Assembly: GCA_026395055.1 (NCBI GenBank)
Contig: JAPLZK010000002.1
Location: forward strand, 56,940-120,939
Direction of reading: 5' to 3'
Length of the DNA stretch: 64,000 bases
Source of the DNA: Candidatus Uhrbacteria bacterium
Lineage (GTDB): Bacteria; Patescibacteriota; Patescibacteriia; UBA9934; GWF2-40-263
This document shows positions 1-64,000 of this stretch, piece after piece (position 1 is the first letter of the stretch; each line of letters begins with the position of its first letter). The notes beneath the pieces are model-generated. The model was not told where the DNA came from and made no database searches. It was given only the letters and a program-made list of their open reading frames with translations. Both the position numbers and the translations under genes were made by a program.

Positions 1-33
1 ATCTGGATCCATCATCGAGGTTTCATCATCTTC

Positions 34-816
34 ATGTTCGGCGCGTTCCTTTTTTGCGCCTCAATCGTCCTTTTTTGCACGCACGGCGACAAGGTGCGTA
101 AGGCAGAAGATTACTGTGGTTGCTACGACTACGATCATGCGGAGGTGGAATGGTTTGGTGATGGCGTCACGTGCATCGGCAAGCGGACGTACGAAGAAGA
201 TCGCGCGCCGCTTTTCTGGGGCGGTGGCGATCGTCGTCACTCATTCAAACTCGATCCGAAGATTCGTACATCGCTCGAACAAGCGCGTGAGGATCATCGT
301 CGTGAAGTAAAGGACGCGATGAAGCGGGTAGAGCTCGAGCATATTCTGTGGACGCCGCTGTGGGTAATCATCGACACGAAGCTCGTGAACTGTGTGCCGT
401 CTCGGTTTAACCGCGATGGGACAACCGCCGAGCTCTCGTGTATGCAAGAGATCGACAAGCATATGGACTGCGACAACTTCACACCGGAATTCGAACCAGT
501 TTCGTCGGACTTCGGGTGCGACATGTACTTTCGGGCAAAGGCCTACGCGAGAGCTGGTGGTGTGAAGTTCAATGCGTCGACGGGACATATTGTTCCGACG
601 TTGGAGCAGGAGTTCCGGGAAGACTGTGTCATCCTTGAACTTACGAACAAAGGCATCCCGCTTCGTCGCATGTGCAAAATGACAACCGACAAACAAGAGG
701 GGACCGTGACTTCCTGCTCGGTTCGTCTTGAAGATAACTTCGAAGTGCATGCCGCGTACGACGTCCCATGCATCGACTTCGACAAAGCGCGAAAAGCACA
801 TCCGGCCAAGTCGTAG
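34..816 (+). CDS. hypothetical secreted Cys-rich protein (first gene of the cassette array)
   Basis: 260-aa ORF; N-terminal hydrophobic signal-like segment MFGAFLFCASIVLFCTHG; many Cys; followed by degenerate hairpin/CTTTTCCTGAG module. Confidence 0.4.
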   Translation: MFGAFLFCASIVLFCTHGDKVRKAEDYCGCYDYDHAEVEWFGDGVTCIGKRTYEEDRAPLFWGGGDRRHSFKLDPKIRTSLEQAREDHRREVKDAMKRVELEHILWTPLWVIIDTKLVNCVPSRFNRDGTTAELSCMQEIDKHMDCDNFTPEFEPVSSDFGCDMYFRAKAYARAGGVKFNASTGHIVPTLEQEFREDCVILELTNKGIPLRRMCKMTTDKQEGTVTSCSVRLEDNFEVHAAYDVPCIDFDKARKAHPAKS

Positions 817-941
817 TCAATTCGACAACGTTCCTTTTCAAACTTGTTTGATACGACTCGGAACTCCGAATCGCATCGAACCTTTTCCTGAGCTATCGAT
901 AAGGTATCGAGCTCTCAGGTTGAGATACTTGAATCAAAGAG

Positions 942-1277
942 GTGAACATGGAGTTTATCATCGATACACTCATGAAGATCATGATTGGTGCGTTCGTGAT
1001 TGGAACGTTCACGACGCTCATGTTCTTGTTCAGTTACGGTTCGTTCAAACACAAACTCATTCTAGTCATGATTGTCCTCTACGGGATGTACTTCGAGCAA
1101 TTTCTTTCGATTATGAGTATGACAAGTTGCATTCTCCTTTTTCACCATCTTTCCGAGATCCCACTTCTTGAAAGGAAAATACGCAGATTGCCTGAGCGAG
1201 GAGAAGAGATACCAGGGTTGCCGGAACCGCATCCGCTCGAACTCATCTTTACGGTGGGGGTAGATCGGATCGCGTGA
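942..1277 (+). CDS. hypothetical small membrane protein
   Basis: 111-aa ORF with two or three hydrophobic helices; AGAGGTG SD-like sequence upstream. Confidence 0.35.
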   Translation: MNMEFIIDTLMKIMIGAFVIGTFTTLMFLFSYGSFKHKLILVMIVLYGMYFEQFLSIMSMTSCILLFHHLSEIPLLERKIRRLPERGEEIPGLPEPHPLELIFTVGVDRIA

Positions 1278-1396
1278 GGAATGACCCATTGATTCGTAAA
1301 CGAACTTTTTTCTCGACGAGAAATATTTCTCGTCGCTTTTCCAGAGATCGCAAGCGAGTGCTTGTAGGATCTGAGAAAATTTCAATGGAGGTGTGT

Positions 1397-1897
1397 ATGT
1401 TTCGTAAATTGGTTTTTCTATCCGTGTGTTTTCTTGTTGTGTCATGTCGTCAGGCTGAATTGCCGGTACCCATGGTCAAGCAGAAAAGTTCTGTGAAAGA
1501 AATGCCTCCAAAAGTTTCGGCTGAACAAACGTACTTGTGTGATGAAACTTACACGATCGATTTTGCCAAATCGAAAAGCACAAATGTGAGCGATATGTAT
1601 GCGTGTCAGACTTCGATGGGCACAAGATTGCTTCCGGCTCGATACGGTGCGGCAGAAGTCTTGTTTACGCCAATTGCGCCATCTGGAACTCGATTCACGT
1701 TTCAGATTTTGACTCATGGCACAAATGCTATTGCTGTCATGGTGCACGGCAAACAAACATCGGTTCACGAAAACTTCCTTACCGGATCTTGTGGAGTATT
1801 TTCTACGAGTGGAGGAGTTGTCGGAAGCGATTACGTCGTTCTCGATTCGACGGTAACCACTGATAAGGTGAGCGTTAGGATTACTTGTGCTCTTTAG
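1397..1897 (+). CDS. putative lipoprotein
   Basis: GGAGGTG SD 4 nt before ATG; MFRKLVFLSVCFLVVSC signal with lipobox-like VVSC; stop followed by hairpin + CTTTTCCAGAGA. Confidence 0.4.
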   Translation: MFRKLVFLSVCFLVVSCRQAELPVPMVKQKSSVKEMPPKVSAEQTYLCDETYTIDFAKSKSTNVSDMYACQTSMGTRLLPARYGAAEVLFTPIAPSGTRFTFQILTHGTNAIAVMVHGKQTSVHENFLTGSCGVFSTSGGVVGSDYVVLDSTVTTDKVSVRITCAL

Positions 1898-1992
1898 GCA
1901 TCCGCTTTCTCGGCGATGATTCTCATCGCCGCTTTTCCAGAGACTCCCATCAACAGGTGATGGGGTGATCTGCGAAAGATAAGGAGGAAGAT
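1898..1992 (+). promoter_or_regulatory. cassette-array intergenic module A
   Basis: hairpin GGCGATGATTCTCATCGCC (1912-1930), CTTTTCCAGAGA (1932-1943), hairpin CCCATCA..TGATGGG, GATCTGCGAAAGATAAGGAGG, ATG 1993. Confidence 0.5.
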
Positions 1993-2400
1993 ATGCGAAC
2001 GTTTCGATTGAAGTGGAAGAAGGGCGATGCGGAAACTGTGACGGGTCTGTTTCTCTCGGATGCGTTGAGCAATGCCGGTTACGGTCGAGGCGCGACGGAC
2101 GAACTCGAGACGTATCAACAAGTGATTTATCTCGCCGTCTTCGATCCGAATTCCCGGATCACGCAGATCGAGGAATTTTCGGAAGGGGCTGACAAGAAGA
2201 TGAACTTCGAAGTCATCGTCGGCGCAACACGCGTTGGACGAAGTGTTCAACTCACGTTCGACAATGGCACCGTGAAACGCATCAATGTCGGCGAGCACGG
2301 GCAGTTGATTTCGGGAAACGGATCGGGCGATTGCGTTTGCGCAGCGTTCGATTTGTATCGCGAAGCGGAAGAATGGGAAGAGGAGCAGATGGCGGAGTAG
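1993..2400 (+). CDS. hypothetical protein (cassette gene)
   Basis: 135-aa ORF preceded by AAGGAGG SD inside conserved intergenic module. Confidence 0.45.
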   Translation: MRTFRLKWKKGDAETVTGLFLSDALSNAGYGRGATDELETYQQVIYLAVFDPNSRITQIEEFSEGADKKMNFEVIVGATRVGRSVQLTFDNGTVKRINVGEHGQLISGNGSGDCVCAAFDLYREAEEWEEEQMAE

Positions 2401-2456
2401 TGAGACGCATCTCGGAAATACCAAGGATGTAAATTATCGCCAACAGATAAGGAGAC

Positions 2457-2750
2457 ATGATGCTGATCTTTTCACCAAGATGGTGGCAGAGGCGAAAGGG
2501 GGAGCGAATGCTCGCTCGTATTATGGAAGAAGTGGAAAAGTGCAAGTGCACAAAGAGTTTGATCGAAAGACAACTCGCGTTTGCACGTACGCACGGAATC
2601 GAACAGCAGATCAAGGAATGCGGAGAGATGCTTGCATTTCTGGAAATACAACTGCGCTTCAAACAGTTGGAGTATTTGGTTGTGGTGCAAGAACAGCACG
2701 CGAAAGCAACAAAGGGAATTTCCAGCTTGATAAACGCGAATCTCAAATGA
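2457..2750 (+). CDS. hypothetical protein
   Basis: 97-aa ORF in array; no recognisable domain. Confidence 0.3.
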   Translation: MMLIFSPRWWQRRKGERMLARIMEEVEKCKCTKSLIERQLAFARTHGIEQQIKECGEMLAFLEIQLRFKQLEYLVVVQEQHAKATKGISSLINANLK

Positions 2751-2899
2751 TCGATCTGCCTTGAGAATATCTAAAAATATTTCCCAGGGCCTTTTCCAGA
2801 GATCCCGATCGAAGTGATCGAGCGATCTGAGAAAGCGACCACCCCCTAACCCACTCCTTGTGAAGGATGGGGGAGATGGGTTCATACATAGAGGTGAAC
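2751..2899 (+). promoter_or_regulatory. cassette-array intergenic module B (degenerate)
   Basis: CCTTTTCCAGAGA at 2790-2802 preceded by short CCCAGGG palindrome; second hairpin CCCACTCCTT..AAGGATGGG. Confidence 0.4.
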
Positions 2900-3202
2900 A
2901 TGTTCGATCTGTTCGATCGGTGTTTGATTGCCGGCATCGTGCTTGCGGTTGGGGGGCTCGTCTTTCTGCGCAAGCGCGAACGGTCGGAAGAAATTGCGGA
3001 ACAGAATGCAGAGCCGGTGATCGAAGTGGATCATCGCCCGAGCGCTACCATCATCGAATTTCCGATGCATCGCCGGCCAATGTACGATTCGCTCCCTGGC
3101 TTTGGCTGGGAGGAAGCGGAGGTCATTGATCTTGCGGAGTGGAAATTGCTGCGTCTGCAACGGATGTGGGCTCTGCAAAATTCGCGTGAAGCGATTCTGT
3201 AG
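2900..3202 (+). CDS. hypothetical membrane-anchored protein
   Basis: AGAGGTG SD then ATG; N-terminal TM helix CLIAGIVLAVGGLVFL; terminator hairpin + box downstream. Confidence 0.35.
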   Translation: MFDLFDRCLIAGIVLAVGGLVFLRKRERSEEIAEQNAEPVIEVDHRPSATIIEFPMHRRPMYDSLPGFGWEEAEVIDLAEWKLLRLQRMWALQNSREAIL

Positions 3203-3320
3203 TTTGTTCTTTTTCTCGGCGAGAATCTTCTCGCCCCTTTTCCAGAGAACATGAGCGCTGGGCTTGTGAACTCTGACATAGGTACGAACAGACGTTCGGA
3301 GTTTCCGGACCAGGAGAAAG
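3203..3320 (+). promoter_or_regulatory. cassette-array intergenic module C
   Basis: hairpin GGCGAGAATCTTCTCGCC (3218-3235), CTTTTCCAGAGA 3237-3248. Confidence 0.5.
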
Positions 3321-3644
3321 ATGCGCGACATTTTCTGTACGTTGTTTCTGGTGGTGCTCGCCGCGTTCCTTGTGCTCTCGTCGCACGGACAGCAGTTCAC
3401 GATGACCATCGGTTCGCACACGCTCAGCATGGGCGTCCAGCACTCGACGGCCAAGCTCGAAGCGCGCGTGGCGGAACTCGAAGCGGCGCAAGCGGCACAG
3501 GTGGTCGAAGAAGATGGTGAAGAAGAAGGGGAAGACGTTGTGGGCGAAAATGAAAACGTCTGCGATGTGGAAACCACCTGCTGTGCATCGAGTGAAGTGC
3601 AGATGACTTGCGCGTTCAACGAGGACGCGGAAGAAGAAGGTTAA
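3321..3644 (+). CDS. hypothetical secreted acidic protein
   Basis: signal peptide MRDIFCTLFLVVLAAFLVLSSHG; Glu/Asp-rich C-terminus. Confidence 0.4.
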   Translation: MRDIFCTLFLVVLAAFLVLSSHGQQFTMTIGSHTLSMGVQHSTAKLEARVAELEAAQAAQVVEEDGEEEGEDVVGENENVCDVETTCCASSEVQMTCAFNEDAEEEG

Positions 3645-3689
3645 TCAAAAAACGCCCGCGAGAAATCTCGTCGGCAAGAAGGAGAAAAG

Positions 3690-4022
3690 ATGAATTGGAT
3701 CAAGAAGAATCTGTGTTGGGCTACGTGGATCGCAATGTACGCAGCATTCCTGTTCACTTACATCGTACCGGTTGTCGGCTTTGCTTTGCAGATCATGATT
3801 TGCGTCGCGTGTTTCGCTCTGGAAAAGGTTTGGATCGATCATTCGGTTCAGGATCCACTTTCGTTCTTCCGGCGTTGCCCCATGTTCAGTGCGGCATTCC
3901 CCAGTTTTTTCATCGGGATCGTGGAAGTGAAATTCCACACGCCCGGTCTGCTGACACGCATGCTTTTTTTGCTCTTCTGCCTGTGGGTGGACAAAAAGGC
4001 GTTGAGTCAGAAGGCTGCGTAA
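3690..4022 (+). CDS. hypothetical membrane protein
   Basis: 110 aa, three hydrophobic segments; AGGAGAAAAG SD upstream. Confidence 0.4.
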   Translation: MNWIKKNLCWATWIAMYAAFLFTYIVPVVGFALQIMICVACFALEKVWIDHSVQDPLSFFRRCPMFSAAFPSFFIGIVEVKFHTPGLLTRMLFLLFCLWVDKKALSQKAA

Positions 4023-4120
4023 CGTTCTTTCCTGTTCGAGCACATGCTCGAACCTTTTCCAGAGACTCTCACCGAACGGTTCGGTGGGGTGCTCTGCGGG
4101 AGTACAACAAGGAGAACATT
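4023..4120 (+). promoter_or_regulatory. cassette-array intergenic module D
   Basis: hairpin GTTCGAGCACATGCTCGAAC (4034-4053), CTTTTCCAGAGA 4054-4065, hairpin CACCGAACGGTTCGGTG, GGGGTGCTCTG, AAGGAG. Confidence 0.5.
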
Positions 4121-4465
4121 GTGCGACAAGTGGAACAATCTAATGGTGTTCGTTATTTCGCGTGCGTGCTCGGCGTGCTCGCGACGCTCATTCTCATGGG
4201 TTGCTGCGGTGGCAACAGTGGAAATGCTGCGTCGGCTCCGCTTGCGTACAAGGCGACGTCGTCGTGTTTCACGCCGGCGAATTTCCGGGAGTCCTCGATG
4301 CAGAATACTGATTACAGCCTGGAGCTGTGCGAATATTCCGTTGAGAAGGATGAACACTATGCTCGTACTTGTTTTGCGAGTCGTAACCCGAATTGGCAAA
4401 GTGCCACGACGTTCTCGGTCCCGTGTGCGGACTTTGACGCGATCAAGAAGATCACCGGAAATTAA
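4121..4465 (+). CDS. putative lipoprotein (GTG start)
   Basis: module D supplies AAGGAGAACATT-GTG; N-terminus VRQVEQSNGVRYFACVLGVLATLILMGCCGG has lipobox LMGC. Confidence 0.35.
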   Translation: MRQVEQSNGVRYFACVLGVLATLILMGCCGGNSGNAASAPLAYKATSSCFTPANFRESSMQNTDYSLELCEYSVEKDEHYARTCFASRNPNWQSATTFSVPCADFDAIKKITGN

Positions 4466-4501
4466 ACGCCCGCCCGAGGTTGGGTCGGCACGGAGGTTTG
4501 C

Positions 4502-4843
4502 GTGAAGAATTTTGGAGCGTTCATTGGTGCAATCGGCGGCGCATCCGCGGCGGGTCTTTGGCATCATTTCAATCCGGATACAGGATTTGGTGTGCTCTTG
4601 CTCTGTTCGATGGTCGGCGGCGGCGTCGTGGCGATCATGTGGCTTGCCCTTGTGTATCACCTGAATATTCCACAGGTTCCAAAGCCGAGTCGTGCAGAGT
4701 TGTTCGAAGCAACGCGTGTGGAACTCGAACGTCAGATTGCGGAAGCGACGGAAGCGTGCGGGTCTGAACATGCGGATGCTGTGTACGACTTGCGCAAGGA
4801 GCTCAACGCGTTCAATTACCTGAGCGATCGCCTGAGCTTTTAG
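4502..4843 (+). CDS. hypothetical membrane protein
   Basis: 113 aa, two TM helices; followed by hairpin GCCCGA..TCGGGC + CTTTTCCAGAGA. Confidence 0.4.
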   Translation: MKNFGAFIGAIGGASAAGLWHHFNPDTGFGVLLLCSMVGGGVVAIMWLALVYHLNIPQVPKPSRAELFEATRVELERQIAEATEACGSEHADAVYDLRKELNAFNYLSDRLSF

Positions 4844-4944
4844 TTCTTTTTCTCGCCCGAGTTTCTTCGGGCCTTTTCCAGAGATCCTCACCGAACGGTT
4901 CGGTGGGGTGCTCTGAGGAAGTTTTACAACAGGAGAACATCCGA
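4844..4944 (+). promoter_or_regulatory. cassette-array intergenic module E
   Basis: hairpin GCCCGAGTTTCTTCGGGC (4855-4872), CTTTTCCAGAGA 4873-4884, same CACCGAACGGTTCGGTGGGGTGCTCTG leader as module D. Confidence 0.5.
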
Positions 4945-5526
4945 ATGGATTTCAAGTATACGTTCGACGGTCAGTTGACGGGTTGGAGATGGAAACTCGT
5001 TCTCATCGCGATCTTCGCCATCTTTGTGTACGAGGCGACGGGACAATCTCCTGCGCTTGCGTTCTTGGCGGTCGTGATTCCGGGAGTCATCCTCTTCTCG
5101 CGCATCAGCTTCAAAGCGAAGAGTGATCTGGGTGTGATCGATATCCGTCCGGACACGCCGACGAAATTTCGTTTGCATCTTCCGGAGGAATTGAGCGTAT
5201 CGATTCGGGCATCTGCATTCGTGGAGCCAGATCCGCGTCAAGATCGTATCGACGAACTCGAATCCGAATTGGAGGACGCGGACAGCGAACTCGAAGATGC
5301 GGATTCGGAATGGGAGGATGCAAAAAGCGAACTCGAAGATGCAGAATCGGAAGTGCGAGATGCACAAGATGAACTGCGTCGGGTCGAGGAAGAGCGCGGT
5401 TCACATTTGGTAAATGTTTCCGAATACGCATCGAAGCGTGCGGAAGCGCAGGCAAAGAAAGACAGAATCGAAGCGGAGCTTGCGAAAGCACGCGAGCCGA
5501 ATGCCGAGAATACGACCATCACCTGA
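4945..5526 (+). CDS. hypothetical membrane protein with acidic tandem-repeat coiled coil
   Basis: SD CAGGAGAACATCCGA-ATG; TM helix then repeats ELESELEDADSELEDADSEWEDAKSELEDAESE. Confidence 0.4.
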   Translation: MDFKYTFDGQLTGWRWKLVLIAIFAIFVYEATGQSPALAFLAVVIPGVILFSRISFKAKSDLGVIDIRPDTPTKFRLHLPEELSVSIRASAFVEPDPRQDRIDELESELEDADSELEDADSEWEDAKSELEDAESEVRDAQDELRRVEEERGSHLVNVSEYASKRAEAQAKKDRIEAELAKAREPNAENTTIT

Positions 5527-5592
5527 TCTTGTTGATCGGGAGTGATGTACAACCAGCGTTTCTCAACAATCCCAATCGGGATGGAGGCAGTG

Positions 5593-6081
5593 TTCATGAT
5601 TCCATTGCTCGTTTATCTCGTCGTCACGTTCTTCTTGAACCACATCGTCGCGCAAGTGAATCTGTCTCGCGTGGCGGAGCATCCGGTTCGGAAATCAGGT
5701 TTCTTGCTCGATGTTGCGACGTTCTGTGCGGTTCTTCTGCGCGTGCCGTTCTACCTGTTCGGCATCGTGGTCTACAGCCTGTGCTGTATCGGCACAATCA
5801 TCGCGGCAGCCGCGGATTTCATTCCGGAATACACCATGACACTTTGGATCTACGTGCTTGCCGATAACCTCGGCTACGCGTCCTATGCGTTTCGTGCGCT
5901 TCTCGTGAAGGAATTCCATTTCCTGCAGAGCTTTGCAGCAAGTTCGTGGGCCATCACCTACTACGATTTTCATCTCACCTACGATACACGAGTGTTCTCG
6001 TTTCTCGTGTCGCCGCAAAAGGGATATCGTTCGCACAGTATTGCGCCCGAGCTTGTTGCTCGGCGCAAAATCAACACCTAG
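5593..6081 (+). CDS. hypothetical polytopic membrane protein
   Basis: four or more hydrophobic helices; start uncertain (5542/5593/5608). Confidence 0.35.
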   Translation, partial: FMIPLLVYLVVTFFLNHIVAQVNLSRVAEHPVRKSGFLLDVATFCAVLLRVPFYLFGIVVYSLCCIGTIIAAAADFIPEYTMTLWIYVLADNLGYASYAFRALLVKEFHFLQSFAASSWAITYYDFHLTYDTRVFSFLVSPQKGYRSHSIAPELVARRKINT

Positions 6082-6097
6082 ACATAGGGAGTCTGTC

Positions 6098-6229
6098 ATG
6101 CAAGTGATGTATTTTCTCGGTAACGCAATGAATGTGGTGATCGTCGGTGGTCTCTTGGTTTCCGCCGTCGTCATTCCACGTGATCTACTGCGTGGCGCGT
6201 TCAGTCGCAGCGCGCAGCGCAAAGCGTAA
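6098..6229 (+). CDS. hypothetical small membrane protein (43 aa)
   Basis: AGGGAG SD 7 nt upstream of ATG; single TM helix; 3' end shares AATTCGACAACGTTC with the gene ending at 816. Confidence 0.3.
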   Translation: MQVMYFLGNAMNVVIVGGLLVSAVVIPRDLLRGAFSRSAQRKA

Positions 6230-6330
6230 TTCGACAACGTTCTTTCTCTTGGCGAGAATCTTCTCGCCTCTTTTCCAGAGACTCACATCGATGGATGATG
6301 TGGTGATCTGCGAAAGATAAGGAGGTTCCG
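6230..6330 (+). promoter_or_regulatory. cassette-array intergenic module F
   Basis: hairpin GGCGAGAATCTTCTCGCC (6251-6268), CTTTTCCAGAGA 6270-6281, hairpin CACATCGATGGATGATGTG, GATCTGCGAAAGATAAGGAGG as in module A. Confidence 0.5.
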
Positions 6331-6954
6331 ATGCGGGATTTGGAAGCGATGTATCTTGAACACTTGGCGTTCGTGCGTGCGAATCTTGCGCTGCTCGGCG
6401 TTGAGGATCCGGAAGTGATGATTGCGTTTCGTGTAACGGATCAACGGCATAAACAACCGGACCGAATGATTACGTTCGATCTTTCTCTCTCAGAAGCACT
6501 ACATCACGAAGTGTGTTGTGCATGGCGATCATTTTTCGCCCCGCGATGGCCGGAGGAAACGACTTACAAGCCTGAAGTGCAGATGAATGGGGAATTGTTC
6601 GGGTATCTTGATTCGTCAGGATTCCGTTACAAAGATCCGCCTTCGCTCAGGCTTGCCCTTGCGTGGATGATTGTTGCCAGGTGGGAAAATCCACCGTTTC
6701 TGTTTGATCTTGATAAGGCTGTGAGTGTTCTTGCTGCCGTAGTTGCCGAAGGTGTGACCGAAGAGATCTTTGTGATGAAGTGGCTTCCAGCCCTGAAACA
6801 CGTTTTCGCGTTGCAACCCGGGATGACTGTTCGGGATGGTTATCGATCGTCCGAGGTGTATCTCTGGCGTGTAGCAACAAAAGATGTGTACGGCGAATCA
6901 CACCCTGGGTATCCAGGACGTGTGGAGCCGTGTTATCTGTTGCGTGTTCTTTGA
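6331..6954 (+). CDS. hypothetical protein (cassette gene)
   Basis: 207 aa; same leader (GATCTGCGAAAGATAAGGAGG) as the unrelated gene at 1993. Confidence 0.45.
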   Translation: MRDLEAMYLEHLAFVRANLALLGVEDPEVMIAFRVTDQRHKQPDRMITFDLSLSEALHHEVCCAWRSFFAPRWPEETTYKPEVQMNGELFGYLDSSGFRYKDPPSLRLALAWMIVARWENPPFLFDLDKAVSVLAAVVAEGVTEEIFVMKWLPALKHVFALQPGMTVRDGYRSSEVYLWRVATKDVYGESHPGYPGRVEPCYLLRVL

Positions 6955-7073
6955 AGCGTTTGGCGAGAATCTTCTCGCCTCTTTTCCAGAGACAACAAAC
7001 AGGTTGTGGTCTCTCAGAAGGTTACAGACAGCATCAGTTGCATGCGACCATCCGTCGTTTGCTTGGAGGAAGT
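6955..7073 (+). promoter_or_regulatory. cassette-array intergenic module G
   Basis: hairpin GGCGAGAATCTTCTCGCC (6962-6979), CTTTTCCAGAGA 6981-6992. Confidence 0.5.
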
Positions 7074-7367
7074 ATGGCGTTACCGATCATTGGGTATCTC
7101 GCGCGTTCCGATTGGGAAGATCCCGAGGACAGCGTCGTTGTCGCGATCGAAGATTGCGCGGAACCACAAGTGTTCCGTGTGCTTGCCGCAGAATGGTGTG
7201 CGAAAGAAAACACTGTTCACGTTGTGACCAGGTGGATGCGCGGAAAAGCGCCGATCAAAGTTCGCCTTGGCGAATCCGCCGTTGACTCGATGGCGGAATG
7301 TAGTCTCAAGTTCTGTGCGACGGAAGCTCTGGCCATCGAATGGCTGGGGACACAGTCGCAGTCGTAG
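7074..7367 (+). CDS. hypothetical protein
   Basis: GGAGGAAGT-ATG; 97 aa; followed by GGCGAGAATCTTCTCGCC hairpin + box. Confidence 0.3.
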   Translation: MALPIIGYLARSDWEDPEDSVVVAIEDCAEPQVFRVLAAEWCAKENTVHVVTRWMRGKAPIKVRLGESAVDSMAECSLKFCATEALAIEWLGTQSQS

Positions 7368-7484
7368 GTTGTTTATCGTTCCTTTCTTGGCGAGAATCTT
7401 CTCGCCCCTTTTTCAGAGATCAAGAGTGAATGGCATTTGTGGTTTCTGTCAGAAGTGTTTCGTTGTTTTGTACAGGAGGGAAAG
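7368..7484 (+). promoter_or_regulatory. cassette-array intergenic module H
   Basis: hairpin GGCGAGAATCTTCTCGCC (7389-7406), variant box CTTTTTCAGAGA 7408-7419. Confidence 0.45.
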
Positions 7485-7649
7485 ATGGCACTGTTGGCTT
7501 TCATTGCAGGATGTTTCGCGGGTTCGATCATGTTTGTCGTCGCATGCGGTCTCCTTGGATACCGGATGATGCGCTCGGTCATGAAGGGGCAGAAGCCTCG
7601 TCTCGATCGTCCCGACGTGAAATATACGTTTCCGAACAAAAAGGAATAA
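7485..7649 (+). CDS. hypothetical small membrane protein (54 aa)
   Basis: ACAGGAGGGAAAG-ATG; one TM helix. Confidence 0.3.
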   Translation: MALLAFIAGCFAGSIMFVVACGLLGYRMMRSVMKGQKPRLDRPDVKYTFPNKKE

Positions 7650-7651
7650 TC

Positions 7652-8020
7652 ATGTACGCACGAAATCAAAACGTGGCGGCATGGGTCGCTATCGTAAACG
7701 CAAACGGGTATCAAGAAGTTTGTCCCGTTTCGAAAACGCAAAATGTGTACGCGCAATTCTCTCCGGTGATCCTTCGCTGGAGTCGGGAAGGGGAAATCAT
7801 TCTCGAATTCGTGAACAAGCCGCGAGCGCGACCGTTCGACCCTGACGATGATCGCAAGAATGAAATCGTTCGCGTAAACATCGGCAACGGCGTGATCACG
7901 AAGCGTGACTCGGATTGGAATCCGATTCTGCGGTGTGTTCCATGCGCATCGCATGCGGAAGCAATCATCGAGGCCAAGCGATTGATGGAAGTCATGATGG
8001 ACTATCAGGCGGCGGCGTAA
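7652..8020 (+). CDS. hypothetical protein
   Basis: 122 aa; last gene of array; followed by intrinsic terminator 8032-8063. Confidence 0.35.
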   Translation: MYARNQNVAAWVAIVNANGYQEVCPVSKTQNVYAQFSPVILRWSREGEIILEFVNKPRARPFDPDDDRKNEIVRVNIGNGVITKRDSDWNPILRCVPCASHAEAIIEAKRLMEVMMDYQAAA

Positions 8021-8031
8021 GGTTTTTTCTT

Positions 8032-8063
8032 GACCAGACTCGAATGAGTTTGGTCTTTTTTTT
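8032..8063 (+). terminator. intrinsic terminator ending the cassette array
   Basis: GACCAGACT-cgaatg-AGTTTGGTC followed by T8. Confidence 0.6.
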
Positions 8064-8071
8064 GATGATGG

Positions 8072-8115
8072 GCTCGAAACCTCCCCCAACCCCTCCTTTG
8101 CAGGAGGGGCTTTGG
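8072..8115. repeat. left 44-bp inverted repeat flanking the DUF559 gene
   Basis: GCTCGAAACCTCCCCCAACCCCTCCTTTGCAGGAGGGGCTTTGG; exact reverse complement at 8536-8579; contains internal hairpin CCCCTCCT/AGGAGGGG. Confidence 0.8.
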
Positions 8116-8146
8116 GCGTAGATAAAAACACTCCGCGTGGGAGTGT

Positions 8147-8530
8147 TTAAATGTATTGGGTTGGTCGTGCTGGTTGTATTGCGAGAATTTGTTTGATTCT
8201 GCTAATGACAGAGTTTGTGTTGTTTATTACTTCGTCGTTTGTAAATCGAATCACTTTGATTTCGTATCCTTCAATTATTCGTGACCGTTCCTCGTCATGT
8301 GTTTTTCCTTCACTGGTAAAATGCTGCGAACCATCAAGTTCGATTGCCAATCGTTTTTCGGAGCAATAGAAATCTACAACGAAAGAATCAATACCATGTT
8401 GTCGACGAAACTTAAAGCCTAACTTCTTGTTTTTAAGATGCTCCCATAAATAATTCTCCGCACGCGTCGCTTCGTTACGAAGCACGCGCCTCACATCCTT
8501 TTGATAGAACCGATTAAAAAGTTCATGCAT
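8147..8530 (-). CDS. DUF559 / Vsr-like endonuclease-domain protein
   Basis: motifs LGFKFRRQH, VDFYCSEKRLAIELDGSQH, IKVIRFTNDEV typical of DUF559; start MHELFNRF at 8530 chosen because the longer ORF reads through the inverted repeat. Confidence 0.6.
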   Translation of the reverse strand: MHELFNRFYQKDVRRVLRNEATRAENYLWEHLKNKKLGFKFRRQHGIDSFVVDFYCSEKRLAIELDGSQHFTSEGKTHDEERSRIIEGYEIKVIRFTNDEVINNTNSVISRIKQILAIQPARPTQYI

Positions 8531-8535
8531 AAAGT

Positions 8536-8579
8536 CCAAAGCCCCTCCTGCAAAGGAGGGGTTGGGGGAGGTTTCGAGC
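8536..8579. repeat. right 44-bp inverted repeat flanking the DUF559 gene
   Basis: 44/44 reverse-complement match to 8072-8115. Confidence 0.8.
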
Positions 8580-8594
8580 TTGTCCTCCAAGTCA

Positions 8595-10859
8595 TTATCG
8601 TCTCGCCGTCGCGCCACTCGCAACTTCTTCTAACTTCACGGAGAGCAAATTGCTGACTCCGTCGTCTCCCATGGTCACTCCATACAAGACATCTGCTTTT
8701 TCCATGGTTGCGCGGTTGTGTGTCACAACAATGAACTGAGAATTTTTTGATAGGTCATCAAGAATGGAGGCAAAGCGCATCGTGTTTGATTCATCGAGCG
8801 CGGCATCAACCTCATCGAGCACCACGAATGGGGCTGGGTTTACGGCCATGATAGCGGAGAGGAGGGCAATAGATGTAAGCGCACGTTCTCCTCCAGAGAG
8901 AAGATTCAAGGATTTCAATTTCTTTCCCGGAGGTGTTGCTTGAATATCGATTCCGACCACGCCGTCATCGTACGCGGCAATGCGTTCACGGATGGCATCT
9001 GTCTTATCGCGTTCCGCTTCACCTGTATCTTCGAACACGCGTTCTGGTGTGACTTCTGTTTCTTCATCTGCTTTCAAATCTTCTTTTGAGAGCTTGATGA
9101 GGGAACACGATCCACCGTTAAACAAAATTTTGAAATACTTTTCAAACTCTTTGTTGATGAGTGCGAAGACCTTCTTCGACTGGGTTGCAATGTCTTCATC
9201 AAGTTCGATCACGATTTTTTCGGTTGCGTTGATCGCTTTTTTCAAATCTTGAATTTGCACATCCAGAAACTCGAATCGCTTTTTTGTATCTTCATACTCA
9301 ACAACGATTTCTGGATCGATTCCACCAATCAGTTCAAGTTTGTAACGCAAGCGTTGGATTTCTGGGTAGATGGCGTTTGCATCCACGGCGTATTCTTCCC
9401 GTTTTGTGCGAACAGCAACTGCCGATTCTTTCATCGCTTCATCCATTTCACGATTCAAACTTTTCTGACGCTCTTCGAATCGTGCGGATTCGATGTTGAT
9501 GGAGTTGCGTTGGTTCTCGAGTAAATGAATTTGTGTTTGCTTCTCACGCAACTCCCGTTGCATGTCGATCAACTCTGTGCGAACTTGTTTTTCTTTTTGT
9601 GCGTACGAGTCAATCTCACGTTCTTGTTCAACAAGTTCTGCTTTGATGCGTTGCTCGTCGAGTGCGAGCGCGGCTTTCTTTTCGAGAAGCACAGGATCCG
9701 GTTTGATGTCTTCTGGATTTGGTTTGCGCAAACGCTTGTTCAATCCAACAACTTTGTCGAGAACAGAATCGATCGCAAGATGAAGGGCATCAATGTCTTT
9801 GAGGGATTTTAAATTTTTGAGGAGAACATCGAGTCCATCAATCTCTTCCACAATTTTCAAAAGGGGGAGTGGGGCCCAGTTTGATTGCGCACGCACTTTT
9901 GTGAGCTCGATTTCTTTTTCGATTTGAAATTGTGCTTGGCGACACGTGTCACGCTCACGTTGTTTTTCGCGGTATACTTTTTGTAATGCGGTGAGTCCTG
10001 CATCTTCTCCTGTTTCAGAAGTCTCGACCGCTTTTGTTCGTGATTCGATGACTTCAAGTTCAGATCGCTTCTCGAGAATGCGACCATCGATCTCACCAAG
10101 CTGCGCTTTCACGCCCGCGAGTTCGTCTACAATATTCCACCAGAGTGTTCCATAGTAAGATGTTTCCATTCCACGCAATTCACGTTCCACTTCTTCGCGT
10201 TCCGAGAGTCTTGAAACCTGACGCTTGAGGGATCGTAAGCGCGGTTCGATTTCTTGCACGAGCATTTCTACGTCTGTGAGATTTTCGAGTGTGCGTTTTA
10301 ATTTCAAAATCGCTTCATGGCGTTTGAGTTGAAGAGGCTTTACTCCGGTCGCGTCATCAAAAAAACTTTTGCGCTCTTCAGGAGTTGAAACCAGAATGTG
10401 ATCGATCATGCCTTGTCCGATGACCGAGTAGGATCGTTGACCAACGTTTGCTTGTGCGAGGAGAAGTTGGATGTCCGCAAGGCGCGCCGTGCCATCGTTC
10501 AAAAGATATTCTGAGTTACCATCGCGGTAGAGTCGGCGTGTGATGGTGACTTCGGAATAATCGATGGGCATCATTTTGTCTTCGTTGTTGAGCGTAATAG
10601 AAACTTCCGCGAATCCAGAACGGCCGCGACCTTCCGAGCCAGAAAAAATCACGTCCTCGGATTTCTTTCCGCGAAGAAGCTTCATGCTCTGCTCACCCAA
10701 AACCCAACGGATGGCATCCGCAAGATTGGACTTTCCTGATCCGTTTGGTCCCACAATGGAAGTGAGTGGATAGCGATCTACCGCGGGCGGAAGAAACGAA
10801 AGGGAAGTTTTTTTGGCAAAGGTTTTGAATCCTTGAACGGAGAGTTTCGACAGGTACAT
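8595..10859 (-). CDS. smc: SMC-family chromosome segregation ATPase (short form, 754 aa)
   Basis: N-terminal MYLSKLSVQGFKTFA, Walker A GPNGSGKSN, long coiled coil, C-terminal LSGGERALTSIALL signature and DE Walker B. Confidence 0.7.
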   Translation of the reverse strand: MYLSKLSVQGFKTFAKKTSLSFLPPAVDRYPLTSIVGPNGSGKSNLADAIRWVLGEQSMKLLRGKKSEDVIFSGSEGRGRSGFAEVSITLNNEDKMMPIDYSEVTITRRLYRDGNSEYLLNDGTARLADIQLLLAQANVGQRSYSVIGQGMIDHILVSTPEERKSFFDDATGVKPLQLKRHEAILKLKRTLENLTDVEMLVQEIEPRLRSLKRQVSRLSEREEVERELRGMETSYYGTLWWNIVDELAGVKAQLGEIDGRILEKRSELEVIESRTKAVETSETGEDAGLTALQKVYREKQRERDTCRQAQFQIEKEIELTKVRAQSNWAPLPLLKIVEEIDGLDVLLKNLKSLKDIDALHLAIDSVLDKVVGLNKRLRKPNPEDIKPDPVLLEKKAALALDEQRIKAELVEQEREIDSYAQKEKQVRTELIDMQRELREKQTQIHLLENQRNSINIESARFEERQKSLNREMDEAMKESAVAVRTKREEYAVDANAIYPEIQRLRYKLELIGGIDPEIVVEYEDTKKRFEFLDVQIQDLKKAINATEKIVIELDEDIATQSKKVFALINKEFEKYFKILFNGGSCSLIKLSKEDLKADEETEVTPERVFEDTGEAERDKTDAIRERIAAYDDGVVGIDIQATPPGKKLKSLNLLSGGERALTSIALLSAIMAVNPAPFVVLDEVDAALDESNTMRFASILDDLSKNSQFIVVTHNRATMEKADVLYGVTMGDDGVSNLLSVKLEEVASGATARR

Positions 10860-10968
10860 ACGATATAGGTGGGGTTCCGAGACCCCGCGCGAATGGGAAG
10901 ATATTAGTTCGGAATAATTATAGCACGGTTGACCGCCGGCTTAGGATTAGATAGTGTAGGGAATTCCT

Positions 10969-11985
10969 ATGGAGTTATTGACCCACAAACGCATTTACGA
11001 CCTTTTGCTTTCCGCACAGAATCCTGTGCTTGTTTCGGATGTGCGTCTGGACGGAGACTCTCTTGGCTCTGTGCTTGCGATGTATCACTTTTTGCATCAA
11101 CACGGGAAACCATCTCGTGTCTATGTCGCCGAGGCCGTACCCGAACAATATCAATTCTTGCCAGATGTTCATGTCTGCTCCACAGATGCAAAGATTTTTG
11201 ATGATTCGACGATTGATCTTGTGGTGGTGTTTGATTGTTCCGAGGCAGAGTTCGTCACGAGTCTTGTTGAACGTGTAGACGGGAATCCGATGATTATCAA
11301 CATCGATCATCATAAAACGAATCCAAAGTACGGGCATGTAAACCAAGTGCTTGTCGACGCGCCCGCAACAGCGGAAGTGGTCTTTCGATTTCTTGAGGCC
11401 AATAATGTTGTGATCACAAAGCATGTTTCCACGTGTCTTCTTGCAGGTTTGTGTTTTGACACAAACATGTTCTCGAACTCTGCGACAAACGAACGTGCGC
11501 TCGACACAGCATCTCAACTTATTCTGCATGGCGCTCGTGTTCAGGATGTTATCCGCACCATGTTTCAGAATCGTTCCGTAAGTGCACTTCATGTTTGGGG
11601 AGCTGCTCTCGAGCGTTTGACGGACCATCCCGAAATTCGTGTAATGACGACCGTGCTTACGCGATCAGATATTGAGACGCATCAAGTCACCGATGACGAG
11701 ATTGATGGACTGTCAAACTTTTTAAATCTCGTGGCCGATACGGATACATTATTTGTTCTTCGTGAAACCAAAGAAGGTGGAGTGAAGGTTTCTATGCGCT
11801 CCCGAACAAAAGACGTTTCAAAAATTGCGAGCGCACACGGCGGGGGAGGACATGCCAAAGCAGCCGGGTTTACGCTCCCGGACGCGAGTCTGGTCGAGAA
11901 CGAGTCGGTTTGGTGTGTGTCGAGAGAAGAGCGAGTACATCCGATTGCACACGCACTACGCTTTGAAGAGTTTTTTTCTGTGTAA
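10969..11985 (+). CDS. nrnA: DHH-family phosphoesterase (NrnA-like oligoribonuclease/pAp phosphatase)
   Basis: DHH motif INIDHHKTN, DHHA1 GGGGHAKAAG. Confidence 0.75.
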   Translation: MELLTHKRIYDLLLSAQNPVLVSDVRLDGDSLGSVLAMYHFLHQHGKPSRVYVAEAVPEQYQFLPDVHVCSTDAKIFDDSTIDLVVVFDCSEAEFVTSLVERVDGNPMIINIDHHKTNPKYGHVNQVLVDAPATAEVVFRFLEANNVVITKHVSTCLLAGLCFDTNMFSNSATNERALDTASQLILHGARVQDVIRTMFQNRSVSALHVWGAALERLTDHPEIRVMTTVLTRSDIETHQVTDDEIDGLSNFLNLVADTDTLFVLRETKEGGVKVSMRSRTKDVSKIASAHGGGGHAKAAGFTLPDASLVENESVWCVSREERVHPIAHALRFEEFFSV

Positions 11986-11995
11986 TTTCTTTTGT

Positions 11996-12062
11996 GTCAT
12001 TGCGAGGAGTTCGACGACGCGGCAATCTTTCGAAAAGATTGCTTCGCTTTGCTCGCAATGAC
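11996..12062. repeat. palindromic repeat element copy 1 (GTCATTGCGAGG...CTCGCAATGAC)
   Basis: imperfect long hairpin immediately after nrnA stop; shares termini and core with element at 44270-44363. Confidence 0.6.
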
Positions 12063-12095
12063 AAGAAAAATAAACCGTGCTAACATTTTTTCACT

Positions 12096-12713
12096 ATGAA
12101 TTACAAAATTACTTCCAAACTCCAAACCGTTGAGGACAACTACCTCGTTCCAACTGTTATAGAAAAAACCAACATGGGTGAGCGTGCGTATGACATTTAT
12201 TCTCGTTTGCTTAAGGATCGCATCATCTTTCTTGGAACGGAGATCGATGACACGGTTGCAAACCTCGTCATTGCCCAGCTTTTGTTTCTTGAAAGCCAAG
12301 ATAAAACAAAAGAAATAAAACTTTACATCAACTCTCCAGGTGGATCCGTTACCTCTGGCCTCGCTATTTATGACGCCATGCAATACGTAAAACCCGATGT
12401 TTCAACCATTTGTGTTGGAATGGCGGCGTCTATGGCAGCGGTACTTCTTGCATCTGGTGCGAAAGGAAAGCGCTTCTGTCTTCCAAACTCAGAAGTCATG
12501 ATCCACCAAGTATTGGGAGGTGTTTCCGGACAAGCAACAGACATTAAAATTCATGCAGAACGTATTTTAAAGATCAAAGATCAGTTGAATACAATTCTTG
12601 CAAAACACACAGGAAAGAAGAAAGCTCAGGTAGAACAAGACACAGAACGTGACTACTTTCTGGATCCAGGAGAAGCGTTGACTTACGGATTAATCGATAA
12701 GGTGATAAAATAA
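12096..12713 (+). CDS. clpP: ATP-dependent Clp protease proteolytic subunit
   Basis: [28 protein letters not shown], catalytic Ser region [18 protein letters not shown]. Confidence 0.9.
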
Positions 12714-12725
12714 GCGTGTCAAAAA

Positions 12726-12752
12726 ACGAGCCGGAATTTGGCTCGTTTTTTT
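12726..12752 (+). terminator. intrinsic terminator after clpP
   Basis: CGAGCC-ggaattt-GGCTCG followed by T7. Confidence 0.7.
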
Positions 12753-12857
12753 ATCTGTTCGCACATGTAGGACAGTTTTTTGGCGGCTTTTCTTTCGTTT
12801 TAGATCGAATCTGACTGTCGTGTTTGCATTTTGCTTACAAAATGCCAATAAATACGC

Positions 12858-13109
12858 TTGACAAGAGGATGCTGCGCTGATAGACTCCTCTCTTCCGCTA
12901 TGGAAGCATTGATTTCTCTGTTCCGCTTAGGATGTTACCTACGTCTACCTTATCGCGACTGACCTGCAGGCACGACAAGCATGGGATTTCAAAAAATGGA
13001 TGCATCAGGTCTCCGGACTCGATCTCTCCATTTGTGAAATTTCTTGCCTGCAGCTTAGTCACGAGAAGTTTTCTGAAAAGATCGTTCACATATGTGCACG
13101 ATCTTTTTT
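12858..13109 (+). ncRNA. candidate small RNA of unknown class
   Basis: sigma70-like promoter TTGACA(12858)-N17-TAGACT(12881), ~215 nt without credible ORF, long-range pairing CCTGCAGGCA/TGCCTGCAG, ends in hairpin GATCGTTCACATATGTGCACGATC + T6 (13080-13109). Confidence 0.3.
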
Positions 13110-13167
13110 GTTATCTTCATCGATCTTACGACGTTTGAAATTTCACGCAAGAGAAACTGTGGATAGA

Positions 13168-15057
13168 TTACGGAGTCACGGGAGTGGGAGTTTCAGGAGA
13201 GGGAATTGTTTGTGTGGGATTCACTCCCACTAAACAAATTTTTGGAAGAGGACGGTAGTGTGACGTATAAACTTTTTCTGTTTTTGTTCCGTCCGGATTT
13301 TGAATGGTGTAAGTAAAAGATGTATTTGCTCCTTTGTGTGCTTCCTGACATTTTTCTTCACCCGGTTTTAAGTCCGTTGATGCTTGGTCAATTTCGTCGC
13401 CGTACGGAATCCATTTTGAAACGATGGGTGGGGTGTAGGATCCTTTGCGACCATCACTTGTGCCCCAGAGTGTAAACTTCAATTCTGTTTTTGAGGGAAT
13501 ATTTTCTGCTTCAAATAAGATGTAGTGTTCCGTGTTGTTTGTGAATTTGAAATCCGGCGCTGGATCAAAAATCGTTGCGTCTGTTCCTGGATTTCCATTT
13601 GAAGGATCATTGTAATACGAAACAACGAGGGAATGGTTTTGACGTGCGTTAATGGGGAGTCCTGCATGCATAACTGCACGAAAGGCCGTTGTTCCAATTT
13701 GGCAAAGACCTCCGCCGATGTCCGGTTCAATCTTGTCTCCTTTGATGACAAGTTCACGTAGATATCCATTTTCTGTTGTAAAAGGTTTGAGCGCTTCAAG
13801 TAAAGAAAATGTTTCGCCTGGAGCAATGAGGAGTCCATTTAATAAGTTCACTCCATTTTGAATGTTAAGTTTTCTATTCTTTGGACTCTTTCCATAATTT
13901 GAGATTCCATATCCGAGTATTTCATCAATTCCAATATCATTTACTTCTGCTGTTTTGACAGAGGGTTTCTCAAGAGTGGTTGCAATCAGAATAGGGCTTG
14001 TGGATCCTTGGGTTATTTGGGCGAGTGTATCTTGAAATAATTTTTCCGTATCAACCGTAATACCATTTTTGCTTTCTGCAAATTTTACCGCATGACTGCT
14101 TTTGATGACGAAGCGAGCATTTTGTGCTGGAACGTTTACCGCTTTTATGATTGGTTCAAGAAATGTATTGAACGAATCGCGATTTAAACTGACCGTTCCA
14201 TCCTGTGTTGGAACGAGGAGTGTTTCGAGTGTGTGTGAATCAAGCTTCCAAGAATCTTCTGTTTCATCTTCATGTTTATAAACCAAGTGATAAGGTGCGG
14301 CACCTAAGATGGCTTGGATGATTGGAATTTCTTTTGCGGCAACCTCTTCTGTTACAAGAGGTTTGCGTTCTGCTTTCACAAGATCAATGGGTTCTGTGCT
14401 GAGCGTTTCGAGCGTATTTGAGAGTGCAGCTTCAAAGGCGGCGTCATCAATTTGATCGCCAGACACGCCGGGTTTTACTTCAATATTCCAAGTATCTGCG
14501 GAAGGTTTTATGACGAACGCTGTCTCCGCGGCAAAATGTTCGTCCGTTGCAAACAAGGCGTGAAGCGATTGGTTGAGTTCGGATGTATGAACAGAAAAAC
14601 GCATCGCTGTGCGAAAGGGTCGAATGAGTGCGTATAGAATTTTGTTTGTGTTTACGATTGGGTTTGCGTCATGACGAGCCATCTCTGTTGTTTTCAGTGT
14701 TTGATCTAAATCGAAATTTACATATTCAACAAGATCAGACCCGATGAGTGTTGAGAGAGGGAGGTTTTTTGTTTCTCCGTTATAGCGAACATCAATTCCG
14801 TGATTCAGCAATTCGTCCGCTTGTTTTTGTAAAATGGCACGTGCTTCTTCTGGAGTCTTTCGTCCAATATCAACACCACCAACAAAAACATTGGGGGCGA
14901 TGTAACCATTATATTTTTCCGCATAACTCCACGCACCCCAACCAAGGCCGGTGAGAATGAGAACGGTTGCAATGCTGCCACCTACAACATATTTCGAAAA
15001 TCCTCTCGAGGATTTATTCGAGAGGGTTGGAAGGTGTGTCTGTTCGTCTATATGCAT
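13168..15057 (-). CDS. VanW-family protein with N-terminal membrane anchor
   Basis: N-terminal TM; C-terminal region GGGLCQIGTTAFRAVMHAGLPINARQNHSLVVSYYNDP typical of VanW domain. Confidence 0.6.
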   Translation of the reverse strand: MHIDEQTHLPTLSNKSSRGFSKYVVGGSIATVLILTGLGWGAWSYAEKYNGYIAPNVFVGGVDIGRKTPEEARAILQKQADELLNHGIDVRYNGETKNLPLSTLIGSDLVEYVNFDLDQTLKTTEMARHDANPIVNTNKILYALIRPFRTAMRFSVHTSELNQSLHALFATDEHFAAETAFVIKPSADTWNIEVKPGVSGDQIDDAAFEAALSNTLETLSTEPIDLVKAERKPLVTEEVAAKEIPIIQAILGAAPYHLVYKHEDETEDSWKLDSHTLETLLVPTQDGTVSLNRDSFNTFLEPIIKAVNVPAQNARFVIKSSHAVKFAESKNGITVDTEKLFQDTLAQITQGSTSPILIATTLEKPSVKTAEVNDIGIDEILGYGISNYGKSPKNRKLNIQNGVNLLNGLLIAPGETFSLLEALKPFTTENGYLRELVIKGDKIEPDIGGGLCQIGTTAFRAVMHAGLPINARQNHSLVVSYYNDPSNGNPGTDATIFDPAPDFKFTNNTEHYILFEAENIPSKTELKFTLWGTSDGRKGSYTPPIVSKWIPYGDEIDQASTDLKPGEEKCQEAHKGANTSFTYTIQNPDGTKTEKVYTSHYRPLPKICLVGVNPTQTIPSPETPTPVTP

Positions 15058-15058
15058 A

Positions 15059-15457
15059 TTATAAATCGTCTAAATCCAAAATACTGATTGGTTTATCCAT
15101 TTCTGTTTTCTTCAGACGAATGGTGAGCACACCTTTTTTGAGAATGGCGTCTACGGAGTTTGGGTCTACGTGACTTGGAAGAATGATGGATCTGGAAAAC
15201 GCACCCCAGTGACATTCCTGGACATGCGTTTTTCCGCGTTTGAATTCTGAGATTTCATTCGCGCGACTTCCACGAATGGTTAGAGTGTCTTCATGCAATG
15301 TGATGTCCAAATCTTCTGCATTTACCCCCGCGATTGCACTTCTTACCACGATTTCCTTTGCCGTTTCCATAACGTCAACCGAAAGCTGACCTTCGTTTTG
15401 TGAAAACCAAGAACTATCCGTGAAATCGTTTTGAATGTATTCGCGTTGCGGACTCAT
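15059..15457 (-). CDS. Hsp20/alpha-crystallin small heat-shock protein
   Basis: alpha-crystallin core SVDVMETAKEIVVRSAIAGV...GVLTIRLKK; start MSPQREY chosen to avoid overlap with upstream gene. Confidence 0.75.
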   Translation of the reverse strand: MSPQREYIQNDFTDSSWFSQNEGQLSVDVMETAKEIVVRSAIAGVNAEDLDITLHEDTLTIRGSRANEISEFKRGKTHVQECHWGAFSRSIILPSHVDPNSVDAILKKGVLTIRLKKTEMDKPISILDLDDL

Positions 15458-15470
15458 AGTTACCGATATT

Positions 15471-16262
15471 TTACCCGTTTTGTGTTTGTTGCGCCAGCGT
15501 TTCCATTTTCCCGGAAACAGACCAAAGGAGTTCAAATAGTTGTTGAATCATTTCTCGGATTGATTTGCTTGTGATCATGACGTGCGCGCCTTCTGATTTG
15601 GTTGAGAAGATGACGATTGTGTCATCCCAAAACAAGATGGAGGCATGAAACGAGAGGTCTGCGGGGAGAAAACGTGCTTCGCGTAATTCTTTTGCATGGG
15701 TCGCGGCACTATATTGCTTAATTTCATGTGATCGAACACGGAGACTTTTTAAGTTGATGTTTTTTTGCACGCGACGTTTTGAATAGTGAAACTTTTCGCC
15801 GATAACTTCCTGAAATTCCTTTGCCGAGACAATCTCGTAAACCGTTTTGGATTTTGCGTTCAAGGATTCATTGAGAATATCGGTCACACGCTCGCGTTCG
15901 AAAATTTTGATGCGCGCCTGCTCGAGGGTTTCTGTTTTGAGTGAAGCAAGAAGTGGCAGAATGCCCGCAACGGATTTAGCTTGTTCGGTAAGAAGTGTTT
16001 TAAAGACATCTGGATGGTGTGCTTGAAAAACGCTGCGGGATTTATTTTTCGTGACATCAACCACACCTTTTTTCACAAGGCGTTGCATGGTGGATTGGAT
16101 GGTTGTGACAGGAAGCGATAATCGGCGGGCGAGGGGGGTGAGAGTTGTGGAACCCATTTCGAGGAGCGCAAGGTAAACGCGCTCATCTTTTGGATTAAAC
16201 CCAAATCCCGAGAGAACCTCGGTGATTTCCTGCTTTTGTTTGGGGGTGAATTGATTGGGCAT
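15471..16262 (-). CDS. TrmB-family transcriptional regulator
   Basis: N-terminal wHTH EVLSGFGFNPKDERVYLALLEMGSTTLTPLARRLSLPVTTIQSTMQRLVKKGVV; strong palindrome GGGCGGGTCGTGACCCGCCC in the 5' leader. Confidence 0.55.
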   Translation of the reverse strand: MPNQFTPKQKQEITEVLSGFGFNPKDERVYLALLEMGSTTLTPLARRLSLPVTTIQSTMQRLVKKGVVDVTKNKSRSVFQAHHPDVFKTLLTEQAKSVAGILPLLASLKTETLEQARIKIFERERVTDILNESLNAKSKTVYEIVSAKEFQEVIGEKFHYSKRRVQKNINLKSLRVRSHEIKQYSAATHAKELREARFLPADLSFHASILFWDDTIVIFSTKSEGAHVMITSKSIREMIQQLFELLWSVSGKMETLAQQTQNG

Positions 16263-16495
16263 ATCGAATGCGTAGGGGCGGGTCGTGACCCGCCCATCGA
16301 TCACAAAAAGTATATTTACGAAAAATATCGTAACAAATTTTTCGAACTTCGTCAATCAAATAAGCTAAAATTTATTGAACACCAAGTAAACATGTGAATT
16401 TTTATCGCATGAAATGTCTGTTTTGATTATTCTGTTGTTGTAAGTGATCGAGAGAGGTCACTTATGCCAAACGTTCCTTACAACAGAGGTGAATC

Positions 16496-16741
16496 ATGAA
16501 GGTTCTTACGGTGTTTCGTGGATCTCTTTGGTCTGATGTTTATCGCTGTAGTGCATGTCGCTCCACGATGCGTGTCGATCTGAAAGATCTTGAGCCGTTC
16601 TGGACTTCGCCAGCCTATGGTCCGCTTGATTGCGATTCGACATTGCATCTGTATTTCTATTGCGGACAGTGTCAGAAGAAAAATAAAATCGCGATCACAG
16701 AAAAATTGAAGACGTTGTTTCCAGAACCAAGTTCTTACTAA
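16496..16741 (+). CDS. small MKVL zinc-ribbon protein, paralog 1
   Basis: 81 aa; CxxC...CxxC (CSAC, CGQC); GAGGTGAATC-ATG. Confidence 0.5.
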   Translation: MKVLTVFRGSLWSDVYRCSACRSTMRVDLKDLEPFWTSPAYGPLDCDSTLHLYFYCGQCQKKNKIAITEKLKTLFPEPSSY

Positions 16742-16753
16742 TGGGAGGACATC

Positions 16754-16987
16754 ATGAAAGTTTTGAAGAAAGGTCCTGATACGAATTGGGGCAAGGAGAT
16801 GCGGTGCACGGGGTACGGTCTCGGCACAACGGGCGGATGCGGTGCACTTTTGCTCGTGTCGCCTCGGGATGTGAAGAGTCACTACGACGATGGTGATACA
16901 TCCTATTGGTTTGTGTGTCCCGAGTGTGGTGCGCGGACCTATGTCACGAGTCGGACGTTTTCTCAACTGCAAGGAGGTGTCTCATGA
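16754..16987 (+). CDS. small MKVL zinc-ribbon protein, paralog 2
   Basis: 77 aa; MKVLKKG...RCTGYGLGTTGGCGALL...CPECG. Confidence 0.5.
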   Translation: MKVLKKGPDTNWGKEMRCTGYGLGTTGGCGALLLVSPRDVKSHYDDGDTSYWFVCPECGARTYVTSRTFSQLQGGVS

Positions 16988-17244
16988 AGGTTCTTGAAAA
17001 GGGGCGGCCGCAAAAGGGTTGGAGTCATACGTACAAATGCACTGGTTCCGGAAATGGTGGTGGTGGGTGCGGAGCAAAGTTGCTTGTCGAGTTCAATGAT
17101 CTCTTCAAGACGCATCACTACGATTATGGTGGCGGACACGATGTCTACATCACCTTTTTGTGTGCTGAGTGTGGTGTTCTTACGGATATTGATTACTCCG
17201 GCCCCAACAGCAGCTCGATTCCCGATCACCGGAGGGTGTCATGA
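16984..17244 (+). CDS. small MKVL zinc-ribbon protein, paralog 3
   Basis: 86 aa; ATGA overlap with paralog 2; MKVLEKG...KCTGSGNGGGGCGAKLL...CAECG. Confidence 0.5.
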   Translation: MKVLEKGRPQKGWSHTYKCTGSGNGGGGCGAKLLVEFNDLFKTHHYDYGGGHDVYITFLCAECGVLTDIDYSGPNSSSIPDHRRVS

Positions 17245-17678
17245 TTCTCACCGTCGATATTCTCGTTACGATCGCAAAGAAAGAAGTTCTTCTCATCAAA
17301 CGTGCCAAGCCCCCATTCGAAGACAGGCTGGTAATGCCGGGCGGGCACGTGGAAGAGGAAGAAGAACTTTGTGTGGCGGCGGCGCGGGAGCTAGAGGAGG
17401 AAACACGACTGACCGTTTCTTCCGAAAGCCTCGTGCCGCTCCTCGTTCTCGATGCAATCGATCGTGATCCACGTCCGGGTCATCGCGTTTCCCATGTGTT
17501 CTGGATCGACTTGCTTGATCGTTCCATGGTTGAGATGTGTCGCGCCGAAAGTGATGCGAAAGAGATTGTGATTCGGTCACTCGATTCGCTTGTCGAGTCA
17601 GACATCGGATTCGATCACTGGTTCGCCCTCGAGAAACTCAAAAAGGAGATCGCTCATGAAAGTGCTCGAGTATCCTGA
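17241..17678 (+). CDS. NUDIX hydrolase
   Basis: Nudix box GGHVEEEEELCVAAARELEEETRL; ATGA overlap with upstream gene. Confidence 0.7.
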   Translation: MILTVDILVTIAKKEVLLIKRAKPPFEDRLVMPGGHVEEEEELCVAAARELEEETRLTVSSESLVPLLVLDAIDRDPRPGHRVSHVFWIDLLDRSMVEMCRAESDAKEIVIRSLDSLVESDIGFDHWFALEKLKKEIAHESARVS

Positions 17679-17901
17679 TTTCTCTTGGTCTGAAGAACTG
17701 ACGTGTAAAAAGTGCGGAGCAAAGTTGCTCGCAGAAATTCAGGACGTGATTCTTGAGTCGACAGGTCGATTCTTTGTTGTCTGTCCTGTGTGTGGTGAGC
17801 GCTCTCACGCAAAAGAAGTTCTTCCCTGGTTTGTCCAAGCGCACGCGCGAGGACAACCGGTTGGTTGGCCGCCTGGTCAAAAACCAAAACCAAGAAACTA
17901 A
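17656..17901 (+). CDS. small MKVL zinc-ribbon protein, paralog 4
   Basis: 81 aa; MKVLEYP...CKKCGAKLL...CPVCG; overlaps NUDIX 3' end by 23 nt. Confidence 0.5.
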   Translation: MKVLEYPDFSWSEELTCKKCGAKLLAEIQDVILESTGRFFVVCPVCGERSHAKEVLPWFVQAHARGQPVGWPPGQKPKPRN

Positions 17902-17931
17902 AACCCGAGCGGTTCACTCTCGGGTTGTTTT

Positions 17932-18624
17932 TTATTTGATCGAATATCGTTTCAGCCATTCGTACATGGGGCCAATGGTGAATCCGACGACGCCTGCCCA
18001 CAGGATTTCCTCGAGAGGAATGCCACCCAGAATAAATTTGGAGAGCGTTGTCCACTCCCAATAGTTTGTGGCGATATCTGGAAAGAGTCGAATGAAAAAC
18101 AGTTGTTCTACAAGGAATACGAGTGCGGCTGTCATGAGTCCGGAGAGGAGTGCGTCAACAAGGAGGTCGTTTCTACTTGCAATAATATACATGCCGACCA
18201 TAACGCCACCGAAGAGCATGGCTTGGATGGGAGCGATAGAAAAAATGGCAATGGCTCCAAGAGAAAGACAGATCCAGGATCCGAGCACGAGAATCAAATG
18301 TGCAATCCAATGTGCGGCCGGATTTTTTAAACGTAACCGGTCGCCTTTTATTTTATGAACATGCTTACCAAGGAGAACGTGATATATAATGGCAGCAATT
18401 CCGAAAACGGAAAATCCAAAGAGGAGATCTTCTATTCCAAACGTGAAGGGAAGATCTGGGACAACGGCATGATAACTTGATCCAGCAATAAGAAGTAAAG
18501 CGGGAGTTATGACAAGCCCAACAATGCTCATGATGACTTGTTCTTTTCGTGTTTCTTTTGAAACAAAAAACAGGATGAGCCAGATGATAAATAAAACGAG
18601 AGAGGGAAGAAGGAATGGAGGCAT
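17932..18624 (-). CDS. hypothetical polytopic membrane protein
   Basis: 230 aa with about six hydrophobic helices. Confidence 0.4.
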   Translation of the reverse strand: MPPFLLPSLVLFIIWLILFFVSKETRKEQVIMSIVGLVITPALLLIAGSSYHAVVPDLPFTFGIEDLLFGFSVFGIAAIIYHVLLGKHVHKIKGDRLRLKNPAAHWIAHLILVLGSWICLSLGAIAIFSIAPIQAMLFGGVMVGMYIIASRNDLLVDALLSGLMTAALVFLVEQLFFIRLFPDIATNYWEWTTLSKFILGGIPLEEILWAGVVGFTIGPMYEWLKRYSIK

Positions 18625-18732
18625 AGTAAATCTATTGTATCAGAGATGAGAAAAGTTATGCAGATCCATTGACATGGCGCGCAGTCGGCGTATGCTTTTC
18701 TTCTGCGTTCTTTTGCAGATAAAGAGTGTGTC

Positions 18733-19725
18733 ATGATTCAGCTTCATGTCGAGCCGAATACCTCAGCGATGAGTTGGGAGAAATTCCGTGCGACGAAGCC
18801 TGTATTTTCGATCGCACTTGATGGGTACGTGTATGGTGGTCCAAAGTTTCAGAAGCGCGTCGTGCTTCCTGTTTCCGGACCGGTTCGTGAGGGTGAGGCG
18901 CCGCTTCCGCCGATGGTGATCGGACCGTATGCGAACTTCAATCATCACGAAGAAGTTGATCGTCTTGCAACGCGCGCAACGTGTGCGCAAATTTTGATGG
19001 CGATTCGCCAAGGATTCTTTGATACGTTTCGAAACGGTTATAAAGACACAATTCATGTTTACGTGAATGATTGCGATCAAGATGTGTGCATGGCTGTCTT
19101 CTTGCTTCGACACGGAGCGATCTCAGGCACCGTTGTGAATCCCATTTTGAATCGGCTTGTCTTCATGGAGGATATGCTTGATACAACGGCGGGCGCATAT
19201 CCGTTCCCAATGGACATGGAGATTCTCCAAGAACTCGCATGGACATTCAAGCCCTACACAGACATTCGTTTGAGTGGCGGATTGAGTCGACGCAATGCAA
19301 ACGAGTTTGAATCGGTCATCGAACTTGTTGAAAAGCGAATTGAGAAAACGATTAATGGACGCGGTGAACGTGAGGAATTGCAAACCGATTACGACGTCAT
19401 TGGCGGCGGCTCTGGTTGGACAATGGTCGAAGAGAAAGGGGCGCAAGCACGTACGGCCATGTTCGGAAAAGGCATTCGTGCATTCGTTTCTGTGCGTGAG
19501 CGTGCAAACGGAAATTACGATTACTCGATCGGGCGCATGTCCACATTCGTTCCATTCGATATTCCTGGCATCCTTGCTGTGTTGAATGAAGCAGAGGGGT
19601 GTGGGGAAGATTGTTGGGGTGGTGCAGATACCATTGGCGGAAGTCCACGCATTGCAGGTAGTCGACTGACACCAAAAGAAGTAGAAAACATTATCAATTT
19701 TTATCTCACTCAGACTCGCCATTAG
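18733..19725 (+). CDS. hypothetical protein
   Basis: 330-aa ORF, no motif recognised. Confidence 0.4.
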   Translation: MIQLHVEPNTSAMSWEKFRATKPVFSIALDGYVYGGPKFQKRVVLPVSGPVREGEAPLPPMVIGPYANFNHHEEVDRLATRATCAQILMAIRQGFFDTFRNGYKDTIHVYVNDCDQDVCMAVFLLRHGAISGTVVNPILNRLVFMEDMLDTTAGAYPFPMDMEILQELAWTFKPYTDIRLSGGLSRRNANEFESVIELVEKRIEKTINGRGEREELQTDYDVIGGGSGWTMVEEKGAQARTAMFGKGIRAFVSVRERANGNYDYSIGRMSTFVPFDIPGILAVLNEAEGCGEDCWGGADTIGGSPRIAGSRLTPKEVENIINFYLTQTRH

Positions 19726-19771
19726 TGCGGGTCTTTTTTCTTTTTCGATTTAGTGCTTTACTACACGTACT

Positions 19772-20380
19772 ATGTTCACTGGAATCATCAAAGGAAAATT
19801 TCCCGTTGTTTCAATCACAGACCGTGAAGGGTTGCGGTCGTTTGTCGTCCAGTTTTCGCCAGAGTATGTCGAAGGCTTGTCGACGGGGGCATCTGTCGCG
19901 ATTGATGGTGTCTGTTTTACTGCGACGAAGATTGAAGCCGATCATGTTTCCTTCGACGCCATGGAAGAAACACTTCGCAAAACAACCATTGGTACATTAA
20001 AAGAAGGCGACAATGTGAACATCGAACGTTCGGCGCGCATGGGAGATGAGATTGGTGGACATGTGATGTCCGGACACGTTTCGGCCATGGCGGAAATTGT
20101 TGCGGTCAATGAATCGGAAAATAATAAAGCCGTGACATTTAAAGTAGATCCGCCGTGGATGAAATATATTTTCTCCAAAGGATTTATTTCTCTCGATGGC
20201 GCTTCCCTCACCGTCGTTGACGCAGATAAATCAAATGGAACATTTCAGGTGTGGTTTATTCCAGAAACGCTCAAGCTCACAAAGTTTGGAGAGAAGGGGA
20301 TTGGAGATTGCGTGAATCTTGAAATTGATCCGCAGTCGCAAGTGATTGTGGAGACCATTGAAACTATTTTGAAAAAATAA
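19772..20380 (+). CDS. ribE: riboflavin synthase alpha subunit
   Basis: MFTGIIKG N-terminus, duplicated lumazine-binding halves, GDNVNIERSARMGDEIGGHVMSGHV. Confidence 0.8.
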   Translation: MFTGIIKGKFPVVSITDREGLRSFVVQFSPEYVEGLSTGASVAIDGVCFTATKIEADHVSFDAMEETLRKTTIGTLKEGDNVNIERSARMGDEIGGHVMSGHVSAMAEIVAVNESENNKAVTFKVDPPWMKYIFSKGFISLDGASLTVVDADKSNGTFQVWFIPETLKLTKFGEKGIGDCVNLEIDPQSQVIVETIETILKK

Positions 20381-20389
20381 TTTTCATCT

Positions 20390-20791
20390 ATGCCAAAAAA
20401 CATTGCCCTCGTCCTTGGATCATTTCACAAAAAAGAAGCAGACGATATGTTGGTCGTTGCACATGCGGCAGCCCTCGAGAATGATTTGCATGTGAAAGAA
20501 ATTGTGTGGGTTCCAGGTTCTATGGAAGCACCACTCGCGTTGAAACGTTTGTTACTTCGTGAGGATATTGATGGCGCGGTAGCTCTTGGAATCATCGAAC
20601 GCGGAGAAACAAAACATGGACTTGTGATGGGGGAAGTTGTGTATGACGCGATCATTCGTTTGCAACTTGAGTTCATGAAACCAATTGGATTTGGAATTCT
20701 TGGACCAGAAATTTTGCCAGAACAAATCGAGAAACGTGTGAAGCCTTATGCGCGCGCTGCGGTAGAGGCACTCGCAAAGATGTTGGTGTAA
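20390..20791 (+). CDS. ribH: 6,7-dimethyl-8-ribityllumazine synthase family protein
   Basis: IALVLGSFH, VWVPGSMEAP, ALGIIERGETKH align to lumazine synthase motifs. Confidence 0.55.
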   Translation: MPKNIALVLGSFHKKEADDMLVVAHAAALENDLHVKEIVWVPGSMEAPLALKRLLLREDIDGAVALGIIERGETKHGLVMGEVVYDAIIRLQLEFMKPIGFGILGPEILPEQIEKRVKPYARAAVEALAKMLV

Positions 20792-20897
20792 CCATTGACA
20801 AAATCACAAAAAGTCGATACGCTCGCGGAAGTTCTTTTCGCGAGTGTTTTGTTTTCGAAGGTCGAAGATGAATCGATCGCACTTCTGAGAGGCAAAG

Positions 20898-21959
20898 ATG
20901 CACGCAGGCATGACGGTCAATGGATTGACAATCGGTGTTCATCGACCACGGAAAGATCCACGTCGCGGACGTGTACTTGCCGCGAGAGCACCACAAGGTG
21001 TGCATAACATTGCGGACTACAAAGATATGCCGCAAGGTTGGCCGCGTGCGCAAGGTCCAAACGAGTTGTCGTGTTTTGTGGGGGTCACAGATGAACATGA
21101 GATGTGGTTTGATGTGCGTCCGCTGAATCAGCATTCGCATTACGCTGCTGTGGTCGTGATCGTTCAGCGCGTGAATGCGCTGACCGCTCGCACAGCGGAT
21201 CACGTCTATCTCGAGAAATACGTAGACACGTGTCCGAAGCATGAGACTCTATTCGAGGCAGAACGCTTTTGCCCGGAATGCAAGTTCAAGTGGCCGGCAC
21301 AAAACTACATCACCAATGCGGGCGGTGCAGATTCGGAGAGGCAGTTCTGGCTTGATGGTTGGCGTAGCCAAGACGGTGAGATTCGCCAGTTCGTCTTTGC
21401 GGACGTGGAAAAGGGTCTTGGCGTTGCACAGCAGTTGATTGGCGAAGAGCGCACGGCGGACATTCGCTTCGCGATATTCCTTTCGAAGGAACCGAAGCCT
21501 GTTCCGCCGCGCTTGCAAGCTGCACGTCGTGGCGGGGGAGATATTGTCGATTGTTATTTGGGTGACAATACGAAGGGTGGCGGCTTTTTGGGTCACGCTC
21601 TGAATAGTCCCGTGTTCGGCGCAAAGGTTGATTCAAGCTCGCAAACGCGTTCCTTGAACATGATGGCGACGCTTGGTGCTTCCAGTTTGGGTGATGAGGA
21701 CGCGTCGTTCTTGCAAGGAAACGATCCAAGGACGATCGGTGCTCCGGTGAAGCAGGAGGTTTCCTTTGGTCGCGCGGTGGACCAGAAGATTCATCCGGAT
21801 CCGCATGACATTGGCTTCTGGCAGGACGAACCCGCTGCGGTCATCATGCTCACGCCAGCACCTGCGGCTTGGGTTGAGACCGTGACGCGCAATGGCGCGA
21901 CGGTTGATCGCACGCTTGGCGGTATGGGGCCGCTCGCGGGATTGAAGGGCGTTGGCTAA
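20898..21959 (+). CDS. hypothetical protein with CxxC...CPEC zinc-ribbon-like motif
   Basis: 353 aa; AGAGG SD; GC-rich codon usage; terminator 21972-21997 downstream. Confidence 0.4.
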   Translation: MHAGMTVNGLTIGVHRPRKDPRRGRVLAARAPQGVHNIADYKDMPQGWPRAQGPNELSCFVGVTDEHEMWFDVRPLNQHSHYAAVVVIVQRVNALTARTADHVYLEKYVDTCPKHETLFEAERFCPECKFKWPAQNYITNAGGADSERQFWLDGWRSQDGEIRQFVFADVEKGLGVAQQLIGEERTADIRFAIFLSKEPKPVPPRLQAARRGGGDIVDCYLGDNTKGGGFLGHALNSPVFGAKVDSSSQTRSLNMMATLGASSLGDEDASFLQGNDPRTIGAPVKQEVSFGRAVDQKIHPDPHDIGFWQDEPAAVIMLTPAPAAWVETVTRNGATVDRTLGGMGPLAGLKGVG

Positions 21960-22047
21960 GACGGGACTCTTGAAAGCTGAAAGGCTTTCTTTTTTTTGGA
22001 GGGGCAAGGGATTAGTAGCTAACTGGCTTACTAACCCCTAACCCCTC

Positions 22048-22084
22048 TTGACGTTTCTTTAGTATGTGTATAACCTACACTTAG
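22048..22084 (+). promoter_or_regulatory. promoter/operator block copy 1 (TTGACG-N17-TAACCT with embedded GTGTA..TACAC inverted repeat)
   Basis: TTTAGTATGTGTATAACCTACACTTAGT near-identical to 23671-23698. Confidence 0.5.
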
Positions 22085-22270
22085 TGGCACATGTCGCCCG
22101 GAAAACGGACGGGAAACGCTTGACATAATCCGGATCCGCGACTAGGGTGCTGTATTGTTCTTTCTTGCTGGCGAATGGCTTTGAGAAGATTCTGTGAATC
22201 TTTTGAAAGCCGTTCGTCATCAGGGTGTTCCTGAAGTTGCCGTGCGGTGGTTCTCACAAGGAGTATTTCC

Positions 22271-23614
22271 ATGCCCGCCAAGCCCAAGGCACCCGTTGCC
22301 GCTACTGCCGAATCCGGCGCCACTGTTCCCCCCGCGAGTCCGAAGTGGACGGCGCTCGTCGAAAAGTTTGCGGCCTCGACCGGTCTCGGTATCGAAGTCG
22401 TTGGCCCTCGTTTCAAGACGCTCACTGGCACGGACGACGACGCTGGTGTGGAGTTGCTCGAGAACGCGGCAGACACGCCCGACCAGGAATTGAAGACGTT
22501 GTTCGCGGCTGATGGTGTCGCTTCGGCGCGCCTGAATCGCGCGATTCGCGAGATGCGTTTGGTTGCAGCTCCTGTCGTCCCCGTCGCTCCGGCGCCTGGT
22601 CCGTCCGCGGCCGTTCCGAACGTTGGTTCGACTCCGATTCTGCTGACGCAGGCTCCGGGGGACGATGATCTTCTCCGCGCGTTGCGGATTGGCGGTCGTC
22701 CCGAATTCGAAGCGGCCAACTTGGCTGCGGTCATTCGCGCGGCTGTCGCGGCGAAGAACGGATTGTATGGGTTGCCGAAGCGCTTGCAGGAGGCGATTCA
22801 CGAGACGGCTCGTCGTACCAAGAAGCCTGCCCCCGCTGTGCTCGTCGAAATTCGTCGCGAGCTTGCTCGGCGCAGTGATCAGGCCGCGTTGTTCGCCGAT
22901 CTGATGCCCGGTCAGGATGGTGCGAACTACGTCACGGCCGAAGACAAGGTCCAGACCATCAAGGATCTCGACAAGGTTTGGCCGGCGTTCATGCAATTTC
23001 AGCAGCAGCTTCGTGGTTTCCGCGATGAAGCGGTGAACGTTGCCATGACGGCAGGGATGATGGGCATGCAAGGCATGAACATGGGTCTCGCTGCCGCGGG
23101 TCTCACCCCGGAAATGCTGGTTGGTACCAGTTTGGATGCCCAACCGTACGTAGACGCGAGTGAAGGGATCATCAATGCCCTGAACGAGGTCTTCGCGGAC
23201 ATGGGTTTGTACGCTTCGCGCGTGCTTGCCGTGGAAGCGCATCGGTTGACGCAAATCGTGCAGAAGGACGAATTGATCGCTGCCGTTGGCGCGACCAATC
23301 GCGAAGAGATGTTGCTGACGCTGAAGATCGGCATGACGTCCGACGTCATCCGTGCGCAGCAGAACCTGGTGACGTGGGTCGTGAACGTGATCGATCTGCC
23401 GAACAAGGATGCTATGAGTTTGCGCGGCGTGCTTCTCACGTTGTTCCAGCTCGGTGAGCAGATTCCGTGGGAAAAGCTCAGCAATGGCGCGGTCAGCTTG
23501 CCGCGGCAGTCGATGGGCAATGGCGCGAGCCGCCCCTCAATGGACGGCCGTCCGCTCCCCGGCCAAAAGCAGCCCGGCAACACGGCGTTCAGCAGCAACA
23601 ACGGCCGCGACTAG
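22271..23614 (+). CDS. hypothetical Ala/Pro-rich protein
   Basis: AAGGAG SD; 447 aa; terminator 23628-23656 downstream. Confidence 0.45.
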   Translation: MPAKPKAPVAATAESGATVPPASPKWTALVEKFAASTGLGIEVVGPRFKTLTGTDDDAGVELLENAADTPDQELKTLFAADGVASARLNRAIREMRLVAAPVVPVAPAPGPSAAVPNVGSTPILLTQAPGDDDLLRALRIGGRPEFEAANLAAVIRAAVAAKNGLYGLPKRLQEAIHETARRTKKPAPAVLVEIRRELARRSDQAALFADLMPGQDGANYVTAEDKVQTIKDLDKVWPAFMQFQQQLRGFRDEAVNVAMTAGMMGMQGMNMGLAAAGLTPEMLVGTSLDAQPYVDASEGIINALNEVFADMGLYASRVLAVEAHRLTQIVQKDELIAAVGATNREEMLLTLKIGMTSDVIRAQQNLVTWVVNVIDLPNKDAMSLRGVLLTLFQLGEQIPWEKLSNGAVSLPRQSMGNGASRPSMDGRPLPGQKQPGNTAFSSNNGRD

Positions 23615-23660
23615 AAGCCCTTTCCTCAGAACGTCCCAAAAAGACGTTCTTTTTTGTTGC

Positions 23661-23698
23661 TTGACAAGAGTTTAGTATGTGTATAATCTACACTTAGT
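23661..23698 (+). promoter_or_regulatory. promoter/operator block copy 2 (TTGACA-N17-TAATCT)
   Basis: TTGACAAGAGTTTAGTATGTGTATAATCTACACTTAGT; inverted repeat GTGTA/TACAC spans the -10. Confidence 0.55.
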
Positions 23699-23893
23699 AA
23701 CGCATTTCATTACCTTCCCCTTGCGAAGGGGGAGCATGAGGGGGTCTGTGGCTAAAAGCCTTGACATTCCGCTGTTATTTCCTTAAGGTTCGCCCTTGTT
23801 TTTCTTCCGGAATCGAACAATGTGTCCGCTTCGGGAAGGGAAACAAACACAAGGTTTGTCTCGCGCGTCCTTTTCACAACAGAGGGATCATCC

Positions 23894-25537
23894 ATGCACA
23901 CTTTGCCAGACGTTCGTACGCTTCCGCTTCCGTCCAAATTCCTTGTCGCGCTTCAGAAACTGATTCTTCGCACGCTTGAGATCTCTGGGTCAAAGATGGG
24001 GAATCAACTCGTCGAAGCGATTTTTGGAAAAACCATCACGTTTGGTCAACTCCAGATTCCTTCTATGCAAGATTGTGTTGAAGCGATTCGGGGCGAAGGT
24101 ATGACGCGTCCAAACATTCGCATTCGTGAACTCGTAGATCTCTTTGGAGCGATCAACCCAACAACGCCTGTGTGCGATGAGTGTGGTGAGTTTGCCATCA
24201 ATCAGATCGGTGGAAAGTTCATGGAACTTCAGCCCGACGAACTCTGTCCGTTTTGTTTGCAGGGCCACGTCAAGATCGAACCGATGATTCTGCGTACGGT
24301 GAACTGGGCAACTGGTGAACTCGTTGTGCCGAACATTGATTACGATTCACACTCGCGCATTGGTCTCGGCATTCCGCTGACTGATGAAGCGATTGTGAAG
24401 TGGGCGGATGGAATCAATATGGATTTGGATGCCGCACTCGTTGCGGCAAAGATTTCCATTCACGGGTTCCTTGCGTACCTGTATCTGCGTCAGCATGCAT
24501 TCGCACAGCTCGAAGACGTTCCGAAATTTCTGTTGAGTCCACGTGGATTCGATACGAAGTATTCGGAAGAGACACTCGATCGTCTCATACGTGAGGCATC
24601 GCAATTTCTGGATGTGCGTGAGATCACAAATCTTCCGCACAAGAAATTTCTTCCTGATGGTCGTCGTCGCGATGAGTTTACCTCGATCACAATCGGTGGT
24701 CGCGCGTATCTCATCGATGGCAAGATTGGTGAAGGAGATAAGTGCGATGTGTACGCTGGTCGATGGGATCACGAGCCGACGGAGCGTGTCGTCGTAAAGA
24801 TTGCACGCGTTGGCGTGAGTGATGATCGACTGCGTGCGGAGCGCACAAATCTTGAGTTGCTCGCGAAGAGTGATGCGCAAGGCGTGGAATTTTTTCGCCA
24901 ACTGCTTCCGGAAATCATTTCGTTCGGCAGCGTACAAGATCCAAACGGGCAATCACGCTCGTGTGTGGTCTATCGCGATCGAAACGGATTTGATTGGACC
25001 CTCGCTGACGTGATGCGTGCGTACCCACAAGGAGTGGAGCCACAGACGATGGTCTGGATGTTCAATCGAACACTCATGTTGCTTGCGTGGATGCATGAAC
25101 ATGACATTGTGCACGGTGCTCTCACACCTGGGCACATGCTCATTCATCCGAAGTATCACGGACTCATGTTTCTTGACCTCGCGTATGCGGGTCGAATCGG
25201 ACAGCCGCTTCCGGATGTCGAACCTTCACACGTGCTCTATCGTCCAAGTGCATCGCTTACCAACAATGTCTTTCACCCAATGATGGACATCTGTATGGCA
25301 GCGCGATGCATGATTGTGGTCATGGGAGGAAACCTCGAGCAAAAAACGATTCCGACAACTGTGCCGGATCCGCTCGCGGCGCTCTTGTCCAACCTCGCAT
25401 TTCCGGATGATAGCCATTTGTGGGGTTCGCGTTTTGCCAAGTTGGCCGATCAAGTCAAAGCAAGCTTTGGCGCGATTGCGGAAACGGTTTACGGCCCGAG
25501 GAAGTATCACGCATTTGAAATGCCACCCGTGGCATAG
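23894..25537 (+). CDS. zinc-ribbon + protein-kinase-like domain protein
   Basis: N-terminal CDECGEF...CPFC; C-terminal kinase-like IGEGDKCDVYAG, VVVKIARV, HDIVHGALTPGHMLI, FLDLAYAG (atypical catalytic loop, possibly pseudokinase). Confidence 0.5.
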   Translation: MHTLPDVRTLPLPSKFLVALQKLILRTLEISGSKMGNQLVEAIFGKTITFGQLQIPSMQDCVEAIRGEGMTRPNIRIRELVDLFGAINPTTPVCDECGEFAINQIGGKFMELQPDELCPFCLQGHVKIEPMILRTVNWATGELVVPNIDYDSHSRIGLGIPLTDEAIVKWADGINMDLDAALVAAKISIHGFLAYLYLRQHAFAQLEDVPKFLLSPRGFDTKYSEETLDRLIREASQFLDVREITNLPHKKFLPDGRRRDEFTSITIGGRAYLIDGKIGEGDKCDVYAGRWDHEPTERVVVKIARVGVSDDRLRAERTNLELLAKSDAQGVEFFRQLLPEIISFGSVQDPNGQSRSCVVYRDRNGFDWTLADVMRAYPQGVEPQTMVWMFNRTLMLLAWMHEHDIVHGALTPGHMLIHPKYHGLMFLDLAYAGRIGQPLPDVEPSHVLYRPSASLTNNVFHPMMDICMAARCMIVVMGGNLEQKTIPTTVPDPLAALLSNLAFPDDSHLWGSRFAKLADQVKASFGAIAETVYGPRKYHAFEMPPVA

Positions 25538-25688
25538 CTCTTCGTAGAGGAGGGGATTTACTTCTCCTCTACGAAATCTTTTTCCTGACTTGAAACGTGT
25601 ACACAAAATTTGTGCACGCATTTCAGATCATGAATCTGAATCGAACAAAGGGTTCGAGGAACGTTCTTCACAACACAGGAGTCAGCAC

Positions 25689-26636
25689 ATGGGTGGCGGA
25701 TTTTACGATTACCGTGCACACGAAGCAACAACGGTTGCGCGTGCAGCCAAACCCATTCAAGTGGTGTTTTCACAAACGGCGTGTCATCCGCTCATGGATC
25801 CGAAAGGATTGCGTGTGCGTGAATCACGTGACAGTTTGGAACATCCAAACTCGCGTGCGATTCTCTTTGGAGTCGATGTGACGAAGTCGATGGGGCCAAT
25901 CCCAGAAGGGTTGGCAAAGCGAACATTGCCGCAATTCATGCGCGCCGTGCTCCGCGTCATTCCGCATCCGCAGATTTGTTTTGTTGGCATCGGTGACGCA
26001 CTCGATGGGGATCGCGCTCCGCTTCAAGTGGGTGAGTTCGAAAGTTCGCACGCGCTTATTGATGCGAGTCTTACGCGTCTGTACATCGAAGGTGGTGGTG
26101 GATCCATCGGAAGTGAGTCTTATGAGAACATGTTTTATCTGGCTGCACGTCATACGTCGATTGACTGTTGGGAGAAGCGTCGCGAAAAGGGGTATCTCTT
26201 TTTGACTGGCGATGAAACTCCGTATCCAAACGTGATTGCCTCCACGATCAATCGATTGATTGGTCCAGGAACGCTGACCGCAAACATTCCCATCGAAGCA
26301 ATCATTGCAGAAGCAAGTGTGAAATATCATCCGTTCTTTTTTATTCCAGACCAAGGTCGCTCACTCACGATTGAACGTTCGTGGCGCAACAAGCTTGGGG
26401 ATGCAGTGATCGTTCTTCAAAATCCGGAAGATACGTCCGTTGCGGCCGCGATCTTGATTGGCCTCTGCGAAGGCGTTTATCAACATCTCGACGACGTGCG
26501 TCAGGCACTTGCAACGGAGTTTGATCGAAAGGGCGATGCGTTGTATCGCGTTGTTTCATCTGTTGAAGCATACGCCGCATCCATTGGACTTGGTGGCGCG
26601 CGCCGTCCGGTTTTGTCGCAAGGTGTGCGGTGGTGA
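25689..26636 (+). CDS. vWA-domain protein, paralog 1
   Basis: MIDAS-like LFGVDVTKSM (DxTxS), second acidic cluster FLTGDETP; paralogous to 26820-27794. Confidence 0.5.
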   Translation: MGGGFYDYRAHEATTVARAAKPIQVVFSQTACHPLMDPKGLRVRESRDSLEHPNSRAILFGVDVTKSMGPIPEGLAKRTLPQFMRAVLRVIPHPQICFVGIGDALDGDRAPLQVGEFESSHALIDASLTRLYIEGGGGSIGSESYENMFYLAARHTSIDCWEKRREKGYLFLTGDETPYPNVIASTINRLIGPGTLTANIPIEAIIAEASVKYHPFFFIPDQGRSLTIERSWRNKLGDAVIVLQNPEDTSVAAAILIGLCEGVYQHLDDVRQALATEFDRKGDALYRVVSSVEAYAASIGLGGARRPVLSQGVRW

Positions 26637-26819
26637 TTCCAATTTCTTTGTAGGGGAGGGTGACTATTCTCCCCTACACCATTTTTTCCTGAACTGAAAT
26701 ATCTATTCGATCATCGAATGTATATTCCAGGTCATGAATCTGGTTCTGTTATCGAGGGTTCGATTCCAGAAGTGTCTCATATTCCGATTTCGATCGGAAG
26801 TACACAAGGTAGGTGTCTC

Positions 26820-27794
26820 ATGGGCAGTGGTGGTTGGGATCATAGCGCTTCAACGGCGCGTTCACAGACGCGTTCGGCGCGTTCTGTTCAAGAAACGGTG
26901 TTGCAGGATTTTACGCAGACGCGTGAAAGCCGAATCCATCCGGGGATGCATCCGAATGGGCTCGTGTTTCGCGAGTCGCGTGACAGTGTGGAACATCCGA
27001 AGTCTCGTGCAATCATCGGTTCGCTCGACATCACGCAGTCGATGCAGGGGCTTCCGCCGCTGCTCGCGCGTGAGACGTTGCCGCAACTGATGGCAGGCGT
27101 TTTGCCGATTTTGCCGGATGCACAACTGTGCTTCATGGCGTTCGGTGATGCGGATGATGGACACAACTATCAAGGACCGTGGCAGGTTGGTCAGTTCGAG
27201 AGCTCGGATGAGCTTGCGGACGCGTGGCTGACGCGCATCTGGTTGCAAGGGAGTGCTGGTTCGTCTCCGTGCGAATCCGCGGACCTCATCTTGTACACGG
27301 CGGCTCGGCTCACGCGCATCGATTGTCACGAGAAGCGTGGCGAGAAAGGTTATCTGTTCATTCTGACCGATGACACGTGCCGCGACTACGTTTGTGCGGC
27401 AACGGTGAACAAGTGGCTTGGTCGTCAGGAACTCGATGAGAACGTCTCGATCGAGGCGATCATTCAGGAAGCTGCTGAAAAGTACCACATCTTCGTGTTG
27501 ATCCCGGATCAGGCGCGTGCGGTGCAGATGCGTGGCGGCGAGCGCGTCATCGATCACTATCGTCGTCGTATCGGCAACGGGGCGATTGCGCTTGGTGGGT
27601 ACCAGGACACGTCCATCGTTGCGGCCATGCTCATCGGCCTCACCGAAGGCGCGTACAACATGTCGAACGTCGACCATGAGTTGCGCACGCGGTACGGCAA
27701 GTCGGGTGACGAGCTGAATCGGTTGCTCATGATCCTGCGTCCGTACGCGGAATCCCTGCCGAAGACGCCGCTCATCGTGGATCTGCCCGTCTGA
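26820..27794 (+). CDS. vWA-domain protein, paralog 2, with C-terminal TPLIVDLPV tail
   Basis: IGSLDITQSM MIDAS-like motif; start aligned to paralog 1 (MGSGG/MGGG); terminal PLIVDLPV. Confidence 0.5.
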   Translation: MGSGGWDHSASTARSQTRSARSVQETVLQDFTQTRESRIHPGMHPNGLVFRESRDSVEHPKSRAIIGSLDITQSMQGLPPLLARETLPQLMAGVLPILPDAQLCFMAFGDADDGHNYQGPWQVGQFESSDELADAWLTRIWLQGSAGSSPCESADLILYTAARLTRIDCHEKRGEKGYLFILTDDTCRDYVCAATVNKWLGRQELDENVSIEAIIQEAAEKYHIFVLIPDQARAVQMRGGERVIDHYRRRIGNGAIALGGYQDTSIVAAMLIGLTEGAYNMSNVDHELRTRYGKSGDELNRLLMILRPYAESLPKTPLIVDLPV

Positions 27795-27891
27795 GTTCTT
27801 TCTTCTGAGGTTCAACGGGAACCTCCTTTTTTACAAGTGATGATCACAGGGATGATTGCTTCTAGAAAAGTTCTAGCTTCGGAGGAGTCCT

Positions 27892-45931: not shown

Positions 45932-46145
45932 ATGGTTCGAGAGAGTCACCTCCAAAGTACTTGTCGTACAGTTCTCCGAGGGTAGGAATGTACTCAGCGC
46001 CGCTTCGAACGATGTCTGTCTGCCGTTCAAGGAGAGCACGTTGAACTTCCATCGCATCGATGATGTCTGGATCCGTTCCCTCAAGCCGCTTCGCAAGGTC
46101 AGGAGGGAGTCGCTTGATAAGAAGCAGAGGTTGCTTCTGAGCCAT
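45918..46145 (-). CDS. hypothetical small protein
   Basis: AAAGGAGGAG SD then ATG (MAQKQPLL); 75 aa. Confidence 0.3.
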   Translation of the reverse strand: MAQKQPLLLIKRLPPDLAKRLEGTDPDIIDAMEVQRALLERQTDIVRSGAEYIPTLGELYDKYFGGDSLEPSTHV

Positions 46146-46253
46146 GACTCCTCCTTTGTGCATGGAAGGGAGTACAGAACCTACCATGTGAAGTGGAAGC
46201 CGTCAATGTATTTATGGTCATATAAAAGAAAACAGGGCAAAAGCCCTGTTTTT

Positions 46254-47987
46254 TTATGCGCTTTCTCCTGCGACACGTAGGATTTCTTCAACGGTCGTGA
46301 GACCGTCGAGAACTTTTAAAATTCCGTCTTGTTGCATAGTGGTCATTCCTTGTTTCTTTGCGAGTTCACGAACTTCATATTCCGAGATCTTTTCAGACAT
46401 AGCAGCTTTGATCTCTTCGCTCATGGTGAGAATCTCGTAAATACCGAGTCGGCCTTTGTAACCGGATTTATTGCATGCATCACAACCTTTTCCTTTGAAA
46501 AACTTCCATTCTGCTTCTGGGGCAACAACCTCTCCGGATTCGGTGGGAATGGTACTGGTAACTTTTTTGACGAACTCGAGCTGTTCTGGCGTGAGCTGAA
46601 CTTGTTCCTTACAGTTTGTGCAGACTTTTCTTGTGAGGCGTTGACCGATGATGGCGTTCAGTGCTGGAGCGAGCAAGAAAGGCTTTACTCCCATGGAAAT
46701 GAAACGGGGAACCGCTCCGGCTGCGTCGTTTGTGTGAAGGGTGGAAAGAAGTAAGTGACCCGTCAGAGCGGCGTTGATGGCAACGTCTGCTGTTTCAAGG
46801 TCGCGAATTTCTCCGACCATGACAATGTCTGGATCTTGTCTCAGAATGGATCTGAGACCACCAGCAAATGTGTAATTTTTTGCGTGGTCGATTTGAGATT
46901 GGTTGATTCCTTCCAGCTTATACTCGACTGGATCTTCAAGGGTGATGATTTTTACGCCGGGTGTATTTAACTTACGAAGAATTGCGTACAGAGTTGTTGT
47001 CTTACCAGAACCCGTCGGTCCGGTTGTCATGACCATTCCGTGAGGTTTTTCGATCTCCTTCAATAATCGTTTTTCGGCGAGCGGACGATAACCTAGCTGT
47101 GAGAACTCTACGTTAATGGCACTTGGTTTCAAGATACGCATAACGACAGATTCTCCGTACGCGGTTGGGATGGTTGAAACACGAACGTCTGTGTCGCCTG
47201 ATTTAAGAAAAATGGTGAAGCGTCCGTCTTGTGGGCGATCTACGACGTTGATTTTAAGTCCGGAAATAAGTTTGATGCGTGCAATGATTTTTTTCCAAAG
47301 GTCTGCACCAAGTGACGCGACTTCTTGCAAGATTCCATCAATACGCAAACGAATAATGATTTTCTTTTCTTCTGCTTCAATGTGAATGTCAGACGTTCCG
47401 AATTGGAGGGCGGCCGCAATGACGATGGTAATGATGTCTGTAATTGAGGCGGAACCAATGACGCCTTGAACATCTCCGTATGATTTCATGCTCGCTTGGA
47501 AGGTTTCGAGCTCATCATCCGTAATCTTTACACCTTTGATGATGGCTTTAATCATGGGAAGCGTGTCATATGCTTTGATGGCCACACGAAGACTTTCTTC
47601 AGAAATTTGATAGATCCCACCGTTTGCTTTTGTGCGTTCGCCAATTTGGTACACAAGTTCTTTTACTTGTGGGCTTTTTGGATCAACCGCTGCCAAGCGA
47701 ACTTCTGTTCCTGTGTACAAAAAACAAATCGTTTTGAGCGATTCTGCTTGTTCTTTTGGAACTTGTCTTAGTGCGTCTGGAGAAATAGGGAACCCTTTGA
47801 GGTTCACATATGGAATCCCTGCTTTTTTTGCGATCAGGTCTGTTTCTGATTCTTTCTCTTTCAGACGAACCTCATGCATTTTTTCTGTGAGAGCAGATGT
47901 TGCCGTTGGTGTTCCAGTGTCTGCGGCGGCATTCTTTGCGCCCACGTGCTGCAGCAAGTCTTCGATGCTTTGGGTATCATTCGACAT
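46254..47987 (-). CDS. pilB: type IV pilus assembly / type II secretion ATPase (PilB/GspE family)
   Basis: Walker A TGPTGSGKTTTLYA, GspE signature, C-terminal CxxC...CxxC. Confidence 0.85.
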   Translation of the reverse strand: MSNDTQSIEDLLQHVGAKNAAADTGTPTATSALTEKMHEVRLKEKESETDLIAKKAGIPYVNLKGFPISPDALRQVPKEQAESLKTICFLYTGTEVRLAAVDPKSPQVKELVYQIGERTKANGGIYQISEESLRVAIKAYDTLPMIKAIIKGVKITDDELETFQASMKSYGDVQGVIGSASITDIITIVIAAALQFGTSDIHIEAEEKKIIIRLRIDGILQEVASLGADLWKKIIARIKLISGLKINVVDRPQDGRFTIFLKSGDTDVRVSTIPTAYGESVVMRILKPSAINVEFSQLGYRPLAEKRLLKEIEKPHGMVMTTGPTGSGKTTTLYAILRKLNTPGVKIITLEDPVEYKLEGINQSQIDHAKNYTFAGGLRSILRQDPDIVMVGEIRDLETADVAINAALTGHLLLSTLHTNDAAGAVPRFISMGVKPFLLAPALNAIIGQRLTRKVCTNCKEQVQLTPEQLEFVKKVTSTIPTESGEVVAPEAEWKFFKGKGCDACNKSGYKGRLGIYEILTMSEEIKAAMSEKISEYEVRELAKKQGMTTMQQDGILKVLDGLTTVEEILRVAGESA

Positions 47988-48045
47988 AAAACAAAAACTG
48001 AAGATAATTCTTCTTCAGTTTACTTGTTTTTCCGGATCGCTGCAA

Positions 48046-49035
48046 TTAGGAACGTTGAAACATTCTAAGGAGTTTTGCGAGAGGAAGCTTGGGGTGTGAA
48101 CGGTGTCCTGTGCGTTTATAAAAGAGATACCAGGCACTGTATTGGAATGTCACCATTCCTCCTCCGAAGGCGAATACGACGAGGAGGGCGAAGAGTCCAT
48201 AAAGGACGTTTGCGATCACAAAGATGACGAAGGATCCTGTGAGAAGGGATGTTGTGTAAACAAGTGCGTAGGGAACACTGAGTGCAATGACGAGTCCAAG
48301 AAGAACGAAACAAGAAAGGCTGATCAGACAAAATACAATAAATGCGTATTCAAGGGTTGCAAGCCAGTGCGTTTTGAAAATGTCCCACGAGGTTGCAATA
48401 GCTTCTGCAACGGTTGATTCTGTTTCTATGACATGAATAACCGAGAGAATGGAAAGAATGCTTAAAATGAGAACGGCAGGGAAGAAGATCAGAATTTGAA
48501 CGAAGGCGATGGAAAAACTGTAAGAAGAATGTTGTGTGTAATACCAAAGCATTGGGAGGGTTGTGACGCAAACTAAGATGGCACCAAGAATTTTTGTCAG
48601 AAAATCTATTGCGAAGATGCGAAAGAGGTGGTCATGTGCGCGCTTGCGAATGATGTTTGGGTGTTCATGTGTTGGAGCCTTGATTCCATGGACAAGGGAA
48701 GTTTGCGAAAGAACCGCAAGAAACAAGAGACCAATAACAATGAGCATCATACAGATGATCATGGCACCAATCTGAAATGAACCAAATGTGCGGAGTTGGC
48801 CAACGTATTGGCCCATCATCGTGTACCCAGAGAATGACGTGTCGAGTAATTGGCGCATGAGGGATCCGCCAAGTTGAACGCGACGAATGCCTGTTGTCGC
48901 AACGTCCATAACACCACCCGTTGAAACGAATGCAGCAAAGATACCAAAAATCCACAGCGTTTTACGTTGCCAGGTGAGGCGCCACGCCTCACGCAAAAGC
49001 GTACGATAAATCGCTGTGGAATTTTTGTCGTTCAT
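48046..49035 (-). CDS. hypothetical polytopic membrane protein
   Basis: about eight hydrophobic helices; start uncertain (longer ORF overlaps ftsH 3' end). Confidence 0.35.
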   Translation of the reverse strand: MNDKNSTAIYRTLLREAWRLTWQRKTLWIFGIFAAFVSTGGVMDVATTGIRRVQLGGSLMRQLLDTSFSGYTMMGQYVGQLRTFGSFQIGAMIICMMLIVIGLLFLAVLSQTSLVHGIKAPTHEHPNIIRKRAHDHLFRIFAIDFLTKILGAILVCVTTLPMLWYYTQHSSYSFSIAFVQILIFFPAVLILSILSILSVIHVIETESTVAEAIATSWDIFKTHWLATLEYAFIVFCLISLSCFVLLGLVIALSVPYALVYTTSLLTGSFVIFVIANVLYGLFALLVVFAFGGGMVTFQYSAWYLFYKRTGHRSHPKLPLAKLLRMFQRS

Positions 49036-49048
49036 ATATCCGATAAGA

Positions 49049-50893
49049 TTATGCCGTGTACGTAGCTTGTACAGCATTGCTTCCGGAAAAGAGTGCGTCG
49101 AATTCTTCTTTTTCAAGAACTTCTTTTTCAAGAAGTGCTTTCGCAATCTTATCCAGGTGCATTTTTTCTTTTCGGATTATACCACGAGTTGTTTCAAGCG
49201 CGCCATTGACGAGTTTCTCAACTTCAAGGTCAATGAGCTCTGCAGTCTTTTCAGAATAGTTTCTTTGTTCATGGATTTCTTTTCCAAGAAAAACCATTTC
49301 TTGATGTTCTCCAAATACGCGAGGCCCGAGTGTTTCACTCATTCCATAGCGTGTAACGAGTTCGCGTGCAAGACGTGTGCATTTACGAAGATCATCAGAG
49401 GCACCTGTTGTGACATCTCCGAATGTTTCTTTTTCTGCAACGAATCCTCCGAGCATCACCGCGAGGTCTGCAAGGAAGTCTGCACGTTTGTGAAGATGTT
49501 TGTCTTCACCCGGAACTTTCATAGTGTACCCACCGGCAGATCCACGTGGAATAATGGAAACTTTGTGAACAGGATCAGAATTGGGAAGGATGTGCGCAAT
49601 GATGGCGTGTCCTGCTTCATGATACGCCGTGACCTTCTTTTCTTCTTTGCTCATGACAGAACTTCTACGTTCCGGTCCAAGCATGACTTTTTCAATGGAA
49701 TCGAGAACGTCTTCTTGTGTGACCTTTGTGTCATTGCGACGAGCGGCGCGAATGGCCGCTTCATTGAGAAGATTCATCAGATCCGCTCCGGCCATTCCGG
49801 CTGTGCGTTCTGCTACGCGGCGCAAATTGATTTCTGCGACGAGCGGTTTGTTTTTTGCGTAGATAGTGAGAATTGCCTCACGTTCGTTGATGTCCGGGAG
49901 ATCCAGGATCACGCGACGATCAAAACGTCCTGGGCGAAGAAGCGCTGGGTCCAAGACATCTGGGCGGTTTGTTGCCGCAATAACGATGACGCCAATGTTT
50001 GCATCAAAGCCATCCATTTCAACCAAGATTTGGTTTAATGTTTGTTCACGTTCGTCATGAGATCCACCGAGTCCGGAACCGCGCTGGCGACCAACGGCAT
50101 CAATTTCATCAATGAAGATGATACATGGCGCTGTTTTCTTTGCGCGTGCAAAGAGATCGCGTACGCGAGATGCTCCAACCCCCACAAACATTTCAACGAA
50201 TTCTGATCCGCTCATGTGGTAGAAGGGAACACCCGCTTCACCCGCAACCGCGCGAGCAAGCAATGTTTTTCCGGTTCCTGGGCGACCCATGAGCAGAACT
50301 CCTTTTGGAATTTTTGCTCCGAGGTCGACGAATTTTTTTGGACTCTTTAAAAATTCAACGACTTCTTGCAATTCTTCTTTGGATTCTTTTGCTCCGGCAA
50401 CGTCTGCAAATGTAACTTTTTGTTTTTGGTCTTTGTTAAATTCTTTTGCGTTTGAATTTCCAAATTGCATGGCTTTACTGTTTGCCCCTTGCATCTGGCG
50501 AAGCATGAACCAAAACACGATGATGAGAAGAAACAACGGAAGGAGTGATGGCAAGATAACGCCAAGAATATACGATTGCGTTGATCGGTCCTTTACGGTG
50601 ATGTTCGCATTACGTAATTGTTCCGCTGTGACTCCGTAATCAATAAAGACTTCCGGAAGAGATACGTTGGATTCTTTGCGTGTTACCTGTTTTGCACCGT
50701 CCTTGAGGGTGACTTGGATGTCTGTTCCCTCAATATCAACAGCCTGTACACTTCCATTTTGAATTTCTTCAACCACTTTCGCGATATTCACATCTTCCGG
50801 TTTGTCTTTTTTGAAGGTGTAGTTTGAGAAGACAATCGCAATCAGGAGGATTGCAAGAATCGCCACAATGACGTTTTTTGAAAGAGGTTTCAT
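49049..50893 (-). CDS. ftsH: ATP-dependent zinc metalloprotease FtsH
   Basis: N-terminal [23 protein letters not shown] zinc motif. Confidence 0.9.
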
Positions 50894-50931
50894 AAGTTTG
50901 GGGTTGAGTTCGAAAGAAGGGAGAGAAGGAA

Positions 50932-52077
50932 TTACTCTGCGGCAACTTCCGTAGCGGGTGTTTCAGCTGGAGCTTCTGCAGGTGTTTCTGTTGATGGTTC
51001 ACTCTTTGTTTTGAGCGAGAGACCAAGACGGTGTTCTTTTGGTTCAATAGAGACGATTTTGAAGGACATGACGTCTCCTGGTTTTGCAATTTGTGTGACG
51101 TCTGTAACAGGTTTGTCTGAAAGTTCTGAAACGTGCGCGAGGCCATGAATTTCAGGATCAAGTTCTACAAACAATCCAAATGGGTTTACTTTCAAAACAG
51201 TTCCTTGAACCATTTCTCCAATTTTGTATTTTTCTGCAACAGCTGCCCATGGATCTTGGATCAATTTCTTCATAGACAAGAAGATCTTGCTTCCTTCAAT
51301 TCCGATGATCTCTGCTTTGACGGTTTGACCAATCTTAAGTAAATCGCGTGGATGATCAATTCGTTGCCATGCAATTTCTGAGATGTGTACAAGACCTTCC
51401 AAAGAATCAAACTTCACGAATGCTCCGAAGTCTGCAACGGCCGTGACTTCACCTTCGATAATGTCTCCAACACCGAACTTAGAGATGACATTCTTTTGAG
51501 TGTCTTCCCAAACGGTTTTTTCAGAAACGATCATTTTTTCTTCTACTTCATTTACGTCAATGACGCGAACATTCATTTTTGTTCCAACGTATGAGCGCAA
51601 TTTTTCAAGAATTTTGTTCTTGTCTCCACCGCTTACGCGTGGATAGTGTTCTGGAGAGAGTTGAGAAACAGGCAAGAATCCTGTGATGTTTTGCACAGCC
51701 ACAATGAGTCCACCTTTGTTTGCTTCCAAAATTTTGACATCAAATGTTTCACCGGTTGTGAACAAGCGGCGCAATTCTTCCCAGGCTTTCTTTTGACCTG
51801 CAAAGCGGAAGGAAAGTTCCATTTCTCCGTTTTCGTTTTCAAGTTCGATCACGGTTGCTTCAACTTCGCTTCCTGCTTTCATGTCTCCAACTTCTGTACC
51901 GCCCGTGAAAAGCTCACGACCGCGCACAACTCCTGTTGCGATTCCGTTCAAATCGATACGGATCTCACGACGTCCGGATCCGACGATCTTTCCGGTTACG
52001 ACGTCTCCCACCTTGGGGATATTTAAATATTGTCCTTCTTCCATCAGTTTTTGAAACTCTGTCTGTGTGTCCTTCAT
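50932..52077 (-). CDS. rpsA: 30S ribosomal protein S1 (4 S1 domains)
   Basis: repeated S1 motifs (VGDVVTGKI, VEG...G, GLAHVSEL); start at MKDTQTEF, longer ORF upstream lacks homology. Confidence 0.8.
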   Translation of the reverse strand: MKDTQTEFQKLMEEGQYLNIPKVGDVVTGKIVGSGRREIRIDLNGIATGVVRGRELFTGGTEVGDMKAGSEVEATVIELENENGEMELSFRFAGQKKAWEELRRLFTTGETFDVKILEANKGGLIVAVQNITGFLPVSQLSPEHYPRVSGGDKNKILEKLRSYVGTKMNVRVIDVNEVEEKMIVSEKTVWEDTQKNVISKFGVGDIIEGEVTAVADFGAFVKFDSLEGLVHISEIAWQRIDHPRDLLKIGQTVKAEIIGIEGSKIFLSMKKLIQDPWAAVAEKYKIGEMVQGTVLKVNPFGLFVELDPEIHGLAHVSELSDKPVTDVTQIAKPGDVMSFKIVSIEPKEHRLGLSLKTKSEPSTETPAEAPAETPATEVAAE

Positions 52078-52527
52078 ACAAAAATATTCCGCCAGACGGC
52101 ATCGATTGTATGAGACCCCTGAAAAAGTAGCAGATTTTCGTTGAACGGGCTGTTGATCCCCACGAAACGTAGGATTTCTACGTAGAGTGGGGTCAACGGG
52201 CGCCCGTGAAACGAAAAGATGCGCTTTTGCAGTGGTCTCATGATCGAAACGGTCCAACGGGGCTAGGATTAATAAGTGAAGGAAGTGTAATAGATATGGG
52301 GTTTTTTGGCAAGCCACGTCGCTCTCGAGCGACGTGGTAAGCCTTTGTTTGACGCTCACTCTTATTCCACGTATCCTTGTCCTTAATATGTTGATTACTT
52401 CTTCCATTCAAACTTGGTCTGGGTTCGCAGATCAAAGCTGTTTTTAGAGAGGTGATTTGTGTTTAACGCAAACCGCCTCTTTTGGGCGGTTTTTTGTTTC
52501 TCGACGGAGAAACACTAGGAGGTTTCC

Positions 52528-53256
52528 ATGAGTTTAGAGTATTCCGTATCGATCAGTGATTACGTTCAGGTTCTCGAGTCTCGCAAACCTTCGAAGGTTT
52601 TGATCACGGTTCCGCATGATGGACTGTACGGATTCGAACTTGAGCCGTTTCTTTCACCTCGAAAAAACGGGGCAACGCTTCATGACCGCGGTGTTTGGCC
52701 GATTGTGCGCGACATGCTCGGTGTGTGTGGAGCAAATGTGATTCGTGGACTTATGTCTCGGCATTACCTCGACTACAATCGAAATGAGACGGATGCGTTT
52801 GAGTCGCCGCAGTTTCAGTCAAGCTATCAGGCGTATCATGGCCGAATTTTTCATGAGCTGAGGCAAATGCAGAATCGTTTTGGATCTGAGGAGCTTTTGT
52901 TTCTCGATCTGCACGGATTCGGTACACAACCTTCACGTGCGCCGCGTGATGGATTTGATCTTGTATTCGGAACCGGAAATCGCTCTACGATTCCGCATGG
53001 TGAACCGGACCAAGAGCTCGCGCGATTTCTTGAAACACGCGGCTACACAGTGTTCTTGCCGACCGAACAGGTGCAGCGTCAGCCGTTTGATCCTCTGAAT
53101 GGGGGATTCACGGTTCGTGCGTATGCGCGTGAACTTGGTGTGAACGCGATCCAGATCGAAATCGCTCCGCGCTTTCGACATCGCAACTCCGCGATGCTCG
53201 GCACGCGGCTTTCAAATGATCTTGCCACGTTCCTTGCGGAACGGTACGCGATCTAA
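52528..53256 (+). CDS. N-formylglutamate amidohydrolase-family protein
   Basis: VLITVPHDG, LDLHGFG motifs of FGase-like zinc hydrolases; AGGAGG SD. Confidence 0.45.
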   Translation: MSLEYSVSISDYVQVLESRKPSKVLITVPHDGLYGFELEPFLSPRKNGATLHDRGVWPIVRDMLGVCGANVIRGLMSRHYLDYNRNETDAFESPQFQSSYQAYHGRIFHELRQMQNRFGSEELLFLDLHGFGTQPSRAPRDGFDLVFGTGNRSTIPHGEPDQELARFLETRGYTVFLPTEQVQRQPFDPLNGGFTVRAYARELGVNAIQIEIAPRFRHRNSAMLGTRLSNDLATFLAERYAI

Positions 53257-53706
53257 CTTCTGAACAGGGCATTGCGTCCTGTTTTTTTCTTTATCAAAAA
53301 ACTCGACCATGGGTCGAGGAGAGAAGAGCTGATGTGCGAAAGATTTGGAAGTGTGATCGACTACCGTGCGGGCAATCGTTCTTCCATGGTGCGAATGAGT
53401 CGGTTCATTGCTTCTGTTTGTTCCTTGATCGCTCTTGTCTGCTGATCAATGGATTCTTTGATGCCGGATTGTGTGGAAGCAACGGCATCGATCTTGTCTT
53501 TTGCCGATTCAACTTTCGATCCTGTCGAATTACACATCGACAGGAGAAAGATAAGAACGATCAAAATTTGGTGCCGTCATCCATGTTTCACCTATCTGTC
53601 GCAACGTTGGTTTGGCGACGTGTGAGATTATCGAGACTTGGCTGAATTGTCAATATGACGGGGGTCTTGTACCATATGGGAAGAATTTTCGATTTAACCT
53701 CTTTGT

Positions 53707-54387
53707 ATGTCCCATCCACAAAAAGCTCTCCTTGATGAGTTTCAATATGCCATTCATCATTTTGTCCCAACACTTCCAGAAGAGATTAAAGTTGAAGCAC
53801 AATCCATTCACGATCAGCTTGAATCAGACAAAACCGCGGATGAAGCCATGATTCGTCGTGCATTTCATGATGTTGGGGTAAAAGAATATCCTTACCGTCA
53901 TGCATATGATGAACTCATTCATACAAAAGAAGAGGGAAAGATGAACCAATTGGTTCTCGAACATGTGGACGAGGCCGTTCGTAAAGTTATCGAACCACAT
54001 TTGAATGCAGGAGTTCACCTGGACGAACTTGTTCGCAGTGATTTGCTTGCGGAACATTTAACACCAGAACAAATCTACCAAGTTGTAGACGGTATCGCCG
54101 TCGCAAAATCAAAATTGGGTGAAGCGATTAAGTCTCACGTGAGTGCGGATGCAGCTGCGTATGATGCCCTTTTGAAGAAATGGAATGATCACGTAAAAAT
54201 GATTGAAGGAAAACTCGTGGAGCTTCTCGCGTTTGCAAAGAAAGGTGATGAAGGGCAAGCATCTGAAATCAAAGGCAAAGTTCAAATGTATAAAGAAGGA
54301 TTTTTGGTCACAGAACCAGATCCAGATGAAAAAGAGATTGAAGAAGAGATTAGTTATTGGAAAGAAACGTTTGCAGAGGAAGGATAG
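53707..54387 (+). CDS. hypothetical protein
   Basis: 226 aa; sigma70-like promoter TTGTCA-N17-TACCAT upstream. Confidence 0.4.
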   Translation: MSHPQKALLDEFQYAIHHFVPTLPEEIKVEAQSIHDQLESDKTADEAMIRRAFHDVGVKEYPYRHAYDELIHTKEEGKMNQLVLEHVDEAVRKVIEPHLNAGVHLDELVRSDLLAEHLTPEQIYQVVDGIAVAKSKLGEAIKSHVSADAAAYDALLKKWNDHVKMIEGKLVELLAFAKKGDEGQASEIKGKVQMYKEGFLVTEPDPDEKEIEEEISYWKETFAEEG

Positions 54388-54413
54388 GCTTCGTGTGTTA
54401 TAATCTCCCGCGT

Positions 54414-55064
54414 ATGCAAATTATCTGGAACGGACTTTCGTGTTTTGAGATCATTATTACAACGTCAGAAGGGGAGGTAACGCTTGTTACGGATCCGTAT
54501 GACAATGCAACTGGACTTCGTTTTCCTCGTACACTTGAGGCGAACGTCGTTTTGGTTTCGCACGATGAAGAAGATGCAAATAACTTGGCGGCTATTGCGG
54601 GAACACCAAAAGTCATTGATATGCCAGGTGAATTTGAGGTTCGCAATGTCTTTATGTACGGAATAGATGCTCCTTTGAAGCGTGAAGTAAAAGGCGTTCA
54701 TGTGGCAAACTGTCTGTTTCGTGTTGAGGCAGAAGGAATGAACATTGCACATTTGGGATCTTTGGATCGCGCGCTTTCAGACAATGAATTACAAGAGCTC
54801 GCAAATATAGACATTCTTATGGTTCCTGTTGGGGGAGGAGCAGTTCTTTCACCAAAACTTGCGGCAGAAGTGATTGCGCAAATTGAACCACGTGTTGTCA
54901 TTCCAATGACGTTTGAACTTCCAAACCTGAAGGAAGCATTGCAGCCACTCGGTGCATTCATGAAAGAAATGGCAGGTGCAAAGAAAGAAGAGATGAATAA
55001 ATACAAAGTTGCTCGCAAAGATTTGCCAGAAGAAGACATGCTTATTGTGACTCTTTCAAAATAA
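54414..55064 (+). CDS. metallo-beta-lactamase-fold hydrolase (UPF0173-like)
   Basis: MQIIWNGLSCFEI..., VLVSHDEEDA (HxHxDH-like), PVGGG. Confidence 0.55.
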   Translation: MQIIWNGLSCFEIIITTSEGEVTLVTDPYDNATGLRFPRTLEANVVLVSHDEEDANNLAAIAGTPKVIDMPGEFEVRNVFMYGIDAPLKREVKGVHVANCLFRVEAEGMNIAHLGSLDRALSDNELQELANIDILMVPVGGGAVLSPKLAAEVIAQIEPRVVIPMTFELPNLKEALQPLGAFMKEMAGAKKEEMNKYKVARKDLPEEDMLIVTLSK

Positions 55065-55067
55065 CGT

Positions 55068-55424
55068 ATGCAAAAGCGGGTTAAACCTGTTTCTCTTCGA
55101 CCTATGACGCGAGAGCAGAAGCTTTGGCTTGCTTTGACCATCCTGTTGTTTGTGGTGCTTATGGCAGTTGGGTGGTATTACACGGTTGCTCAAACACTCA
55201 AACGCACCTTTGCAGAATCGCATAAAACGATTTCTGTCCAAATCGATGAGACGAAACAACAATTTGTTGGGAAAGAAGATCTGGCACAGAAGACACAAGA
55301 GGCATTTGGGAACATGACACGTTTTTTTCAAAACGCAAATCAGTTTCTGGAACAGAAGCAGCAGGCAGAACAAGTTATTTTAGACAACGTCAAAGAAGAA
55401 CTGAAACAACCTTCAACTCATTGA
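55068..55424 (+). CDS. hypothetical membrane protein
   Basis: 118 aa with one TM helix. Confidence 0.35.
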
Positions 55425-55425
55425 T

Positions 55426-57924
55426 ATGGCAGAAAAAAAACAACTTCCTGAAGAAGAGGTGCAAGACATCACCGCAAGTGGAATCGGTCGCATTGAGCGC
55501 CGAAACATTGCGGATGAAATGCAAACCGCGTACTTAGATTACGCTATGTCTGTGATTGTCGGACGTGCTCTTCCAGATATTCGTGACGGGTTAAAGCCTG
55601 TTCACCGCCGTATTTTATATTCCATGTGGCAAACAGGGTTGCGCTCAAGTGCAAAATTTAAAAAGTGTGCCTCTGTCGTTGGAGATGTGCTTGGAAAGTA
55701 TCACCCACACGGAGATTCTGCTGTGTATGATTCTCTTGTGCGTATGGCGCAAGATTTTTCCATGCGTTATCCACTCATCCGCGGACAAGGAAACTTCGGT
55801 TCGCTCGATGGAGACCCAGCAGCTGCGTACCGATACACAGAAGCAAAACTCGAAACCATCTCAGAAGAACTTTTGGTTGATATTGAAAAAGAAACCGTCG
55901 ACTTCATTCCAAACTTTGACGGAACACATAAAGAACCAAAAGTATTACCTGCAAAACTTCCAAACCTTCTTATCAATGGAACGGTTGGAATTGCCGTTGG
56001 AATGGCGTCCAACATTCCACCACACAACCTCGGTGAGGTTTGTGATGCTGTGCTCGCTTTGATTAAAGATAAGGACACTTCGATTGAAGATCTGTCCGAA
56101 ATCGTAAAGGGGCCAGATTTTCCAACCGGTGGAATCGCCTACAGTAATGCTGATATTAAAACAGCTCTCGCGACTGGTCGTGGGGGAGTGGTTGTGCGTG
56201 GAAAGACAGATATTGTGGAAGACAAAAAAGGAAACTTCGCCATTATCATCACGGAAATTCCATATCAGGTAAACAAAGCAAACTTGCTTATTCGCATTGC
56301 GCAAAATGTGCGCGATAAAAAGATTGAGGGGATTAAAGATCTTCGTGATGAATCCACTTCAGAGGGTGTACGTGTTGTTGTTGAGCTGAAGAAGGATGCA
56401 TATCCAAAAAAAGTTTTGAATCGCTTGTATCAAACAACGCAGCTTCAAGAATCCACGCACTACAATATGCTCGCGCTTGTTGAAGGTGGAATTTTGCCAC
56501 GCGTACTCAACCTCAAGATGATTCTTGAAGAGTATTTGAAGCATCGCCAAGAAGTGGTAAAGCGTCGAACACAATTTGAGCTCACACGCGCGCTTGATCG
56601 CGCGCACATTCTCGAAGGGTTACGCATCGCGCTCGCGCAGATCGATAAGATCATTGCCTGCATCAAAAAGTCCAAAGATAAAGACGAAGCACGTGTTAAC
56701 TTGATCAAACAATTTAAATTGTCGGAAAGACAAGCTGTCGCAATTTTGGACATGCGTTTGCAACAGCTCGCAAACCTTGAAACATTGCGCATCGAACAAG
56801 AGTACGCAGAAAAGATGGCGCTCATCAAAGAGCTTGAGTCTATTCTCGCAAGCGCAAAAAAGATGATGATGGTGATTGCAGAAGAAGTAGAAAGCTTGAA
56901 ACTCAAGTACGCTTCTCCTCGCCGCACACAAATCATCAAATCGGGAATTAAAGAATTCTCCATTGAAGACGTTGTGCCTGACACAGAGACCGTTGTCATG
57001 ATCACAAAAGCTGGATACATCAAACGTATTGATCCTGATACGTTCCGCACGCAAAAACGTGGCGGAAAAGGTGTTGTCGGTATGGCATCCAAGGAAGAAG
57101 ACGAGGTTGAGCAAGTCTTCTCGACCACGACGCACAAAGATCTTTTGTTCTTCACCACACGCGGTCGCGTGTTCCAATTGAAGGCTTACGATGTCCCCGA
57201 AGCTTCTCGCATTGCGAAAGGCCAAGCGCTCGTGAACTTCCTTCAGCTCGCGCCAGGTGAGTCTGTATCCGCGTCGTTGTCTATGGATGAACTCGCGGAT
57301 TCAAAGTTCTTGCTCATGGTGACAAACAAGGGAACCATCAAGAAAACAGACTTGTCCGAGTACGACTCGGTTCGCAAATCTGGACTCATCGCAATTAAGC
57401 TGAAAGACGGCGATAACTTGCAATGGGTTCGTCCAACATCTGGAAAAGATCAGATCATGCTTGTGACATCTGGCGGACAAGCGGTCCGATTCGAAGAAAA
57501 GGGCGTGCGCCCAATGGGTCGCGTCGCATCTGGAGTTCGAGGAATCAAGCTGAAAGGTGATGATTCTGTGGTCGGAATGGGAATCATTCCAGGCTCATCC
57601 TCGAAAAAGCCGGGTGAGAAGGAAATTCTGGTTGTGATGGAAAACGGATACGGCAAACGCTCGGATCTTATCGAATACAAGGTTCAAGGACGTGGTGGAT
57701 CCGGAATTAAAACCGCAAATATCAGCAAAAAGACAGGAAAAATCGTCGCGGCCCACATTGTAGACACCAAAGACGAGCGCGATATGTTCATTATTTCTGG
57801 AGCGGGTCAAGTTATTCGGTCTTCTCTCAGTTCCGTGTCCGTTCTTGGTCGCGCAACCCAGGGAGTTCGCATCATGCGCTTCAAAAAGCCTGATGACACG
57901 GTTGCAAGTGCAGCCCTCATTTAG
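55426..57924 (+). CDS. gyrA: DNA gyrase subunit A
   Basis: [23 protein letters not shown], active-site Tyr region, QRDR-like [14 protein letters not shown]-terminal beta-pinwheel repeats. Confidence 0.9.
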
Positions 57925-57975
57925 ACAAAAAGACTGTGGTTTTTGCCACAGTCTTTTGATTTCCCCAATGAATCA

Positions 57976-58004
57976 TTGACATTTTGCGGATTTTATGTTA
58001 TTAT
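57976..58004 (+). promoter_or_regulatory. sigma70-like promoter of DGR target gene
   Basis: TTGACA-N17-TATTAT. Confidence 0.5.
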
Positions 58005-58131
58005 GCCGCGTCATTTGAATCTCGCACAGGGCGATTTTTGGTGACGTGCAGTGTCTACATTTGTTCGCTCCGAGCCTCGCGACGGAATCTCCGTCACAAA
58101 AGCTTGATCGGAACAAAATGCGGAGGAAGTA

Positions 58132-58791
58132 ATGGCAAAGCAGTCCTGGAGAATTAAGCTCGAGCAATGGCTCGCAGCAAATGGTGACGACGGCATGTCC
58201 GGAGTTGTGGATCATCTTGCGATTTTGACTCGCACAACGAGTCTTGTGCGCAAGCCTGGATTCAAAAAAGCTCTGGAGAAATTTTTGGACGAATGGGCCG
58301 GTCTTCCCGAGCAGAAGGAAGATCCGATCCTGCGCCGCCTGTTCGAGGACGAAACAATCACCATCGCCCCGTGCGACGGTTCTCGTTACATCGGCAAGCA
58401 GGAAAAGACGTTCGTCGCCGGCATCGATGGTGATTTCGAGCGATGGAATTTGAACAATCGCGGCAAGTCGACCGATGCGGCGAACGTTTCCGTCTTTGAA
58501 ATGATCAAGGACGCGACGTTCGCACAGATGTTCGGCTCCCTCGGATCGGATCTCGACAAGCTGTGTCTCAGCCAGGATCAGATCATCAAGTTCTGTGAGA
58601 CCAATCGGGACAAACTTCGCAAAGACGGCTACGCCACATTCTTTCTCTTCAAGGAGAATGAAAATTTCTTCGTGGCGGGCGTGGACGTGAGCTCCGATGG
58701 CCTGAGCGTCCTCGTCGGCCCGTTCGAGCACGACGGTGTCTGGTATGCGGGCTGTGTGCATCGTGTCGTCATCCCGCAACTGACCGTTTGA
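58132..58791 (+). CDS. DGR target protein with C-terminal variable region
   Basis: 219 aa; last ~40 codons (58666-58789) are the variable-region partner of the template repeat at 59098-59221. Confidence 0.6.
   Translation: MAKQSWRIKLEQWLAANGDDGMSGVVDHLAILTRTTSLVRKPGFKKALEKFLDEWAGLPEQKEDPILRRLFEDETITIAPCDGSRYIGKQEKTFVAGIDGDFERWNLNNRGKSTDAANVSVFEMIKDATFAQMFGSLGSDLDKLCLSQDQIIKFCETNRDKLRKDGYATFFLFKENENFFVAGVDVSSDGLSVLVGPFEHDGVWYAGCVHRVVIPQLTV
58666..58789 (+). repeat. DGR variable region (VR)
   Basis: 124 nt; 16 differences from TR, 15 at TR adenines. Confidence 0.65.
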
Positions 58792-59097
58792 TTCTTATCA
58801 TTCGGAAAACCCTTAGACCCTTTGTCCCTCTGACTCTTTGTGAGTTGGAGGGATTTTTTGTATAATCAATTTGCAGTCGTGCGATATTTCATGGTCAAGG
58901 CTGTGGGGTCACGATTGTTTGGAATGGTCATCCAGAATTTTGTCGGCTACGGCTTGCAAAAGTGCGGTGATGATTCTGACAAACAAAAACTTTTCAGTTG
59001 GTGCGATGTGCTTGCGGACTTCTTCGTCCCAAATAAAATTCAGCTAGATTTCTCGTGCACGATAAATCGGCAGTGATCTTGATGGCTCATCGTACAA

Positions 59098-59221
59098 TTC
59101 TTCGTGGCGAACGTGAACGTGAACTCGGATGGCCTGAACGTCAACGTCAACCCGTTCGAGAACGACAATGTCTGGAATGCGGACTGTGTGCATCGTGTCG
59201 TCATCCCGAAACTGACCGTTT
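59098..59221 (+). repeat. DGR template repeat (TR)
   Basis: non-coding copy rich in AAC codons (AACGTGAACGTGAAC...AACGTCAACGTCAAC...AACGACAAT). Confidence 0.65.
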
Positions 59222-59599
59222 CTCCTCCGTTTGAACGGGAGGAGTTTTCTTTTCCACGTCTTTTTTCCATCCGCCAAGCATTCTTCCAATTTCATCTAAA
59301 TCAAGGGAAAGTGCCGTATATTTATCGTTCGGGAGACATTTGTTTTCCCACGCGATTTGTAAAAAGAATTTCACGCCATCCAGTTTTGAAATGCAGACGT
59401 TGAGCCGATTCATCTTTTGTTCGCCGGAAAGATATTGCGAAACAAAGATTTGTTCGAGCATTTCCAGAAAGTATCCTTCAATTTTTCCTCCGAGATTATG
59501 GCGCGATGTTTTTGGAAAATCTGCAAGTAGTTTAAACCAAACAGCATAAGCGCTCCTCGTCTTTGTCATAACCGAAGGAGTTCGGGGGGGGGGATCCAA
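59201..59599 (-). CDS. Avd-like four-helix-bundle accessory protein (opposite strand; start uncertain)
   Basis: AYAVWFKLLADFPK...LDGVKFFLQIAWENKCLPNDKYTALSLDLDEIGRMLGG resembles the four-helix-bundle/Avd family; overlaps TR 3' end. Confidence 0.4.
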   Translation of the reverse strand: MDPPPRTPSVMTKTRSAYAVWFKLLADFPKTSRHNLGGKIEGYFLEMLEQIFVSQYLSGEQKMNRLNVCISKLDGVKFFLQIAWENKCLPNDKYTALSLDLDEIGRMLGGWKKDVEKKTPPVQTEEKRSVSG

Positions 59600-59623
59600 T
59601 CATAGACATTCAATGGTGAAAAT

Positions 59624-60634
59624 ATGAAAAAATTTAAACGCGCTTATCAAGATATCATAACGGTCGATAATTTACTTCACGCATGGGAACAATTTTTACC
59701 GGGCAAGAAGAAGCGGACGGATGTTATTGAATTTCAAAATCGTCTCATGAACAATTTGTTTGATCTGCATCGAGCGCTCGTCGAGAAGACGTTTATACAC
59801 GGAGCCTATCATGCGTTTAATATCTCGGATCCAAAGCCAAGAAATATTCACAAGGCAACTGTTCGTGATCGATTGCTTCATCACCTCATTCATTCAGAGC
59901 TGTATGGATATTTCGATCAGAAGTTTATTTACGATTCTTATTCATGCCGAATCGAGAAGGGGACACATAGGGCCATGAATCGGTTTAGAGAGTTTGGCAG
60001 AATCGTTTCGAAAAATAATACGCGTACTTGTTGGGTTTTGAAATGCGATATTCGAAAATTTTTTGCAAATATTGATCACAACATCTTGAAAAGTATTTTG
60101 GGTAAGCATATCGACGATAAAGACGTGTTGAATTTGCTTAATCATCTTGTCGATAGTTTTTCGACTCCGGGGAAGAAAGATGTCGGACTTCCACTCGGCA
60201 ACCTAACCTCACAGCTTCTGGTGAACATTTACATGAATGAGTTTGATCAGTTTATGAAACGGACGATCAAGACCGAGTATTACATGCGATATGCAGATGA
60301 TTTTGTGATCTTGCACGAGAGTCGAGAGTATTTGAGCGAGATGATTTCAAATATCTCAGAATTCCTTGAGTCACATTTGAAATTATCTTTGCATCCGGAC
60401 AAATTGTTTCTAGAAACGCTCGTCTCCGGAGTTGATTTCCTTGGCTGGGTCCATTTTCCCCACCACCGAGTCTTACGAACAGCCACAAAGAGACGGATGT
60501 TAAGAAATGTTCGGAATTCAGAAGATTTGGCCACGTTTTACTCTTATGAGGGTATGCTAGCTCATGGGAATGGATTCAAATTGATTCGGAAGGCTGAATC
60601 ATCATTTTCAAAGGTTTTTGCCACAGTCTTTTGA
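59624..60634 (+). CDS. DGR reverse transcriptase
   Basis: RT motifs incl. YADDFVIL and DGR-diagnostic LPLGNLTSQ (GxxxSQ); 336 aa without maturase/En domains. Confidence 0.75.
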   Translation: MKKFKRAYQDIITVDNLLHAWEQFLPGKKKRTDVIEFQNRLMNNLFDLHRALVEKTFIHGAYHAFNISDPKPRNIHKATVRDRLLHHLIHSELYGYFDQKFIYDSYSCRIEKGTHRAMNRFREFGRIVSKNNTRTCWVLKCDIRKFFANIDHNILKSILGKHIDDKDVLNLLNHLVDSFSTPGKKDVGLPLGNLTSQLLVNIYMNEFDQFMKRTIKTEYYMRYADDFVILHESREYLSEMISNISEFLESHLKLSLHPDKLFLETLVSGVDFLGWVHFPHHRVLRTATKRRMLRNVRNSEDLATFYSYEGMLAHGNGFKLIRKAESSFSKVFATVF

Positions 60635-60773
60635 TTTCTTGACGCGACCCTCAAAAAATGGTATAAATGATGTAGAAAGTAGGAAGTAGAAAGCATAAAG
60701 GGATTCGATAATCTCTTTTTTCTTCCCACTTCCCACCTTTCTACTTTCTACTCACCCCTTTCTCCTTACTCCT

Positions 60774-61007
60774 ATGCCAGTACCAGCCCGTAAAAAGTCG
60801 AACGCCTCCGGCAAGCGCCGCCGTTCCCATGATCATCTTACAAAGAAGGTCATGCCAAACTGCCCACAGTGTTCTGCTCCTGTAAAACCACATAACGCTT
60901 GCCTTTCATGCGGTTTTTATGGTGGAAAACAAGTTATTTCTGTTGGAACGTCCACAGTAAAAATTGTAAAATCTGCAGCCAAGAAGGCGCCAAAAAAGAA
61001 AGCTTAA
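60774..61007 (+). CDS. rpmF: 50S ribosomal protein L32
   Basis: MPVPARKKSNASGKRRRSHDHL, CPQC...CLSCG. Confidence 0.85.
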   Translation: MPVPARKKSNASGKRRRSHDHLTKKVMPNCPQCSAPVKPHNACLSCGFYGGKQVISVGTSTVKIVKSAAKKAPKKKA

Positions 61008-61072
61008 TGCTTTCTTTTTGTTTTCTGAGTGCGGGGTGAGGGCACCTCGCCTATTATTTAAATGTTCTTTTT

Positions 61073-61573
61073 ATGTCAAACAGACATTTGTCCCGAACTA
61101 TCGCCATGCAATCCCTGTACCAGTGGGATTTTCTTGGCATGGAAGATGAAAAAATTGAAGATATCATCGCATTCAATCGACAAGAGTTTGCGCCAAAGTT
61201 CGATGATCAAAAATTCGTTGAGAATCTTGTGCATGGAGTTATGGAGAAACGTGATGTGATTGATGAATTCATCACACGCTTTGCTCCAGACTGGCCACTT
61301 GAGTCGCTTACGCTCATCGATCGCAATATTTTGCGTCTTGGAGTGTATGAATTAAAGTTTGCAGATGCGATTCCTGCAAAAGTTGCGATCAACGAAGCGA
61401 TCGAGCTTGCGAAAGGCTTTGGCGGACAATCAAGCGGTCGTTTCGTAAACGGAGTGCTTGGCGCTGTCTATAAAGATATGGTCGCAAAAGGGGAAGTAAA
61501 GAAGGTTGATCAGGAAGTGAAGGAAGAAAAGAAAGAAGAACCTAAAAAATTAGAGGAAGTAATTGCTGAATAA
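61073..61573 (+). CDS. nusB: transcription antitermination factor NusB
   Basis: RHLSRTIAMQSLYQWDF, NusB fold with Lys/Glu-rich C-terminal extension. Confidence 0.8.
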   Translation: MSNRHLSRTIAMQSLYQWDFLGMEDEKIEDIIAFNRQEFAPKFDDQKFVENLVHGVMEKRDVIDEFITRFAPDWPLESLTLIDRNILRLGVYELKFADAIPAKVAINEAIELAKGFGGQSSGRFVNGVLGAVYKDMVAKGEVKKVDQEVKEEKKEEPKKLEEVIAE

Positions 61574-61575
61574 TT

Positions 61576-62271
61576 ATGCCAAAGACAGATCTCGCCGATC
61601 TCGAGCAAACCCTTGGTGTCACGTTTCTGAATAAGGATCTGTTACAACAAGCGCTTGTTCACCGATCCTACTTAAATGAACATCCAGATTTTCGTCTGGG
61701 TCACAACGAACGTCTCGAGTTTCTTGGGGACGCCGTTTTAGAACTTGTTGTCACAGAGCACTTGTACTCACACTTTGAAAATCCAGAAGGAGAACTGACA
61801 AACTGGCGCGCGGCGCTTGTGAATGCAGAAATGCTCGCCGAGCTTTGTAATAAACTTGAGATTGAACCGTACCTGCATCTTTCCCGTGGGGAATCAAAGG
61901 ACACAGGATCAAAAGCACGTAAATATATTCTTGCAAACGCGTTTGAAGCAATCATTGGTGCGATCTACCTCGATCAAGGCTGGGATGGCGCAAAAAAGTT
62001 TATTGATGCGCGTGTCTTGTCCGAACTTGAACGTATTTTGAAGGATCAGCTTTATATTGATCCAAAGAGTCGTTTCCAAGAAGCGGCACAAGAGCATGAA
62101 GGTGTCACACCGTCTTATAAAGTTTTGTCAGAGACCGGGCCGGACCACGCAAAAGAATTTATTGTCGGCGTGTTTATTGGAAAAGAACAAATTGCTTCCG
62201 GAACCGGAATGTCAAAACAAGAAGCACAGGTTGCAGCCGCTCAGGCGGGAATCGAAAAGAAAAAATGGTAA
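61576..62271 (+). CDS. rnc: ribonuclease III
   Basis: ERLEFLGDAVLELVVTEHLY RNase III signature, C-terminal dsRBD. Confidence 0.9.
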   Translation: MPKTDLADLEQTLGVTFLNKDLLQQALVHRSYLNEHPDFRLGHNERLEFLGDAVLELVVTEHLYSHFENPEGELTNWRAALVNAEMLAELCNKLEIEPYLHLSRGESKDTGSKARKYILANAFEAIIGAIYLDQGWDGAKKFIDARVLSELERILKDQLYIDPKSRFQEAAQEHEGVTPSYKVLSETGPDHAKEFIVGVFIGKEQIASGTGMSKQEAQVAAAQAGIEKKKW

Positions 62272-62307
62272 AGAAAAAATCGACTCACGTGAGTCGATTT
62301 TATTTTT

Positions 62308-62889
62308 TTATTGGGTTAGTTCTAGTACGGCTTTGAGTGCGCTTGGTAATTCTGTCGTTCCGCCATCTCCACTGAAATGTCCCATTGCATGCTCAATGAT
62401 AATCTGTGATCCGAGTTCGTCTCGAAATCGATCTTGATTCTCAAGCGGAACGTATTCATCGTTGTCTGAGAAAATAGCAATCGATTTTGGAAGATGTGAT
62501 TTTACTTTTTCGATATCGAGCGGACGTTCGAGCCAATGCTTTGCAATGCCCCGAACTTCTTCTTCGTCCTCGAGATTTGTGAGTCTCGAGAGGAAGCCTG
62601 CAACAAACACGGCGCCACCAACTTGAATACTCTTGGGAAGCGTTTCGAGATATCTCACAATCGTCTGACATCCCATTGAGTGGCCGACGAAGTATGTATT
62701 CTCATCCGCTTCGCCGACGACGTTTGACAGTGCGGGGACCCAATTGTAAATGCGTGGAGCATTTGCTTCCGGCATTTGTGGAGCGATCACTTCGAAACCT
62801 TGTTTTTCGAGCTCAAGCTTAAGCCAAGGAAACCAACCGTGTTCTGGGGTGCCATCCCAGCCATGAATCATGAAAACGCGTTTATGCAT
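62308..62889 (-). CDS. alpha/beta hydrolase (YdeN/RBBP9-like serine hydrolase)
   Basis: FMIHGWDGTPEHGW, nucleophile elbow GHSMGC. Confidence 0.55.
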   Translation of the reverse strand: MHKRVFMIHGWDGTPEHGWFPWLKLELEKQGFEVIAPQMPEANAPRIYNWVPALSNVVGEADENTYFVGHSMGCQTIVRYLETLPKSIQVGGAVFVAGFLSRLTNLEDEEEVRGIAKHWLERPLDIEKVKSHLPKSIAIFSDNDEYVPLENQDRFRDELGSQIIIEHAMGHFSGDGGTTELPSALKAVLELTQ

Positions 62890-62964
62890 ATGTGTGAAGG
62901 ATAGAAGCGAGAAGAGGAGAAGTCAAGAATAAAAAAACTTCGAATCAGGATTCGAAGTTGAGAA

Positions 62965-63276
62965 TTACCACAGCAAGTCTTTGAACTTGAGTGTGTGCCG
63001 AGTGTCTTCTCTTGCGAAGTGTACGTCGAGAACGTTTGATGTTGTGCCGTGCGTGTTTGGTTTCAGGATTTTTCGCACGACACCGCGAGCGCCTTCTTGC
63101 GCGCCGAACCTGCCATTTGCGGTTACGACTTGGCCGCATCGAATACGTCGTTCACCTTGTCGAATCGCGGCGATTACATTGTTCACACTGTATTCGAGGA
63201 CGAATCCGCCTACGTGTTCTTCACGAACGGTGGGGATGGGAAGTGCGTCATCGACGGGGGTGAATTTTACGTGCAC
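62965..63276 (-). CDS. hypothetical small protein
   Basis: 103-aa ORF; no motif recognised. Confidence 0.25.
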   Translation of the reverse strand: MHVKFTPVDDALPIPTVREEHVGGFVLEYSVNNVIAAIRQGERRIRCGQVVTANGRFGAQEGARGVVRKILKPNTHGTTSNVLDVHFAREDTRHTLKFKDLLW

Positions 63277-63393
63277 GAGAAGCTCCTGTATGAAAAAAGA
63301 ATTCTGTGGAACACGATGATATCAATTTTATTTCGTTCGGTCAATGGTTCTTGTGAAAGAAAAAACACGCCACGTGAAGTGGTGTGTTTTTGG

Positions 63394-63468
63394 TGGTGCA
63401 CCGGGAGGGGATCGAACCCTCGACCAAGAGATTAAGAGTCTCCTGCTCTACCGCTGAGCTACCGATGC
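63394..63468 (-). tRNA. tRNA-Lys (CUU)
   Basis: GCATCGG/CCGGTGC acceptor (one G-U), D-arm GCTCAGCGGTAGAGC, anticodon loop CUCUUAA, GGTTCGATCC T-arm, encoded CCA. Confidence 0.85.
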
Positions 63469-63601
63469 GCATAAACTCTCAAAATTTGCGCCCAGCCAGC
63501 TTAGCCCTGTGCTTCGCGCTCGAAGGGCTGTTCGCCCATCTCGCTTGCGGTGCTCGGTCTGCGCCGACTGTGCATCAAATTTTGAGAGTTTATGCATGCG
63601 C
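63467..63601. repeat. long inverted repeat / hairpin element between tRNA genes
   Basis: 18-bp perfect arms ATAAACTCTCAAAATTTG (63471-63488) and CAAATTTTGAGAGTTTAT (63576-63593) extended by GCGC/GCGC; GC-rich 87-nt interior with further pairing. Confidence 0.55.
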
Positions 63602-63651
63602 TTCGTATTTGCATACGGAACATACTGTGCGACAGAATAATACTGAATTGA

Positions 63652-63680
63652 TTGACGAACGTCAATATTTGCATTATGAT
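63652..63680 (+). promoter_or_regulatory. promoter of tRNA-Arg (TTGACG-N17-TATGAT) with TTGACGAACGTCAA palindrome
   Basis: spacing 17 nt; -10 ends 17 nt before tRNA 5' end. Confidence 0.45.
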
Positions 63681-63697
63681 TCCGTCGTTCAGCATAT

Positions 63698-63774
63698 GCG
63701 GGCATAGCTCAGCTGGATAGAGCACCAGTCTTCGGAACTGGGTGTCGGGGGTTCAAATCCCTCTGCCCGCACCA
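63698..63774 (+). tRNA. tRNA-Arg (UCG)
   Basis: GCGGGCA/TGCCCGC acceptor, GCTCAGCTGGATAGAGC D-arm, anticodon loop CUUCGGA, GGTTCAAATCC T-arm, encoded CCA. Confidence 0.85.
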
Positions 63775-64000
63775 ACAACCCATCACCTTGCGTGGTGGTT
63801 TTTTGTTTGCAGGAATCATTGACATTTTGGGAAAAACCTGATAGGTTTTGCTCTGTTGAGCGGTTTCAACAGAGTTTATTATCGGAACGGAGGATAGGAT
63901 GGCACAAAGTAATCCACAGAATAACAATGCTCTTGTTTTTGGGGCTGCTGTAGCCGTGGCGTTTGTATTGATCCTGGTGGCCTTCGTGGCAAGTCATCCA

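What the first reader, a model, noticed from the sequence alone, without database searches (positions are those of the whole stretch)
34..8063. Array of ~17 small secreted/membrane-protein genes separated by a conserved bipartite hairpin-CTTTTCCAGAGA-hairpin module
Eight intergenic spacers share one architecture. After the stop codon comes TTCTTT(T)CTC, then GC-rich hairpin 1. Its sequence varies but stays self-complementary: GGCGAGAATCTTCTCGCC five times, GGCGATGATTCTCATCGCC, GTTCGAGCACATGCTCGAAC and GCCCGAGTTTCTTCGGGC once each. Then comes the invariant box CTTTTCCAGAGA (CTTTTTCAGAGA once), then hairpin 2 with covarying stems (CACCGAACGGTTCGGTG, CCCATCAACAGGTGATGGG, CACATCGATGGATGATGTG), then GGGGTG(A/C)TCTG...AAGGAG and the start codon. 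A degenerate ninth copy follows the first gene. Compensatory changes in both stems indicate a conserved RNA or ssDNA structure rather than simple sequence inheritance. Non-homologous genes share identical leaders: modules A/F before 1993 and 6331, and modules D/E before 4121 and 4945. The leader plus spacer therefore behaves as a portable unit, reminiscent of gene cassettes with recombination or regulatory sites. Nearly all encoded proteins are small and carry signal peptides, lipoboxes or TM helices, consistent with a variable surface-protein repertoire. Hairpin 1 plus U-tract also looks like an intrinsic terminator, so the box may alternatively mark reinitiation, processing or antitermination.
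Basis: seen in the sequence. Interest (0 to 1): 0.7.

Follow-up and report, generated by a model that had tools for sequence, protein, structure and literature searches.

The report
Repeated RNA punctuation module in gene array
A candidate-phylum (Uhrbacteria) chromosome carries a long, fast-changing array of small orphan genes whose units are separated by a conserved three-part RNA signal, which resembles the anti-termination and processing signals of ribosomal RNA operons and is in no RNA family database.

Summary
Nine full modules and one degenerate module lie between eleven gene units at window 817-7484. All are on the coding strand, and none occurs in the other 56 kb.

- **Element 1:** a boxA-like motif, G[CT]TC[CT]TT, at or just after the stop codon.
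- **Element 2:** hairpin 1, which varies in sequence and ends 0-1 nt before the box.
- **Element 3:** the box CTTTTCCAGAGA. It is the 5' strand of a long imperfect stem-loop whose 3' strand is (GA)TCTGNGAAAG and whose apex is the covarying "hairpin 2".

G-U pairs outnumber A-C 90 to 4, so the fold is on the sense strand and is most likely RNA.

The same module punctuates syntenic arrays next to smc in at least seven other Uhrbacteria assemblies; the other boundary, rpsP, is seen in two relatives. Gene content and order differ between species but not between strains. No integrase, attC core sites or sigma-70 promoters are present.

The boxA-like motif also sits directly before the SD-less nusB gene in four lineages, and the window encodes NusB and RNase III.

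My best reading is a nut/rrn-like punctuation element combining Nus-factor loading, a pause or leaky terminator, and a processing or stabilising stem. It would allow read-through expression of a promoter-poor array. The mechanism is inferred, not shown.

The parts
34..8020 (+). Array of 17 co-directional small genes in 11 units of 1-3 genes each. The array probably continues upstream of the window.
   Evidence: ORF reading and spacer table. None of the 17 has a Pfam hit passing the family's curated cut-off, and the first ten have no PHROGs hit. One protein found only itself in 5.8 billion sequences. g15 has only 8 related clusters among 1.84 billion representatives.
817..947 (+). Module 0 (class 2). 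BoxA-like GTTCCTT at 830-836; long hairpin 1 at 846-881; degenerate box CTTTTCCTGAGC at 882-893; inner hairpin and CTCTCAGG partner up to about 919.
   Evidence: It is too diverged in the core to be found by model R1.
1278..1396 (+). Module 1. Hairpin 1 at 1314-1335; box at 1336-1347; core stem-loop at 1333-1382. No boxA-like motif.
   Evidence: (51.9 bits).
1889..1992 (+). Module 2. BoxA-like TGCTCTTTA at 1888-1896, overlapping the stop codon; hairpin 1 at 1911-1931; box at 1932-1943; core at 1929-1981.
   Evidence: (67.2 bits).
2751..2899 (+). Module 3. Imperfect hairpin 1 at 2758-2790; box at 2791-2802; core at 2788-2838; a further GC-rich hairpin in the leader. No boxA-like motif.
   Evidence: (57.8 bits).
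3203..3320 (+). Module 4. BoxA-like GTTCTTT at 3206-3212; hairpin 1 at 3218-3235; box at 3237-3248; core at 3234-3284.
4023..4120 (+). Module 5. BoxA-like GTTCTTT at 4024-4030; hairpin 1 at 4034-4053; box at 4054-4065; core at 4051-4105.
4843..4944 (+). Module 6. BoxA-like GTTCTTT at 4843-4849, whose G is the last base of the stop codon; hairpin 1 at 4855-4872; box at 4873-4884; core at 4870-4924.
6230..6330 (+). Module 7. BoxA-like GTTCTTT at 6239-6245; hairpin 1 at 6251-6268; box at 6270-6281; core at 6267-6319.
   Evidence: (68 bits).
6946..7073 (+). Module 8. BoxA-like GTTCTTTGA at 6946-6954, overlapping the stop codon; hairpin 1 at 6962-6979; box at 6981-6992; core at 6978-7024, fully Watson-Crick (AGAGAC/GTCTCT).
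7368..7484 (+). Module 9. BoxA-like GTTCCTT at 7378-7384; hairpin 1 at 7389-7406; variant box CTTTTTCAGAGA at 7408-7419; core at 7405-7457.
8032..8063 (+). Canonical intrinsic terminator (10-bp stem plus T8) that closes the array. It contrasts with the 4-U tails inside the modules.
   Evidence: The equivalent strong terminators at the smc-proximal end are seen in L125 and L151.
61064..62271 (+). Candidate trans-acting factors, not part of the array. nusB at 61073-61573 is preceded by the same GTTCTTTTT motif at 61064-61072 in place of a Shine-Dalgarno sequence. rnc (RNase III with a dsRBD) is at 61576-62271.
   Evidence: The motif before nusB is conserved in three further lineages.

Best explanation
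Each spacer between units is a composite cis-acting RNA element in the transcript of a long, promoter-poor array. Reading 5' to 3':

1. A boxA-like NusB/NusE site (G-Y-U-C-Y-U-U) emerges at or just after the stop codon.
2. Hairpin 1 follows 3-8 nt later and is immediately followed by C-U-U-U-U. This is the architecture of a hairpin pause or a weak intrinsic terminator.
3. The same U-tract plus CAGAGA then becomes the 5' strand of a stem-loop about 15 bp long, the right size for an RNase III-type substrate, which lies at the 5' end of the next unit's leader.

**Proposed mechanism (inferred).** RNA polymerase starting at the rpsP-proximal end of the array pauses at hairpin 1 plus the U-tract. 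It is loaded or re-loaded with the Nus complex through boxA and so reads on instead of terminating. The long stem-loop then serves as a processing site or a 5'-protective structure, yielding unit-sized mRNAs bounded by hairpins. This is the logic of rRNA operon leaders and spacers and of phage lambda nut sites, applied to protein-coding units.

A side effect is that roughly 100 bp of shared sequence at every unit boundary gives homologous recombination a place to add, delete and reorder units. This would explain the differences in array content between species.

**Shown:** the anatomy, the covariation, the strand bias, the distribution, the lack of sigma-70 promoters, the boxA match, and the presence of nusB and rnc.

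**Inferred:** Nus binding, pausing or read-through, cleavage, and the recombination mechanism.
For: **Structure**
- Core helix: 93.3% of cells paired against 42-54% slid; 6 of 7 inner pairs have compensatory changes; 0 of 500 shuffles reach the observed covariation.
- The result is reproduced on 19 modules from two genomes not used to build the model: 93.9% paired against 35-55% slid.
- Sense-strand bias: 90 G-U against 4 A-C.
- Whole spacers fold into hairpin 1 plus the core, with z-scores of -2 to -4.9 in 9 of 10 (-1.4 for module 8).

**Specificity**
- In 223 kb searched, all hits of 34 bits or more lie in the arrays on the coding strand.
- There is no Rfam match.

**Promoter-poor, co-directional arrays**
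- Window 1-9000 has 2 sigma-70-like sites against 6.2 expected. The 10-kb array of L151 has 5 against 8 expected.
- Canonical TTGACA-N17-TAnnnT promoters and T5-T8 terminators do occur at housekeeping genes.
- The module tails have only 4 U. Only 3 of 10 window modules pass a standard terminator scan, whereas the arrays seen in the window, L125 and L151 end in a T8-type terminator.

**BoxA**
- G[CT]TC[CT]TT lies 10-17 nt before hairpin 1 in 25 of 49 modules, against 0.55 expected. Composition-matched permutations occur 0-1 times.
- It agrees with the published boxA core (E. coli UGCUCUUUA and Aquifex GGCUCCUUG, critical G2, C5 and U/C6, PMC3177189; consensus GYTCTTTAANA, PMC5725501).
- The same motif lies 0-20 nt before the SD-less nusB start in four Uhrbacteria lineages whose flanking sequence has diverged. 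This fits the known autoregulation of Nus factors through boxA (PMC5725501).
- NusB and RNase III are encoded in the window.

**Unit dynamics**
- Shared gene families occur in a different order in the window, L145, L148, L149 and L125.
- Homology between L148 and L149 ends at the junction of hairpin 1 and the box.
- Hairpin-2 sequences are more alike within a genome than between genomes: 0.67 against 0.60, permutation p < 0.0005.
Against: - There are no transcript data. Read-through, pausing, Nus binding and cleavage are all inferred.
- The boxA-like motif is only 7 nt long and is absent or degenerate in about half of the modules, including window modules 1 and 3.
- The lineage's rRNA-leader boxA could not be examined, because no rRNA locus was available.
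- Nus complexes are best known for countering Rho, not intrinsic terminators, and I did not check whether Uhrbacteria have Rho.
- The core has about 15 bp interrupted by loops, which is shorter than classic RNase III substrates.
- The strict sequence conservation of CCAGAGA goes beyond what pairing needs and remains unexplained. An unknown sequence-specific factor, or an unconventional promoter or initiation signal, is not excluded.
- In L125 and L142 one degenerate module is preceded by a canonical TTGACG-N17-TAGAAT promoter, so at least some units have their own promoter.
Confidence: 0.45

Rival explanations
1. Plain terminator plus leader. Hairpin 1 with the U-tract terminates each unit. 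The next unit is transcribed from its own promoter hidden in the module and recognised by a non-sigma-70-type sigma factor, or by a promoter consensus specific to this lineage. The core stem-loop is then the 5'-terminal stabilising hairpin of a monocistronic mRNA, and the box owes its sequence conservation to promoter or start-site function.
For: - The hairpin followed by CUUUU sits 7-37 nt after stop codons.
- The box is conserved in sequence rather than only in pairing: the outer helix shows no double changes.
- One module in L125 and L142 has a canonical promoter directly upstream, so promoters can be placed there.
- A 5' end at the box would be fully base-paired.
Against: - No pair of conserved elements has promoter-like spacing. 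The distance from the box to TCTG varies from 19 to 27 nt, and the distance from GTTC to the box differs between hairpin classes.
- Sigma-70-like sites are depleted in the arrays.
- The sequence 5' of the box is a covarying hairpin, which is not compatible with a fixed -35 or -10 element.
- The U-tract has only 4 U.
Confidence: 0.2
2. The modules are mainly recombination modules, comparable to the PeSL elements of T4-type phages. On this reading their main biological role is to provide about 100 bp of homology at each unit boundary, so that orphan-gene units can be shuffled, duplicated, deleted or exchanged. Their regulatory parts simply travel with them.
For: - Species-level differences in unit order and content, with breakpoints at the junction of hairpin 1 and the box.
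- Tandem duplicated units, for example in L139/L149 and at L145 15161/15724.
- Within-genome homogenisation of hairpin 2.
- Published precedent for composite regulatory motifs that mediate shuffling of ORFans (PMC2839356, PMC4122927).
Against: - Recombination does not explain the compensatory base changes, the sense-strand G-U bias, the fixed order and spacing of three elements, or conservation across genomes down to 78% SMC identity.
- Arrays are identical among strains from different samples, so turnover is slow.
- This reading is compatible with the best explanation rather than an alternative to it.
Confidence: 0.15
3. Integron-like gene cassettes. On this reading the hairpin-box-hairpin is an attC-type single-stranded DNA recombination site used by a site-specific recombinase encoded elsewhere.
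For: - Co-directional small orphan genes, each followed by an imperfect palindrome with conserved outer arms and a variable self-complementary centre.
- Array content varies between species.
Against: - The complete array in L145 is bounded by rpsP and smc, with no integrase-family Pfam hit in the locus. No recombinase was found among the scanned ORFs of the 64-kb window.
- The attC core sites RYYYAAC...GTTRRRY are absent. The class-2 hairpin reads GTTCGAC...GTCGAAC, which is the opposite arrangement.
- 90 G-U against 4 A-C pairs is not expected for a DNA hairpin, where G-T is destabilising.
- Strains have identical arrays.
- The locus sits at a fixed chromosomal position across the clade.
Confidence: 0.05
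4. A selfish small repeat of the REP/BIME or MITE type that happened to accumulate in this region.
For: - The elements are short, palindromic, repeated and intergenic.
- Hairpin 1 is flanked by similar pyrimidine-rich sequences on both sides.
Against: - All copies have one orientation relative to the genes. They occur only at unit boundaries of one locus, with none in 56 kb of the window or in the flanks on the smc side.
- Structure is maintained by covariation across genomes.
- No associated transposase was found.
Confidence: 0.05

Closest known systems
Nus-factor antitermination signals: phage lambda nut sites (boxA-spacer-boxB hairpin) and rRNA operon leader or spacer boxB-boxA-boxC, with flanking RNase III processing stems
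   Same: - A short conserved G-Y-U-C-U-U-U motif lies next to a stem-loop whose sequence is free but whose structure is kept.
- The signal is located in untranslated stretches of a long transcription unit.
- It is combined with long processing-type helices.
- NusB and RNase III genes are present in the genome, and the same motif precedes nusB, fitting known boxA autoregulation (PMC5725501).
   Different: - The signal is repeated about 10-20 times inside a protein-coding array rather than once or twice per operon.
- The hairpin is followed by a U-tract.
- There is an extra invariant CCAGAGA box with no counterpart in nut or rrn signals.
- No N-like protein is known, and binding is untested.
PeSL (promoter-early stem-loop) cassettes of T4-type phages (PMC2839356, PMC4122927)
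   Same: - Composite regulatory motifs of about 100 bp lie between small ORFan genes in a hyperplastic region.
- They include a stem-loop terminator or attenuator and end at the SD of the next gene.
- They are associated with shuffling of the flanked genes by recombination between motifs.
   Different: - PeSLs contain a consensus sigma-70 promoter, and these modules do not.
- PeSLs have no covarying second stem-loop, no boxA-like motif and no invariant 12-mer.
- This host is a bacterial chromosome at a fixed locus, not a phage.
Integron attC sites and cassette arrays
   Same: - Co-directional, mostly promoterless small orphan genes.
- A structured site with conserved ends and a variable paired centre at each boundary.
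- Array content differs between related genomes, and site sequences are more alike within a genome.
   Different: - No integrase and no R''/R' core sites.
- The structure is selected on the sense strand with many G-U pairs, which points to RNA.
- No strain-level variation was seen.
Intercistronic RNase III sites of the phage T7 early region, and intercistronic stabiliser hairpins of bacterial operons (from my own knowledge)
   Same: - Structured elements lie between small genes of one long transcript.
- Each is an imperfect helix with internal loops.
- They are expected to give unit mRNAs bounded by hairpins.
   Different: Cleavage is not shown here. The helix is shorter, and it is coupled to a boxA-like motif and a terminator-like hairpin.

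Membership tests
Integron (attC cassette array) | IntI-type tyrosine recombinase with attI and Pc at the head of the array | tested here: not met
   The complete array in L145 runs from rpsP to smc, with no recombinase-family Pfam hit on any called gene in the locus. No integrase or recombinase domain was found in the scanned ORFs of 150 aa or more in the 64-kb window; six such ORFs were not scanned.
Integron (attC cassette array) | attC with inverse core RYYYAAC and core GTTRRRY at its ends, folding as bottom-strand ssDNA | tested here: not met
   The module ends are CTTTTCCAGAGA and TCTGNGAAAG. The class-2 hairpin reads GTTCGAC...GTCGAAC, which is the reverse arrangement. G-U 90 against A-C 4 favours sense-strand RNA.
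Integron (attC cassette array) | Cassette content varies between related genomes | tested here: met
   Different order and content at 91-95% SMC identity. Arrays are identical within strains.
Nus-factor boxA / nut-like antitermination site | BoxA sequence (G2, C5 and U/C6 critical; gamma-proteobacterial consensus GYTCTTTAANA) | tested here: met
   G[CT]TC[CT]TT is present in 25 of 49 modules (8 of 10 in the window) against 0.55 expected. Several extend to GTTCTTTCACAAC or TGCTCTTTA. Literature values are from PMC3177189 and PMC5725501. About half of the modules lack a clean match.
Nus-factor boxA / nut-like antitermination site | The same motif is used at the lineage's accepted Nus targets (rRNA leaders, Nus-factor genes) | tested here: inconclusive
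   The motif is conserved 0-20 nt before the SD-less nusB start in four lineages. No rRNA leader was available to check.
Nus-factor boxA / nut-like antitermination site | NusB/NusE bind the RNA and make RNA polymerase termination-resistant | not testable with these tools
   nusB is present at 61073-61573. Binding and read-through need experiments.
Intrinsic (Rho-independent) terminator | GC-rich stem-loop immediately followed by a U-tract of about 5-8 U | tested here: inconclusive
   A stem ending 0-1 nt before the tail is present in 36 of 36 modules. The tail is C-U-U-U-U-C-C, and only 3 of 10 window modules pass the scan. Housekeeping terminators in the same window have T5-T8.
RNase III processing site | Roughly two turns of dsRNA, often with internal loops; RNase III present | tested here: inconclusive
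   The core has 15 pairs in three segments plus a 3x3 loop and a bulge. rnc with a dsRBD is encoded at 61576-62271. Cleavage is untested.
PeSL regulatory cassette (T4-type phages) | Consensus sigma-70 early promoter plus stem-loop, flanking ORFans in hyperplastic regions of a phage | tested here: not met
   Stem-loop, ORFan association and shuffling are met. The promoter is not met. There is no similarity to phage records or viral contigs and no PHROGs hit for the ten array proteins tested.
REP/BIME or MITE-type dispersed repeat | Many copies dispersed through the genome, in either orientation | tested here: not met
   The covariance model finds copies only in the arrays and only on the coding strand, in 223 kb plus 45 kb searched. 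The whole genome was not available.
Any curated RNA family (Rfam 15) | Match at gathering score or a suggestive E-value | tested here: not met
   The window has only 3 tRNAs at gathering score. Nothing relevant appears at E <= 5 in 1-8200 or at E <= 1 in the L145 array.

The most novel reading that the evidence does not exclude
A clade of Uhrbacteria keeps a dedicated plug-and-play expression locus next to smc (bounded by rpsP on the other side in the two relatives where that end was seen). Orphan genes for small membrane and secreted proteins are held there as units. Each unit ends in a self-contained nut-like module comprising a NusB/E boxA, a pause hairpin and a processing stem with an invariant CCAGAGA box.

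On this reading the module makes any inserted gene expressible from one distal promoter by serial re-loading of an antitermination complex. It also supplies the homology that lets units be shuffled. That would be a recombinase-free functional analogue of an integron built on rRNA-operon transcription logic. The invariant box would be read by a still unknown factor.
Probability: 0.25. Interest if true: 0.8.

Novelty: new variant of a known kind. Interest (0 to 1): 0.62.

Why it matters
Candidate Phyla Radiation bacteria are largely uncultured, and almost nothing is known about how they control transcription. This locus offers a concrete, testable cis-element with more than 55 copies in at least 8 assemblies, clear covariation and no Rfam entry.

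If the Nus-factor reading is right, it would have three consequences:
- It would extend boxA-dependent control from rRNA, CRISPR arrays and a few leaders to a repeated punctuation system inside a protein-coding array.
- It would define the boxA of a CPR lineage.
- It would explain how a 10-kb array with no visible promoters can be expressed.

The locus is also a natural marker for a hypervariable set of surface-protein genes that may matter for the episymbiotic lifestyle of these organisms. It may be a second example, after phage PeSLs, of regulatory repeats that double as substrates for gene shuffling.

Tried and rejected
**Promoters**
- Sigma-70 promoters inside the modules: the scan found none beyond chance.
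- By eye, sigma-54 (GG-N10-GC) and ECF-type (GAAC-N16-TCTGA or CGTC) spacings do not fit, because the candidate elements lie in covarying or variably spaced parts.

**RNA pairing and motifs**
- Anti-Shine-Dalgarno role for the pyrimidine tract 5' of hairpin 1. This was suggested by MFE folds that pair it with the downstream SD. Cognate duplex energy (-8.2 kcal/mol) is no better than non-cognate (-8.3), shuffled (-8.6) or random genomic 24-mers (-8.5), with permutation p = 0.58. Rejected.
- K-turn or tandem G-A motif in the 3x3 internal loop. The GA/GA arrangement is replaced by Watson-Crick pairs in several modules (AGATT/GGAATCT, AGAGAC/GTCTCT), so it is not a conserved non-canonical motif.
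- A trans-acting 'anti-box' in the conserved ncRNA candidate next to clpP. The similarity is the A-tract of that RNA's own terminator. Rejected.

**Recombination, phage or plasmid origin**
- Integron attC core sites: absent.
- Phage origin: no specific hit for the module in IMG/VR, no blastn hit to 50,697 phage records, and no PHROGs hit for the ten array proteins tested. I did not search the plasmid collection.

**Searches that gave little**
- Exact-protein look-ups for the window's source contig gave only 2-4 kb Logan contigs or nothing, so the sequence upstream of the window could not be recovered.
- The loose pattern CTTTTCCAGAGA-N19-27-TCTG is swamped by chance hits in large collections.
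- Five of the six genome hits and 13 of the 16 metagenome hits to the tighter patterns were single chance matches.
- Protein homology for the array proteins reaches almost nothing.

Full report
**1. What is there**

Window 34-8020 holds 17 co-directional genes of 43-260 codons. Six junctions are short (2-69 nt) and have no repeat. Ten junctions (95-149 nt) carry the repeat, so the array consists of eleven units of 1-3 genes.

The 12-mer CTTTTCCAGAGA occurs exactly nine times if the one-mismatch copy at 7408 is counted. All copies are on the + strand between 1336 and 7419, with a degenerate copy at 882. No copy with 0 or 1 mismatch occurs on the + strand in the other 56 kb.

The last gene is followed by a canonical terminator with a 10-bp stem and T8. 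Next come a DUF559 gene and, convergent with the array, smc. After that come DHH/DHHA1, clpP, vanW, hsp20 and other housekeeping genes.

The one array protein with a database record is annotated as Candidatus Uhrbacteria. None of the 17 proteins has a Pfam hit passing its family's cut-off, and the ten tested have no PHROGs hit. By hydropathy, 12 of 17 have a hydrophobic N-terminus, TM segments or a lipobox. The first gene has no in-frame stop before position 34, so the array very probably continues upstream of the window.

**2. Anatomy of the module**

Aligning the modules shows three conserved parts rather than two hairpins around a free box.

- **BoxA-like motif.** G[CT]TC[CT]TT lies 10-17 nt before hairpin 1, at or just after the stop codon. 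It is present in 8 of 10 window modules and in 25 of 49 modules overall. Chance would give 0.55, and permuted motifs of the same composition occur 0-1 times.
- **Hairpin 1.** It ends 0-1 nt before the box in 36 of 36 modules. It comes in two classes. One is a short GC-rich hairpin of 6-9 bp. The other is a long hairpin of 14-17 bp of the type GTTCGAC...TTCGGAAnTTCCGAA...GTCGAAC. The window's first module is of the second class.
- **Box and core helix.** RNAalifold and my explicit pair count show that CUUUU pairs with GAAAG and AGA pairs with UCU.

On 36 modules from seven assemblies, 93.3% of cells are paired, against 42-54% when the 3' partners are slid. Six of seven inner pairs show changes on both sides. 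Sixty cells have double changes, against 20.6 +/- 3.4 in shuffles, with 0 of 500 shuffles as high.

The outer helix never shows double changes. It shows only U-A to U-G or C-G to U-G changes in the 3' strand. The box itself is therefore under sequence constraint beyond pairing.

Across the core, 90 cells are G-U and 4 are A-C. A structure selected on the opposite strand would show the reverse pattern, and a DNA hairpin would not be expected to tolerate 17% G-T. The fold is therefore on the sense strand and is most likely RNA.

Whole spacers fold into hairpin 1 plus the core helix, with z-scores from -2.0 to -4.9 in nine of ten cases (-1.4 for module 8).

**3. Distribution**

Rfam has no match, either at gathering score or at permissive E-values. 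The module pattern is absent from IMG/VR. The array has no blastn match in 50,697 phage records.

One genome-collection scan and one metagenome scan with module patterns found an Uhrbacteria MAG (L125) and three metagenome contigs (L131, L139, L142) carrying several modules each. All other hits were single chance matches.

L125 proved syntenic: a small-gene array, then a terminator, then smc and the DHH gene. I therefore used SMC as an anchor and fetched the neighbourhood in relatives with 95, 91, 91, 79, 78 and 69% SMC identity. In every case an uninterrupted co-directional array of small unannotated genes converges on smc.

In L145 (GCA_001791305.1) and in the 69% relative, the other boundary is rpsP. 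The complete L145 array is thus seen to have no recombinase-family Pfam hit at either end.

A covariance model of the core (R1) gave hits of 34 bits or more only in the arrays and only on the coding strand, in 223 kb searched. This includes 9 in the window and none in the 10-kb flanks on the smc side. It found 11 and 8 further modules in the two more distant genomes, which were not used to build it. These again fit the structure, with 93.9% paired against 35-55% slid. That alignment is model-fitted, so it leans towards the structure.

**4. Dynamics**

Several gene families are shared between arrays but in a different order. With g9 the lipoprotein, g12 the multi-TM protein and g15 a soluble 97-aa protein, the order is as follows:

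| Locus | Order |
|---|---|
| Window | g9 < g12 < g15 |
| L148 | g12 < g15 < g9 |
| L149 | g15 < g9 |
| L145 | g9 < g12 |

Between L148 and L149, homology of a shared unit stops at the end of hairpin 1 and the start of the box. The leader from the box onwards travels with the downstream gene. L148 has an extra unit inserted exactly there.

Hairpin-2 sequences are somewhat more alike within a genome than between genomes: 0.67 against 0.60, permutation p < 0.0005. Some hairpin-2 types are nevertheless shared across genomes.

Contigs of the same strain from different samples have identical arrays: L145 = L146 = L147 and L151 = L152, at 99.9% or more. Units therefore move on the time scale of species, not strains.

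**5. Promoters and terminators**

A consensus scan finds 2 sigma-70-like sites in window 1-9000 against 6.2 expected. It finds 5 against 8 expected in the 10-kb array of L151. The same genome has textbook TTGACA-N16/17-TAnnnT promoters and T5-T8 terminators at housekeeping genes.

No two conserved elements of the module keep a promoter-like spacing. Only 3 of 10 window modules pass the terminator scan, because the tail is C-U-U-U-U-C-C.

A canonical promoter is seen in two places. One is at the rpsP-proximal head of the L145 array. The other is directly upstream of one degenerate module in L125 and L142.

The simplest reading is that the arrays are mainly read through from a few promoters, and that hairpin 1 plus U4 is a pause or a leaky terminator.

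**6. The boxA lead**

The 5' motif matches the published core of boxA, the NusB/NusE binding site. E. coli has UGCUCUUUA and Aquifex has GGCUCCUUG. G2, C5 and U/C6 are critical, and C6U is tolerated (PMC3177189). The gamma-proteobacterial consensus is GYTCTTTAANA (PMC5725501).

Individual copies read TGCTCTTTA (window 1888), GTTCTTTGA (6946), GTTCTTTCACAAC (L125) and GTTCTTTTCACAAC (L145).

The window encodes nusB and, next to it, RNase III with a dsRBD. nusB has no Shine-Dalgarno sequence. Instead, GTTCTTTTT ends immediately before its ATG.

I fetched nusB from three further lineages with 95, 81 and 74% NusB identity. All have one or two G[CT]TC[CT]TT motifs within 0-30 nt of the start, while the rest of the spacer has diverged. 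One example is GTTCTTTAAGTTCTTTCACGT-ATG.

Autoregulation of Nus-factor genes through an upstream boxA is documented and widespread (PMC5725501). This is independent, though indirect, support that GYUCYUU is the NusB/E site of this lineage. The rRNA leader, which would be the proper reference (PMC7665894), was not available.

**7. Mechanism proposed**

Order and spacing (boxA, 3-8 nt, stem-loop) are those of a lambda nut site. The combination with long processing-type helices recalls rRNA operon leaders and spacers. I propose three steps:

1. The boxA emerging after each stop codon loads or re-loads the Nus complex.
2. Hairpin 1 plus U4 acts as a pause or weak terminator, which the modified polymerase passes.
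3. The core helix, which re-uses the U-tract as its 5' strand and stacks directly on hairpin 1, is an RNase III-type processing site or a 5'-protective structure for the next unit.

All of this is inference. The invariant CCAGAGA is not explained by pairing alone and may be read by an unknown factor.

The shared 100 bp at each boundary would also make unequal homologous recombination easy. This has been shown for the promoter-terminator PeSL motifs that flank ORFans in T4-type phages (PMC2839356, PMC4122927). It would account for the observed shuffling without a dedicated recombinase.

**8. Rivals**

- **Hidden lineage-specific promoter in each module.** Not excluded. It is disfavoured by the lack of fixed spacing and by the covarying sequence where a -35 or -10 element would lie.
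- **Integron-like system.** Contradicted by the absence of an integrase and of core sites, by the strand and G-U evidence, and by strain-level stability.
- **REP/MITE-type repeat.** Contradicted by the single orientation and single locus.
- **Anti-SD role for the pyrimidine tract.** Tested and rejected.

**9. Verdict**

The element is a lineage-specific, uncatalogued, three-part RNA punctuation module of a hypervariable small-protein array at a conserved chromosomal position in Uhrbacteria.

It is best described as a new variant of known kinds (nut/rrn-type antitermination signals, intercistronic processing hairpins, PeSL-like regulatory repeats), not a member of any of them. Confidence in the anatomy is high. 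Confidence in the mechanism is moderate to low (about 0.45) until transcript ends and Nus binding are measured.

Noticed in passing
window 58132-60634: A diversity-generating retroelement. The reverse transcriptase (RVT_1) is at 59624-60634. A 124-nt template repeat is at 59098-59221 and the variable repeat at 58666-58789, at the 3' end of ORF 58132-58791. 15 of 16 mismatches are at template adenines.
   Followed up: partly
window 61064-61072, and L155-L162 upstream of nusB: nusB lacks a Shine-Dalgarno sequence and is directly preceded by a boxA-like G[CT]TC[CT]TT motif in four Uhrbacteria lineages. This suggests NusB autoregulation. The gene order rpmF-nusB-rnc is conserved.
   Followed up: yes
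window ~12858-13110 (+); homologous stretch next to clpP read in L125, partly in L145: A candidate non-coding RNA of about 220-250 nt, with a perfect TTGACA-N17-TAGACT promoter (with an extended -10 TG) and its own terminator. It is conserved next to clpP and has no Rfam or ARAGORN hit.
   Followed up: partly
window 8070-8623: A DUF559 endonuclease-like gene (8147-8623, minus strand) lies between the array terminator and smc, flanked by inverted GC-rich repeats (CCCCAACCCCTCCTTTGCAGGAGGGGC). It is absent at this spot in L125 and L145. L153 has one at the same spot on the other strand, which looks like a small mobile insertion.
   Followed up: partly
L151 (e.g. 15301-15328, 13240-13280), L153 (~19640, 20590), L145 (~17190): A small GC-rich palindrome, GGGGTCCCCnGACCCC, recurs in the leaders downstream of several modules in related genomes. 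It is a second, independent short repeat of unknown role.
   Followed up: no
window 33518-37939 (minus strand): Four tandem ORFs of 327-372 codons. The two with a Pfam hit (33518-34534 and 36821-37939) show weak WD40/beta-propeller-like matches; one (34630-35646) had no hit and one (35742-36725) was not scanned. They lie next to a 917-aa AAA ATPase and a tRNA-Glu gene.
   Followed up: no
L145 19250-19500 (minus strand), head of the complete array: A canonical TTGACA...TATATT promoter is followed by a leader of about 170 nt that has a terminator-like hairpin before the first array gene. It has no Rfam hit and may be the regulated entry point of the array.
   Followed up: partly
window 7074-7367 (g15) and proteins P0123, P0125: Residues 20-60 of the 97-aa array protein g15 match 8-9 repeated stretches in two large proteins (816 and 1623 aa) in the representative library. 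The small array protein may therefore be a single copy of a repeat module.
   Followed up: no

What the first reader, a model, noticed from the sequence alone, without database searches (positions are those of the whole stretch)
8072..8579. DUF559 (Vsr-like) endonuclease gene precisely bracketed by perfect 44-bp inverted repeats
GCTCGAAACCTCCCCCAACCCCTCCTTTGCAGGAGGGGCTTTGG at 8072-8115 is the exact reverse complement of 8536-8579. The pair encloses only the 127-aa DUF559 gene and its immediate flanks. Each repeat contains its own hairpin (CCCCTCCT/AGGAGGGG). The unit sits between the cassette-array terminator and smc. This looks like a compact selfish cassette or MITE-like carrier of a nicking-type endonuclease. 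The longer predicted ORF reads through the repeat and is probably artefactual.
Basis: seen in the sequence. Interest (0 to 1): 0.55.

Follow-up and report, generated by a model that had tools for sequence, protein, structure and literature searches.

The report
Endonuclease gene nested in triplex-forming repeats
A small nuclease gene of unknown function sits between two inverted copies of a known but unexplained bacterial DNA repeat (BoxC/PIT "triplex motif"), and this pairing recurs across many phyla, including E. coli ycjD, which suggests the nuclease and the repeat belong together.

Summary
8072-8115 and 8536-8579 are a perfect 44-bp inverted repeat that brackets only a 127-aa DUF559 (Vsr/EDxHD-like) nuclease gene and its terminator-like hairpin.

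The arms are not private transposon ends. Each is a complete potential intrastrand-triplex motif: pyrimidine stem, loop, purine stem, 3-nt loop, mirror purine stem. This is the known BoxC / PIT / TM repeat class, whose function and means of spread are unknown.

The unit behaves as a mobile or selfish module:
- The same repeat-gene-repeat cassette occurs in three different gene contexts.
- At the smc 3' site, close relatives are either empty, carry a gene-less repeat doublet, or carry the cassette.

The pairing is general:
- 60 of 71 metagenomic DUF559 genes have such a hairpin within 150 nt, against 2 of 63 control genes.
- 69% of these hairpins carry the mirror third strand.
- E. coli K-12 ycjD sits next to the first BoxC ever described.

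I found no paper linking DUF559 to these repeats; the main 2015 study says no mobility gene was ever found near them.

Most likely mechanism (inferred, not shown): the nuclease acts on the repeat DNA and spreads by break-induced copying among repeat sites. Repeat orientation varies among homologs and there is no target-site duplication, so a classical TIR transposon is unlikely.

The parts
8536..8579 (+). Right arm, upstream of the gene on the minus strand. It is a complete potential intrastrand-triplex motif read on the + strand: CCAAAG | Y stem CCCCTCCT 8542-8549 | loop GCAA | R stem AGGAGGGG 8554-8561 | loop TTG | mirror R stem GGGGAGGT 8565-8572 | TTCGAGC.
   Evidence: Exact reverse complement of 8072-8115. 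Third strand matches 8 of 8 with a 3-nt second loop. Same architecture as TMECO/BoxC (PMC4666352).
8072..8115 (-). Left arm, downstream of the gene. It is the same motif read on the minus strand. On the + strand: GCTCGAA | ACCTCCCC 8079-8086 | CAA | CCCCTCCT 8090-8097 | TTGC | AGGAGGGG 8102-8109 | CTTTGG.
8147..8530 (-). DUF559 / Vsr-like (EDxHD-type) PD-(D/E)XK nuclease gene, 127 aa plus stop. The family-invariant residues D53, E64, D66, H70 and D79 are present.
   Evidence: Pfam PF04480 E=2.7e-31. Identical NCBI protein from a Candidatus Uhrbacteria MAG. Invariant columns. Profile hits to PDB 3HRL (E=2.8e-31) and to the I-Bth0305I catalytic domain 3R3P (E=4.9e-5).
8126..8148 (-). Terminator-like hairpin of the DUF559 gene (AAACACTCC-CACGC-GGAGTGTTT followed by TTATCT). 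It overlaps the stop codon and lies inside the repeat pair.
   Evidence: Read from the sequence. Inverted repeat I3. Not flagged by the consensus terminator scan.
8594..8623 (-). Weak sigma-70-like promoter match at the 3' end of smc, upstream of the right arm (TTGCGA-18-GATAAT). Function unproven.
   Evidence: 1 site found, 1.1 expected by chance
8595..10859 (-). smc (754 aa). The cassette lies 15 nt after its stop codon. Relatives without the cassette have an ordinary Y/R-stem terminator here.
8032..8063 (+). Intrinsic terminator of the convergent + strand gene (7430-8020). This is the outer boundary of the insertion site and is conserved in relative L205.
29314..29347 (+). Solo, diverged copy of the same motif class (CCCCCTCCTT-ATC-AAGGAGGGGG-CA-GGGGGTGGTC) in the intergenic region after the purA-like gene's terminator.
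   Evidence: third strand matches 9 of 10

Best explanation
The two 44-bp arms are inverted copies of a BoxC/PIT/TM-type repeat. This is a roughly 31-nt G/C-rich unit that can fold on one strand into a hairpin plus a third, mirror-symmetric purine strand (an intrastrand triplex).

Together with the DUF559 nuclease gene they enclose, the arms form a compact selfish module, repeat-gene-repeat. The module has been gained, degraded and lost at the smc 3' site in closely related Uhrbacteria, and it occurs in other gene contexts elsewhere.

This is one instance of a general, cross-phylum association between small DUF559 nucleases and these repeats.

Most likely mechanism (inferred):
- The Vsr/EDxHD-like nuclease recognises the repeat, probably in a non-B or single-stranded state, and cuts in or next to it.
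- Repair by recombination with another repeat-bearing locus copies repeats into the broken site. When the gene lies between repeats, the gene is copied too.
- This is homing into a dispersed repeat, and it is functionally analogous to REP/RAYT.

Shown: the identity of the arms, the specificity and generality of the association, and the presence/absence polymorphism.
Inferred: that the nuclease acts on the repeat, and that spread is by break-induced copying.
For: Identity of the arms:
- Perfect Y-R-R' motif with a 3-nt second loop, the architecture defined for TMECO/BoxC.

Module moves as a unit:
- Homologs at 61-69% aa identity carry the same bracket in different contexts, and the two arms of one cassette differ mainly in the loops.

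Site polymorphism, by SMC identity to the window:
- 99% and 93%: same arm present.
- 95%, 91% and 79%: empty, with a plain terminator.
- 91%: gene-less type B + type A doublet ending at the same convergent terminator.
- 89%: a different C-rich hairpin.

Generality:
- 60 of 71 DUF559 genes have a strict Y/R hairpin within 150 nt (29 on both sides), against 2 of 63 control genes in the same contigs; Fisher p=6e-24.
- 105 of 153 adjacent hairpins have the mirror third strand with at most 1 mismatch, against 6 of 179 with random flanks. There are 38 distinct co-varying R/third-strand pairs.
- DUF559 is the only recurrent gene found between repeat pairs.

E. coli:
- ycjD (DUF559) has a degenerate motif over its stop codon, a duplicated fragment of its own 3' end, and the canonical TMECO no. 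9 about 167 nt downstream.
- ycjD is accessory, present in 3378 of 5426 genomes.
- In a sample of 58 genomes, all those with 4 or fewer repeat places lack the ycjD-side locus.

Nuclease family:
- It is related to the EDxHD homing endonuclease I-Bth0305I (PMC3239194) and to phage homing-endonuclease PHROGs.

Independent literature:
- TM loci are hot spots of rearrangement, and no mobility gene had been found near them (PMC4666352).
- DUF559 genes are enriched among genes overlapped by inverted repeats (PMC9881135).
Against: - No biochemical data link DUF559 to these repeats.
- Only 6 of 119 exact-core repeat loci have a DUF559 gene within about 4 kb. This is expected for a trans-acting enzyme, but it is also compatible with independence.
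- Solo repeats show no DUF559 coding remnants.
- Orientation of the repeats around the gene is not fixed, and about 15% of DUF559 genes have no strict hairpin nearby.
- The window holds only three motif copies in 64 kb, so this genome shows no sign of active amplification.
- The E. coli repeat-count difference is confounded by phylogeny.
- Earlier work found no stable triplex in vivo and no promoter or terminator activity for these motifs (PMC4666352).
Confidence: 0.55

Rival explanations
1. Passive co-location. BoxC/PIT/TM repeats are fragile, recombination-prone intergenic spots. DUF559 is an independent selfish or defence-type gene that tends to land or survive there, or the repeats accumulate around it, without the nuclease acting on the repeat.
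For: - TM loci are unusually variable in E. coli (PMC4666352).
- An island boundary lies about 35 nt from the TMECO position next to ycjD.
- Most repeat copies are far from any DUF559 gene.
- Arrangement around the gene is heterogeneous.
Against: - The association is highly gene-specific. DUF559 is the only recurrent gene between repeat pairs.
- 85% of DUF559 genes have a nearby hairpin against 3% of neighbouring control genes.
- Repeats often abut or overlap the start or stop of the ORF.
- The repeat-gene-repeat unit is conserved as a unit across 61-69% protein divergence and across different contexts.
Confidence: 0.22
2. Classical cut-and-paste or MITE-type transposon. The 44-bp arms are terminal inverted repeats recognised by DUF559 acting as a transposase, and gene-less doublets are its MITEs.
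For: - Perfect inverted arms with the third strands facing outward in the window, L001, L002 and L211.
- A gene-less doublet with outward-facing third strands at the same site in L205.
- Such doublets are common.
Against: - No target-site duplication at any of the four cassettes.
- Among 80 homologs, the third strand faces inward more often than outward, and long direct repeats (up to 180 nt perfect) flank the gene as often as inverted ones.
- The basic dispersed unit is a roughly 31-nt singlet, not a doublet.
- No coding remnants are found in solo copies.
- The 127-aa protein is a bare nuclease domain with no transposase-like domain.
Confidence: 0.1
3. Fixed cis-acting structure. The paired arms serve the gene's own expression. 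They could insulate or terminate read-through from smc, sequester a ribosome-binding site, or allow RecA- or invertase-mediated flipping of the gene as an on/off switch.
For: - The 3' arm of the hairpin is Shine-Dalgarno-like (AGGAGG) and lies upstream of the ATG.
- A perfect 44-bp inverted repeat could support inversion.
- DUF559 is enriched among predicted inversion targets (PMC9881135).
Against: - The AGGAGG is 13 nt or more from the ATG here and 21-30 nt in L211 and L002.
- The repeats are also found on the 3' side, in direct orientation, and by the hundreds away from any DUF559 gene.
- PIT elements showed no promoter or terminator activity (PMC4666352).
- No recombinase gene was seen among the ORFs read beside the cassette; these neighbours were not systematically family-scanned.
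- The site is polymorphic in close relatives.
Confidence: 0.08

Closest known systems
BoxC / PIT elements / TMECO triplex motifs (Bergler 1992; Hoyne and Maher 2000; Holder et al. 2015, PMC4666352)
   Same: - Same architecture: C-rich stem, 3-6 nt loop, complementary G-rich stem, about 3-nt loop, mirror G-rich stem.
- Intergenic, conserved, multi-copy.
- Occur as singlets and as inverted type A + type B doublets.
- Associated with local genome variability.
   Different: - The stem sequence here is CCCCTCCT (8 nt), not the enterobacterial consensus CCCTCNCCC (9 nt).
- The literature reports no associated gene or mobility function. Here two copies bracket a nuclease gene, and that pairing is general.
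REP / RAYT (TnpA-REP) systems (Nunvar 2010, PMC2817692; PMC8266576)
   Same: A single small nuclease-type gene flanked by copies of the same structured palindromic repeat that is dispersed through intergenic DNA as singlets and inverted doublets (REPIN-like). There is no target-site duplication.
   Different: - The enzyme is a PD-(D/E)XK Vsr/EDxHD-like nuclease, not an HUH Y1 transposase.
- The repeat has a third mirror strand (triplex potential).
- Repeat orientation around the gene is not fixed.
- No activity has been demonstrated.
EDxHD homing endonucleases, e.g. I-Bth0305I (PMC3239194), and free-standing homing endonuclease genes
   Same: - Homologous catalytic domain (profile E=4.9e-5 to 3R3P).
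- Selfish-gene behaviour with gain, decay and loss at a site.
- Spread plausibly by break repair with co-conversion of flanks.
   Different: - The window protein lacks the N-terminal NUMOD/HTH DNA-binding region.
- It is not in an intron or intein.
- The presumed target is a dispersed repeat rather than a unique conserved gene site.
E. coli YcjD (b1289) and N. gonorrhoeae NGO0050 (PDB 3HRL), DUF559 proteins of unknown function
   Same: - Same family (NCBIfam PRK09767 69 bits; 3HRL E=2.8e-31).
- ycjD is likewise next to BoxC/TM motifs and is an accessory gene.
   Different: - Not an equivalog (cut-off 218 bits).
- ycjD has motifs only on its 3' side in K-12.

Membership tests
DUF559 (PF04480) / Vsr-like EDxHD PD-(D/E)XK nucleases | Significant match to the family profile over the whole domain | tested here: met
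   PF04480 E=2.7e-31, positions 3-108 of 109. 3HRL E=2.8e-31.
DUF559 (PF04480) / Vsr-like EDxHD PD-(D/E)XK nucleases | Catalytic acidic and His residues (E, D, H, D plus the upstream D) conserved | tested here: met
   D53, E64, D66, H70 and D79 are invariant in 40 homologs. They align with the catalytic region of I-Bth0305I (PMC3239194).
DUF559 (PF04480) / Vsr-like EDxHD PD-(D/E)XK nucleases | Nuclease activity (nick or double-strand cut) | not testable with these tools
   No biochemical data for this subfamily.
BoxC / PIT / TM intrastrand triplex motif | Pyrimidine stem, loop of 3-6 nt, and a fully complementary purine stem | tested here: met
   CCCCTCCT-GCAA-AGGAGGGG in both arms.
BoxC / PIT / TM intrastrand triplex motif | Second purine block after a loop of about 3 nt, mirror-symmetric to the first (G.G:C, A.A:T or T.A:T triplets) | tested here: met
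   TTG + GGGGAGGT, 8 of 8 triplets. The same holds for 105 of 153 DUF559-adjacent hairpins, against 6 of 179 with random flanks.
BoxC / PIT / TM intrastrand triplex motif | Multi-copy, intergenic, conserved across genomes | tested here: met
   At least 119 loci with the exact core in many phyla. Only 3 copies in this 64-kb window.
BoxC / PIT / TM intrastrand triplex motif | Match to the TMECO consensus CCCTCNCCC-N3-6-GGGNGAGGG-N3-GGGNGAGGG | tested here: not met
   The stems are CCCCTCCT/AGGAGGGG/GGGGAGGT. It belongs to the wider G/C-rich class, not to the E. coli sequence type.
BoxC / PIT / TM intrastrand triplex motif | Actual triplex formation | not testable with these tools
   Shown in vitro for TMECO only, and not seen in vivo (PMC4666352).
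TIR transposon / MITE | Terminal inverted repeats at the element ends | tested here: met
   44 of 44 here. 31 nt at 97% in L001 and 39 nt at 77% in L002.
TIR transposon / MITE | Target-site duplication flanking the TIRs | tested here: not met
   No direct repeat outside the arms in the window, L001, L002 or L211.
TIR transposon / MITE | Constant end orientation across family members, and a transposase domain | tested here: not met
   Orientation varies, and direct repeats are as frequent as inverted ones. The protein is a bare Vsr-like domain.
REP / RAYT | Gene flanked by the genome's dispersed palindromic repeat | tested here: met
REP / RAYT | HUH / Y1 (IS200-like) transposase fold | tested here: not met
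   Pfam, NCBIfam and PDB searches give only DUF559/Vsr-like hits.
REP / RAYT | The repeat variant next to the gene equals the dominant dispersed variant of the same genome | tested here: inconclusive
   The solo copy in the window is a diverged variant, and the whole genome was not available. The E. coli ycjD-adjacent TMECO is the standard variant.
Free-standing homing endonuclease gene | Presence/absence polymorphism at an otherwise conserved site | tested here: met
   The smc 3' site is empty, holds a doublet or is occupied in relatives. ycjD is present in 62% of E. coli genomes.
Free-standing homing endonuclease gene | The enzyme cleaves the gene-less allele | not testable with these tools
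   Needs biochemistry.
Programmed invertible segment | Inverted repeats plus both orientations observed, usually with a nearby recombinase | tested here: inconclusive
   Inverted repeats are present. No recombinase was seen among the neighbouring ORFs. Orientation variants could not be examined without reads.

The most novel reading that the evidence does not exclude
Small DUF559 nucleases are the missing trans-acting partner of the BoxC/PIT/TM triplex-forming repeats. Together they would form a REP/RAYT-like repeat-and-enzyme system built on a Vsr/EDxHD PD-(D/E)XK nuclease and non-B DNA. The system would be spread over many bacterial phyla, including E. coli ycjD, and would be responsible for both the spread of these repeats and the genome instability seen around them.
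Probability: 0.3. Interest if true: 0.85.

Novelty: new variant of a known kind. Interest (0 to 1): 0.68.

Why it matters
Two long-standing orphans would explain each other.

BoxC/PIT/TM repeats have been known since 1992. They are conserved across phyla and linked to genome instability, but they have no known function or means of spread. The main study explicitly states that no mobility gene was ever found near them.

DUF559 is a very large family of unknown function: 23,790 clusters at 50% identity at E<=1e-10.

A specific, cross-phylum physical association between the two gives a concrete hypothesis that is directly testable in E. coli K-12, using ycjD and the 23 TMECO copies. If the hypothesis holds, it would add a second, mechanistically different repeat-plus-domesticated-nuclease system beside REP/RAYT. 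It would also be an example of a nuclease targeting non-B DNA.

There is a practical consequence for annotation. Many DUF559 ORFs are wrongly extended through these repeats, and contigs tend to break at them.

Tried and rejected
- **Rfam.** No family covers the arms at gathering score in the window or in 18 related loci. A sub-threshold Chlorobi-1 hit (21.9 bits against a cut-off of 50) matches only one hairpin plus the neighbouring A-run. I treat it as chance.
- **One long RNA stem enclosing the ORF.** The fold is very stable (z = -9). But the gene's own terminator-like hairpin lies inside the pair, and purine-motif triplexes do not form in RNA, so a DNA-level reading is preferred.
- **Shine-Dalgarno sequestration.** Spacing to the ATG is too long and variable.
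- **Other cargo genes between repeat pairs in 119 genome loci.** Only DUF559 recurs.
- **DUF559 coding remnants beside solo repeats (MITE-from-parent test).** None in 96 kb of repeat flanks.
- **Target-site duplications.** None seen.
- **Defence-system membership.** PADLOC gives only weak partial hits to DpdF and a methyl-directed restriction enzyme.
- **Literature.** Searches for DUF559 with repeats, COG2852, the motif sequence, REP plus Vsr, and intrastrand triplex found no paper that links the gene family to the repeats.
- **Synteny of the closest cassettes.** L002's upstream gene is not smc, so that cassette is not simply a syntenic ortholog.
Full report
**1. The observation**

Window 8072-8115 (GCTCGAAACCTCCCCCAACCCCTCCTTTGCAGGAGGGGCTTTGG) is the exact reverse complement of 8536-8579. 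A search allowing three mismatches finds only these two copies in 64 kb, and none is expected in shuffled sequence.

The 420 nt between them hold two things. The first is one minus-strand ORF that matches Pfam DUF559 (PF04480, E=2.7e-31). The second is a terminator-like hairpin overlapping its stop codon (8126-8148).

The real start is the ATG at 8530, giving 127 aa. This is the protein in the NCBI record of a Candidatus Uhrbacteria MAG. The three closest homologs begin at the same Met.

On the minus strand the order is: smc (10859..8595), 15 nt, right arm, 5 nt, DUF559, hairpin, left arm, 8 nt, then the terminator (8032-8063) of a convergent gene.

**2. What the arms are**

Each arm has more than a hairpin. 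On the + strand the right arm reads CCCCTCCT-GCAA-AGGAGGGG-TTG-GGGGAGGT. That is a pyrimidine stem, a loop, the complementary purine stem, a 3-nt loop, and a second purine block that mirrors the first. All 8 positions give allowed purine-motif triplets.

This is the architecture of potential intrastrand triplex motifs. They were described as BoxC next to E. coli envM/fabI in 1992, as PIT elements in 2000, and as TM/TMECO in 2015 (PMC4666352). The TMECO consensus is CCCTCNCCC-N3-6-GGGNGAGGG-N3-GGGNGAGGG. The window motif has the same design with different stems, so it belongs to the wider G/C-rich class and not to the E. coli sequence type.

No Rfam family covers it.

A third, diverged solo copy lies at 29314-29347 after another gene's terminator.

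The hits come from Planctomycetota, Nitrospirota, Armatimonadota, Abditibacteriota, Bacteroidota, Cyanobacteria, Deltaproteobacteria, Verrucomicrobiota, several CPR groups and others. Some MAGs contribute six or more loci. Copies occur as singlets, as inverted doublets of two stem types, and as arrays. This matches what Holder et al. describe for E. coli, where a type A motif is paired with a type B motif.

**3. The cassette travels as a unit, and the site is polymorphic**

The closest DUF559 homologs carry the same bracket: third strand plus hairpin upstream, hairpin plus third strand downstream. In all of them the third strands face outward.

| Locus | Protein | DUF559 aa identity | Gene upstream of the cassette |
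|---|---|---|---|
| L211 | P0002 | 69% | smc 3' end |
| L002 | P0003 | 66% | unrelated 582-aa gene (no BLAST match to SMC) |
| L001 | P0004 | 61% | membrane-protein gene |

Between the two arms of one cassette the stems are kept and the differences fall mainly in the loops. L002's downstream arm has a different but still self-complementary stem.

I then fetched the smc 3' region from relatives ranked by SMC identity.

| SMC identity to window | Locus | State of the site after the smc stop |
|---|---|---|
| 99% | L207 | Same arm; contig ends inside the hairpin |
| 95% | L202/L203 | Empty: stop codon followed by an ordinary terminator |
| 93% | L208 | Identical arm 2 nt after the stop; contig ends |
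| 91% | L204 | Empty |
| 91% | L205/L206 (GCA_001791305.1) | Gene-less doublet: type B motif, 34-nt spacer with a small hairpin, type A motif, then the same convergent terminator as in the window |
| 89% | L209 | A different C-rich hairpin; contig ends |
| 79% | L210 | Empty |

So the site shows occupied, degraded and empty states among close relatives, which is the life cycle expected of a selfish insert.

No target-site duplication is visible at any cassette.

**4. The association is general and specific**

I fetched 80 metagenomic loci that encode relatives of the protein.

- Of the 71 DUF559 genes with both flanks available, 60 have a strict pyrimidine-arm/purine-arm hairpin (perfect stem of at least 7) within 150 nt. 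In 29 of them it is on both sides.
- The background density elsewhere in these loci is 0.115 per kb.
- Among other genes of at least 150 aa in the same contigs, only 2 of 63 have such a hairpin (Fisher p=6e-24).
- Of 153 hairpins within 250 nt of these genes, 105 have the mirror third strand with at most one mismatch, and 81 are perfect. With random flanks the figure is 6 of 179.
- The 81 perfect motifs comprise 38 different purine-stem/third-strand pairs that co-vary as mirror images. Stems are 9 nt in 57 of 81, and the second loop is 3 nt in 59 of 81.
- Many database proteins of the family carry spurious N- or C-terminal extensions that are translations of these motifs.

The converse also holds in part. 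Of the 119 genome loci found by the motif alone, six have a DUF559 gene immediately beside it, from a cyanobacterium, Moraniibacteriota, Nitrospiraceae, Nitrospinae, Raineya and one further locus (L089) whose organism I did not record. No other gene family recurs between pairs of motifs.

The arrangement is not uniform.

- Flank-to-flank repeats are significant in 36 of 66 loci. There are 19 direct cases, up to 180 nt perfect, and 23 inverted cases, up to 52 nt perfect.
- The third strand points toward the gene somewhat more often than away from it.
- Solo motifs have no DUF559 coding remnants beside them.

**5. E. coli**

ycjD (b1289), the K-12 DUF559 gene, lies between sapF and fabI. Three features follow it:

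- a degenerate motif overlapping its stop codon;
- a duplicated fragment of its own 3' end, followed by another degenerate motif;
- the canonical CCCTCGCCCCTCTGGGGAGAGGGTTAGGGTGAGGGG about 167 nt downstream.

That last copy is TMECO no. 9 in Holder's supplementary table (fabI 164 nt, ycjD 167 nt). The fabI (envM) sequence report is also the one cited for the first description of BoxC.

The repeat has a median of 17 places per E. coli genome. ycjD is accessory, present in 3378 of 5426 complete genomes.

In an evenly spaced sample of 58 genomes:

| Group | n | Repeat places, range | Median |
|---|---|---|---|
| With the ycjD-side locus | 37 | 13-30 | 18 |
| Without it | 21 | 1-21 | 8 |

Every genome with four or fewer places is in the second group (Mann-Whitney p=3e-8). 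This is suggestive only. It is not corrected for phylogeny, and ycjD status was inferred from the adjacent locus.

**6. The protein**

The 127-aa protein is a bare nuclease domain preceded by a conserved helix-rich N-terminus of about 35 aa.

- Residues D53, E64, D66, H70 and D79 are invariant in 40 homologs.
- A profile of the family hits PDB 3HRL (a DUF559 protein, E=2.8e-31) and 3R3P (E=4.9e-5). 3R3P is the catalytic domain of I-Bth0305I, the prototype EDxHD homing endonuclease, which shares ancestry with Vsr (PMC3239194).
- PHROGs hits are phage homing-endonuclease families.
- PADLOC gives only weak partial hits.
- The family is very large: 49,472 clusters at 50% identity at E<=1e-3 and 23,790 at E<=1e-10.

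**7. Interpretation**

Shown:
- The arms are two inverted copies of a known triplex-type repeat.
- Repeat-gene-repeat is conserved as a unit and is found in different contexts.
- The insertion site is polymorphic among close relatives.
- Small DUF559 genes are specifically and generally associated with these repeats across phyla.

Inferred:
- The nuclease acts on the repeat.
- Spread occurs by break-induced copying among repeat-bearing sites.

I prefer this model to a classical TIR transposon for three reasons: there is no target duplication, the repeat orientation varies, and the protein lacks any transposase-like domain.

I prefer it to passive co-location because of the gene specificity (85% against 3%), and because the unit is conserved through 61-69% protein divergence.

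A regulatory or invertible-switch role for the perfect inverted repeat cannot be excluded at this one locus, but it does not explain the general pattern. It is worth noting that a systematic survey of inverted repeats found DUF559 genes enriched about 14-fold among predicted inversion targets, without comment (PMC9881135). The repeats described here probably explain that signal.

**8. Novelty**

The repeat class and the protein family are each known. Their association appears not to be. Holder et al. state that no common flanking gene function and no mobility activity was ever found near TM sites. None of the papers found in the library searches that mention DUF559, COG2852 or bacterial intrastrand triplexes links the two. 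I cannot exclude a description outside the searchable library.

I rate it a new variant of a known kind, namely a repeat-associated selfish nuclease comparable to REP/RAYT or to a free-standing homing endonuclease. Interest is fairly high because the hypothesis is directly testable in E. coli K-12.

Noticed in passing
window 1-8000 (copies near 1306, 3207, 4029, 6240, 6951, 7378): At least five copies of a roughly 60-nt intergenic unit sit between small ORFs; the two of these ORFs I scanned (6331-6954, 7430-8020) have no Pfam match. The unit is a terminator-like hairpin GGCGAGAATCTTCTCGCC, then CTTTTCCAGAGA, a second small hairpin, then TCTGCGAAAGATAAGGAGG. The same unit appears in the variable small-gene arrays downstream of smc in relatives L202 and L204.
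   Followed up: partly
L212 (E. coli K-12 NC_000913.3 1351039-1351830) and the E. coli genome collection: ycjD (DUF559) is flanked on its 3' side by a degenerate motif, a duplicated piece of its own 3' end and the canonical BoxC/TMECO no. 9. ycjD is present in only 62% of complete E. coli genomes. In a sample of 58 genomes, those lacking this locus include all those with 4 or fewer BoxC places (not corrected for phylogeny).
   Followed up: partly
L213 (E. coli TCM3e1, NZ_CP066806.1) 2146-2624: In this ycjD-lacking strain, a TetR/RND-efflux island replaces the sapF-ycjD side. Its boundary lies about 35 nt from where the TMECO sits in K-12. This is consistent with triplex motifs marking variable-region borders.
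   Followed up: partly
L207, L208, L209, L211 (contig ends): Four independent assemblies of relatives end inside or exactly at the end of the repeat next to smc. This suggests the motif is multi-copy or hard to sequence in those samples.
   Followed up: no
P0185: A Patescibacteria SMC homolog of 1220 aa carries intein-splicing and LAGLIDADG Pfam hits, so it is an intein-containing SMC.
   Followed up: no
P0241, P0243-P0245, P0251: Some database proteins contain two or three tandem DUF559 stretches. They may be read-through fusions of tandem DUF559 genes separated by repeats.
   Followed up: no
L202/L204/L210, just after the smc stop: The native smc terminator in cassette-free relatives is itself a pyrimidine-arm/purine-arm hairpin (for example TTCCTCTC-ACGTT-GAGAGGAA). 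The cassette sits exactly where this terminator would be.
   Followed up: no

What the first reader, a model, noticed from the sequence alone, without database searches (positions are those of the whole stretch)
57976..60634. Complete diversity-generating retroelement (target VR, TR, Avd-like gene, RT) with adenine-specific VR/TR divergence
The last 124 nt of the 219-aa target gene (VR, 58666-58789) match a non-coding copy 432 nt downstream (TR, 59098-59221) with 16 differences, 15 of them at positions where TR has adenine. The TR is rich in AAC codons: AACGTGAACGTGAACTCG...AACGTCAACGTCAAC...AACGACAAT. The downstream 336-aa reverse transcriptase carries YADD and the GxxxSQ motif (LPLGNLTSQ), which distinguishes DGR RTs from group-II-intron RTs. 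Between TR and RT, on the opposite strand, lies a 4-helix-bundle Avd-like ORF, an unusual orientation. A sigma70-like promoter (TTGACA-N17-TATTAT) precedes the target gene. This is a clear, probably active, mutagenic-homing system diversifying the C-terminal ligand-binding region of a small protein.
Basis: partly seen in the sequence, partly recalled or inferred. Interest (0 to 1): 0.75.

Follow-up and report, generated by a model that had tools for sequence, protein, structure and literature searches.

The report
CPR-type diversity-generating retroelement, intact
This is an intact diversity-generating retroelement of the kind already known from candidate-phyla-radiation bacteria, which rewrites the tip of one small protein; comparing about 65 related loci also revealed conserved RNA and DNA signals and an unstable G-run that I did not find described in the literature I could search.

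Summary
VR 58666-58789 and TR 59098-59221 are 124 nt with 16 mismatches, 15 at TR adenines (p = 7e-11). The flanking ORFs are a bAvd-family protein and a reverse transcriptase whose best solved relative is a 328-aa RT (8ub7, probably Bordetella bRT).

The window comes from a Candidatus Uhrbacteria genome. The layout target-VR / about 300-nt spacer / TR / avd on the opposite strand / RT recurs in about 65 related loci. It is the published "B3" architecture, reported for 90% of CPR DGRs, so the inverted avd is normal here.

No variant copy of this element was found. Two assemblies of its closest relative, at the same gyrA-rpmF site, differ over 7.6 kb only by 17 VR substitutions, all at TR adenines, and one base in the avd-RT poly-G run.

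Clade-wide features I did not find in Rfam or the searchable literature:
- a covarying structured RNA just 5' of TR
- a terminator-like hairpin just 3' of TR
- an 8-nt-periodic CTTWG array after every VR
- a simple-sequence repeat between avd and RT in 70 of 76 loci
- a 26-nt direct repeat bracketing the cassette

Verdict: a new member of a known kind, with some possibly undescribed cis-elements.

The parts
57938..57963 (+). Left copy of the perfect 26-nt direct repeat GGTTTTTGCCACAGTCTTTTGATTTC. It is the loop and 3' arm of the gyrA terminator hairpin (arms 57928-57939 and 57946-57957) plus its tail.
   Evidence: the repeat finder D3; sequence
57976..58004 (+). Sigma-70-like promoter of the target gene (TTGACA-17-TATTAT), followed by a 127-nt 5' UTR.
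   Evidence: 11 of 12 matches. Conserved in L084. The gyrA-terminator-to-ATG segment is 89% identical to L084, the best-conserved segment of the locus.
58132..58791 (+). Target gene, 219 aa. It has a variable helical N-terminus and a conserved domain of about 160 aa with no Pfam or NCBIfam match. The family has 2,480 clusters at 50% identity.
58666..58789 (+). Variable repeat (VR), codons 179-219. The recoded residues are 183, 185, 187, 192, 194, 196, 200, 202, 205, 207 and the boundary residue 216.
   Evidence: Residues 183/185/187 and 192/194/196 alternate on the two strands of a predicted beta hairpin.
58812..58840 (+). Four units at an exact 8-nt period: CTTAG (58812), CTTTG (58820), CTCTG (58828), CTTTG (58836). 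This VR-flank array is specific to this DGR clade.
   Evidence: CTT[ATG]G occurs 3.1 times per 110 nt after VR against 0.36 in the background, with the spacing peak at 8 nt. Strict triple arrays occur 31 times within 160 nt after a VR and 0 times elsewhere in 1.41 Mb. The arrays also follow remote and inverted VRs.
58824..58860 (+). Terminator-like hairpin and T-run at the end of the target gene. It overlaps the last two array units.
58838..58866 (+). Promoter-like site TTGTGA-17-TATAAT, the inferred start of the TR RNA.
   Evidence: 10 of 12 matches. A T-run followed by a TATAAT-like box is found at the equivalent place in most of 63 loci.
58888..59095 (+). Structured non-coding leader directly 5' of TR. 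Helices: 58888-58895/58900-58907; 58929-58947/58952-58969; 59001-59012/59084-59095 (closes 2 nt before TR); 59016-59019/59026-59029; 59043-59047/59067-59071.
   Evidence: In 62 loci, 36 of 41 pairs carry compensatory changes. 92.3% of cells are paired against 40-51% when partners are slid; the covariation score is 0.79 against 0.12-0.22; 0 of 500 shuffles reach the observed score. No conserved ORF lies in the spacer. No Rfam match. Column-to-coordinate map.
59098..59221 (+). Template repeat (TR): 28 adenines and 9 AAY codons.
59208..59253 (+). 3' end of the TR RNA: a small hairpin GAAAC/GTTTC (59208-59222), then the hairpin CTCCTCC/GGAGGAG (59222-59244), then TTTTCTTTT (59245-59253).
   Evidence: A terminator-like hairpin follows TR in 56 of 67 loci against 32 of 1,300 control windows, with 54 different arm sequences. 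The small hairpin is found at 15 of 67 TR ends, at 1 VR end and in 7 of 1,340 random windows.
59201..59569 (-). avd (122 aa from the ATG at 59569). It is divergent from the RT, and its last 21 nt overlap the TR 3' end on the other strand.
   Evidence: Pfam bAvd 49.2 bits, above the cut-off of 40. NCBIfam DGR Avd 60.8 bits, below the cut-off of 80. The orientation is conserved in all loci.
59584..59593 (.). G10 homopolymer in the 54-nt avd-RT intergenic region, a candidate hypermutable switch.
   Evidence: 70 of 76 loci carry a repeat here: G6-G13 in 50 and (GA)n or (GT)n in 20. Natural length polymorphism G10/G11 and G8/G9.
59624..60634 (+). DGR reverse transcriptase, 336 aa. The conserved core ends near residue 320, and the last codons and the stop lie in the right repeat copy.
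60613..60638 (+). Right copy of the 26-nt direct repeat. It lacks the 5' hairpin arm and is followed directly by the rpmF promoter (TTGACG...).

Best explanation
An intact chromosomal DGR of the CPR lineage (Roux clade 2, Wu architecture B3) lies between gyrA and rpmF of a Candidatus Uhrbacteria genome.

Shown here:
- A VR/TR pair with adenine-specific divergence.
- A DGR-type RT and a divergently encoded Avd.
- A target whose VR recodes about 10 codons, 9 of them AAY. Six of these codons alternate along a predicted beta hairpin, in a domain whose best structural matches are C-type-lectin folds at weak scores.
- Ongoing A-to-N diversification in the orthologous element.

Inferred from conservation:
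- TR is made as a separate non-coding RNA of about 380 nt. It would start at a promoter just after the target's terminator (-10 box at 58861-58866). It would consist of a structured leader of about 210 nt, the TR, and a terminator-like hairpin with a U-tract. It cannot be co-transcribed in sense with avd or the RT.
- RT and Avd bind this RNA. I propose that the 5' leader takes the role that the 3' spacer RNA plays in Bordetella phage BPP-1.
- They copy TR with misincorporation opposite adenines, and the cDNA replaces VR.
- The recipient is told apart from the donor by a fixed C-for-A difference at 58777 and by the 8-nt-periodic CTTWG array 22 nt after VR.
- The G10 run between avd and RT changes length readily. 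It probably switches or tunes expression of the mutagenesis machinery.
For: - VR/TR statistics.
- Avd and RT domains.
- RT motifs invariant in 25 relatives.
- The best solved relative is the full-length 328-aa RT 8ub7 (E 1e-35), against 1e-20 for group II intron RTs.
- The same gene order with adenine-specific VR/TR pairs in about 65 loci.
- Published B3 architecture and CPR clade 2.
- Activity: L084 and L003 differ only at 17 VR positions, all TR adenines, plus one poly-G indel in 7,595 nt. In a second population the TR is identical in 7 contigs while VR differs at 20 sites, all TR adenines.
- Leader covariation.
- Hairpin after TR.
- Promoter-like sites.
- VR-flank array.
- Boundary motif.
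- Simple-sequence repeat.
Against: - No variant VR of this exact element was found; the two Logan contigs are identical to the window.
- No transcript data exist, so the ends of the TR RNA are predictions. The hairpin could be a structural element and not a terminator.
- Folding the single sequence is not significant (z -1.3 and -1.7). The structure rests on covariation alone.
- NCBIfam's Avd model scores below its cut-off.
- In the window the G10 run is not flanked by a recognisable -10/-35 pair. A -10-like box abuts the run in only 16 of 50 poly-G loci, so how tract length would act is unknown.
- Homopolymer length calls from assemblies can be wrong.
Confidence: 0.93

Rival explanations
1. 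A decayed or silenced DGR relic. The VR/TR differences record past activity, but the element no longer diversifies its target.
For: Only identical copies of this exact locus were recovered. There is one non-adenine mismatch, at 58695. The RT's C-terminal codons and stop are supplied by flanking repeat sequence. The G10 tract could currently be in an 'off' length.
Against: All ORFs are intact, and every invariant RT residue is present. The leader helices, the hairpin after TR and the VR-flank array are all intact. The orthologue at the same site is diversifying now. The RT core conserved among relatives ends near residue 320, before the repeat.
Confidence: 0.06
2. Not a DGR: a group II intron or retron-type RT that happens to sit next to an unrelated imperfect repeat.
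For: NCBI names the protein 'reverse transcriptase/maturase family'. The best NCBIfam match is the group II RT model, at 141 bits against a cut-off of 300.
Against: The adenine bias has p = 7e-11. An Avd gene is present. The best solved relative is 8ub7 at full length, 15 orders of magnitude better than intron RTs. No maturase or endonuclease domain is found and there is no intron RNA match in Rfam. The whole arrangement recurs in about 65 loci.
Confidence: 0.01
3. The poly-G or (GA)n tract is a fixed sequence signal, for example a purine-rich ribosome-binding or RNA element for RT or avd. On this view it is not a mutational switch, and the observed length differences are assembly noise.
For: Both common forms are purine-rich on the RT strand. 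In (GA)n loci the tract lies close to the RT start. Several contigs simply break at the tract, which is typical of sequencing trouble. One population showed no variation, G10 in all contigs.
Against: Three different repeat types, G(n), (GA)n and (GT)n, occupy the same place, and lengths range from G6 to G13 and from 5 to 21 dinucleotide units. Repetitiveness, and not sequence, is what is conserved. In two populations the tract indel is the only indel in 1.5-7.6 kb, and it tracks VR-defined lineages (G9 with one VR allele, G8 with another) instead of scattering at random.
Confidence: 0.35

Closest known systems
CPR / Patescibacteria DGRs: architecture B3, TR-(avd)-RT, of Wu et al. 2018 (PMC5758913); DGR clade 2 of Roux et al. 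2021 (PMC8144416)
   Same: Same host lineage and a cellular, not phage, context. The gene order is target-TR-(avd)-RT. The target is small and has no recognisable domain or membrane segment. TR is rich in AAY codons and the mismatches are adenine-specific.
   Different: Nothing differs at the level of architecture. The structured 5' leader, the hairpin after TR, the CTTWG array and the avd-RT repeat are not mentioned in the papers I could read. Paul et al. 2017, the main CPR DGR paper, was not available to me.
Bordetella phage BPP-1 DGR (mtd-avd-TR-brt)
   Same: It has an RT-Avd pair, adenine mutagenesis of a TR-derived cDNA, a VR at the 3' end of the target, a non-variable 3' boundary that differs slightly between VR and TR (IMH/IMH*), and a C-type-lectin-type variable domain. 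The RT's best solved match is 8ub7; that this entry is bRT is from my memory.
   Different: In BPP-1, avd is co-oriented and lies upstream of TR, and the functional RNA element (Sp, Rfam RT-10 motif; PMC5737381) lies between TR and brt, that is 3' of TR. Here avd is inverted, the conserved structured RNA lies 5' of TR, and the 3' side is a terminator-like hairpin. BPP-1 marks its VR with a GC-rich hairpin/cruciform; here an 8-nt-periodic CTTWG array follows VR. The element is chromosomal, and the target is not a phage tail fibre.
Phase-variable contingency loci controlled by simple-sequence repeats in promoter regions (for example the H. influenzae hifA/hifB divergent promoters and the Neisseria porA and opc promoters; from my own knowledge)
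   Same: A homopolymer or dinucleotide repeat sits in a short region between divergent genes, and its length is polymorphic among otherwise identical genomes.
   Different: No expression data exist. In the window the tract is not in an obvious -35/-10 spacer. The genes under control would be a mutagenesis machine and not a surface antigen.

Membership tests
Diversity-generating retroelement (DGR) | A near-identical TR/VR pair whose differences fall at TR adenines | tested here: met
   15 of 16 mismatches are at TR adenines; p = 6.7e-11
Diversity-generating retroelement (DGR) | RT of the DGR clade: YxDD plus the (I/L)GxxxSQ motif, and closer to bRT than to intron or retron RTs | tested here: met
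   YADD and LPLGNLTSQ are invariant in 25 relatives. The top PDB hit is 8ub7 (E 1e-35, full length), against 4e-20 or weaker for retron and group II RTs. That 8ub7 is bRT rests on my memory (one search found no paper).
Diversity-generating retroelement (DGR) | VR lies within, usually at the 3' end of, a protein-coding target; TR lies outside it | tested here: met
   VR is codons 179-219 of the 219-aa ORF. TR lies in a spacer with no conserved ORF; only its last 21 nt overlap the avd 3' end on the other strand.
Diversity-generating retroelement (DGR) | Accessory variability determinant (Avd) | tested here: met
   Pfam bAvd 49.2 bits, above the cut-off of 40. NCBIfam Avd equivalog 60.8 bits, below the cut-off of 80.
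Diversity-generating retroelement (DGR) | IMH/IMH*-type invariant 3' boundary that distinguishes VR from TR | tested here: inconclusive
   The last 38 nt are identical except for the fixed A/C at 58777. The TR GAAAS / VR GCAAS difference recurs across loci. Its function is untested.
Diversity-generating retroelement (DGR) | Observed A-to-N diversification of VR among otherwise identical genomes | tested here: inconclusive
   This element: only identical copies were found. The orthologue at the same locus: 17 of 17 differences are in VR at TR adenines. A sister element: 20 of 20.
Diversity-generating retroelement (DGR) | Variable domain with a C-type-lectin fold | tested here: inconclusive
CPR DGR, architecture B3 / clade 2 | Order TR-(avd)-RT with avd on the opposite strand, in a Patescibacteria host | tested here: met
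   (Candidatus Uhrbacteria), and Wu et al.
Mobile element with target-site duplication | Flanking direct repeats, an empty site in relatives, and a mobility gene | tested here: inconclusive
   Direct repeats are present here (26 nt), in the relative L084 (41 nt) and in L004, L016 and L081. No empty site was found. No integrase or transposase is present. Nucleotide identity to the relative is similar inside and outside the cassette.

The most novel reading that the evidence does not exclude
CPR-type DGRs work with a re-arranged and additionally regulated machinery that has not been described. On this reading:
- The template is an autonomous small RNA whose protein-binding and priming scaffold is a covarying domain of about 210 nt on the 5' side of TR, with the RNA ending at a terminator hairpin.
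- Recipient VRs are marked by an 8-nt-periodic CTTWG array in place of a cruciform.
- The element is itself a contingency locus. A hypermutable G(n) or (GA)n tract between avd and RT switches hypermutation on and off in subpopulations.
Probability: 0.35. Interest if true: 0.75.

Novelty: new member of a known kind. Interest (0 to 1): 0.5.

Why it matters
The locus itself adds one more CPR DGR to thousands. Its value lies in what the comparison exposed.

No CPR DGR has been studied biochemically, and everything known about DGR RNA comes from one phage. This clade has three conserved signals that give direct, testable handles on how template RNA is recognised, how donor and recipient are told apart, and where cDNA is primed in the most DGR-rich lineage known:
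- a structured RNA on the other side of the template
- a defined RNA 3' end
- a VR-specific repeat array

An unstable repeat between avd and RT is one of only two kinds of difference between otherwise identical genomes. If it gates expression, targeted hypermutation would itself be stochastically switched.

The target family (about 2,500 clusters at 50% identity, no annotation) is a large uncharacterised group of probable ligand-binding proteins in organisms that live attached to other cells.

Tried and rejected
- **Exact-sequence look-ups.** The RT and L32 returned nothing. The target look-up returned only two identical Logan contigs, so there is no population evidence for this exact element.
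- **Empty site.** A metagenome scan for the 26-nt repeat found only the related species, which carries the DGR at the same site. Mobility therefore remains unproven. Segment identities show no sign of recent transfer.
- **Rfam.** The relaxed-threshold scan gave only weak chance hits: BSnc120 on the gyrA terminator and miRNA models on the hairpin upstream of rpmF.
- **Single-sequence folding.** The target 5' UTR and the TR RNA are not significant (z -1.3 and -1.7).
- **Promoter-spacer model for the G tract.** It fits 16 of 50 loci but not the window.
- **Other populations.** One (RT P0071) had no tract or VR variation. Another (RT P0086) has no repeat at all and also showed no VR variation.
- **Small hairpin at the TR boundary.** The GAAAS/STTTY hairpin is present in only 15 of 67 loci.
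- **Literature.** Paul et al. 2017 could not be read. A search for the PDB code 8UB7 found no paper.
- **Viral collection.** Only about six close relatives were found, so a phage origin is not supported.
Full report
**Observation.** The 124-nt repeat pair is real. VR 58666-58789 and TR 59098-59221 align without gaps, with 16 mismatches. Fifteen are at TR adenines. The sixteenth, at 58695, is a synonymous G/C difference. TR has 28 A in 124 nt, so this bias has p = 6.7e-11. The homology ends at the target's stop codon, and no other TR-like sequence exists in the window. VR is codons 179-219 of the 219-aa ORF 58132-58791. TR in the same frame reads FFVANVNVNSDGLNVNVNPFENDNVWNADCVHRVVIPKLTV, with nine AAY codons. 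Eleven codons differ at the amino-acid level. The promoter TTGACA-17-TATTAT at 57976-58004 matches 11 of 12 positions and is conserved in the nearest relative.

**Proteins.**
- The minus-strand ORF (59201-59569 from the ATG) matches Pfam bAvd above its cut-off. It matches NCBIfam's DGR Avd model below its cut-off.
- The 336-aa ORF 59624-60634 is an RT (RVT_1). Its best solved relative is the 328-aa chain 8ub7, at E 1e-35 over the full length. Retron and group II intron RTs score 4e-20 or weaker. I believe 8ub7 is Bordetella bRT, but that is from memory (one search found no paper).
- YADD and LPLGNLTSQ are invariant in 25 relatives.
- The target has no Pfam or NCBIfam match.

**Source and family.** Identical proteins are on record from a Candidatus Uhrbacteria MAG, on a 339-kb contig. 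A scan of one genome per species with an RT alignment found more than 597 relatives, and I kept the best 80 loci. Nearly all are labelled as Patescibacteria, apart from a few bins with other phylum labels.
- In every locus with upstream DNA, an avd homologue lies on the opposite strand directly upstream of the RT.
- In about 65 loci, a TR lies just beyond the avd 3' end. In most, the VR lies 430-500 nt further upstream on the RT strand, with mismatches almost entirely at TR adenines.
- A few loci have inverted, downstream or second VRs.

[quoted passage not shown] 2018, PMC5758913). It is also DGR clade 2 of Roux et al. 2021 (PMC8144416).

**Target.** A profile search finds 2,480 clusters at 50% identity (979 at E no higher than 1e-30). 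Most are proteins of 200-230 aa with the conserved domain of about 160 aa at the C-terminus, and a few carry two or three copies.
- The N-terminal 60 residues or so are variable and helical; the rest is well conserved.
- AlphaFold2 with a 40-sequence alignment gives pLDDT 84 overall and above 90 for residues 71-200.
- Variable residues 183/185/187 and 192/194/196 alternate along the two strands of a beta hairpin (E178-187, E190-197), so they should form one face.
- Full use of all TR adenines would allow up to about 1e16 protein variants.

**Activity.** Only identical copies of this exact locus were found. The closest relative has GyrA 98%, Avd 93%, RT 77% and target 75% identical at the amino-acid level, and it has the same gyrA-DGR-rpmF synteny. 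It is available as two independent assemblies, L084 and L003. Over 7,595 nt they differ by 17 substitutions, all in VR and all at TR adenines, and by one indel in the poly-G run between avd and RT. A second element has an RT 68% identical and a target of the same family. It shows an identical TR in seven contigs, while VR differs between the five contigs that cover it at 20 positions, all TR adenines. The clade is therefore active in nature, and the window's element has every conserved part intact.

**The template RNA (inferred).**
- The VR-to-TR spacer is 257-416 nt in most loci (one outlier of 694 nt, median 332). It has no conserved ORF but does have conserved blocks.
- An unbiased MAFFT alignment of the 240 nt upstream of TR from 62 loci gives an RNAalifold structure of 41 pairs, 36 of them with compensatory changes.
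- Counted directly, 92.3% of cells pair, against 40-51% when partners are slid by 1-3 columns. The covariation score is 0.79 against 0.12-0.22, and no shuffle in 500 reaches it.
- The window coordinates of the helices are given under parts. A 12-bp helix closes two bases before TR.
- A T-run followed by a TATAAT-like box precedes the leader in most loci. In the window it is TTGTGA-17-TATAAT at 58838-58866.
- Directly after TR, 56 of 67 loci have a GC-rich hairpin followed by a T-tract, against 2.5% of control windows. The 54 different arm sequences show that the structure, not the sequence, is conserved. In the window this is 59222-59244 plus TTTTCTTTT.
- Because avd is antisense and the RT lies beyond it, TR cannot be co-transcribed in sense with either gene.

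The simplest reading is an autonomous RNA of about 380 nt. In BPP-1 the structured element (Sp, the RT-10 motif) lies 3' of TR (PMC5737381). Here it lies 5'. Rfam has no match.

**Recipient marks.**
- TR ends ...CCGAAAC where VR has ...CCGCAAC. The same A/C difference recurs across loci with different targets, and Gln216 is nearly invariant in the family. So 58777 is a fixed donor/recipient difference.
- Twenty-two bases after VR lie four units at an exact 8-nt period, CTTAG/CTTTG/CTCTG/CTTTG (58812-58840).
- Across loci, CTT[ATG]G is 8.6-fold enriched in the 110 nt after VR, with spacing peaks at 8 and 16 nt.
- Strict triple arrays occur 31 times within 160 nt after a VR and never elsewhere in 1.41 Mb. 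They also follow remote and inverted VRs.
- I propose that the array is the target-recognition element. That is an inference only.

**The repeat between avd and RT.** The divergent intergenic region, mostly 24-90 nt long, holds a simple repeat in 70 of 76 loci. It is G6-G13 in 50 loci (G10 here, 59584-59593) and (GA)n or (GT)n of 5-21 units in 20. What is conserved is repetitiveness, not sequence. Tract length is the only indel between otherwise identical or near-identical genomes in two populations: G10/G11 and G8/G9, where it tracks VR-defined lineages. A third population was uniform. A -10-like box abuts the tract in 16 of 50 poly-G loci, but not in the window. I did not find this feature in the library. 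A contingency switch on the mutagenesis genes is the most interesting reading. A fixed purine-rich signal combined with assembly noise is the rival reading.

**Cassette borders.** A perfect 26-nt direct repeat (57938-57963 and 60613-60638) brackets the whole cassette.
- The left copy is part of the gyrA terminator.
- The right copy lacks the 5' arm, supplies the RT's last codons and stop, and abuts the rpmF promoter.
- In the relative, a 41-nt repeat starting at the stop codon brackets the DGR plus an AbrB-like/RelE-like pair (my reading of the ORFs).
- Comparable repeats flank the cassette in L004 (81 nt, 90% identical), L016 (41 nt, 90%) and L081 (37 nt), with unrelated sequences. That makes 4 of 56 loci examined.
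- This looks like a duplication made at insertion. However, no empty site was found, no mobility gene is present, and identity to the relative is similar inside and outside the cassette. The event, if real, is old.

**Verdict.** The finding is correct, and the element is a typical, intact and probably active CPR DGR: a new member of a known kind. The clade-wide cis-elements found on the way are statistically solid, but their functions are untested, and I cannot be sure they are unpublished.

Noticed in passing
57938-57963 and 60613-60638: A perfect 26-nt direct repeat brackets the entire DGR cassette (spacing 2,675 nt). The left copy is part of the gyrA terminator, and the right copy provides the RT stop codon. 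Unrelated flanking repeats of 37-81 nt bracket the cassette in L004, L016 and L081. This looks like a target-site duplication, but no empty site was found.
   Followed up: partly
59584-59593; equivalent position in 70 of 76 related loci: G10 run between the divergent avd and RT genes. Relatives have G6-G13, (GA)n or (GT)n at the same place. Tract length is the only indel between otherwise identical or near-identical genomes in two populations (G10/G11 and G8/G9).
   Followed up: partly
58812-58840; after every VR in related loci: An 8-nt-periodic array of CTTAG/CTTTG units follows VR. Strict triple arrays were found only downstream of VRs (31 against 0 in 1.41 Mb), including remote and inverted VRs. 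Function unknown.
   Followed up: partly
58888-59095: A covarying structured RNA domain of about 210 nt lies directly 5' of TR (41 pairs, 36 with compensatory changes in 62 loci). It has no Rfam match. Two of its hairpins share a GGYTACGGCTT-like apex.
   Followed up: yes
L084 (reverse complement) 4620-5105 and L083 590-1075: In the nearest relative, two small ORFs lie between the RT and the second terminator copy. I read them as an AbrB/SpoVT-like antitoxin and a RelE/ParE-like toxin. They are absent from the window. I named them from the sequence only and did not search them.
   Followed up: no
60674-60763: A long imperfect inverted repeat (28-nt arms, 79% complementary; inner 16-nt arms 94%) lies between the rpmF promoter and the rpmF start codon. 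It may be a leader structure for L32. It gave only weak chance hits to miRNA models in Rfam.
   Followed up: no
58005-58131: The 127-nt 5' UTR of the target lies in the best-conserved segment of the locus against the relative (89% identity, compared with 85% for gyrA). Single-sequence folding is not significant (z -1.3). I did not test it for covariation because too few close relatives were available.
   Followed up: partly
L098, L099, L101, L102 (contig ends): Several metagenome contigs that carry an identical RT begin inside or at the poly-G tract. Assemblies therefore tend to break there, which fits either length heterogeneity or sequencing difficulty.
   Followed up: no
59201-59221: The avd ORF runs 18 codons past its Pfam domain, through the hairpin that follows TR, and ends inside the TR 3' end on the opposite strand. 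tblastn matches extend to the same tail in several relatives (L006, L013, L023, L027, L054).
   Followed up: partly
Target family (P0241, P0242, P0127): Some family members are 380-560 aa long and carry two or three tandem copies of the conserved domain of about 160 aa.
   Followed up: no
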